From positions 1 to 35,402 of IMG/VR virus record IMGVR_UViG_3300020414_001615: 35,402 nucleotides of DNA. One strand, 5' to 3'. The notes beneath the pieces are model-generated. The model did no database searches, was not told the DNA's origin, and saw only the letters and a program-made list of their open reading frames with translations. Of the stretch, positions 1 to 35,402 are shown in pieces. Numbering within the stretch: the stretch's first letter is position 1; every line of letters starts with the position of its first letter. Source of the stretch: a virus (Duplodnaviria > Caudoviricetes). A program made the position numbers and the translations under genes.

Positions 1-2
1 TG

Positions 3-1499
3 TTCTGGATTGATGACGGTATAAACAGAGACGGGTGTCAGGTCGTGGAGGACGGTATCGTCTGTTACAGCGACAGAGCGGGGAAGGGCTTCATGTCGTG
101 GCGCGACATCTTCGGAGCGGGGTTCGTAAAAGACTACGAAGAGAAGAAGCTGGCGGGGCTACTTGACGAGTATTGGTTTAACGGTCGGAGCTTTTTTAAG
201 GTGCTCTTTAACAGTGCTGTGTCTATTCCCCGTGACCAACTTATCCTAGAGTTGAGGCAGGCTGGATTTACTGCCAAGCCAAGGAAGAACCAACCACTGT
301 CGGAAGTAGAGGCGGCTATTTTAACAGTAAGCAACCAGAACAGAATCGATGAGATCGCCCCCGTCGTGTTCTCAGGGGATCGGGTGGTGAGCTACAACGG
401 GCACAGGATTCTGAACTGTGCAAACATTGATCCAGTCCAGCCTGATGCGGACGGCGATAAAACAAAATGGCCTTTTTTGGATAAGTGGTTGAGCCAGCTT
501 TTTGTGGATAGCGGTTCTAGCCCTGCTCTGGATTACTTTTACTCGTGGCTGAAGCGGTTCTATATGTCCGTTCTGGAGAGGGAGTTCGTACAAGGGCAGG
601 CTCTACTTTTAGTGGGTCCAACGAATAAGGGGAAGTCGTTGTTGTCGAACAGGGTAATCAGTGGATTAGTGGGTGGATATGCTGACGCTTCTGATTACTT
701 GTCTGGTCAGACAAAATTCAACAAGGATCTGGGCCGTGTAGCAACGTGGGTCATTGACGACACTACTTCTGCTGCTTCATTCCAAGATCAACGGAAAGCA
801 ACTGAGCTGATTAAAAGGGCCGTAGCAAACCCTCGTGTTGAGTATCAGGCTAAATACGCTGACGCAATGAGCATCCCGTGGACGGGTAGAGTTGTGATGT
901 CTCTCAACATGGACATTAACAGTTTGTCGGTGATACCTTCTCTGGACAGTAGCAACAGGGACAAGTTGATGGCTCTACGTATCAGGGACAACGCTACAAG
1001 TAATTTCCCTCGTAACTCTATACTTGAGAAGACCATCGAGGATGAGCTGCCGTTTTTCGCTAAGTTCCTTATGGACTGGGTGATCCCAAAAGAAGTGGAA
1101 GACGTGGGTCGTTTTGGAGTGCAGTCTTTTATCGACAACACTATTGCTGATGCCGCTTACGATAACAGTAGCAGAAGCACCGTGGCAGAACTGGTAGAGT
1201 TCTTTGTGAAGAGGTGCCGCGAGCTAAACGACGAAATGGATTATTGGACGGGCACCTTGACAGAATTCCAAGTCGCGCTGCATGACTTCAACAACGGGAG
1301 GAATGTTGGCATGTCCAACAACCTAGAGTTTGTCAGACGTGGTATGGCCACTCTGGAAGAGTCTGGGAAAAACAATTCCCACGTTCGACCAATCAAATCT
1401 AAAGGTAGAGGTGGTGGCAAGATTTGGGAAATCAGCCTTTCTTCTTCCTTCGATATCGATGTGATGACTCAAACGAGTCAGGCCGTCTCAACGCCTTGA
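3..1499 (+). CDS. Primase-associated P-loop NTPase/helicase (DUF5906/VirE-like), 5'-truncated by the window edge
   Basis: Frame is open from position 3; Walker A GPTNKGKS, Walker B-like WVIDD, and KFNKDL / VEYQAKYAD segments typical of phage primase-helicase C-terminal domains. Confidence 0.75.
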   Translation, partial: FWIDDGINRDGCQVVEDGIVCYSDRAGKGFMSWRDIFGAGFVKDYEEKKLAGLLDEYWFNGRSFFKVLFNSAVSIPRDQLILELRQAGFTAKPRKNQPLSEVEAAILTVSNQNRIDEIAPVVFSGDRVVSYNGHRILNCANIDPVQPDADGDKTKWPFLDKWLSQLFVDSGSSPALDYFYSWLKRFYMSVLEREFVQGQALLLVGPTNKGKSLLSNRVISGLVGGYADASDYLSGQTKFNKDLGRVATWVIDDTTSAASFQDQRKATELIKRAVANPRVEYQAKYADAMSIPWTGRVVMSLNMDINSLSVIPSLDSSNRDKLMALRIRDNATSNFPRNSILEKTIEDELPFFAKFLMDWVIPKEVEDVGRFGVQSFIDNTIADAAYDNSSRSTVAELVEFFVKRCRELNDEMDYWTGTLTEFQVALHDFNNGRNVGMSNNLEFVRRGMATLEESGKNNSHVRPIKSKGRGGGKIWEISLSSSFDIDVMTQTSQAVSTP

Positions 1500-1983
1500 T
1501 CGGGAGGTGATACCCATCGCAAAGATAGGTAAACCCTTCTTCATCTGAATCGCCTTTCTTTTTAAAATTTAAAGGCTTAGTGACGTGGTGGCGACTAGCC
1601 CACCCTAAAAGCCAGACTTTTGAAAAATCTTTGTGGACCCGTGTAAAAAAATACACGTCTGCTTTTAAATCTTTGTTCGCAGAATTTACACTAGCGATGT
1701 AGTGAAGTTGGGGACGAGTCGTGCAGGTTTTAGATTTTACGTCCACCTTCTTCTTATTGAAAAGGTAGTCATGGGTATAACACTGCTCACCTACATGCTC
1801 TGCGGCTTTAATATATTTGCCAAAAGCAACCTCCCCCAAAAACCCAGTCATCCGGCCTGCCCCTTTAGTGTAGGAATTAGGTGGTATGCCTAAAGCCTGA
1901 GACCTTCGGAAAGCCTCCGCGACATCTTCCTTGTTAGGGTGAAACAGGACGAATCGGTTTTTTAGCTGGCGAAACTGGCTCAA
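1432..1983 (-). CDS. Putative PD-(D/E)XK nuclease-fold phage protein
   Basis: GFLGEVAF...HDY...VDVKSK pattern resembles the E..D..DxK restriction-endonuclease-like motif; overlaps the 3' end of the convergent helicase gene. Confidence 0.5.
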   Translation of the reverse strand: MSQFRQLKNRFVLFHPNKEDVAEAFRRSQALGIPPNSYTKGAGRMTGFLGEVAFGKYIKAAEHVGEQCYTHDYLFNKKKVDVKSKTCTTRPQLHYIASVNSANKDLKADVYFFTRVHKDFSKVWLLGWASRHHVTKPLNFKKKGDSDEEGFTYLCDGYHLPIKALRRPDSFESSHRYRRKKKG

Positions 1984-2219
1984 GTTCTAAATTGGCGGGT
2001 CTTATCAGCAATCGATTTAGGTTGCTTAACAAATTGCTTACCCGCTTTGTTACCTTCAGCTTTAGCTTTATTAGTTGCGGCCTTTTCAGAAGAAGACAGA
2101 GAAGCCCACGCAGCATCAGGTAAATATCTTTTCTTCCCTTTGCTGGGCTTCTTATCAGAGGTGCGCCACTTCTGTTTTGTCCAACGATCTAAAGATTTCT
2201 GTGGGTTTCTTTTAGCCAT
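1980..2219 (-). CDS. Small basic phage protein (DUF5872-like, C-terminal-type half)
   Basis: SLDRWTKQKWRT...KRYLP...KQFV motif; stop codon overlaps the next start codon. Confidence 0.6.
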   Translation of the reverse strand: MAKRNPQKSLDRWTKQKWRTSDKKPSKGKKRYLPDAAWASLSSSEKAATNKAKAEGNKAGKQFVKQPKSIADKTRQFRT

Positions 2220-2386
2220 CAGTAACTGTCTTTTTTCTTTAGAAATCTAGCCGCTCTTTTTTTTGCGCCTTCGGGTTTAGTGTGGCCAAAACCTTTTTTC
2301 TTCATAGCAAGGTGGTCTTCGTGGGTGTTTGCTTTGTGGCCCTTGCCCGACTTATCGTACATCATATGTGGTTTGAATTTTTTCAT
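2219..2386 (-). CDS. Small basic hypothetical protein, 55 aa (MKKFKPHMMYDKSGKGHKANTHEDHLAMKKKGFGH...)
   Basis: Manually translated, absent from the ORF track; TGATG stop/start overlap with the next gene. Confidence 0.6.
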   Translation of the reverse strand: MKKFKPHMMYDKSGKGHKANTHEDHLAMKKKGFGHTKPEGAKKRAARFLKKKDSY

Positions 2387-2390
2387 ATCT

Positions 2391-2570
2391 TTAATCTCTG
2401 TAACCGCCCCCCGCTTTTTTGTAGCGAGAAGCTAATAACTGGGCTTTCCGTGCTGACCATTGTCCTGCTTTGCCCCCTTTTGTTCCACGTTTGATCTCGT
2501 TAAACAAACGGCGTCGCATCGTCGGCTTGGTGTAATTGCCCGCTTCGTTGACTCGTGATTTTTTATTCAC
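2391..2570 (-). CDS. Small basic protein, 59 aa (DUF5872-like, N-terminal-type half)
   Basis: Manually translated from GTG: NKKSRVNEAGNYTKPTMRRRLFNEIKRGTKGGKAGQWSARKAQLLASRYKKAGGGYRD; fills the gap in the operon. Confidence 0.65.
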   Translation of the reverse strand: MNKKSRVNEAGNYTKPTMRRRLFNEIKRGTKGGKAGQWSARKAQLLASRYKKAGGGYRD

Positions 2571-2862
2571 TGTTAAATCGTTTAGTAAACCTTTCCCAAG
2601 CTGGGAAATAGATCTCGTCCATACACCTCACTATACTTTCCTCTTCGTAAGATTCTGAGTAACTGAGACCAGAGATGGCGAGGCTAGCGTGAAGCATCTC
2701 ATGCCGCACGGTGTCGTGGAGTTCCTTACCCTTGAGGGTCTTATCGATGGTAATAAGTTTTCGTCTATGGGAATACATCCCGTAGCAGTCATCATCTCCC
2801 AGATCTCCCAGCCGGATTCGGACCCGAACACCGCCGATAGTTATGCTCTTGGGGAGGCTCAT
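2563..2862 (-). CDS. Small HEXXH zinc metallopeptidase-like protein
   Basis: HEMLH motif with downstream EE and an upstream YG motif; 4-nt overlap with the amidase stop. Confidence 0.65.
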   Translation of the reverse strand: MSLPKSITIGGVRVRIRLGDLGDDDCYGMYSHRRKLITIDKTLKGKELHDTVRHEMLHASLAISGLSYSESYEEESIVRCMDEIYFPAWERFTKRFNSE

Positions 2863-3410
2863 CCTTCTGCATAGTTTTTAATCGCGCGGGCATACACACC
2901 CGCAAGCCTCCCACGATTATTGTTAATCATTCTCCACTCTTCTTCATTACTCCCGAAAAACGGTTCAGCAATCACCGCTACAGGGCGCACCTTGCGGAGT
3001 AGATAACTACCTCGTTGTTTGGGGCCTCGCGGTTTTATGCCCCGTGAAACCATTTCGGGATACGATTGCTCCATCTCATCACGTAGAGTAGAAGCAAGTT
3101 TCTCTCCGCCCTTGCTAGTATGCCAATAAAGCCACTCGTGCCCTTTGGCGGATGGGCTGGCTGAGTTAAAATGTAGCTCAATAACTGCGTCGATGTCGTC
3201 TTCGATTAACTTACGAGACAGGTAATTGATGCCACCTACATAACTCTTAGCTGGATATGTATCGTAGATCCGGTGGTCTACATTTAAAACATGGGCAATA
3301 CGGCGAACCATGTCGCGGTTAAAGTCCCATTCCGAAAGGACATAGTCGCCTGTCGTATATGCGCCTTGGTCTCCTAGACGGGAGTGCCCAACTGCCAGAC
3401 CAATTTTCAT
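2859..3410 (-). CDS. Endolysin, N-acetylmuramoyl-L-alanine amidase (Amidase_3 type)
   Basis: Zinc/catalytic motifs VGHS, SEWDFN, ELHFNS and IAEPFF. Confidence 0.9.
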   Translation of the reverse strand: MKIGLAVGHSRLGDQGAYTTGDYVLSEWDFNRDMVRRIAHVLNVDHRIYDTYPAKSYVGGINYLSRKLIEDDIDAVIELHFNSASPSAKGHEWLYWHTSKGGEKLASTLRDEMEQSYPEMVSRGIKPRGPKQRGSYLLRKVRPVAVIAEPFFGSNEEEWRMINNNRGRLAGVYARAIKNYAEG

Positions 3411-3574
3411 TTTTTAATGACGCGGTAAAGAGACACAAGGCCAACAGCGATGCCCACAATAAGAGAACCAACACGCAACCAATACTCAAATTGTTCCTGC
3501 ATGCTTGTGATAAGGCCCAGCATCGGAGCCGCCATGCCAACTAGAGAGTCGATGACTTTAGGGTAGTTAATCAT
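3407..3574 (-). CDS. Holin-like small membrane protein, 55 aa
   Basis: Manually translated MINYPKVIDSLVGMAAPMLGLITSMQEQFEYWLRVGSLIVGIAVGLVSLYRVIKK; hydrophobic segments, basic C-terminus, overlaps the endolysin start. Confidence 0.55.
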   Translation of the reverse strand: MINYPKVIDSLVGMAAPMLGLITSMQEQFEYWLRVGSLIVGIAVGLVSLYRVIKK

Positions 3575-3852
3575 TTTTCACCAATAATAACCGCACGGCG
3601 ATATGAGTAGTCGCTGTGGAACTTGTGGTCTTTTCGCCCCACCAAACTCCCTTCGCAGAACTCATACGTTTTGCCTTCAATCAGCGTCACTGTCGGCGGA
3701 TCGTATAATGCGCTGGCGTTCGCGCTTGATGCGCTTTGCGACCCGTTCCATGAGCAGCTTGCTATGAGGGTCGCCAATGGAAGCAAGGCCATCAAGCCTA
3801 TCTTCGAGAGCGTCGAGATGTCGGTCTCGTTGCAGTCGCACATATTCGACAT
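3571..3852 (-). CDS. Putative lipoprotein, o-spanin-like (true start possibly at 3792)
   Basis: Hydrophobic stretch ending LIASC (lipobox-like); overlaps 3677-3895 in another frame inside the lysis cassette. Confidence 0.45.
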   Translation of the reverse strand: MSNMCDCNETDISTLSKIGLMALLPLATLIASCSWNGSQSASSANASALYDPPTVTLIEGKTYEFCEGSLVGRKDHKFHSDYSYRRAVIIGEK

Positions 3853-3895
3853 AAGCCTGTAAAGCAGCAGTTAATAACTTAAAGAAGGTCTTCAC
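3677..3895 (-). CDS. Putative i-spanin-like helical protein
   Basis: Weakly hydrophobic N-terminus followed by a charged helix; start overlaps the upstream stop. Confidence 0.4.
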   Translation of the reverse strand: MKTFFKLLTAALQAYVEYVRLQRDRHLDALEDRLDGLASIGDPHSKLLMERVAKRIKRERQRIIRSADSDAD

Positions 3896-4071
3896 TTGGA
3901 CTTAGCCTTGCCCACATTGAGGGCAAGCCAGCTAATGACGCTTGAGATTCTCTGGACCCATTTGTTGTCCGATTCGTTAGGAGTCATGGTGGCGACTAGT
4001 GAGGCCACCGCAATTACGCTGGCTGCAATCTGCAAAAGTTCTTCTGCGTTATTTGTAATGTATTCGATCAT
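3892..4071 (-). CDS. Holin-like membrane protein, 59 aa
   Basis: Manually translated MIEYITNNAEELLQIAASVIAVASLVATMTPNESDNKWVQRISSVISWLALNVGKAKSK; one TM segment plus a TPxxxD motif. Confidence 0.55.
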   Translation of the reverse strand: MIEYITNNAEELLQIAASVIAVASLVATMTPNESDNKWVQRISSVISWLALNVGKAKSK

Positions 4072-4082
4072 TGAATTGGGGG

Positions 4083-5126
4083 TTACATCATATTGTTGGT
4101 GTAGGCTCCCACACCAGAGGGGTCGAAATTGATTCTGGGTTTAGCCGCGCCTCTGTGGGCATCAAGCTCTTCATCAAGGATAGCGCGGCAAATTCCCCAG
4201 TGGTAATTAGCGCGTTCAAGATCTGCATTGTCTTCCGCAGTGTTGCCCAACATGGCATGCTTGATTGCACTCAGACTAGAAACATAAACAACGTCCGTGC
4301 TACTAAGAAGTGTCTGGAACTTGCGCTTTAGCAGGAGGCGGATCGACATCGTTTTTTCGTTCCGGTTGTCGATGCGGTAACGGCGGTAACGGGTTACTTG
4401 ATTAGCTTCTTGGAGCCTACTGGCAGCTACGCGAGTTACTGTAGGTGACGAACCCGTCTCAACCCACAACAACTGGAGAGGCTGGGATAGGCCAAGAGGC
4501 CCCACCCTTATTTCGCTGATGCTTGTGATGTCGTTGGCAGTTGTTGTAAGAAATTCATCACTTGAATCTTCGTTATTACAAGTGAACTTGCCACCGTTGT
4601 TGCCTCCGTTGTCTTCATCAACATCGGGGTCGGAGGTGTTCGTGCCATCAGAATAAGTTACATGGACCGTCTCAGTATTCCCATTAGGTAAATTAGTGTC
4701 GGGGTTAATTGTTCTTAACTGTAACTGGTAGGTCTTCCCGTCCACAGGCTCTTCGACAGTAGGTGAATAACCGTCGTCCACGATTCCGAAAGAAGCCAGA
4801 GTATGGTCCCCTGCTCTGTCATTACGGCCCGCGATCCTGTAATCATGGTGGGGTCCGTAAACCGTATTGGGGTAAGAATAATCAATGCTGTTACTATCAG
4901 AATCCACAAGAGCCGAGATAATAGACTCAGCATTGTCGGGGATCGTAAAAGTACTAGTCGTGGTGGTGACAACGTGCTCAAAAAGCAGGTCGCGCCACAT
5001 CCCCATATTGTAAAGGCGGGGGAGGGCCAGATTCAGTTCTTTTCTAAACTGATCGGAGTTCGCGCCTCTGGAACCGCATATCTCCAGCAAAGCATCTTCC
5101 ACCCCCTGTACAGTCAATGTGGCCAT
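4083..5126 (-). CDS. Virion structural protein, probable head-tail adaptor/tail tubular protein
   Basis: 347 aa, helical N- and C-termini with a beta-rich middle; position in the structural block; own promoter. Confidence 0.45.
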   Translation of the reverse strand: MATLTVQGVEDALLEICGSRGANSDQFRKELNLALPRLYNMGMWRDLLFEHVVTTTTSTFTIPDNAESIISALVDSDSNSIDYSYPNTVYGPHHDYRIAGRNDRAGDHTLASFGIVDDGYSPTVEEPVDGKTYQLQLRTINPDTNLPNGNTETVHVTYSDGTNTSDPDVDEDNGGNNGGKFTCNNEDSSDEFLTTTANDITSISEIRVGPLGLSQPLQLLWVETGSSPTVTRVAASRLQEANQVTRYRRYRIDNRNEKTMSIRLLLKRKFQTLLSSTDVVYVSSLSAIKHAMLGNTAEDNADLERANYHWGICRAILDEELDAHRGAAKPRINFDPSGVGAYTNNMM

Positions 5127-5131
5127 AATTC

Positions 5132-5160
5132 ACAGTATCAGATAGGAGGTTAAGGGTCAA
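5132..5160 (-). promoter_or_regulatory. Sigma70-type promoter TTGACC-N17-TACTGT with extended TG, ATG 5 nt after the -10
   Basis: Read on the minus strand; geometry implies a leaderless mRNA. Confidence 0.6.
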
Positions 5161-5174
5161 GATTAGGGGGTTAA

Positions 5175-6122
5175 TCAGGGTGCAGGGTGCTGGTGAGTAT
5201 CGTTATTAAACGCAGTGGGGGGTTCTGCAAAAGCCCCATCCTCTACACCAATCTTAGGTTGCCCGTCATTTTCGTCTGCGCGTTCGATCACAATATGACC
5301 ACCCGTAATTGACCCAATTTTGAGTTTAACCTGCCCACTATCCGTGTTGATTATGTCATTACCACTGTCTGCCGCTATAGGTGAGGTTGTTATGCCCCTG
5401 TCTTCGCCTTCCATAAGGAGGGTTTTACTATCTGTAGAAATTAAACCATCAAGATAGCTAATCGCAGGAATAGTAAGTGGGCCAAATGTAAATTGCGTAA
5501 ACGTAGCGACCTTTTCACCCTCGACTAATTCTACCTTAGCCGAGCCTAGAAAAATAACGGGATATACTTCTTGATTTTCTTCCCCCAAATCTCTGACAAG
5601 TTTCGCAGCGTCGAAATGATCTTTGTGTTCACTAGAGCCTACAAAACGAATCGTGTCCCTAATCTGTTCAATCACCAAACGACCCACAGTAGCGCGGGGG
5701 TTGGCTATCTCTGTGTGGTCGTCTGCTGAATTGAGGACAATCCAAAACCCATAGTCCAACCCCACTTCTACCGTAATAGGCATTTCGTCGTCTATTCCGG
5801 TCGCAAGTAGGGGGTTATCGTCGCCGTCAAGTTTTGCGAACTCTACACCAATTTGATGCCAAGCAGCTCTGCCAGATAACTTACCCTGTGCGTCGAGATC
5901 AGCGTCAAATCCAGAAGTAGCTGGGTCTGTAATCATCAAGACCCCTTCGCTCAATGCAACATTATCATCCTCAGTCTGGGATAACGTGAACTGCCTGTTA
6001 GTAGAATCAGCAGCATCCTGCACTACTGAGTAATCGCCAATAGGGAAATTAGGATCTTGGTCCCACCCTATATCAATCCCCACAAATGGAGGGAGGGTGT
6101 CGTTAAAAAAATCATTGGCCAT
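5175..6122 (-). CDS. Putative virion/tail protein
   Basis: 315 aa acidic, beta-rich ORF in the structural block. Confidence 0.45.
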   Translation of the reverse strand: MANDFFNDTLPPFVGIDIGWDQDPNFPIGDYSVVQDAADSTNRQFTLSQTEDDNVALSEGVLMITDPATSGFDADLDAQGKLSGRAAWHQIGVEFAKLDGDDNPLLATGIDDEMPITVEVGLDYGFWIVLNSADDHTEIANPRATVGRLVIEQIRDTIRFVGSSEHKDHFDAAKLVRDLGEENQEVYPVIFLGSAKVELVEGEKVATFTQFTFGPLTIPAISYLDGLISTDSKTLLMEGEDRGITTSPIAADSGNDIINTDSGQVKLKIGSITGGHIVIERADENDGQPKIGVEDGAFAEPPTAFNNDTHQHPAP

Positions 6123-6124
6123 TA

Positions 6125-7732
6125 CTAAGGAATCGGTTCTGGCTTAAAGACTGTAACTTGGCGGGTAAGATACCCACCCCGAAAAGGGTTTACTTCAACT
6201 GTGGCAACGAAACTTTTGGGCCAGTCTGTTACATTGGTCGCGGGGTAAGTTACTTGAGAGCCGACATTATGCCCCCATGTTGGGTCAGTTGTGCCTGTGT
6301 CACAAATTAAGGCTACGTTAGGGTGCAACGTAGGGGGAATCTGCACTGAAAGATATGGACTATTGTAAACGATTGGCAGCGGCTCCATCGTAAACGGGCG
6401 TTGTTTGTCGCTGGAAATAGTCGGAGCCTCTAATGCCCATTCTTCTGTAATGGTTGCGCGGGTAGGCCCACGGTAGCCTTGTTGTTTGAACTGGGGGCGC
6501 ACGTAATTGCGGTTACCGCCACTTTTGTCCTTCCATGACATAATATGGATTCCACCTGCCGTAATGCGATTCCCTTGAAAATCTAGCGTCCCATCGTCCC
6601 CAAGTACAGCAGGCCATGAATATGTAATGTAAGTATCGTAAGACCGGAGAAGTTTCCCGCCGAACTTTGCGCCAGTTCCTGCCTTGTCTTGGGGGATTAC
6701 GTCGGTAGATGTGACAAGGAACCAATCATCGCTGAGTTGCTTCGCCTCTGTCCGCACCCCTTCTGTAGAAACTCCCCACTTTGTTTCATCCAAGATTTCC
6801 CTCTCAATAACTGCTTCAGCTTCAGTTGAATTGTAGACCTCCCCCCTGTGATACAACGTCTCAGTCTGAACAAGCGTCCCTTCAGTAGTTTCGTCGTAAC
6901 TGGCAGTTGAAACTGAAACACGCTTAAAATAAATCCGCTGTTCTACAACAAACAACCCATCGAGTTCAGCATCACCAATCCGCTTCTGCTGGCGGGTCAT
7001 CAAAATATATTCGTCCTCAAATTGAGAAGCTGGGACATCAGGCATCGGGTCGCCCGCTTTATACTTGTCGTCGGTATCAGAAAAGTCAGACCGCAAAGTA
7101 ACATACGTCCTTATAACCGTGTCATACTTGTTGCCGCCAAAATCTGCTTGAGAGAATTCAAAGTTGTAGTCGTCTTGGTGGAGACGATCCGCCGCGTAGT
7201 AGTATTGGAAAGTCAGGCCGTTAGGGTCTGCCTGCTTAACATGGCACAGCTTGTGGCGGGGAAATTTATCCCTGTCGGGGTGTTCCGCCCCGTATCTAGG
7301 GTGCGTTAAATAGACACGGGCATTATTTGTTACGTCTATCGCGGATGGCGATAACGCCTCGCGCACAAAATATGTAAAAGTACTTCCTGATGCGTTTGCA
7401 ATCTTGTGCGTTCCGTTAGGACTAAAATATCCTGAACCGCGACTTAGACCTTCTATCGTGACATAATCACCATCATTGAAAAAATGGCTACCGCTAGTTG
7501 TTATGGTAATTGTATAGCCCTTCTGATGATTGCCCGCATCAACATTGACATCAACATTATATTCCTTCGTTGCCGAAAGTATGCTTGCCCCTTTTCCTAA
7601 GATCCCTCCAGCCCCAGCCCCAACCGTCTTCGCATCAACCGTTTCGTAGAACAGCAAATCCCCTACACTTGGCGATACAAATGTAAGGACGCTCTGGCGT
7701 TCTGGTGCTGGCTGACCGCGTTGGATGGGCAT
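6125..7732 (-). CDS. Putative tail protein with an inserted beta-barrel domain
   Basis: 535 aa; segment TITTSGSHFFNDGDYVTIEG...NGTHKI...TFTY resembles small barrels common in tail proteins. Confidence 0.5.
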   Translation of the reverse strand: MPIQRGQPAPERQSVLTFVSPSVGDLLFYETVDAKTVGAGAGGILGKGASILSATKEYNVDVNVDAGNHQKGYTITITTSGSHFFNDGDYVTIEGLSRGSGYFSPNGTHKIANASGSTFTYFVREALSPSAIDVTNNARVYLTHPRYGAEHPDRDKFPRHKLCHVKQADPNGLTFQYYYAADRLHQDDYNFEFSQADFGGNKYDTVIRTYVTLRSDFSDTDDKYKAGDPMPDVPASQFEDEYILMTRQQKRIGDAELDGLFVVEQRIYFKRVSVSTASYDETTEGTLVQTETLYHRGEVYNSTEAEAVIEREILDETKWGVSTEGVRTEAKQLSDDWFLVTSTDVIPQDKAGTGAKFGGKLLRSYDTYITYSWPAVLGDDGTLDFQGNRITAGGIHIMSWKDKSGGNRNYVRPQFKQQGYRGPTRATITEEWALEAPTISSDKQRPFTMEPLPIVYNSPYLSVQIPPTLHPNVALICDTGTTDPTWGHNVGSQVTYPATNVTDWPKSFVATVEVNPFRGGYLTRQVTVFKPEPIP

Positions 7733-7738
7733 GGTTCA

Positions 7739-7984
7739 CTATTCGGGGGCAAGGAATTGTTCAACCCACTCAAGATAGGATGCGTGGTCTTGCAAATTAC
7801 TTTTTTCGTCGCTATTCAGCTCTCCACCGTCATCTGGAACGATTAGAAAACTGCCTCCTGTTGTCTTTCTGCTTTCTACGAAACCATAGAGATGCTGGGT
7901 AACAGCGTCTTCATCGCCGCCCCACAGTTCTTTGCTACGGTTTGCGGCCCCCGCCTTTGTTTCAAAATGTAAGTATTTTGACAT
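7739..7984 (-). CDS. Small hypothetical protein, possible tail-fibre chaperone (start MSKYLHFE)
   Basis: ATG overlaps the stop of the preceding gene. Confidence 0.5.
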   Translation of the reverse strand: MSKYLHFETKAGAANRSKELWGGDEDAVTQHLYGFVESRKTTGGSFLIVPDDGGELNSDEKSNLQDHASYLEWVEQFLAPE

Positions 7985-8949
7985 TACAATTCGTAGTAGG
8001 TTTCCAGATCGCTCCAAACAGTTCCGGCAGTTGCGCTTGATGCGGCGAAGGCTGCGGTGTTCTCCCAACAGACTACCTCATAAATTTGCCCGTCCCACTG
8101 GTCGGTTGTAAAGTAAGGGTAGTTGCAATATCCAATATGGAAGTGACCGTAACCAAACGAGTTTACGTTGTGTGAAGAACTCATTGGCGACCTATCGGTC
8201 CCATTTACTTTCATTTGAATCTCATTGCCTGACTCAGCGGGCATATAAGAAGCGATGTTTACATCAATGCTACTGGTGCTGGCAGAAACCGTGCTATTCA
8301 AAGTATCAATATCGGTATTGCCACCACCACCACCCACATCAAAGCGGTATGTGTCTCCCTCAACATACAGAGAGCGGCCATACGCAGGATAATAATACAG
8401 AGCGGAGATTATCTCATGCCTGTCGTTATCGGTGTCAATATACTTAGATGCCGTCACCCATGTGTTTGAATCTCCAACGTCTGTTCCGTCTCCTCCTTCG
8501 GCGGGAACATGGGTTGTTTGCAGGTATTCGGTTGCGCTGAAGTCTAACGCAGTAAAGTCTGCCAACAGAGGAGGCTGTAAACTTGCAGATGTTTGGTACG
8601 CACTTTGTGCCGATCCGACTTGGTCATACCACGTAGTCACATAAACAGTAGCTCCACCAGCAAACGCGGTCAAAGTCATTGTTCCGCTGTATGAGCCTGA
8701 AGCGACCGATATAGCAGAAGATGCGCTGACCTTATTATCATCGTCAAAAGAGACATCTACTTCGACCGCAGAACCTCCGGTCCCTTTTCGGACCCTGACT
8801 GCATAGCTTGAATAATCTGCCCGTAGCTTTCTTAGGCTATAGGCAAGGGTAGCTGTCGGCATCCCGTCCCTGTCCAGCAGCATGGGCGTTGCCGCAGCAG
8901 AAGGTTTCTTCTGGTGCGCGGCCAGACCAAGTGACTGTCCTAAACGCAT
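7984..8949 (-). CDS. Lectin-like (ConA/LamG, arabinofuranosidase-B-like) virion protein, possible receptor-binding protein
   Basis: AYSLRKL..DY...VRVR, VTTWYDQ and W.G.IYEVV motifs typical of this phage domain. Confidence 0.65.
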   Translation of the reverse strand: MRLGQSLGLAAHQKKPSAAATPMLLDRDGMPTATLAYSLRKLRADYSSYAVRVRKGTGGSAVEVDVSFDDDNKVSASSAISVASGSYSGTMTLTAFAGGATVYVTTWYDQVGSAQSAYQTSASLQPPLLADFTALDFSATEYLQTTHVPAEGGDGTDVGDSNTWVTASKYIDTDNDRHEIISALYYYPAYGRSLYVEGDTYRFDVGGGGGNTDIDTLNSTVSASTSSIDVNIASYMPAESGNEIQMKVNGTDRSPMSSSHNVNSFGYGHFHIGYCNYPYFTTDQWDGQIYEVVCWENTAAFAASSATAGTVWSDLETYYEL

Positions 8950-9275
8950 TAGGCTGCGTGGTAGCAGAGAACGGTTCCAGAGCGGAGCTTAACTGAAACA
9001 AACTGACCGTAGATTGTTACTCCAGCAGGGACGGTTACGCCATCAGCAGCCGTGGTCCGGAACAGTTGTTTTGCGGCTACGGCAGAGTCAGTGAACTCAG
9101 GCCATTTAGTATGGTCAGCGTCTGCATATCCGTCGGTGTCGTCGTCGTGACCATCGAAGATGGTATCCTCAATAATGAGGATAGCACATATTTCTTTTGC
9201 CACTCCTTCAGTGCCACTAAGTAGTGTTGCTCCAGCCTGCCCGAAGGATTGTTTGTCGATATTGGATGTTGCCAT
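8949..9275 (-). CDS. Small virion protein
   Basis: C-terminal PAGVTIYGQFVSVKLRSG motif; coupled to the next gene. Confidence 0.55.
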   Translation of the reverse strand: MATSNIDKQSFGQAGATLLSGTEGVAKEICAILIIEDTIFDGHDDDTDGYADADHTKWPEFTDSAVAAKQLFRTTAADGVTVPAGVTIYGQFVSVKLRSGTVLCYHAA

Positions 9276-9292
9276 GATTGTTGGTTGTTAAA

Positions 9293-9907
9293 TTATGCTT
9301 CGGTGAGGGTGTAGCGGTATTTGACGATGTAAACCAAGTTGACCGTAGAGTTGTTAGCCAGATCGTAGTCGGCAGTTAAATCTTTAATGGTCACTCCATC
9401 CAGCTCATAGACAGTCCCGACCCCAGCCGCAGAGAACTCTACTAGGTAATCATTTGTATTACCATTTACATTGGATACCCCTGTCATAATGGCCGTGCCA
9501 ATAGCGCCGCCTGACCCAAAGGTAATTACACCTGCTGACGTAACCGTCGCCACAGTAATCCCACTTTCAGTAGCCGTGGGGCACTTAACATAAACAGCGC
9601 CAGAGCCGCCGACCGAAATAAGGTTAGCAATGCCTGCTGGGATGCTAATATCGTAATTGGAGGCGTCTTCTAAGCTAATTTCCAAAGCGCCATAGTTGTT
9701 ATCGTTCTTTATGATCAATAAACCTTCTGCCGCGCCAATAGTCCCTACATCCAACGCGCCGCCTGCGACCAAAGCCCTGCCGCCGCCTGCGGCATAGTTG
9801 TGGTGCTCGTTAGCGTTTGTAAGCGTAGACGCTGTAGTGCTAAAGGTCTCGCTCTGGGTATGCGCCCCATATGTCAGCGAGACTGATCCTTTGATTGCTG
9901 TGGCCAT
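9293..9907 (-). CDS. Putative virion structural protein
   Basis: 204 aa, Gly/Ala/Thr-rich, beta-type composition. Confidence 0.5.
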   Translation of the reverse strand: MATAIKGSVSLTYGAHTQSETFSTTASTLTNANEHHNYAAGGGRALVAGGALDVGTIGAAEGLLIIKNDNNYGALEISLEDASNYDISIPAGIANLISVGGSGAVYVKCPTATESGITVATVTSAGVITFGSGGAIGTAIMTGVSNVNGNTNDYLVEFSAAGVGTVYELDGVTIKDLTADYDLANNSTVNLVYIVKYRYTLTEA

Positions 9908-9912
9908 GACTT

Positions 9913-9940
9913 AATATACAAATTTGAGGGTGGATTTCAA
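9913..9940 (-). promoter_or_regulatory. Sigma70-type promoter TTGAAA-N16-TATATT, ATG 5 nt after the -10
   Basis: Read on the minus strand. Confidence 0.55.
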
Positions 9941-9954
9941 GAGTGCGCCCTGTG

Positions 9955-10491
9955 TTAGGACGATTTCCCAATAACCGTGCAGGTTACAGTGTCGGCAGCG
10001 GCAGAGGAATGGTTTTCAAAAGTAAAAGCAATGGTCCCATCATAAGATGCGCCAACAGCTTGATTGGTCACGGTCAAGGAAACGGAATTGGGCTGCATTT
10101 CTGGGATGTCGGGCAGGCCCGCATCGCCAGAGGCTATAGTCACATACTTGTCGTTGGTGCTCCCAGTTTCTATCAAAACAGCATAAAGAGTAACCAGATT
10201 TGGGAGATCGACCCCTTCAAAGTCATTTCCGGCCACATCGTTTGTCTGAGTCCCCCAACGAGTGACGGACATCCCCGCATCAGTTTTTACAACAGCACCT
10301 GTCTGAATAGTCAGGGTAGCCACATCTGCGGCGGCATTTGCTTTAATCTCAAACCCGTAAACAATGTCCGCATCGGCCCATTCTTTTTTAGTAAGCCCCC
10401 TACCAACGACAGTTGACCCCAGACCCAGTTTCGCGGTAGAGGTGGCTTTAGCCGAAAGTGCCCACTGAGCTACTTGTTTTGTGAGTGTCAT
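9955..10491 (-). CDS. Putative virion structural protein
   Basis: 178 aa Thr/Ala-rich ORF in the structural block. Confidence 0.5.
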   Translation of the reverse strand: MTLTKQVAQWALSAKATSTAKLGLGSTVVGRGLTKKEWADADIVYGFEIKANAAADVATLTIQTGAVVKTDAGMSVTRWGTQTNDVAGNDFEGVDLPNLVTLYAVLIETGSTNDKYVTIASGDAGLPDIPEMQPNSVSLTVTNQAVGASYDGTIAFTFENHSSAAADTVTCTVIGKSS

Positions 10492-10495
10492 TATA

Positions 10496-10813
10496 TTAAG
10501 ACATATGCTTTTCGACCATGACCAAGAACCCGTCGCCTTTATCGGCTTCCATCTTTCCTCCGTGACCGCTCATAACGTAGTCGCGAACAGAATCGAGATA
10601 GTCGGTAGCGAGGATGATCTTTTTTTTAACCCAGTCTTCTTCTAGGTGGGGAGTGGCACAATGAGACAGATGCTCTAACAACTCACATGCATTCTGGTGC
10701 AGGTTGTTGAGCTGGTGCATGACCATCTTGTGGTCATCAGCGATCTGCCCAGAATGATGCCCCTGTTTATTCTCAGGGGCATCAACTGGGACTAAATTTC
10801 CTTCTCTTTGCAT
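10496..10813 (-). CDS. Hypothetical protein
   Basis: 105 aa; LEEDWVKKKIILATDYLDSVRDY helix; coupled to the upstream gene. Confidence 0.55.
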   Translation of the reverse strand: MQREGNLVPVDAPENKQGHHSGQIADDHKMVMHQLNNLHQNACELLEHLSHCATPHLEEDWVKKKIILATDYLDSVRDYVMSGHGGKMEADKGDGFLVMVEKHMS

Positions 10814-11895
10814 CAGGCAGCTTCCCGATACATTTTCAAGGCGAACTGGTTGGGGGTAAGACCTTGGTATTCTTCGCGAACCAGATTCTCTTTGATCTTG
10901 GCAAGCTTGCCGCGATCCATGCTAGAATTCGGGTCGAAAGGTCCACCATGCACAGTCCTGAAAAGAGCTTCAGCTTGATCGTCAGGTGCAACAGGAACCG
11001 CCTTTGGGGGATCAGGTTCAGAACCTTGAGCAGCTAGTGGCTCACCAAAAGTAGTGGGGTCGTCAGGGTCTAAGCCTCCAGTATCCATAGGACCGGAATC
11101 GGGCTTAGAAGCTACCCGCTGAGTGCCTCTTTTTGGTTGAGTCTCTGAAGGAGCAAAAGCAGAGCGGCCTTGTGAATCAGCAGACCCATCGAAAGCAGAA
11201 TCATACTCTTCTCCGGTAGGATCAAAATCTTCAAAAGACTCTTCACCTCCTCCGGCCTGTTGTGCTTTTCGAGCAGCTCTTTCTGCTGCTCGCCTTTCAA
11301 AGTCTGCCTTAACTCCCGCGACTCTTTTCTGGTAACCGGGGTCGCTGCGTCTCTTGGCTCTCCGCTTGCGGAAAGCCTCTTTCTCTTCTTCAGAAAGATC
11401 AGAAAAACTTGGGGGGTTGAACTCGTCTGAGTCTTGTTTTGCTTCAAGTTGAGCTTTACGCTGCAAGAACCTGTCTCTTTGGGAAAGACCGTCGCTCGAA
11501 ATGTTTTCAATGCGGCGGTCCATTCTGTCGAGGGCGGATTGCCCTGAAAGGTCGTCGATAAGGTCGGAGTCGGATAGGGCACCGCCGAGAGTTGAAACAT
11601 TGTCGGCATATGTTTCTGCACCTCTGGCCAAAGCGCCAAGGGGGTTGATCTCGACCTCAGAGTCGCCCGAACCTATCTCAAGGCGCGGGGCGTTATCTGC
11701 TACAAAGCCAGCAACGTCTTCAGCAAAATCTGCTACGTTCTCTACGCCGCGACCTACCATTTTTGCGCCTGCTCCAAGTGCCCTTCCGGGTGCAGTGACG
11801 ACACCTTTGATGTCTCGTTTAGCACCAAGAATAAGATTTTGAAGGTCTTCGTTCTCAGCGACTAGTCTGCCAAGTTGTTCTAGAAATTTGGACAT
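10813..11895 (-). CDS. Hypothetical low-complexity protein, possibly an internal virion protein
   Basis: 360 aa charged, apparently disordered ORF in operon context. Confidence 0.5.
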   Translation of the reverse strand: MSKFLEQLGRLVAENEDLQNLILGAKRDIKGVVTAPGRALGAGAKMVGRGVENVADFAEDVAGFVADNAPRLEIGSGDSEVEINPLGALARGAETYADNVSTLGGALSDSDLIDDLSGQSALDRMDRRIENISSDGLSQRDRFLQRKAQLEAKQDSDEFNPPSFSDLSEEEKEAFRKRRAKRRSDPGYQKRVAGVKADFERRAAERAARKAQQAGGGEESFEDFDPTGEEYDSAFDGSADSQGRSAFAPSETQPKRGTQRVASKPDSGPMDTGGLDPDDPTTFGEPLAAQGSEPDPPKAVPVAPDDQAEALFRTVHGGPFDPNSSMDRGKLAKIKENLVREEYQGLTPNQFALKMYREAA

Positions 11896-11917
11896 ATCAA
11901 TATGTGGTTATAGACAA

Positions 11918-11953
11918 ATCCCGAACCCCGAAGGGTTGCTCAGGGTTCGGGAT
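11918..11953 (-). terminator. Stem-loop after the decoration-like gene, possible weak terminator
   Basis: ATCCCGAACCC...GGGTTCGGGAT inverted repeat followed by TTGTCT on the minus strand. Confidence 0.45.
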
Positions 11954-11977
11954 GAGTCATTGAGGTTGAGGGTGGGA

Positions 11978-12574
11978 TTAAATCGTTTCAGCAACATCCG
12001 TAAGCTCTGACACTTTAATGAGACTCGCCAACACATAAAGCTGACCAGCCGTGCATTCATCCATGCCCGCTCCTGCGGGGTTGAACTCAGCAACCAGTGC
12101 TTTGGAAGAAGCTGTTTGAATCACATATTGGTCATCAAGGTCATCTCCGCTGCCACCAGAATCAAGAATGGGGCCAGTGCTTGTTTTGATTACAGGAACT
12201 GTATCTCCTGTAAAACAATTAACACTATCAACATAGGCATCTGTGTCGCCTGTAATTCCCACGCTCATGTCGAGGTTGCTTACGCTCCCCCCAGCGAAAA
12301 GCTCGGTTACTACAACTGAAACTTCGCGGACAATATAATCTTCAAGATCATCGAGGAGTGTAACAGACACTACCGCAGTAGCGGTGCTCGCTTCCAAGGT
12401 AGCGTTAGAGTGCGCGATACCCCAAGCATGGGTGTAGCCCAGACCAAGGAGCGCGGCTGGAAGTTTATGAATCTTAGAACCGCCACCAGCAGATTCATCA
12501 GAAACTGCAATGGTGTCTTTTCCGGTCAACAACGACCGTTTTGCTAAGGTTGGAATATCATCAAGAGTAGGCAT
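11978..12574 (-). CDS. Putative capsid decoration/cement protein
   Basis: Immediately downstream of the capsid gene; beta-sandwich-type motifs V.ELFAGGS...SVG.TGD.DAY and TAG. Confidence 0.5.
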   Translation of the reverse strand: MPTLDDIPTLAKRSLLTGKDTIAVSDESAGGGSKIHKLPAALLGLGYTHAWGIAHSNATLEASTATAVVSVTLLDDLEDYIVREVSVVVTELFAGGSVSNLDMSVGITGDTDAYVDSVNCFTGDTVPVIKTSTGPILDSGGSGDDLDDQYVIQTASSKALVAEFNPAGAGMDECTAGQLYVLASLIKVSELTDVAETI

Positions 12575-12594
12575 GATCGTATAGTGGGTTATGC

Positions 12595-12626
12595 GCGGGG
12601 CGGCAGTATTAAGCTACCGCCCCGCA
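12595..12626 (-). other. GC-rich stem-loop after the major capsid gene, no U-tract
   Basis: GCGGGGCGG...CCGCCCCGC inverted repeat. Confidence 0.55.
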
Positions 12627-12639
12627 CAAGTTATGAAAC

Positions 12640-14025
12640 CTACACAGCAGCAGGAGTAGTGCTGGTGCGCTTGAACAAGATGATGTAACCGAAGTCCGTC
12701 TTAATCGGCTTCGATGCACTGGCCATGATGCCCCTGAAGAATCCGATAATACCATCGGGGTTTCTTGTGATATCGGGGATGTTCGTCCACTTAAAGTCTC
12801 CCTTATAGGAAACAGGGTCAAACTTGAGGCCGTTGACATTACCAATAGGAGAAGGAATCAGGGACTCCATAACTTCCTCGTGGAGGATGTAAGCGACTTC
12901 GACATCGGCGCTATCGTAAGCGGTATTGACGATGACCTTTCCAGTTCCGTCGTCTCCACCACCCGGAGCCTGTACTGTGTAGACAGGCACGTTGACCAGC
13001 TTTTCACTGTCGAGTGCGAGGTTAAAACGGGGAGCCTTGTCGTCAATCAGGTGGTAGAAACCCCTGAAGGACTTCTCAACTCCAAGAGGAGCGATCAGGT
13101 CAGACACACGGGCGTTGTTGTAACGCACATCGTCGCGGAATCCGGCTTCAGTCTGGAGCTGGTAGGAAGCCTCCGAAGAACACACGAGGGTGAATACGGG
13201 GCGACCGTTCTCACGACCGTGGGCATTGTTGCCTGCACCTTTACGCACGAGCTGGTAATAGATCTTATCCAGAAGCGCGTTGGAGATGTTGGCATCGACA
13301 TCGATAACATCGTTGTCAGTACCGTCACCACCAGCGGTGAGGGCAGTGTCGTCAATATCAATAAGGTCCGCAGCAGGGCCGTGGGTTGCCTTACCTTCTG
13401 CGCCAGTCGTGAAACGGGTGCTTGCAGCCTTAGCATATACGACATTGTCGCACTGCTGGTCATACTGCTGACGATAACGATCTTCCCAAGACTCACGGGT
13501 AGACTCCTTGAGGAGATCCATGATAGCCCGAAGTTGCTCAGTCCGGTGAGCGGCGAAGCGAAGTTCCTCGACGTTGATTCGGGGAGATTCGATCACAGCG
13601 CGACTCAGGCTGTAGCTCTTCATGACTTTGGTGAAGTCGATGACGTTTACGTTGGCCCCTTCTGTGGGGTGGTCGTTGGTGGTCGTAGTCTGACCGCCGC
13701 TGTAACCATTGGCTGCTGTAGCGTCCACTGTGCCCATGCCAAACCAATCAGTTCCTACGCTGGCTCCGCTAGTATCTCCAAGGTCTTTGTTGATTGGAGT
13801 AACCGGAAGAGCGCGGTCGTAAATGAGGGTATTCAGTTGATACCCCATTCCTTCAGGGAAGGTGTTCTGCTTGATAAGGTCGATCCACGGAGAAGTGTGG
13901 AGAGTCGCCTTGTGGATGTCCTGCCCAATGCGATTAGCCTCTTGGGTCAGGATTGTGTTGATAGTATCAACCGCACCGTCTGCGCCGGGGTTGACGTACC
14001 TAGATTCTTGTGGTCCGAAAGCCAT
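12640..14025 (-). CDS. Major capsid protein
   Basis: 461 aa; portal-scaffold-capsid gene order, near-consensus promoter upstream and stem-loop downstream. Confidence 0.75.
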   Translation of the reverse strand: MAFGPQESRYVNPGADGAVDTINTILTQEANRIGQDIHKATLHTSPWIDLIKQNTFPEGMGYQLNTLIYDRALPVTPINKDLGDTSGASVGTDWFGMGTVDATAANGYSGGQTTTTNDHPTEGANVNVIDFTKVMKSYSLSRAVIESPRINVEELRFAAHRTEQLRAIMDLLKESTRESWEDRYRQQYDQQCDNVVYAKAASTRFTTGAEGKATHGPAADLIDIDDTALTAGGDGTDNDVIDVDANISNALLDKIYYQLVRKGAGNNAHGRENGRPVFTLVCSSEASYQLQTEAGFRDDVRYNNARVSDLIAPLGVEKSFRGFYHLIDDKAPRFNLALDSEKLVNVPVYTVQAPGGGDDGTGKVIVNTAYDSADVEVAYILHEEVMESLIPSPIGNVNGLKFDPVSYKGDFKWTNIPDITRNPDGIIGFFRGIMASASKPIKTDFGYIILFKRTSTTPAAV

Positions 14026-14115
14026 GATAAAAAAAATATGAAATTAAAGAAAAAGAGACCGCTCCCCCATAAGGGGCCAAAGAGGTCAAACGAAGATGTA
14101 GGTGAATCCCGCTTC

Positions 14116-14209
14116 CTAGAACTAGTTAATGGCTAGAGCAACCAGCGTTCTTCTTTAAGGGTCATAGCCCAGTGGTGGTGACTAGAACTATTTTATGGCT
14201 AGAGCAACC
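14116..14209 (-). repeat. Two 28-nt direct repeats in the capsid 5' leader (14116-14143 and 14182-14209)
   Basis: CTAGAACTAGTTAATGGCTAGAGCAACC vs CTAGAACTATTTTATGGCTAGAGCAACC, 2 mismatches. Confidence 0.9.
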
Positions 14210-14227
14210 GTCACACGTTATTTGAGC

Positions 14228-14255
14228 ATCCTAACCAAAAACTTAGGATTGTCAA
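14228..14255 (-). promoter_or_regulatory. Capsid promoter TTGACA-N16-TAGGAT overlapped by the inverted repeat ATCCTAA-N8-TTAGGAT
   Basis: Read on the minus strand between the scaffold stop and the capsid leader. Confidence 0.65.
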
Positions 14256-14265
14256 TAGGAAGATT

Positions 14266-15513
14266 TTAGCCGCCTAAAGCAGCAGCAATACTCTGCTCAA
14301 AAGTCATGTCAGACGTGACTCCAGATGGAGATGCCGCATTCTGGGGCTGTCCTGACATTGTTGGCTCCGCACCTTCATATTCAGCCAGACGGTCAGTCAA
14401 AGCCTCGTTTTCCTTCCGCATCGACACATATTCGCGGACGATATTCGGGAGGAGCTGGGCTGACACTACATTATAGGCGTGGTCAACGGGGTGGATTTCA
14501 GAGGGGTCCACGTCGGAAGCTTTGGACTGGATGGACTGCATATCCAAACCTTCGATGCCGGATAAAAATGGGAGTTTTTGCTGAACCCGCTCGACGACAT
14601 TGCGGGTCACATTAGTGCGTAATTGCGCTCTTTCAGCGGCTTCTTGTGCTGCTTTCTGCTCTGCAACCAGCTTGGCCTCTGCCAAAGCTTGGTCAGAATT
14701 CTCAAACATTTGCTTCCTGCGCTCCACAATGGGGTCAATATCCTCGATGATCCGATACAGTCGCGCTTTGTCCCGATCAGTCGCACTTGGCAACAACTCG
14801 CTAAGTTGCTCGTCCTGTTGTTGCTGGTCGTCCAAAGCAAGAACGTCAACAAGAGCGTCAGGGTCAATCTCGTATTTGTCAGCGATCTGGTCTGCCTGCT
14901 CCATCAAAGTGGCCAACGGTTCGGTTATCGCCTGTTGGTAAGCGTCTGTAGATTCAAGGTTAGAGAGGAGTTGTTGGTTCTCATATTCAGTTATCTTAGC
15001 CTGAAGGGTCTCAATGTCCTTGTTCTCGGTCAAACCAGTCAACTCTTGGATCTTGCGCTCATAAGTCACCTGCTGCTGGCGCAACATATCCAACTCAGAT
15101 TTACTATCCTTGAGTTCAGACTTCAGTTGCTTGAATCGGGATGCAGCCTTTGGGGTCCAGTCGTCCCCGATATCTTCAGTCAGTGACTCAATAGGCTCTT
15201 GGAACTCTGCTTCAGTCTCTGGAACATTTTCCGTATTCTCTGCTGGGATCTGGTCACTTAATTGTTCCAGCAAATCCGCTGCCTTTTCCTCTGCTGGATC
15301 TAGTGGTGCAGATTCTGCCGCAGGCTCTGGTGCGGATTCCGCCACAGGTTCTGCCACAGGTTCTGCCACAGGTTCTGGATCGGGGGCCGCATTGTCTAGA
15401 TTAGCAAAGGCTGCTTCCAGTGAAGACTCAAAGGACATAGATTCCCCAGCATCAGGCAAGGCATCAACTGCGGGGGCTTCAGGTTCGGCTACGGATTCTG
15501 AATGTGATTCCAT
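14266..15513 (-). CDS. Capsid scaffolding protein
   Basis: Acidic, Pro-rich N-terminus (EPVA x3), long coiled coil, position between portal and capsid. Confidence 0.7.
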   Translation of the reverse strand: MESHSESVAEPEAPAVDALPDAGESMSFESSLEAAFANLDNAAPDPEPVAEPVAEPVAESAPEPAAESAPLDPAEEKAADLLEQLSDQIPAENTENVPETEAEFQEPIESLTEDIGDDWTPKAASRFKQLKSELKDSKSELDMLRQQQVTYERKIQELTGLTENKDIETLQAKITEYENQQLLSNLESTDAYQQAITEPLATLMEQADQIADKYEIDPDALVDVLALDDQQQQDEQLSELLPSATDRDKARLYRIIEDIDPIVERRKQMFENSDQALAEAKLVAEQKAAQEAAERAQLRTNVTRNVVERVQQKLPFLSGIEGLDMQSIQSKASDVDPSEIHPVDHAYNVVSAQLLPNIVREYVSMRKENEALTDRLAEYEGAEPTMSGQPQNAASPSGVTSDMTFEQSIAAALGG

Positions 15514-15794
15514 TCTTCAATAGTTGGTGGCTGGTTTGAATTCGGTTGTTTGGTGAGTTTTTCCAAGTCGTTGAAAGCGTCCCTGTATCCTGCATACCAG
15601 CTCAGTTTATGGCTGTTCTCCTGTGGGTTTGTCCCAATAGAAGAAACAGTCGGGCCAGCGGCTTCCTTGAGGATAGCTATAGCTTGCTGGAGGGCAGGGT
15701 CAGCTAAGATATTCCTTAACTGCTCTATAGCTTTAATGTCATTAAACCAATGTTCCAGCTTAATCGGAACAGTGGGCTTTTTTTTCTGAGGCAT
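15489..15794 (-). CDS. Small portal-linked protein
   Basis: 101 aa helical ORF between portal and scaffold. Confidence 0.6.
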   Translation of the reverse strand: MPQKKKPTVPIKLEHWFNDIKAIEQLRNILADPALQQAIAILKEAAGPTVSSIGTNPQENSHKLSWYAGYRDAFNDLEKLTKQPNSNQPPTIEEWNHIQNP

Positions 15795-18022
15795 TATGTC
15801 TGGTCTTCTCGGAACTCAAGGGCAGCTTTTGCATCCCTCATCGCCTGCTCCTGATCGAACTTGCGCTGCTTGAGGGACATGTCGAGTTCCGCTTTTTGCT
15901 GCGCGATCTGCATCTCAATCTGTGCTTTCTGCATCTTCATGTCAACTTCAGATGGTCCGGCTGGTTGCTCGCCGCCAGCTTCCTGTGCGGCCATAGCTTG
16001 GTCCCGTTGGATTTTTTCCAGAGCCTTCATCGTATTATTGATGGCCTCTTCAGCAAATTGAAGGACTTGCTTGGTCTGACCAACCAGTCCTTCCAAGGCA
16101 GGGTCGCCCGCAGCAAACTGAACTGTCTCGCTGATGTGCTGGTAGAACGCCTGCAACATCGGCAAAACCTGCTGGGGGTCAGCCTGCCCCGTGTTGATGC
16201 CCTCAAGCAGTTGCTGCAAGAGCGGGACATGCACCTGCAAATGTTGACCGTGCAACTCGTTTCCTACAACCGGAACAGGCTGACCCTGCTGAAGCTGGCT
16301 ATTCTCAAGGAAGGCTATCTTCGTATCCACCGCAGGGCGGCTTTCAACTTCCGCAGGAACATATCTGTCAGCCAAGTCATGCCCAACACGAGTGCTAACA
16401 ATGTCACGAGTGAGGTTACGGCGACCAACGTCATCAAACTGACCACTGATGCCCTGAAGCTCCCGAAGGGAGACGAGTCGGTTTGCCATCGAGCCGCTCC
16501 CAATGGAACGGACTGCCTTGGTTCTCTCAACATCAAGGGCCTTGATAAACTCTGCCTCGACTCCACGTTTTGCACACCTGTCATAAAAATCCTTGATCGC
16601 TGCATCCTGTTTCTTGGACTGGACAACACGACGAACCATTTCGCGCATCAGGCGATTCCAACTCGCGTAAAACAAGTTGAGGGTCGCGCCACTAATGCGG
16701 GTGGCAACGTCCATGTCCGATACAACCTGCATCTGGTTCCTGTAAGGTGAACTCTGGTTCGGGCCATAGGAACTGATGGTGTCCGTATTAAGTTGCAACT
16801 GCTGGGTAAGATCCTGCAACGCTGGCTGGACCGCAGTCCCAAGGTTCGGGATCGCCTTCTCAACAATCTTAACATTAGGCGACATCACTGCGTATGCGCC
16901 GTAGAATGTAAACTGTAACTCGTCCAGTGAACGCTGGTTCTCTGGTTGGATCATTACGGCAGATGACAACATCGCGCCGTCGATCTGCTGGCACCGCAAA
17001 CGGTTGCTCGTCTGGATGTGGTTGAAGATCCTCTGGCCCAAACCACGAATCGAGTGGTAGGTGCCATTGCTGCCAACCCCATATGTAAACAGGATATATG
17101 CCTGTTCGGGTTTGGCGTAACGGCTGGGCTTCTTATACATGAACGCCTCTGGGTCTTGTTCGGCAGAAATGTAATGGCTCACACTGCCGTCAAGTTCGCG
17201 GACCCAGAAGTGGAGCACGTCCACAGTCGGGTTCTGGATTCCAGTGTGGATGTCGTTGTTCTTGATCTCCGCTTGCAGGGCTTCAAATTCAGTGAGCGAG
17301 TTCCGGCTGTGAGCACGACCAGTGTGCTTTACATTCTGAACCATCACCCGCTTAACCTCGTCAACGTCCCAACCAACTGCCTTCGCCGCCTTCTCGTTGC
17401 GGATGAATGCATACAACTCGTGCAGGTGATACTGCCGCCTGCCAACCGCCACATCAATGCGCTCTTCCGAAGAGGGGGTCTGCCTCGGAATCAGGATGTC
17501 GGCAAAGCTGCCAACCTTGAACCGCCAGTCGTCAACGGAATCAAAATACGTGATCCCTACACCATGTTTAATGAACGTGGTACAGAGGCGCAGGTAAGAT
17601 GAATGGAACTCAGGCCAGCTTCGGAACAGGTGCGTCAACTCTTCAGCGACGATCTCCTCTTTCGGGCCAACTTCACTCCTCTCGCCAGTAGTCGCCTTGA
17701 CTTCAACAAAGCGTTCAAGCGAACTATACAGATCAACGTAAGCCGATAACGCAACATCCAAGATACGCTGGGCTTCTCCAAAGTTCAGGTTTGTCTTTAA
17801 GCCCTGACCGCTGACCGCCAGCTTGGAAGAATTATACGGAGCCGCACCATCGAACATCGCGTCTACCCGTGCACGGTTCACGGCTGATGCTTCGTCAGCC
17901 CTGTGCAGGGCATGGAAAATGTTTGTGGCGGATTTTACATCCTTGAGCCTCTGCTCCGCAGGCTTCCCCTTTTCGTCCAGACCAGCAAGGTCAAGACTCT
18001 CCAGTCCATACATATCCGACAT
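15794..18022 (-). CDS. Portal protein (start revised to MSDMYGLE at 18022)
   Basis: About 742 aa with a Gln-rich helical C-terminal tail like P22-type portals; promoter directly upstream of 18022. Confidence 0.7.
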   Translation of the reverse strand: MSDMYGLESLDLAGLDEKGKPAEQRLKDVKSATNIFHALHRADEASAVNRARVDAMFDGAAPYNSSKLAVSGQGLKTNLNFGEAQRILDVALSAYVDLYSSLERFVEVKATTGERSEVGPKEEIVAEELTHLFRSWPEFHSSYLRLCTTFIKHGVGITYFDSVDDWRFKVGSFADILIPRQTPSSEERIDVAVGRRQYHLHELYAFIRNEKAAKAVGWDVDEVKRVMVQNVKHTGRAHSRNSLTEFEALQAEIKNNDIHTGIQNPTVDVLHFWVRELDGSVSHYISAEQDPEAFMYKKPSRYAKPEQAYILFTYGVGSNGTYHSIRGLGQRIFNHIQTSNRLRCQQIDGAMLSSAVMIQPENQRSLDELQFTFYGAYAVMSPNVKIVEKAIPNLGTAVQPALQDLTQQLQLNTDTISSYGPNQSSPYRNQMQVVSDMDVATRISGATLNLFYASWNRLMREMVRRVVQSKKQDAAIKDFYDRCAKRGVEAEFIKALDVERTKAVRSIGSGSMANRLVSLRELQGISGQFDDVGRRNLTRDIVSTRVGHDLADRYVPAEVESRPAVDTKIAFLENSQLQQGQPVPVVGNELHGQHLQVHVPLLQQLLEGINTGQADPQQVLPMLQAFYQHISETVQFAAGDPALEGLVGQTKQVLQFAEEAINNTMKALEKIQRDQAMAAQEAGGEQPAGPSEVDMKMQKAQIEMQIAQQKAELDMSLKQRKFDQEQAMRDAKAALEFREDQT

Positions 18023-18032
18023 TAGAGGATGG

Positions 18033-18060
18033 ATGATACCTTTACCATGTTTTCTGTCAA
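18033..18060 (-). promoter_or_regulatory. Portal promoter TTGACA-N16-TATCAT
   Basis: Near-consensus hexamers, 10 nt upstream of the ATG at 18022. Confidence 0.7.
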
Positions 18061-18476
18061 GGTTTGGGGAAACAGCTATCCATGATCCGTGAAACCGGAA
18101 CATTGTGCTGTTTACCATACTTATTGCGTAATCGAACGTAGGGCTTAGTGCCCCGATAGTATTCGGTCACAATGAATGGATGCCGCCCGCGCCTGCCCCG
18201 CAAATTGCGAACCTTCCATACCGCGCCGTAAGGAGTCACGGCGTAGTCTGGGTAATCAGGAATCGGGGTGTATTTGTCGGTGGGGAGCGTTTGGGGCGGG
18301 ACGTGGAGCGTGTCATGCTGAACACGGCAAGAACGGCCATCGTCCGTCTTGACCTTAGTCTGCCATCGACCGTCAATCCATTCACGCTTCAGCCTGCGCT
18401 TTGTGTTTACATTGTAAATGTATCCACTTGAGGCGAGGGCGTAATCAGAAGCCCCCTCTATAACCTGCGCGTCCAT
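18057..18476 (-). CDS. NUMOD4-like protein with two similar half-domains and no HNH motif
   Basis: IEGASDYALASSGYIYN and IPDYPDYAVTPYGAVWK...YVRL...V.RIM..CF resemble the NUMOD4 motif. Confidence 0.55.
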   Translation of the reverse strand: MDAQVIEGASDYALASSGYIYNVNTKRRLKREWIDGRWQTKVKTDDGRSCRVQHDTLHVPPQTLPTDKYTPIPDYPDYAVTPYGAVWKVRNLRGRRGRHPFIVTEYYRGTKPYVRLRNKYGKQHNVPVSRIMDSCFPKP

Positions 18477-18484
18477 ACACGTAG

Positions 18485-18513
18485 AGGGTAACAGAAGCGG
18501 GTCGGTTCATCAA
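18485..18513 (-). promoter_or_regulatory. Possible promoter TTGATG-N17-TACCCT with extended TG
   Basis: 8 nt upstream of the ATG at 18476. Confidence 0.4.
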
Positions 18514-18520
18514 GACTTTT

Positions 18521-18659
18521 CGTGGGCACAACGTCCCCTGCAAATCGGGAATCAAAAAGTCTTCTAGAATATACATGGGCACATTGGAGAGTCCAATAAG
18601 ACCATATGTTTTACAGAAGACTTTTTGAATTGAGTTTCGCAGGGGGCAATGTGCCTACG
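18521..18659. repeat. ~140 bp imperfect inverted repeat (long hairpin)
   Basis: Nested arms CGTGGGCACA/TGTGCCTACG, CCCCTGC/GCAGGGG, TCAAAAAGTCTTCT/AGAAGACTTTTTGA and ATTGGA/TCCAAT. Confidence 0.85.
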
Positions 18660-18882
18660 CTTGCGGAAACATCATAATAAAGCCAGCCCCGTTAGGTTGA
18701 ACCCCCATGACGTTGCACTCCACCCACTCTTCCGCTTCCGCCTCTGTCATGTTGTCCCGATCCATAAATATCTTAAGAACCTTCTCGTAGCGGTAGATCA
18801 ACCGCCCACAGTCAGAAGCCCCTTCGATTGCGTCGTCCAGCCCGTCCAAAACAAGGGCATCGTCTAGTAAGTCGCCAAACAT
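18655..18882 (-). CDS. Small acidic phage protein
   Basis: DGLDDAIEG...Y..EKVL...MTEAEAEEW...N..G pattern of a recurrent phage family. Confidence 0.65.
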   Translation of the reverse strand: MFGDLLDDALVLDGLDDAIEGASDCGRLIYRYEKVLKIFMDRDNMTEAEAEEWVECNVMGVQPNGAGFIMMFPQA

Positions 18883-18888
18883 ATCTAC

Positions 18889-19137
18889 CTACGCTTTGTT
18901 TGCTCCGTACCGTGCACGTTGATTCGCGAGTATCCGCTCACGGTTCTTGAGATAATACTTCCTGTTATATTCCTTCTTTTTCTTGCGCTTACGCTCCCAT
19001 TCTTCTGGGTCGGTAACTTGGAGAATCTCGTCTTTGCGTACGAACATCTCCTTATTACGTGCATACCACTCGTGTTGATACTTGAGACGCTTCTCTTTGT
19101 TTTTCCTGTAATACTCCTGTTTCTTAGGATCTGCCAT
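18889..19137 (-). CDS. Basic helical protein with EYYRKNKE-type repeats
   Basis: Lys/Arg/Tyr-rich; promoter directly upstream. Confidence 0.6.
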   Translation of the reverse strand: MADPKKQEYYRKNKEKRLKYQHEWYARNKEMFVRKDEILQVTDPEEWERKRKKKKEYNRKYYLKNRERILANQRARYGANKA

Positions 19138-19142
19138 GCCTG

Positions 19143-19170
19143 ATGCTACTTAAAGCGGGCTAACCGTCAA
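19143..19170 (-). promoter_or_regulatory. Sigma70-type promoter TTGACG-N16-TAGCAT, ATG 5 nt after the -10, A-tract upstream
   Basis: Read on the minus strand; first promoter of the leftward block. Confidence 0.65.
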
Positions 19171-19212
19171 TTTTTTTCTCAGACACACATATGTACAGGG
19201 CGCACGCGCACG

Positions 19213-19492
19213 AAAGACGCCACCCCTAGGGGTGGCGTCTTTGATTGTTTGAAGTCATAACTTCAAACAATTAGCGTAATGCTGACTCCGTTAATCCTTG
19301 ATAACCCTTTGGGTATCAAGGATTAACGATCTTGATCCCTTATTCCTGAATCATAATTCAGGATAAGGGATCAAGGATTCACTCACCAAAGGTGAGTGTT
19401 AAGTGGTTTTCTGGGTTCAAAACTTTCAAGGAAAGTTTCACGCGCCCCGCGCATGCCATTCCTAAAAGGAATGGCGGCTCCCTTTAGGGAGC
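19213..19492. repeat. Array of at least eight adjacent palindromes/hairpins
   Basis: 19213-19242 (perfect 30 bp), 19244-19271, 19289-19328, 19331-19375, 19380-19398, 19420-19438, 19455-19475, 19477-19492. Confidence 0.9.
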
Positions 19493-19543
19493 AATGCGTA
19501 GCGCCCACAGCCTCAGAGAGGCCGGAGATCGGCTCGACTCCCA

Positions 19544-19864
19544 TTGTTGTTGATGAGTGAAACAATGATCCCAGCCGACTTGATCCTGATTGATGACCCC
19601 AGAACACCCGTTCAACTGCTACGTGAGGTTCCTTATGAAACCTTGCTCGCCAGTCAACGGTTCTGGGAAGCCAGATTAGACCGTCTCTTTGAGACGAAGA
19701 AGTATGATATCGAAGACCATGACTGTTGCTCTCCAGAGGAGGATCTCTTGGAAACTCTCGACTACATCATCTACGATGATGATTACTTCATCGATAAACA
19801 TCTCTGGTGTGAGAAATCTCGCGAAGAGATCCTATCTCTCGCACCTAGCACCTACAGCCTCTAA
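19544..19864 (+). CDS. Small acidic early protein
   Basis: Lies between repeat copies; ends EILSLAPSTYSL. Confidence 0.6.
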   Translation: MLLMSETMIPADLILIDDPRTPVQLLREVPYETLLASQRFWEARLDRLFETKKYDIEDHDCCSPEEDLLETLDYIIYDDDYFIDKHLWCEKSREEILSLAPSTYSL

Positions 19865-19891
19865 AGAGGCCAGAAATCGACTCGACTCCCA

Positions 19892-20269
19892 TTGATTATG
19901 ATGACCGAAACCACTGAAACCATGATGACCAACCTTGAAGCCAACACACACTACAACGGAGTTGTTCGTATGTTGGAAAACCTCCCTACTTCGACCCTGA
20001 TTGAAACCCTGAACATAGCTCAAGCAGAGCTTGAGCGTATGGTCTGGAGAATGCCCTGCAAAGCAGTGGAGCGCAAAATACAGGAACTGTATTTGACCTC
20101 GCTGGCCTGCATTGTCCTTCTGAAGGAAGGAATAGGCAAAGCTGCCCTGAACGACCTCCTTGATGAGTCTCCTATGGTTGGGAGGGAACTCCCAACTCAA
20201 CGCCTAGTGCGCTGGGATCTGGAGATAGGAGAGATCCTATCTCTCACACCTAGCGCCTACAGCCTCTAA
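19892..20269 (+). CDS. Small early protein
   Basis: Lies between repeat copies; starts MMTETTETM, ends EILSLTPSAYSL. Confidence 0.6.
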   Translation: MIMMTETTETMMTNLEANTHYNGVVRMLENLPTSTLIETLNIAQAELERMVWRMPCKAVERKIQELYLTSLACIVLLKEGIGKAALNDLLDESPMVGRELPTQRLVRWDLEIGEILSLTPSAYSL

Positions 20270-20302
20270 AGAGGCCAGAAATCGACTCGACTCCCATTGT
20301 AA

Positions 20303-20509
20303 TTGATGACCGAAACCACTGAAACCATGACCTACACCGTTAAGCTCTACGAGAAAACCGCGATGACCACTTGGAGAAAGTTCGACAATCGCGAAGACGC
20401 TGACTTCTACGCCAACTTTCACGCCAAGAATCACGCTAAAGTTACCGTCGAAGAAGACAAACCGCTTCCCTTCTCCGAAGAAGACGAAGCCTTTTACTAC
20501 AGTTGCTAA
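20303..20509 (+). CDS. Small early protein
   Basis: Starts MMTETTETM within the third repeat copy. Confidence 0.6.
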   Translation: MMTETTETMTYTVKLYEKTAMTTWRKFDNREDADFYANFHAKNHAKVTVEEDKPLPFSEEDEAFYYSC

Positions 20510-20527
20510 CCTAACTACGTTAAAACC

Positions 20528-20935
20528 ATGACTGAAACCATGAACATGAACCCTGCCCTTTGTGTCACCCTTGGTGACTCCCGCCCAGCCAGCCTGCTGG
20601 CTCAGGAGGTTTCTCACGAAACCTTGAACCACAGTCTCTTCCTACTGGAAGAGGATACCCTCTTCTCTGAAGAGGACATGGATGAAATCAACGTATCCCT
20701 TTGGGATGCTGTTGATGAAGGCTCCGACTTCCTTGTGCGCCAAGCTCGTAGAGCTTTCGAGGAGGAAGAGGACAACCACAATGAGATCTCTGATCTCATA
20801 AGCCGGATCGAGGAAGCTCTCGACATACAGCTACATAGCCAGTGTGAGGAGCATGAGGAGTGTGAGGGCAGCAACACGCCTTCCATTCACCCATTGCACC
20901 CCGCACCTTGGAACCGAACTACCGTAGTCCAGTAA
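20528..20935 (+). CDS. Highly acidic early protein
   Basis: Glu/Asp-rich; N-terminus (D.R..LL..EV..ETL) resembles that of 19544-19864. Confidence 0.6.
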   Translation: MTETMNMNPALCVTLGDSRPASLLAQEVSHETLNHSLFLLEEDTLFSEEDMDEINVSLWDAVDEGSDFLVRQARRAFEEEEDNHNEISDLISRIEEALDIQLHSQCEEHEECEGSNTPSIHPLHPAPWNRTTVVQ

Positions 20936-21017
20936 CAGCTACGCTGGAAAAAAACTTTAAGAAAAAGCTTGAGGGAAATGCCCTTATCTGCTTTACTAGT
21001 AAACATCACAAGCCGAA
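20916..21017 (+). promoter_or_regulatory. Early module 1: inverted hairpin core, A-tracts, TTGAGG-N17-TTTACTAGTAAA
   Basis: Similar to the modules at 24625, 26492 and 28776. Confidence 0.7.
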
Positions 21018-21057
21018 TCGGCTGAACCTAACCAACCAACCAACACACACTACCGTT

Positions 21058-21747
21058 ATGCAAACCACCACTGTTCTTGCTACCGTCAACACCGATGCCC
21101 TCCGTCAGCTCAGCACCAACGAGCTGAAGACACACACAAAGGAAGCCGCGATGGAAGTCGCTCGTTCCAATGAGAAGGGGGCCAAATGGCTCGGCGTATG
21201 CCGTGCTCAACTTGCCAACCTTGGCGAGACTAGCGAAGCTACCTTCAAACTTGTTCGGACTTCCCTTGTAAAGGGAGGCATGGATGAGAAGCGGGCCAAG
21301 TCTGCTACCAACAACGCCAACGGTCACATGAATCTGGCACACTTCCTCCTGAAGGAGGATGGTGCGACGATTTGCGAGAAGAGATTCTTCGCCGTCTCTG
21401 TAAGAGACGCTAAGGCCGTTGCTTCTACCCTCCATAGAGGGGGAGAGGATGCCATCAAGGACTTCAACAAGTTGAGTCTCCGCAAAGGGAAGCTCTCCCG
21501 TAAGGGACTCGACAACTTCCTCCCTGCCAAGGAGGCTCCGGTCAAGGAGGCTCCCGCCAAGGAGGAGAAGCCCGCAGACTCTGCACCTTCCAATCCTGAA
21601 GAGTCCAGCGAGACTCCGATGAATCCGGTGCTGTCGTCAGTTCAGATGGTAGCTGCCGCTATCAAGACGCTCCGTAAGGAGCTTCCGAACTTGTCCGGTA
21701 AGGACAAGGAGACTGCCATTGCCGCTCTCAGTGAGCTGATTGGCTAA
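21058..21747 (+). CDS. Basic early protein, possibly DNA-binding (start revised to MQTTTV)
   Basis: ATG follows module 1 and an AC-rich leader. Confidence 0.65.
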   Translation: MQTTTVLATVNTDALRQLSTNELKTHTKEAAMEVARSNEKGAKWLGVCRAQLANLGETSEATFKLVRTSLVKGGMDEKRAKSATNNANGHMNLAHFLLKEDGATICEKRFFAVSVRDAKAVASTLHRGGEDAIKDFNKLSLRKGKLSRKGLDNFLPAKEAPVKEAPAKEEKPADSAPSNPEESSETPMNPVLSSVQMVAAAIKTLRKELPNLSGKDKETAIAALSELIG

Positions 21748-21791
21748 CCCCCTAAAGGGGGAGGCTGGACTACGGTAGTTCAGTCTCCCCC
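21748..21791 (+). repeat. Hairpin repeat copy GGGGGAGGCTGGACTACGGTAGTTCAGTCTCCCCC
   Basis: Directly after a stop codon; preceded by CCCCCTAAA. Confidence 0.9.
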
Positions 21792-21818
21792 ACCTAACCC
21801 ATTAACATCCTGAGCATT

Positions 21819-22031
21819 ATGCAATACCTGTTTAACACACTCACCTTCGGCGGTCTTACCGCTACCTTCCTAGCTACTCTCACAATGTGGGATAATCCCT
21901 CAATCCTGAACCTGCTTCTAGCACAAGGATCGCTTACACTGACTGCATGGTCTTCCATTACGGCTGACCACATAAAGATGCGTAAGAAAACCGAGCAACA
22001 CATTGCTGCTGCAAAGCAGCACCGACTCTAA
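21819..22031 (+). CDS. Small membrane protein
   Basis: Two hydrophobic segments and a basic tail. Confidence 0.55.
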   Translation: MQYLFNTLTFGGLTATFLATLTMWDNPSILNLLLAQGSLTLTAWSSITADHIKMRKKTEQHIAAAKQHRL

Positions 22032-22053
22032 ACCATAAAACTAATCTACGATT

Positions 22054-22701
22054 ATGACTTCTGATCTCTTCAATTACTTCAACGGAAAATACGTGGACTG
22101 GACCTTTCGGTCCTCATCCGCAGCCCGTGCTAGGCTTAAGGCATGGGATCAGAGGCACGAGTCCCAGCCTAGCTGGGAGGAGGACTTCTATGACTACGAA
22201 AGTAGTGAGCAAGTCTGGGACGAAGTGACCTGTGGTCAGAGTGTCATGGGAGTCGATGACTGCGGCATTCTCCCAGAGGAGAAGTGGGAATACATCAAGA
22301 ACCCCAGTCTTTCTACGAAAGAAATCTGGCAACTCTTCGCTGATGAATCAGCCGATGAGCGGGCGGACAGGTATGGTCATCGGTATGATGACGTCGAGGA
22401 GTGTTGGGACTACTACGCCGACGACTACGACGACAACTACTACTACGACGACTACGACGAATACCATCCTTGCGACTACGAGTGGTATGAGTCGGACCAT
22501 CCCTCCAGTATATTCTTTTGCCATGAAATGGAAAAAGAATCGGAGAAGTATATCGAAGACTGCAAAGTCTGGAGCGAAACCGTGCAAGAGATTGCATGGT
22601 TTGATGAGTGCGAAATAGTGGATGGGGTTCCCCATCCACCTGAACTGAAACCTGAACCCCGCCCCCTGATCTCCGATCACCACTATCGGAAAGCTGCCTA
22701 A
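22054..22701 (+). CDS. Very acidic, Tyr/Trp-rich protein
   Basis: DYYADDYDDNYYYDDYDEY tract. Confidence 0.6.
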   Translation: MTSDLFNYFNGKYVDWTFRSSSAARARLKAWDQRHESQPSWEEDFYDYESSEQVWDEVTCGQSVMGVDDCGILPEEKWEYIKNPSLSTKEIWQLFADESADERADRYGHRYDDVEECWDYYADDYDDNYYYDDYDEYHPCDYEWYESDHPSSIFFCHEMEKESEKYIEDCKVWSETVQEIAWFDECEIVDGVPHPPELKPEPRPLISDHHYRKAA

Positions 22702-22742
22702 CCCTTTAACACACAACCAATAACACGAAAGGAACACACACT

Positions 22743-23249
22743 ATGCAAAAATTATCTGACCTGATTAAGAATCCATCCGGCCTCGACTCGCTCGACAATT
22801 ACGCTGGAGAAATCCCCGAAGACAAGTGGCACGTAGTGCTAACCCAAAGTCGGGACTGTGAGATACTCACCAAGTCCAACTGGGCCGTTGCTCTGGAAGA
22901 GCTGGGCGGGGAGAGTGAGCACGTTGAGATCCACCGCTTCGGTCACTGGGCTTGCGGCTGGTGGGAAGCCTTGTGCGTAGCCAAGGACAGTGAGGCTTGG
23001 GAAACCGCGAAGGAAATACATGATTCCCTGAGCGACTACCCTGTCTTGGACGAACAGCATTTCTCTGAAATGGAAACGGAGGAAGCTGACCGTATCTGGA
23101 GTGACTGCTTCGCTCCAAAGGAGAGAGTCGAACACCTTCGTTCCGAAGGAGGGACGGAGAACTTCAACGGCTTTGCCGACCTCATGCAATGTGTGAGGGG
23201 AGCCTTCGCTCCCTTCACTAACAACGGATACTACGGCATCATTGGATAG
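22743..23249 (+). CDS. Acidic phage protein
   Basis: SRD...SNW, HWACGW.E and LSDYPVLDE motifs of a recurrent phage family. Confidence 0.7.
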   Translation: MQKLSDLIKNPSGLDSLDNYAGEIPEDKWHVVLTQSRDCEILTKSNWAVALEELGGESEHVEIHRFGHWACGWWEALCVAKDSEAWETAKEIHDSLSDYPVLDEQHFSEMETEEADRIWSDCFAPKERVEHLRSEGGTENFNGFADLMQCVRGAFAPFTNNGYYGIIG

Positions 23250-23325
23250 CCCCCTAAAGGGGGAGGCTGGACTACGGTAGTTCAGCTTCCCCTGAATCCT
23301 GAATCCTGAATCCTGAATCCTGAAT
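23250..23325 (+). repeat. Hairpin repeat copy followed by (CCTGAAT)5
   Basis: CCCCCTAAAGGGGGAGGCTGGACTACGGTAGTTCAGCTTCCCC, then heptamer tandem at 23291-23325. Confidence 0.9.
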
Positions 23326-23329
23326 AGAT

Positions 23330-23653
23330 ATGACCTTTCACGAACCTGTAACCTGCCGCGATGGCTACCGTGTTTCCGTACAAGCTAGCAATGGGCACTA
23401 CTGCGAGCCTAGATATAGCGATGACCCCCTCGAATATCGAGAGGTAGAACTTGGCTACCCTTCGGCCCCCGACCCTCTCCTTGAGGGCTGGGCAGAGGAC
23501 GAGAGCTGCCCTACCGATACCGTATATCCCTATGTTCCTGTTCACCTTGTGCGGGAACTCCTCGCAAATCATGGCGGGGTGGAGTCGGGCACCGTGCCCT
23601 ACGGTGTATTTGAAGACGCAAGCGGACAACTGTTGCTACAGTTACTCCGTTAA
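23330..23653 (+). CDS. Phage protein
   Basis: C.DG...SVQAS..HYC.PR, VELGYPS and TVYPYVP motifs of a recurrent phage family. Confidence 0.7.
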   Translation: MTFHEPVTCRDGYRVSVQASNGHYCEPRYSDDPLEYREVELGYPSAPDPLLEGWAEDESCPTDTVYPYVPVHLVRELLANHGGVESGTVPYGVFEDASGQLLLQLLR

Positions 23654-23676
23654 ACACACACACACACACACACACT

Positions 23677-24243
23677 ATGAACAACACATATATTATCCGT
23701 CTTTCTGACGGACAAGATACCGTTATCGAATTACCTAAACCGAAGGTAGAAAAAGACGGAAAGGTATGGGTCTTCGACCACGAAGGCGAACAATATACCC
23801 TGCACCATGATGCCTTCTTCATGGATCAATGGACCTTGGGCTTCGCTCAATACTATGAGTGGTATGGCTCCGAAGGTTTCGGAGAGGTCGGCAAGCCAGA
23901 GCATGGCAGATACAAGCCGAAGGGAGGGGTAGAGATGATCCTCTTTGAGACGGAACACGAAGTGTTACGGAACGGGAGTGACCTTGTGCATAAGTTGCAA
24001 GAGCAACTCAACAAGGAAGGTCGTTTCACGAAGTATGATTTCCGAAGGACAAACATGCACGAAGCATCATGGACTACGGGATGTTCTGCATCGGGGCAGA
24101 GGTGCGTCTTCCCCGAAATCCTAGAGGACAATTCCCTCCCATCTCTGATGCCATACGACAGACCTTGGGAGATCGTATGTAAGAACGGCAAGTTCTTTCA
24201 CCTCGACCGTGGCACTAGCCACCTAGCTGAGAGCAAGATCTAA
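23677..24243 (+). CDS. Hypothetical early protein
   Basis: 188 aa ORF after an (AC)n leader. Confidence 0.6.
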   Translation: MNNTYIIRLSDGQDTVIELPKPKVEKDGKVWVFDHEGEQYTLHHDAFFMDQWTLGFAQYYEWYGSEGFGEVGKPEHGRYKPKGGVEMILFETEHEVLRNGSDLVHKLQEQLNKEGRFTKYDFRRTNMHEASWTTGCSASGQRCVFPEILEDNSLPSLMPYDRPWEIVCKNGKFFHLDRGTSHLAESKI

Positions 24244-24292
24244 CCAATCGACACGTCATTGGAACGTGTCGATTTAACCTGAACCAATCGAC

Positions 24293-24469
24293 ATGAAACG
24301 TAAACGCAAACCCCTGCCAAGCAACTCGCTTGAGCAGAGGAACATGACTCGTCATGCCATGCCGCCGCCAACCTCGCGACACAAGGATCGCAAGAAGGTA
24401 GCGCGTAAGCAGGCGTGTCGTAAACCACTGAACCTGAACCATGAAAACAATTCAACTATCCCTCACTGA
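24293..24469 (+). CDS. Small very basic protein, 58 aa
   Basis: Manually translated MKRKRKPLPSNSLEQRNMTRHAMPPPTSRHKDRKKVARKQACRKPLNLNHENNSTIPH; CCTGAA upstream. Confidence 0.5.
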   Translation: MKRKRKPLPSNSLEQRNMTRHAMPPPTSRHKDRKKVARKQACRKPLNLNHENNSTIPH

Positions 24470-24638
24470 TAGTGCCTTCGACAAGATCAAGACTGAAGTC
24501 TTTTGTGCCGCGCTAGCTCAAAATGCCTCCGGCCCCCACGCCGCATGGAAACTGGTGCTCGACGCAATGGAGCGGGGAGACACTGAGAAGACCATCCGAA
24601 CGAAAGAGGACGTGAACCCTGACCCTGAACTACGGTAG
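24441..24638 (+). CDS. Small hypothetical protein
   Basis: CTGAACCTGAACC leader; stop codon lies inside the hairpin core. Confidence 0.6.
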   Translation: MKTIQLSLTDSAFDKIKTEVFCAALAQNASGPHAAWKLVLDAMERGDTEKTIRTKEDVNPDPELR

Positions 24639-24743
24639 TCCAGTAACAGCTACGCTGGAAAAAACCTTAAGAAAAAACTTGAGTAATCAGAAGTTATCTG
24701 TTTTACTAGTAAACATCACAAGCCGAAAGGCAAACCAACCAAC
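24625..24743 (+). promoter_or_regulatory. Early module 2: hairpin core plus promoter-like repeat
   Basis: 24658-24743 is identical to 26527-26612 (86 bp). Confidence 0.75.
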
Positions 24744-24760
24744 CTGAATCCTGAATCGAT

Positions 24761-25153
24761 ATGTCAAACCTGACCGAATGCCAACAGAAGAACGTCACCC
24801 TTGCAGGTGGCATGTATTTTGCGACCAACTGCTTTAGCTGGTCGCTGGGTAAAACCCCGTGGGAAGCTATGGGAAACCTCGACCTGAATTATCAGGGCAC
24901 GATCCCCAAAGTGGGGACCAAGAACTACAAGAAGTGGACTGGTGATGTCTCGCTTTACTACATCCCTGACGCGGAGAAGTGGGGAGGTGTTACACGATAC
25001 ACCCCAGTCGATGACAACAATGTCCCGATTGGCATCCTGCTCTACGGGACAAGCCCCGATAGTGAGCACAACCAGAAGATCGCCCACCGTCACATGACGG
25101 AGGGTGCGGATGCTGTGCTGTCCGATCCTGAGAATCTTCCCATCAGATACTAA
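24761..25153 (+). CDS. Hypothetical early protein
   Basis: Follows module 2; ends at a hairpin repeat. Confidence 0.6.
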   Translation: MSNLTECQQKNVTLAGGMYFATNCFSWSLGKTPWEAMGNLDLNYQGTIPKVGTKNYKKWTGDVSLYYIPDAEKWGGVTRYTPVDDNNVPIGILLYGTSPDSEHNQKIAHRHMTEGADAVLSDPENLPIRY

Positions 25154-25192
25154 CCCCGAAGGGGAGGCTGGACTACGGTAGTTCAGCCTCCC
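25154..25192 (+). repeat. Hairpin repeat copy
   Basis: CCCCGAAGGGGAGGCTGGACTACGGTAGTTCAGCCTCCC. Confidence 0.9.
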
Positions 25193-25221
25193 TCCCTTAA
25201 CTTGAACCTGAGAATTGAATT

Positions 25222-25572
25222 ATGAAAATGACCCTATCAACTAGCCATGCTGCCGACCTACTCTTCCGCGATGAGTATGGTGGGTGGAGTTATGCGGCAG
25301 CGAACGCCATGTGTGAATACCTTGAACAACTGGAGGAGGATCTGGGCGAGGACATTGAGTTCTGCCCTGTCGCAATCCGCTGTGACTACAGCGAGTATGG
25401 CTCGCTCGACGAAGCCATCACTGAGCTTATCGGAGATCCCGTGGACATCGACGAAGAGTGGACACCTGAGAACCTAGCAACAGGCGACCACGATGAAGAC
25501 ATGCAGATGCACCTGCAAGAGCTGACGACCGTGATCCCGTTTAACGGGGGCGTGATTGTCCAGTCCTTCTAA
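25222..25572 (+). CDS. Acidic phage protein, candidate antirestriction/DNA mimic
   Basis: WSY...A..EYLE.LEED.G..IE..PVAIRCDYSEY motif; very few basic residues. Confidence 0.6.
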   Translation: MKMTLSTSHAADLLFRDEYGGWSYAAANAMCEYLEQLEEDLGEDIEFCPVAIRCDYSEYGSLDEAITELIGDPVDIDEEWTPENLATGDHDEDMQMHLQELTTVIPFNGGVIVQSF

Positions 25573-25601
25573 CCTGAAACCTGAAACCTGAAACCTGAAC
25601 C

Positions 25602-25931
25602 ATGAAAATAAACATTATCCATGTTGCCTTCGATGGCGACCCTGACGAAGTAGTTTTTTCTTACGATGACCTTGGCACAACAAGGGGAGATCGTGACGTA
25701 TTGCAAGCGTGTGCTAGGGCATTCCGTATGTTCAACGCACCATTGGAATTGCTCGATGATGAGGATGCGCTGATTGCTATTGCATACCGCACACAGAATC
25801 TCCGGTCTCTCTCCGTCGGGGACATTGTAGAAGTCCATCACCCAAGTGTTCGCAGTCCCCAGAGGTGGGTGTGTGAACCCTCTGGATGGAAAAGGTCTGA
25901 ACTTGAACCAACTAACCTGAAACCTGAATAA
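25602..25931 (+). CDS. YodL-like domain protein
   Basis: F..FN...RSLSVGDIV...W.C.P.GW motif. Confidence 0.6.
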   Translation: MKINIIHVAFDGDPDEVVFSYDDLGTTRGDRDVLQACARAFRMFNAPLELLDDEDALIAIAYRTQNLRSLSVGDIVEVHHPSVRSPQRWVCEPSGWKRSELEPTNLKPE

Positions 25932-26327
25932 ATGAATAACACAGCAAACAACCTGCAAGACCTCCTGTCCCTTCGGGGATGCGGAGAAGAAACCTTCGGG
26001 CAACTCAAGCGCAACGTGTATAAATACACATCATGCGGTGCTTGGATAATTGAGACCGAATACGGCGTGGGGCTTGGCTCTATTGTCGAGGGCGTAGACG
26101 AAGGCACCGAAACTCACGCGCTAAACTACCCATTCACAATCGACCAATTCCAAGACGCTTTACAATCTGTCGAGGACGAAGCCGATGAGATATGGAAAGC
26201 CACGCATGGCTGCGAGGATTGCCACGACCATCCGCAAGCGGATGAGTGGGGCAACGAGAACGAGTTCGGCGCATGGCCTATCAATCCCGACTGCAAGACA
26301 TGCAAGGGAGAGGGGGCGATCATATGA
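25932..26327 (+). CDS. Acidic protein with a C-terminal CxxC...CxxCxGxG zinc finger
   Basis: CEDC and CKTCKGEG; YKYTSCG and GSIVEG motifs. Confidence 0.65.
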   Translation: MNNTANNLQDLLSLRGCGEETFGQLKRNVYKYTSCGAWIIETEYGVGLGSIVEGVDEGTETHALNYPFTIDQFQDALQSVEDEADEIWKATHGCEDCHDHPQADEWGNENEFGAWPINPDCKTCKGEGAII

Positions 26328-26491
26328 GCCAACCCCAGATCCCCTACATAATGCTCGATGGCGAAGAGATCCGTCTCGACAACGTCGAGTTCTTGAACGT
26401 CGAAGAGGACATCATCAACGGACGTGACCTGATTACGTTCAAGCATGAGGGCGAGACACATCAGTCGTATGTGGTTCATCGCCCCTGCTAA
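26324..26491 (+). CDS. Small hypothetical protein (MSQPQIPY...)
   Basis: ATGA overlap with the upstream stop; ends at a hairpin core. Confidence 0.55.
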   Translation: MSQPQIPYIMLDGEEIRLDNVEFLNVEEDIINGRDLITFKHEGETHQSYVVHRPC

Positions 26492-26612
26492 CTGGACTAC
26501 GGTAGTCCAACCCTACCTACGGTAGAGAAAAAACCTTAAGAAAAAACTTGAGTAATCAGAAGTTATCTGTTTTACTAGTAAACATCACAAGCCGAAAGGC
26601 AAACCAACCAAC
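26492..26612 (+). promoter_or_regulatory. Early module 3: perfect core TGGACTACGGTAGTCCA plus promoter-like repeat
   Basis: Shares the 86 bp identical segment with module 2. Confidence 0.75.
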
Positions 26613-26631
26613 ACAAACCTGAACCTGAATT

Positions 26632-27339
26632 ATGAATATGCTCAACAGCATCCGCAGCCTCGCTGCCAAAGTCAGGAGTGCCGTAGTCACGGTGCTCGCC
26701 GCCCCATTCAAGCCGCTCGTGAAGCGGATTAACACATACATTGACCAGCGTTTGCCCAGTGCGAACGAGGTCGCTGAGTTCGTAGGCATCGACAATGTTG
26801 CTGCCCACATCACAGACCACCCCGATTTTCGGGAGTCGTTGGTGAACCTGATCGAGGTCGATGCCAGTGACGTTGCTGAACACTTCGATCCATCAGACAT
26901 CGCTTACGAGATCGACACCGACAATGTAGCCGGAGCGATGGATCACCAAGAGGTCGCCAGTTACATGGACAGCTACGAGATCGCCGCTGCCGTAGAGGTG
27001 GACCCCGCCGATGTAGCGGAACACATCGAGGTGGATCTCGATGAGATCGCAGAGAAGGTCGAGGTGGACTACGCGGAAGTAGCGGAGCACATCGAGGTCG
27101 ATCACGACGAAGTAGCGGAGCGTGTCTCCGATTACATCGACCGTGACTGTATAGTCGAGTCTGTCCAAGATGGTCTGGACTACGATTCCATCGCCTCGAT
27201 TGTCGCTGACAGTATCCGCGAGGAGGTTGTCGAAACCGTCAAGGCTGACTCGCTCGACACTGACGAGATCGTGGACACCATCCGCCAGCAGGTTCTCGAA
27301 TCGCTCGACGGTATGTCCTACACCCTCACGATTAGCTAA
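26632..27339 (+). CDS. Acidic repeat protein (EVAEHIEVD-type repeats)
   Basis: Basic amphipathic N-terminus, then many 9-13 aa acidic repeats. Confidence 0.7.
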   Translation: MNMLNSIRSLAAKVRSAVVTVLAAPFKPLVKRINTYIDQRLPSANEVAEFVGIDNVAAHITDHPDFRESLVNLIEVDASDVAEHFDPSDIAYEIDTDNVAGAMDHQEVASYMDSYEIAAAVEVDPADVAEHIEVDLDEIAEKVEVDYAEVAEHIEVDHDEVAERVSDYIDRDCIVESVQDGLDYDSIASIVADSIREEVVETVKADSLDTDEIVDTIRQQVLESLDGMSYTLTIS

Positions 27340-27346
27340 CCCTTTC

Positions 27347-27614
27347 GCTCCCTCTCTCCATGCCGTTCCGAACCAACATCTCCTCTGCACGTTTCATGGT
27401 CGGCTGTTATGCGCCGACTGCAAGAGATGCAGGTCAACCGCTGGCCATCGTGCCATGTAGGTAAATGCTCTGGCAGGGATCACCTTGCTAACTGCCTGAC
27501 GGCAATGAAACTGGAGAGAGGGAGCACCAACCCTTTCGCCTCGTCTCCGTAAAATAACCAGCGTCTGCCCTTTATATTGCTGTTCAGGGCAGCGTGTACA
27601 GACGGAGGCGAGGC
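27347..27614 (+). ncRNA. Candidate structured RNA(s): two fold-back domains
   Basis: Perfect 14 bp closing stem 27347-27360/27512-27525 with internal stems; 13 bp stem 27538-27550/27602-27614. Confidence 0.5.
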
Positions 27615-27644
27615 ACCTTTAACCCCAAACCTGAATCCTGAATT

Positions 27645-28769
27645 ATGAATAATACCTCAATGGAATATCCAATCGTCTCCTCTTCGGAGGAGCTGGGCGA
27701 ACATGCCCAGATGTGCCAGACCGATGGCACCATCCTGTTCATCGTCGGCAAAGGCGGTGACGGTAAGACTACCGTGACGAAGGAAGTCATCTGCCCTGCC
27801 CTTGGTCTCAAGGGAATCGAGGGTGAAGACTTCTTCACCATCAACGCAAGTGGCTCCGCTCCCTCCGATGTGAGGGGTGCTGGTGTCCCTGACTTGGAAG
27901 CACGAGAGATGTGGTTTGCCCAGCCAGCACACTGGCCTACCCGTGAACGGATTGGCGACCGACCCTGTGTCCTGCTCCTTGATGAGCTGCCTGACTGGGA
28001 CGTGTCCCTCCAGTCCCTCTGTCGCTCACTGTTCAATCCGAACGGGCCGCGACCGATGATCGGAGATCACGAGCTGTCGGAGAACACCTTTATCGTGGTG
28101 ACTGGCAATCGTCGTATCGACGGTAGCCGCTCCGCTATCCCGTCCTGTCCGTTCGTCACTCGATGCACGTCCCTCATCTGGCAACCTACGCTGGATGGAT
28201 GGCTCGACTGGGCAGCGGACAAGGGCTATGCAAGTAGCCCTGTCTACACCTTCCTCACCTACAACGGACTCGACCAGTTCGGCAGGGAGGGAGACTTCTT
28301 CTCCCCTCCAGTCCCGCAGCCTTGGGACGGTAGTCCCCAGCCATGTCCCCGTGAGTGGGAGGCATGCTGCAAGCTGACTGTCGAGGGTGCCCCTGAGTGG
28401 AGTGACAGTGTGCTCCGCAAGAGCATCGAAGGGAAAGTCGGGAAGGCGGCTGGCAAAGCCAGTTACGCTTTCATCCAGACTGTAGCCAAGCAACTCCCGT
28501 TGCTGGACAAGATCAAGGCAGGGGATGAAGAGCTGCCCAGCAATGAGGCTGACCAGTTTGCTCTCACCCACTGTGCCCTGCGGCAAGCAAGCCGCGACAG
28601 TAGCAACGATCCAGAGGCGGCTGTCGCCAGTGGTGCTCTGGACTGGCTGGTGGAGCGAGTGCTCCTCCCTGCCCGTAACGAGATTACGGAGTGGGGCTTT
28701 AAGACTGCCTTGGCAGTTGGAATCCCGCTCGACCAACACCCCCGCCGCGTAGATTTACAAGGTGTGTAA
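27645..28769 (+). CDS. MoxR/CbbQ/dynein-related AAA+ ATPase
   Basis: Walker A GKGGDGKT, Walker B LLLDE, sensor-1 TGNR, DVRG.P and PREWE motifs. Confidence 0.85.
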   Translation: MNNTSMEYPIVSSSEELGEHAQMCQTDGTILFIVGKGGDGKTTVTKEVICPALGLKGIEGEDFFTINASGSAPSDVRGAGVPDLEAREMWFAQPAHWPTRERIGDRPCVLLLDELPDWDVSLQSLCRSLFNPNGPRPMIGDHELSENTFIVVTGNRRIDGSRSAIPSCPFVTRCTSLIWQPTLDGWLDWAADKGYASSPVYTFLTYNGLDQFGREGDFFSPPVPQPWDGSPQPCPREWEACCKLTVEGAPEWSDSVLRKSIEGKVGKAAGKASYAFIQTVAKQLPLLDKIKAGDEELPSNEADQFALTHCALRQASRDSSNDPEAAVASGALDWLVERVLLPARNEITEWGFKTALAVGIPLDQHPRRVDLQGV

Positions 28770-28775
28770 TTGGTA

Positions 28776-28888
28776 TCCCTCCTACGGAGTTGCTGGACTA
28801 CGGTAGTTCGCTCTCCGTAGGAGGGAAAAAACCTTAAGAAAAAACTTGAGAAACAATACACTATCTGTTTTACTAGTAACCATCACAA
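28776..28888 (+). promoter_or_regulatory. Early module 4: core inside a 14 bp outer stem plus promoter-like repeat
   Basis: TCCCTCCTACGGAG / CTCCGTAGGAGGGA flank CTGGACTACGGTAGTTC; TTGAGA-N17-TTTACTAGTAA. Confidence 0.75.
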
Positions 28889-28912
28889 CTAACCCAAACC
28901 TGAACCTGAATT

Positions 28913-29782
28913 ATGCAAGACCTGAACATTATTAACTCGATCATCGAGGCCCGTTACAAGACGGGTAAACCCGCCATGTCACAGAAGCTGGAGAAACAGC
29001 ATGAACGACTCATCGCTTACTCTGGTGCCCGTGAAGATGCGGTCGATGCGCCTCGCTCCAAGCTCTTCGCTAAGGGTGGGCCTATCACCAAAGCCCGTGC
29101 CATCATCAACAACTTTGGCACATACATCCGCAAGAAGGGAATGCCCGTCCCCGACAAGGTGGGCTGGACATTCCAGAAGGTGGACGAAGTGGACTCAATC
29201 CAAGAGGAGTTCGACAAGCAACGTGACGACCTCGACCACCTGTTTGAAGAGATTCGTGATAGATACGACTCGCTCAAGAACGAGGGGGAGAAACGTCTGG
29301 GGACACTTCGTGACGAAGTTCAATACCCTGCTGTCGAAGACTTCCTCAGTGAGTTTGAGTTCGGACTCCGTTGGAGTGGCACCTCTACTAACATCAGCGA
29401 GACTAACGTCTTAGGTGCTGTTAGTAAGGAGACTGCGGCTCGCATTCGATCCAGCCAACAGACTACCGCTGACACACTCAAGGAGGCACACGGTCATCTT
29501 GTCCGTGATGCTGTCAAGGAGATGTCAGGTGTGGTCGAGGCTCTGCTGGAAGGCAAGCGGCTCCGACAGGAGAGGCTCGACAAACTGGCCAAGGCCAGTG
29601 AGGAGATCCACCGTAAGAACTGGCTCCAACTGCCTGAGCTTACAACACTGGTAGGCACACTCCGTGACCTGACTGTAGACACTAGCGAGATCCCAACCGT
29701 TGAACTGCGGAGGGAACACGCTAAGAAGATAGACTCCGCTAGAGCAAAGGCCGAAGAGACTCTGGCTGCGCTGGGAGTTTAA
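28913..29782 (+). CDS. Helical protein, DUF3150-like partner of AAA/vWA modules
   Basis: 289 aa helical; YP.VE....F.F motif; lies between the ATPase and the vWA gene. Confidence 0.55.
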   Translation: MQDLNIINSIIEARYKTGKPAMSQKLEKQHERLIAYSGAREDAVDAPRSKLFAKGGPITKARAIINNFGTYIRKKGMPVPDKVGWTFQKVDEVDSIQEEFDKQRDDLDHLFEEIRDRYDSLKNEGEKRLGTLRDEVQYPAVEDFLSEFEFGLRWSGTSTNISETNVLGAVSKETAARIRSSQQTTADTLKEAHGHLVRDAVKEMSGVVEALLEGKRLRQERLDKLAKASEEIHRKNWLQLPELTTLVGTLRDLTVDTSEIPTVELRREHAKKIDSARAKAEETLAALGV

Positions 29783-29797
29783 CCTGAAACCTGAATT

Positions 29798-31447
29798 ATG
29801 AAATACACAGCATACGAATTTGATCTCTCACGAGATTCCCTTCTGGGCCGCGCCATGCGGCGGGTCCAGAAGTATGCTCCGTTTGCTTACATGAAGCTCC
29901 TGTCACTGATGTGGGTAGCCACATCCGACACGAATTACGGAGCAACCGATGGACGCAAGCTCTTCCTGAACCTTCTAGGTTTGGACAAGATCAAGCAGAC
30001 CTCTGACCCTGTAGGGTATGCTGCTTTTCTGCTCCTGCATGAAGCCCTGCATGCCCTGCTGTCCCATGCTCTCAGACTTCGTGGTCTCCGTGACCAGAAG
30101 CTGGCGAACATTGCGGCAGACTACATCATCAATGCGATGATTGCATCCATCAACCGCAAGGCGAGAGCAGGTGGAGCAAAGCGCGATCCGTTCCCTATGA
30201 TCGAAGGTGTGCTTCTCGATGAGAAGTTGAGTGCCGATCACCATGTGGTCAAGCTCTACAACATCCTCGATGCCAAGCAGGACGAAGAGCAAGACCCCGC
30301 CTTCGACACTGGTGACGACACTGACGACACTGACGACACTGACGATACCGAAGGTGCCACTGGTGATGACACTGGTGATGACACTGGTGATGACACTGGT
30401 GATGACACTGACGACACCGAAGGTGACACTGGTGATGACACTGGTGATGCCACTGACGACACCGAAGGTGACACTGGTGATGACACTGGTGATGACACTG
30501 GTGATGACACTGGTGATGCCACTGACGACACCGAAGGTGACACTGATCCAAGCCTTGAAGACTTGCTTAACGAGGACACCAGCAATGGGGATAGTGACGA
30601 CACTGGTGATACCGAAGGTGACACTGGTGATACCGAAGGTGACACTGACGATACTGGTGACACTGGTGACAGTGGTGACACTGGCGGCAAGTCAGGTGAC
30701 GAAGCTATCCTCGACGACTTCGTCGGCACACCTACTGGATCAGACCTGCAAGAACCTGCCCTCGATGAGGGTGAGACCTTAGAAGAGTTCGACTCCTCTG
30801 TCGAAGAGTCTAACGAACAGATCACCTTGCAAGAGCAACTCGCTCAGTCCGCTGGGCTGGGTGACGATGACTCTGGCTTCCGCCAACTGGTGAAGCATCG
30901 CAAGCAGTGGCAGGGACTTGACTGGGGATCGTATGTCCGTGAATGGATGACGAGCCGTATGGCTGATAGCTGGAACAAGCCAGTCAATATCCCTACGTTC
31001 GTTACTCGTGGCATCGTCGAAGATGACCGCGAGTCAATGAACATGGGAGAGCTGGGCGTTGTCGTTGACACGTCCTGCTCCGTCCCCCCGTCCATTGTAT
31101 CGGAGATGCTGGAGGCTGTGCAGGAAGCACTCGACACCTTATCCCCAAAGGCAATCCACCTGATTAGCTCCGACCACAAGGTGCAGGAGTATCAGGTATT
31201 GGAACGCGGCGACACCGTGCCCGAATCATTGAAGGGTGGAGGTGGAACCGTATTCCGAAAGGCATTCCAATTCGTAGAGGATGAGATGCTAGACCTCGAT
31301 GGTCTGATCTTCCTCACAGATGGAGACGCCTTCGACTGGGATCAGGTGCATGAGCCATCCTACCCAGTCCTCTGGCTACACTACGAGGATTACAAAGACC
31401 CGACTACCTACCCGTTCGGTCAAGTAGTAGAGGTGAACAGGGTATGA
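29798..31447 (+). CDS. DUF2201-like protein: HEXXH metallopeptidase-like domain, acidic linker, vWA domain
   Basis: ATDG, HEALH, NIAADY.IN; MIDAS DTSCS, GGGT and LTDG. Confidence 0.85.
   Translation: MKYTAYEFDLSRDSLLGRAMRRVQKYAPFAYMKLLSLMWVATSDTNYGATDGRKLFLNLLGLDKIKQTSDPVGYAAFLLLHEALHALLSHALRLRGLRDQKLANIAADYIINAMIASINRKARAGGAKRDPFPMIEGVLLDEKLSADHHVVKLYNILDAKQDEEQDPAFDTGDDTDDTDDTDDTEGATGDDTGDDTGDDTGDDTDDTEGDTGDDTGDATDDTEGDTGDDTGDDTGDDTGDATDDTEGDTDPSLEDLLNEDTSNGDSDDTGDTEGDTGDTEGDTDDTGDTGDSGDTGGKSGDEAILDDFVGTPTGSDLQEPALDEGETLEEFDSSVEESNEQITLQEQLAQSAGLGDDDSGFRQLVKHRKQWQGLDWGSYVREWMTSRMADSWNKPVNIPTFVTRGIVEDDRESMNMGELGVVVDTSCSVPPSIVSEMLEAVQEALDTLSPKAIHLISSDHKVQEYQVLERGDTVPESLKGGGGTVFRKAFQFVEDEMLDLDGLIFLTDGDAFDWDQVHEPSYPVLWLHYEDYKDPTTYPFGQVVEVNRV
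30304..30684 (+). repeat. In-frame tandem repeats of GATGACACTGGT / GACACCGAAGGT units (DDTG/DTEG)
   Basis: Visible 9-12 nt periodicity with higher-order duplications. Confidence 0.9.
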
Positions 31448-31533
31448 ATTACCTTGTCGCTATCGTGGCGGGGATCGCTATTGCAGTGATCCCTGCCCTA
31501 CTCCTCGTTGTCCTAGTCTTCTTATTCACTTAA
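31444..31533 (+). CDS. 29 aa single-TM peptide
   Basis: MNYLVAIVAGIAIAVIPALLLVVLVFLFT; ATGA overlap with the vWA stop. Confidence 0.5.
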   Translation: MNYLVAIVAGIAIAVIPALLLVVLVFLFT

Positions 31534-31562
31534 CCAACTAACCAACTAACCAACTAACAACC

Positions 31563-31949
31563 ATGTTTAACATATTCAAACGCAAACAACCCAACAAGAA
31601 CGCAATGTTCACCCTTCAGCCATACAGATACCTAGGCCAGTGGGTCTTCGATGACGAGACTCGCGGCTTACAAGCCGAGGCTTTTGTATGTGGTATGTCT
31701 GAAATTATCGACGATGTCCTCGTAGCGAACGGCATTGATCCTGTAGATGTGCAGGATGGATTCCGCCTGACCTTCTCGACAACCCCCTTCCCTGACCACA
31801 CTCACTCGCTGACATGGGACAGGAAGGGCGAAGGAGGTAACTGGTATCACTGCGACCAGACTAAAAGGTCTGGCTGGCTGTGCCCTGCTCTGTTCCTCTA
31901 TTACCCAGAGGCTCCCAAGAAGCTGTATGCACGAGCTGACATCTTCTAA
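31563..31949 (+). CDS. DUF6717-like protein
   Basis: PY...WVFDD..GL..E.FV.G, GGNWY and GWLCPAL..Y...P..LY motifs. Confidence 0.7.
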   Translation: MFNIFKRKQPNKNAMFTLQPYRYLGQWVFDDETRGLQAEAFVCGMSEIIDDVLVANGIDPVDVQDGFRLTFSTTPFPDHTHSLTWDRKGEGGNWYHCDQTKRSGWLCPALFLYYPEAPKKLYARADIF

Positions 31950-31959
31950 CTAACCTACG

Positions 31960-31988
31960 GGGGGCTGGACTACGGTAGTTCAGCCCCC
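31960..31988 (+). repeat. Hairpin repeat copy
   Basis: GGGGGCTGGACTACGGTAGTTCAGCCCCC. Confidence 0.9.
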
Positions 31989-32054
31989 TGTTAAAATTAA
32001 ATTTGAACGAATCCTGAACCCTGCTGTCTAAGACGGCACAACCTTAACACAACA

Positions 32055-32177
32055 ATGCCTAACACCTACGAACTCGCAGAACGAATCGCCAACCTCTTGG
32101 AGCAAGAGGGGTGGCAGGTCGAAGATCTCCTCTACATTGAAGAGATGCTCCGCAATGAAAAGAAACGCCAACCATAA
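32055..32177 (+). CDS. 40 aa hypothetical protein
   Basis: Manually translated MPNTYELAERIANLLEQEGWQVEDLLYIEEMLRNEKKRQP; AC-rich leader. Confidence 0.5.
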   Translation: MPNTYELAERIANLLEQEGWQVEDLLYIEEMLRNEKKRQP

Positions 32178-32192
32178 CCTGAATACTGAATT

Positions 32193-32618
32193 ATGAGTAA
32201 CACCACAAACACATGGACCCTCGTGAGGCCCTCACAGGATGACCAACGAATCTGGGCGCATCGCACCGGATACCTATACATCGCAGACCACAGCGGCGAC
32301 GCTGGTGGTAATGGCGACTACACCGCAGTCCCCGTGAGCAACGGGACACCTGAACACACAGACGACGGACCCCTCCGCATTGACGTGAACAGGCTGGAGT
32401 CCTTTGGACTGGAGCTTGAGATCATGCACGGTCGTCTTGAGCGAGCAGAGATCCCCGTCTTTGTTGAGCGCAAGAATGACGAGAAGGCAATCGCCCGTAT
32501 CGACGAGCACGGTGCGTTCTTCCTGTCCAACATGCTGGGCATCCCCATGCACATCAAGTCGGGGCTGGGCTTCTACAAGCTGGAACCCTTCAACAAATAC
32601 AACCCAACTAACAGCTAA
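32193..32618 (+). CDS. Hypothetical protein
   Basis: CTGAATTATG start context shared with neighbouring genes. Confidence 0.6.
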   Translation: MSNTTNTWTLVRPSQDDQRIWAHRTGYLYIADHSGDAGGNGDYTAVPVSNGTPEHTDDGPLRIDVNRLESFGLELEIMHGRLERAEIPVFVERKNDEKAIARIDEHGAFFLSNMLGIPMHIKSGLGFYKLEPFNKYNPTNS

Positions 32619-32629
32619 CAAAAACGATA

Positions 32630-32887
32630 ATGAAAACTGAAGACAACAAACCAAAGCGGGGGAGACCCCGCCTCTATTCTGACGAAGAGCGAATCGAACG
32701 AGCGAGAGAATCCGTGAAAAGATCCAACAGGAAACACAACCACACCACCATCGCAATACGTGGCGAAGACATCGACAAGTTTAGAAAACTCAGAGAGGCC
32801 GAAAGCAAAAAGCTAGGATTCGATTTAAGTAACCAGCAATTCTTCAAGCTCCTCTTCAGGAACTGGGAGGAGAACAACAAAGGATAA
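32630..32887 (+). CDS. Small basic DNA-binding protein (AT-hook-like KRGRPR plus possible ribbon-helix-helix)
   Basis: KPKRGRPR; TTIAI strand followed by two helices. Confidence 0.55.
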   Translation: MKTEDNKPKRGRPRLYSDEERIERARESVKRSNRKHNHTTIAIRGEDIDKFRKLREAESKKLGFDLSNQQFFKLLFRNWEENNKG

Positions 32888-32891
32888 TCAC

Positions 32892-33206
32892 ATGAAGATA
32901 TACGAAGTAAACAACACGGCAGGCCGAACCTTCTACGCAAGTAAGGCTGCTGCAAAGCAGCACCAACTCATCGGAGAATTAGAATATGGTGAGGGTGTCA
33001 CTACAACTGAGATTGAGTTTGACCTCACGAAGAAAGGTGTCGTCAGCATGCTGAACAGTTTATCCTACGTCCCGCCGCAACCTGAAACCCGCACCGTGAT
33101 CCGTAAGACGGCGAGCAAGCCACCGGAGCCTATGTCTCAGGAGGACATCGACAAGTTGGAGAAGTGGGACCGTGCCCACGACGAGTATGCGATACGCGAG
33201 GACTAA
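32892..33206 (+). CDS. Hypothetical protein
   Basis: 104 aa, operon context. Confidence 0.55.
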   Translation: MKIYEVNNTAGRTFYASKAAAKQHQLIGELEYGEGVTTTEIEFDLTKKGVVSMLNSLSYVPPQPETRTVIRKTASKPPEPMSQEDIDKLEKWDRAHDEYAIRED

Positions 33207-33283
33207 ACCCATGAACCCAATAATAGCTTTAACCCTAGCTGCCGCTGTTGTGTGCCTGATCCTTCGGAGACGTAGAGTGCCTG

Positions 33284-33547
33284 ATGAGCAAACCGATAGA
33301 CGTTAGGAAGTGGTGGCCGCAGATTCAGCGCAGGGCTTGTGAGGTTGTATCCCAGCAAGCCCTGCGTGAGCGATCAGCAACCGAAGAGTTGCTCAAGGAA
33401 CTAGAAGACATCCAGACAAGCCTCACGGTGCATGGCGCAGCCAACACAAACGAGTGGATTCTGGACATCTCCTACAGATTGTATGACGCAATCGAGGAGC
33501 ACAAAGAAAAGCTAAACTTAAAAACCAATAATGAAGACAGTAACTGA
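33284..33547 (+). CDS. Hypothetical protein
   Basis: 87 aa helical ORF. Confidence 0.5.
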   Translation: MSKPIDVRKWWPQIQRRACEVVSQQALRERSATEELLKELEDIQTSLTVHGAANTNEWILDISYRLYDAIEEHKEKLNLKTNNEDSN

Positions 33548-33800
33548 AGTAAAAATTGATAAGACTCTTGTTGAGATCAAGAGCAAGAGAGATAAGGACG
33601 CACCCTCTGGGTGGTCAATCATAGCCTTTACCCCTGCCTGTTCGATCAGGTGCACCCGTGCCCATGACGATGTATGGTTCTCTAATTTTGCATGTGCTAT
33701 CATAGCCGCCGCAGGAGTTGAGGGCATCGAAGACGACGAGATGGGAGATTGTTATGACGATGTGTGCGAAGCAATCAAGTCCATCATCGACATCACATGA
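33531..33800 (+). CDS. Hypothetical protein
   Basis: 89 aa, overlaps both neighbours. Confidence 0.5.
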   Translation: MKTVTEVKIDKTLVEIKSKRDKDAPSGWSIIAFTPACSIRCTRAHDDVWFSNFACAIIAAAGVEGIEDDEMGDCYDDVCEAIKSIIDIT

Positions 33801-34039
33801 GCGATTACCCAAAGACACATGTCGTAGAAGTCCACCACCCGAAGGGCATGCCCATGCAAATCAAGGGCTTGTTCTACAAAGGAACTCTTAAGTGGATGTC
33901 TCTAAATGTACTTAGCTCTGATGGCGAAGAGTCTGTTTGCGAAGTGCCTGAAGACAAAGACGAAGTCTTTGATAAGATGAGAGAACTTCTCCACCGTGTG
34001 TTTATCACAAGTGAGAAGATGGGGCGGAAAAGTCGTTGA
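33797..34039 (+). CDS. Hypothetical protein (start MSDYPKTH)
   Basis: ATGA overlap with the upstream stop. Confidence 0.5.
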   Translation: MSDYPKTHVVEVHHPKGMPMQIKGLFYKGTLKWMSLNVLSSDGEESVCEVPEDKDEVFDKMRELLHRVFITSEKMGRKSR

Positions 34040-34048
34040 AGAAAATAG

Positions 34049-34076
34049 TTGACGGTAATAACCGTTGATGTAACCT
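34049..34076 (+). promoter_or_regulatory. Sigma70-type promoter TTGACG-N16-TAACCT with internal inverted repeat ACGGT-N4-ACCGT
   Basis: Same 16-bp geometry as other promoters in the window; no credible CDS follows. Confidence 0.55.
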
Positions 34077-34081
34077 AGCCA

Positions 34082-34208
34082 TACTTTCTACTTAGCGTAG
34101 TGTGTTAGGCAGGAAAGCTCCCCGCCTGTGTGATAAAAGGGGGAGCACCTTTCAACTGTGAAAACGCTCCTGCTGGTCGTGGCATCTTTTGCCGCGACCA
34201 TTTTTTTT
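34082..34208 (+). ncRNA. Candidate ~125 nt small RNA with an H-type pseudoknot
   Basis: Promoter upstream, terminator downstream; AGGC/GCCT crossed by GCTCCCC/GGGGAGC. Confidence 0.5.
34174..34208 (+). terminator. Intrinsic terminator
   Basis: TGGTCGTGGCA-loop-TGCCGCGACCA followed by T8. Confidence 0.85.
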
Positions 34209-34248
34209 GTACGCGCATGCGAGTGCATAGCCGCGTACCTGCTCAAAT

Positions 34249-34284
34249 AAAAACCCCCGCGCTGGAAACAGGCGGGGGTTTTTT
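34249..34284. terminator. Bidirectional intrinsic terminator
   Basis: AAAAACCCCCGC...GCGGGGGTTTTTT between convergent blocks. Confidence 0.85.
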
Positions 34285-34347
34285 CGTTTCCTACTTTCGC
34301 GGTTTAGGCGGTTTCGGTTTTGGTTTTGGTTTTCCGTAGGCCATAAA

Positions 34348-34572
34348 CTATTTGCCTTCCTCAGTCGGGACGAGGTCAAGGCCAATGCAGAACTTAGGCG
34401 GCATGGGCCGCAGCTCAAGATCCAGCTTTGCACTGGTCGATGGCTCAGTAAACGGAAGCGGGACAGATCCGCCCAAGTCTGCGGTGGAGCAGGAGACGCC
34501 CAACAGGGCGAAAGCTGCAAGCATTGGATACAGGGTCCATTTCATAAGAGTTCCTTTATAGGAAGTGCCCAC
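34348..34572 (-). CDS. Small lipoprotein (likely start MKWTLY)
   Basis: Signal peptide with lipobox-like LLGVSC. Confidence 0.6.
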   Translation of the reverse strand: MGTSYKGTLMKWTLYPMLAAFALLGVSCSTADLGGSVPLPFTEPSTSAKLDLELRPMPPKFCIGLDLVPTEEGK

Positions 34573-34672
34573 TAGATGTCCAGAAGTTTTAAGGCAATAG
34601 CCAGTAAAGCAACAGAGATCAGCAGCATCACCACCGTTACAGCGGGATCATCTATCATATGTGTAGGGGGTT

Positions 34673-35401
34673 TTATTCAGGAACTTCGATAGGTAGATAA
34701 CGATTGTATTCGTTCATCTGATCCATCAAAGGCTGGAGGCGGTGCTGGAGGTTCCGCTTATACAACTCTTCCGCGAACCCCTTGTTGATCGACGGTCGAT
34801 CCATAGCCCCATAAAAGAGAAGCTGGGCTTTGTTTTTACCGATCCCGCTACCCTTCGCAGTCATCATCTCGTATTGTGATTGAGGAGACATACCCAAACC
34901 TTCAAAGCCTCGTGCTACCCTGAGCAGCTCTGCATTTAGAGCACGTTTCCCTTCGTATTCTTCGTTATAGATGTCTTTGATCTCCGCATCTCCGATAGGC
35001 TTTTTACTAAAAAGTTTATACTTCTTATCGGTGACCAACTTCATTCGTTTTGAATGGTCGTGCAGGAATCTTCGATACTGTTGTTCAAGGTCAATCGGGT
35101 GGACCTTGACGGGATAAGCCCCATCCAGAAGCTCGCCCAACGGGGAATCACTGAACTCGCTGTAATCCCCACCTATGGCGTTCCGCGCAGATATAGCGTC
35201 TTCTAAGACACGGGGTTCGTATGCTCCCTTGAAGATATACCCCAGCGATTTAAGCATGGCAGATCCAGCACCATCGACTTCAGGAACCCATATCTCCCTG
35301 TCAGTAGTAGAGTTCTTGTTCTGTAAGACATCCGCCACAGAACCCGCCAGAATCTGGTCGTCGAGATAGGTATCGAAGATCAACCCAGATGCAAACGCAG
35401 C
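34673..35401 (-). CDS. C-terminal part of a larger protein, possibly an internal virion protein; truncated by the window edge
   Basis: Frame stays open to the window end; no diagnostic motif. Confidence 0.5.
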   Translation of the reverse strand, partial: AAFASGLIFDTYLDDQILAGSVADVLQNKNSTTDREIWVPEVDGAGSAMLKSLGYIFKGAYEPRVLEDAISARNAIGGDYSEFSDSPLGELLDGAYPVKVHPIDLEQQYRRFLHDHSKRMKLVTDKKYKLFSKKPIGDAEIKDIYNEEYEGKRALNAELLRVARGFEGLGMSPQSQYEMMTAKGSGIGKNKAQLLFYGAMDRPSINKGFAEELYKRNLQHRLQPLMDQMNEYNRYLPIEVPE

Positions 35402-35402
35402 T

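Follow-up and report, generated by a model that had tools for sequence, protein, structure and literature searches.

Dispersed palindromes at early-gene ends of a Caudoviricetes phage as probable operators of its first early protein

The early arm of the phage studied here carries eight palindromes that probably serve as duplex-DNA operators. Their candidate reader is the first early protein (21058–21747), a predicted homodimer whose binding would likely turn the early arm down. This assignment draws on sequence comparison and structure models. What is observed directly is where the sites lie, that they are symmetric and limited to the early arm, and that this dyad type co-occurs with homologs of the protein across the family. 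The sequence, hereafter the window, is the 35,402-nt stretch of virus record IMGVR_UViG_3300020414_001615. It comes from an uncultured marine PolA phage of about 60 kb that is not T4-like, and its portal-like protein has no match among annotated phages.

The eight 19-bp dyad cores begin at 20914, 21765, 23267, 24625, 25168, 26492, 28793 and 31965. Scanning the window with the 19-mer at up to three mismatches gave 15 strand-matches (0.00 expected), and 0 of 100 shuffles gave as many, which bears out the eight early-region copies of the original prediction. Seven of its start positions are unchanged; the first copy begins at 20914, not 20916. All eight dyads sit at early-gene ends, with starts −21 to +24 nt relative to where a preceding stop codon ends, in agreement with the claim that cores overlap or closely follow stop codons. 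The motif had also been described as absent from the late block and as lacking a U-tract. Both descriptions hold: positions 1–19000 contain zero cores (19-mer, up to three mismatches), the near-identical strains L212, L292, L153 and L155 have none in the stretches that cover replication, terminase and giant genes, and no core coincides with any of 19 terminator-like sites that carry a T run. One unrelated 17-mer match with three mismatches lies at 4764.

Outer stems had been described for every copy. They are present at five of the eight cores, all placed on the plus strand, and absent at 20914, 24625 and 26492. Core 2, with G-rich/C-rich outer arms (21757..21791, core 21765–21783), lies 18 nt past the first-gene stop, and the gene downstream of armed core 3 (23267..23285) varies among strains. 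Core 5 and its outer arms occupy 25161..25193 (core 25168–25186); in L039 and L101 a gene is inserted immediately 3' of the right arm. Core 7, with 14-bp outer arms (28776..28826, core 28793–28811), separates the ATPase gene from promoter-like unit P4, and core 8 with its outer arms spans 31958..31989 (core 31965–31983). The armless copies have no strand assigned. Core 1 (20914..20932) has the inverted spelling, core 4 (24625..24643) has the A·C spelling with the core arms exchanged and the central G kept, and core 6 (26492..26510) is a perfect 17-bp dyad with a small second hairpin after it. Small C-GTA-G triloop hairpins adjoin several cores.

Directly 3' of cores 1, 4, 6 and 7 lies a promoter-like repeat (family D3), an 86-nt unit of A-tract, TTGAG and TTTACTAGTAAA that went unmentioned in the original prediction. 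Its four copies, all on the plus strand, are P1 (20948..21033), P2 (24658..24743), P3 (26527..26612) and P4 (28825..28910), with P2 and P3 identical over 86 nt. P1, a putative promoter that precedes the first early gene, combines A-tracts, TTGAGG at 20969 and TTTACTAGTAAA with a non-canonical −10; the sigma-70 scan did not list it. TTGAG is present in the units, and their −10 region TTTACTAGT was not listed by that scan. At these four cores the dyad centre lies 44–47 bp ahead of the promoter-like −35: 46 bp at core 1, 45 bp at core 4 (hexamer at 24679) and 47 bp at core 6 (hexamer at 26548). The spacing is 35 in G055 and 49–50 in G054.

We propose that host RNA polymerase would fire the A-tract/TTGAG promoters on entry, and that the first protein would then accumulate, dimerise and occupy TG(A/G)ACTAC half-sites. 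At the four promoter-proximal sites, bound protein may crowd the upstream (UP) contact region, including that of its own promoter, which would give negative feedback. At gene ends it could act as a roadblock. Because the sites do not overlap the −35 or −10, repression is not the sole possible outcome, and activation is also possible.

The first early gene (21058..21747, plus strand, 229 aa) lies behind P1 and is flanked by cores 1 and 2. Its product has a helical N-domain (residues 1–158) that is basic (27 K+R versus 17 D+E), then an acidic linker, then a two-helix C-domain. The homodimer model scored 0.82, against 0.00 for the best of three controls, with at least 82% agreement of contacts and pLDDT of at least 77; of 30 solved pairs 20 came up to the score mark, as did 1 of 23 single chains. 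A conserved GGMD-helix lies partly within the predicted dimer interface. Family searches assigned the protein to no family and found no ParB Pfam among 17 members. Foldseek against PDB and BFVD returned nothing at E up to 0.001, a PDB sequence search gave no match, and Atlas matches were only to unnamed clusters, at 0.90. Fold comparisons with the KorB DNA-binding domain (1r71; Z 4.9, rmsd 4.4, 111 aligned, rank 30) and Spo0J (1vz0; Z 4.0, rmsd 5.1, 105 aligned) fell below noise level. The model is all-helical from residue 6, and the N-terminal CTP-binding ParB domain is not present.

Across this family of about 60-kb phages, 18 of 38 early arms have lineage-specific dyads, several too A/T-rich for good hairpins and with centres in both orientations. 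TAC-S-GTA dyads (5–8 copies) were found in exactly the 4 of 53 records that encode a homolog of 21058–21747. The pattern AMTAC-S-GTAKT occurs 8 times in G000, 5 in G040, 6 in G054 and 5 in G055, and 0–2 times in each of the remaining 49 records. The first-protein profile matched 2 of 51 relatives (G040 and G054), and G055 was retrieved solely by way of a homolog; the pairing of dyad and protein was predicted blind for G055 and G054. Among the 30 early ORFs of the window, 21058 is the only one common to G040, G054 and G055 and to no other searched early arm. The portal-like protein does not group the four carriers into a single clade (p-AU 1.4e-5 from a quick tree; 17 of 42 tree rows, group named before the trees were seen), and the closest portal relatives, G004 and G005, have neither protein nor dyad. 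A second lineage contains a similar case: G034 and G051/G052 are separated by an ATPase branch length of 0, yet their dyads differ and their first proteins are strongly diverged (E about 1e-4). First proteins of other lineages were not joined into one family by hhalign, with a weak C-terminal match as the sole exception, and no candidate reader stands out in the CTCCC-type lineage. The original prediction implied a dedicated trans-acting factor, with a dimeric-protein operator among the options; the lock-and-key co-occurrence and the predicted homodimer argue for both.

The dyads may instead be read for another purpose or by another protein, which we think unlikely. The first protein might activate transcription at the neighbouring non-canonical promoters, organise or protect early DNA as it enters, or block superinfection by kin phages, or the reader might be a different early or host protein. 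Activation would suit the fixed centre-to-−35 spacing in the window's clade and the non-canonical −10, but half of the sites have no nearby promoter (17 of 47 non-redundant copies are promoter-proximal) and at P1 an activator would have to be present before it could be made. Because the early arm is passed on as a block, three or four lineages underlie the co-occurrence, and a different early product could be the reader. The ATPase, 28913 and vWA genes move with the same block, and these proteins of G054, G055 and G040 are the window's three best matches. However, the trio is missing from the dyad-bearing lineages G016/G019 and G010/G020/G033, and G011 and G012 share the ATPase/28913 subfamily without having protein or dyad, which favours the first protein.

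Against a host reader, no host genome among the cellular genome contigs carries repeated copies of the motif. Of 27 core stretches found there, 23 are single copies without window homologs and four lie on two contigs of this phage inside one bin. This sole cellular record, a marine bin titled Acidimicrobiaceae, may be mis-binned. Viral-contig scans gave 0 matches to the exact 19-mer, 17 single-copy loci without window homologs for the 17-mer, and no relatives with the ATPase, alignment A1 or P0049, in a contig set from which close relatives may be missing. The possibility of a known host REP or RNA family, raised originally as a point against the element, found no match, with no repeated host copies and no Rfam hit at the cores. 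REP-type elements have GTAG feet; the REP reading was dropped because here these are wrongly arranged (central, tail to tail).

The copies were compared as 47 non-redundant cores, and the identical copy set was recovered at up to four mismatches; the copies are related by descent, so the counts are not independent events. A single symmetric pair (4/16) varies freely: G·T in 19 copies, A·C in 16, G·C in 11 and A·T in 1, so that an A·C mismatch falls on the mRNA strand in 16 of 47. Arms of at least six pairs are found in 25 of 47 copies (7.7 ± 1.9 with re-paired flanks, 0 of 1000 as many), leaving 22 armless. Every G·T copy (19/19) is armed, and the plus strand is the more stable in 24 of the 25 armed copies. 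Judged from these patterns, the core behaves as duplex DNA, and armed copies add an mRNA hairpin on the same letters. In about half of copies, then, G/C-rich arms would let the mRNA strand fold into a hairpin, which probably helps with pausing, termination or 3'-end stability. The earlier statement that both sequence and structure are selected applies to the armed subset and fails for the rest.

We consider it improbable that the element is an RNA-only cassette of the PeSL type, in which the hairpin works as a terminator, a stabiliser or an RNase III-type processing site, stays uniform through recombination between its copies and has no DNA-reading protein. The layout of stem-loop, A-tract and promoter and the G/C arms match PeSLs as described in the available text of PMC2839356, the mRNA strand is favoured in armed copies, and junctions change often at cores. 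But the armless copies and the A·C mismatches on the mRNA strand do not support a purely RNA-level site. Moreover, the core is retained at the never-changing junction 28793 (unchanged in 5/5 relatives), and the central 11 bp are conserved between phages of 66–73% portal identity only if these also have the first protein. Rfam returned two weak matches in the window, neither at a core.

The cores had also been proposed as recombination sites, with breakpoints mapping to the hairpins. Gene swaps do often end at cores: core-bearing junctions were altered in 24 of 33 observations and core-free ones in 25 of 61 (16 longer contigs; nominal p 0.005), a contrast inflated because relatives were fetched by motif. 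Core-free junctions change too, and the fractions altered at least once are 7 of 8 for core and 12 of 16 for core-free junctions (p 0.63). The junction at core 8 was altered in 7/7 relatives, L066 has one gene between two copies of the core 8 hairpin, joints end at cores in three runs (Logan contigs, part of the early arm), and left and right core flanks are chimeric among relatives. Among the joints listed for those runs none was of a circle type between cores, a result that weighs neither for nor against excision. Crossovers lie left of the core, within a 7-nt look-alike, or 5–8 nt right of the core, with no single fixed point. The look-alike, a seven-base half-site (25897..25903, plus strand) at the end of ORF 25602–25931, directly adjoins core 6 in three cases: L039, L101 and run X4. 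Tyrosine, serine and Y1 (HUH) recombinases were found in 0 of 5 records, complete G054 included, in searches whose controls were detected, and the replication block encodes a RuvC-like resolvase and an exonuclease suited to ordinary recombination. Gene swaps at cores probably arise as a side effect when repeats recombine through short homology, rather than through a dedicated recombinase system. It is highly improbable that the core serves site-specific recombination (integron-, Xer- or HUH-like) and turns the early arm into a cassette array. AttC-type ends have the form RYYYAAC/GTTRRRY; they occur around core 8 only, and the attC reading was dropped.

Two binders had been proposed. The first protein tracks the motif; the other, a ribbon-helix-helix-like protein of 85 aa (32630..32887, plus strand), is a very poor prospect as reader. 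Its model resembles the ribbon-helix-helix proteins TraM, MazE and NikR (Z 5.1–5.8, rmsd 1.1–2.8, 39–49 aligned), and it is kept at 78–100% within the window's clade. However, it is confined to the window's close relatives: homologs are absent from G040, G055 and complete G054, all with the same dyad centre, and also from L069 of the window's own clade. Searched against 744 early ORFs, an RHH profile detected no homolog; in 49 records it gave only weak matches, to 400-aa ORFs or one 103-aa frame.

N4-type systems have hairpin promoters served by a virion single-subunit RNA polymerase, and this last option is barely credible here: a giant protein (>4,600 aa) is encoded beside the early arm and triloop hairpins lie by several cores, but the parts of that protein read show no polymerase family or catalytic motif, cores occur in both orientations, and host-type −35/A-tract units are present. 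PF00940 was found in 0 of 5 records, in a search without a responding control that therefore carries no weight either way.

If the first protein reads the dyads, it would represent a DNA-binding protein family not described before, whose operator sets are orthogonal, and the arrangement would explain immediate control of newly acquired genes. A wider picture is conceivable but doubtful: a widespread uncultured aquatic phage family might carry an exchangeable early-arm control module, made of the first protein (an undescribed dimeric DNA-binding family) and self-spreading cognate dyads at every gene boundary. Such an array would silence or gate the accessory arm, would silence superinfecting kin of the same spelling (immunity without lysogeny), and would supply homology through which new genes enter pre-wired. 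How lytic phages dependent on host RNA polymerase pace or shut down large, fast-changing early regions is understood mainly from a few models. Our literature search, with subscription journals outside its scope, found no paper on this dyad element or protein family.

Several known systems share parts of this design. T4-type PeSLs, as described in the available parts of PMC2839356 and PMC4122927, combine a repeated stem-loop, an A/T-rich tract and a sigma-70-like promoter in a hypervariable early region, with polyG/polyC stems and gene gain or loss near the repeats. That layout is found at 4 of 8 window copies, and gene indels occur near the repeats here too, though not exclusively at cores. 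PeSL stem-loops terminated transcription in E. coli (PMC2839356, in the text available). Their sequences differ and they are interpreted as RNA terminators, and the available parts of both papers describe no invariant core or cognate protein; here the dyad is invariant, many copies lack arms, and the −10 differs from TATAAT.

Cluster A operators and stoperators likewise involve a single phage protein with numerous sites, placed at promoters and in short gaps between genes, with a proposed block of initiation and elongation and specificity that diverges between relatives (PMC9283540, in part). Stoperators are asymmetric, orientation-dependent 13-mers bound by the monomeric HTH repressor of temperate phages (same source), whereas the site here is symmetric and in both orientations, the protein is predicted to dimerise and belongs to no known family, and no integrase turned up. 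The OB operators of RK2 KorB (ParB family) are dispersed odd-length palindromes with a central G/C, upstream of −35 or far from promoters, in the available text of PMC2680271 and PMC13768133. The weak fold matches spanning the whole N-domain of the first-protein model are to the KorB and Spo0J DNA-binding domains. Unlike KorB, the 229-aa protein has no CTP-binding N-terminal domain, its fold match is below significance, and the sequence differs.

Cluster O mycobacteriophages have more than 30 17-bp dyad sites genome-wide, a third in coding regions, with the reader not identified in the accessible portion of PMC4351075. As there, our dyads are invariant, dispersed, without fixed orientation, often intergenic and absent from the host; dimeric-protein sites were proposed, and occasional indels arise by inter-copy recombination (PMC4351075, same portion). 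Unlike those of Cluster O, they lie at early-gene ends only, half within mRNA hairpins; half of the window copies stand ahead of promoter-like units, and across lineages the spelling goes together with a candidate reader. Dispersed dyads such as Cluster O's have no known reader, and here both a site and a candidate reader are available, in four natural spellings, which makes binding, specificity and effect testable without culturing the phage.

The 19-bp palindromic core, CTGGACTAC-N-GTAGTTCAG, has eight matches in the window (starting at 20914, 21765, 23267, 24625, 25168, 26492, 28793 and 31965), against 0.00 expected from 100 shuffles. All eight lie within the plus-strand block of small genes. 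Relative to where a stop codon ends, their starts range from 21 nt before to 24 nt after, in line with the stop-codon overlap or proximity that the original prediction described. It had also stated that the cores lack a U-tract, and no T run was found at any of the eight. Outer stems were said to differ in sequence yet still pair; complementary arms are present at five cores and absent at three. Cores 1, 4, 6 and 7 (numbered left to right) lie directly 5' of an 86-nt promoter-like repeat made up of A-tracts, TTGAG and TTTACTAGTAAA, with 44–47 bp from core centre to TTGAG. Most cores also have a small second hairpin beside them, a C-TAC-G triloop or C4-loop-G4 (20936–20946, 24647–24657, 26513–26525 and the left flanks of cores 2, 3, 5 and 8). 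Its loop is inverted in three related contigs (L033, L087 and L093), which suggests micro-inversions.

A known host repeat or RNA family was checked as an alternative and can be set aside: no core has an Rfam match, and the core is not repeated in any host genome in genome_contigs, where 23 of the 27 stretches with its 17-mer are single copies without window homologs and the other four lie on two contigs of the window's phage, in one bin. Metagenome contigs gave 107 loci with the 17-mer, and the 25 encoding window homologs provided the relatives.

The core could act as a duplex DNA site or as an mRNA hairpin. We compared 47 copies out of 71, non-redundant by flank class and spelling, after removing duplicates and any copy that contained N or had short flanks; the copies are related by descent, and counts over the 47 are descriptions rather than independent events. 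Within the central 17 positions, 11 are the same in every copy, and this is not merely an artefact of a strict pattern, because allowing up to four mismatches gave the same copy set. The sole freely varying symmetric pair is G·T in 19 copies, A·C in 16, G·C in 11 and A·T in one. A·C would be disfavoured in an mRNA stem, whereas a duplex site whose half-site is TG(A/G)ACTAC would be indifferent to it. Arms of at least six pairs flank 25 of the 47 copies; re-pairing the flanks gives 7.7 ± 1.9, and 0 of 1000 re-pairings reached the observed count. Each of the 19 G·T copies is armed, and 14 of the 16 A·C copies have no arms; the plus strand is the more stable in 24/25 armed copies versus 1/22 armless ones, and 13 of 17 promoter-proximal copies are armless. 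An mRNA-strand hairpin is thus a second layer on armed copies. The proposal that both sequence and structure are selected holds only for the 25 armed copies, the other 22 having no arms.

The window is a virus record of 59% completeness, and the sequencing runs containing its sequence are marine DNA. Its 774-aa portal-like protein, labelled from gene position, has no family match; as a query it retrieved 54 loci of a family of roughly 55–68-kb phages, without retrieving any annotated phage. Directly 5' of the portal-like gene is an HNH-like endonuclease gene (18057–18476), whose homolog in the related record G055 is on the opposite strand. Near-identical records extend the window with a terminase-like gene and a replication block (RuvC-like resolvase, helicase, exonuclease, PolA and primase). 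The window's rightmost ORF (34673–35383, minus strand) is the C-terminus of a giant protein continued in contigs L152 (7997–19960) and L153. In the near-identical records this ORF exceeds 4,600 aa, with no overlap found among them to bridge a gap inside the gene; the parts read have no Pfam match or RNA polymerase motif, and the product is probably an internal virion protein. Besides a near-identical contig, the G001 bin holds a second, related phage contig (contigs C64, C107), with 72–82% identity to window 2687–8577. Inverted repeats are dense between the late and early arms (19140–19500) and may mark a genome end or a region for packaging or origin function. Right where the early arm begins, a second repeat family bounds three small ORFs, with a 47-nt unit at 19517–19563, 19865–19911 and 20270–20316 and a 101-nt duplicate, 94% identical, at 19825–19925 and 20230–20330; this zone is likely a genome-end or entry region.

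Of 38 early arms searched de novo, 18 have dispersed dyad families, two have weak ones and 18 have none. The spellings are ACTAGTG-NN-CACTAGT, GGTATA-ACCRAC-TATACC, GGTTAAC-RCCC-GTTAACC, TAACAAG-AG-CTTGTTA, TAACAAC-TCA-GTTGTTA, CTCCC-TTTWAAA-GGGAG, TTAAACGTTTAA and the window's TAC-S-GTA type. Other lineages' dyads are likewise at gene ends, with centres in both orientations and some within G/C arms: the arrangement is conserved and the spelling lineage-specific. Several of the TAACAAC-type contigs L316–L320 have one dyad copy within the coding region of their first early gene (F31), as would be expected for autoregulation. Separately, contig L315 (record G040) has a long repeated unit with several dyads, present three times in the early arm, once inverted (about 570–750 and 5245–5290).

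Two candidate binders had been named. The product of 32630–32887 (85 aa, RGRP motif, C-half modelled as ribbon-helix-helix) is confined to the window's close relatives and is disfavoured, since G040, G055 and G054 (a complete record) lack it, all with TAC-S-GTA dyads. The 229-aa first early protein (21058–21747, plus strand), whose gene comes first after the first promoter-like unit, tracks the dyad in all four phages. Its homolog in G040 (E 3e-24) accompanies the dyad TRTAATAC-S-GTATTAYA. Two records were blind tests: G055, retrieved solely via a 42%-identical homolog, has five exact copies of RAACTAC-S-GTAGTT, and G054, one of 2/51 records matched by the protein profile, has six core copies, five of them CATACTAC-G-GTAGTATR in the early arm. 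A core pattern written from the window, G040 and G055 occurs over 53 records 8, 5, 6 and 5 times in the window, G040, G054 and G055, once or twice in six others and not at all in 43. Among 30 early ORFs, 21058–21747 is the only one common to all three other dyad phages and found in no other searched arm. The four phages are not one clade on the portal-like protein (three changes forced; p-AU 1.4e-5), and the window's nearest portal relatives have neither protein nor dyad.

Against independence of this co-occurrence, the early arm moves as a block: the same three phages give the window's best matches for a trio at 27645–31447, namely a MoxR-like ATPase, a 289-aa protein without assigned function (28913) and a DUF2201 vWA/metallopeptidase. 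The ATPase and vWA families are present in 18/38 early arms, and a Thr/Gly/Asp repeat in the vWA gene varies in length. G011 and G012 share the window's ATPase/28913 subfamily without first protein or dyad. Within another lineage, G034 and G051/G052 share one ATPase with each other, but their dyads differ and their first proteins have diverged strongly.

The first-protein family is small (19 representatives at E ≤0.001, none usefully named). The model (mean pLDDT 78, from 18 sequences) has a helical basic N-domain, followed by an acidic linker that is disordered and by two helices at the C-terminus. There was no significant fold match; KorB and Spo0J DNA-binding domains match weakly, below significance, across the whole N-domain, a likeness we treat as a lead only. 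Two copies are predicted to form a symmetric dimer (score 0.82 versus 0.00 for the best of three controls; contact agreement ≥82%, pLDDT ≥77), on a score whose mark was reached by 20/30 solved pairs and 1/23 single chains. Such a dimer would fit a dyad reader, DNA binding itself being a proposal. Other lineages' first proteins are similar in size and position, with no detectable homology to the window's except for a weak match at the C-terminus.

Relatives differ strongly in gene order, and the core had been suggested as a recombination site. Across 16 longer contigs, neighbours changed in 24/33 observations at core junctions versus 25/61 at core-free ones, a contrast biased by retrieval of relatives through the core motif. 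Swaps are often at cores, but core-free junctions change too (12/16 at least once, versus 7/8 with cores), and the junction at core 28793 is unchanged in 5/5 relatives. Joints ending at cores 4 and 6 are present in contigs from runs that had not been retrieved through the motif. Crossovers share no fixed base: armed copies have them 5–8 nt to the right of the core, armless copies at its left edge, and others fall inside a 7-nt core look-alike at 25897; L066 has the whole hairpin duplicated around a gene. No tyrosine, serine or Y1 recombinase was found in five records, one of them complete, while controls were detected. Such a pattern is the product of recombination between repeats over short homology, which has been described for PeSLs, the promoter-early stem-loop cassettes of T4-type phages (PMC2839356, PMC4122927), and for Cluster O dyads (PMC4351075). 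Tandem 7-bp leader repeats (families D4, D5 and D10) precede many early start codons, where no Shine-Dalgarno motif is evident by eye; their 6-mer has 40 matches in the early arm versus 8 in the late block, copy number differs between strains, and they may also serve as recombination homology.

We propose that host polymerase would start at the A-tract/TTGAG units and that the first protein, as a predicted dimer, would bind all dyads. Sitting immediately 5' of the A-tracts, it would damp all four promoters, its own included, and it would roadblock read-through at gene ends, helped by an mRNA hairpin where arms are present; recombination between copies would move genes and spread sites. The sites, their symmetry, position and lineage-specific spelling, and their co-occurrence with the first protein are observed. 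We favour repression over activation, since one site lies at the promoter of the protein itself and half of the sites have no promoter; this is the weakest step.

By analogy, the system would work like a dispersed operator array laid over PeSL-like cassettes. Cluster O dyads, Cluster A stoperators and KorB OB resemble the array, and PeSL cassettes the layout, although the window's system departs from each in a defining feature. What is new relative to these is a first early protein of no assigned family, probably dimeric by prediction, that tracks the spelling of the dyad.
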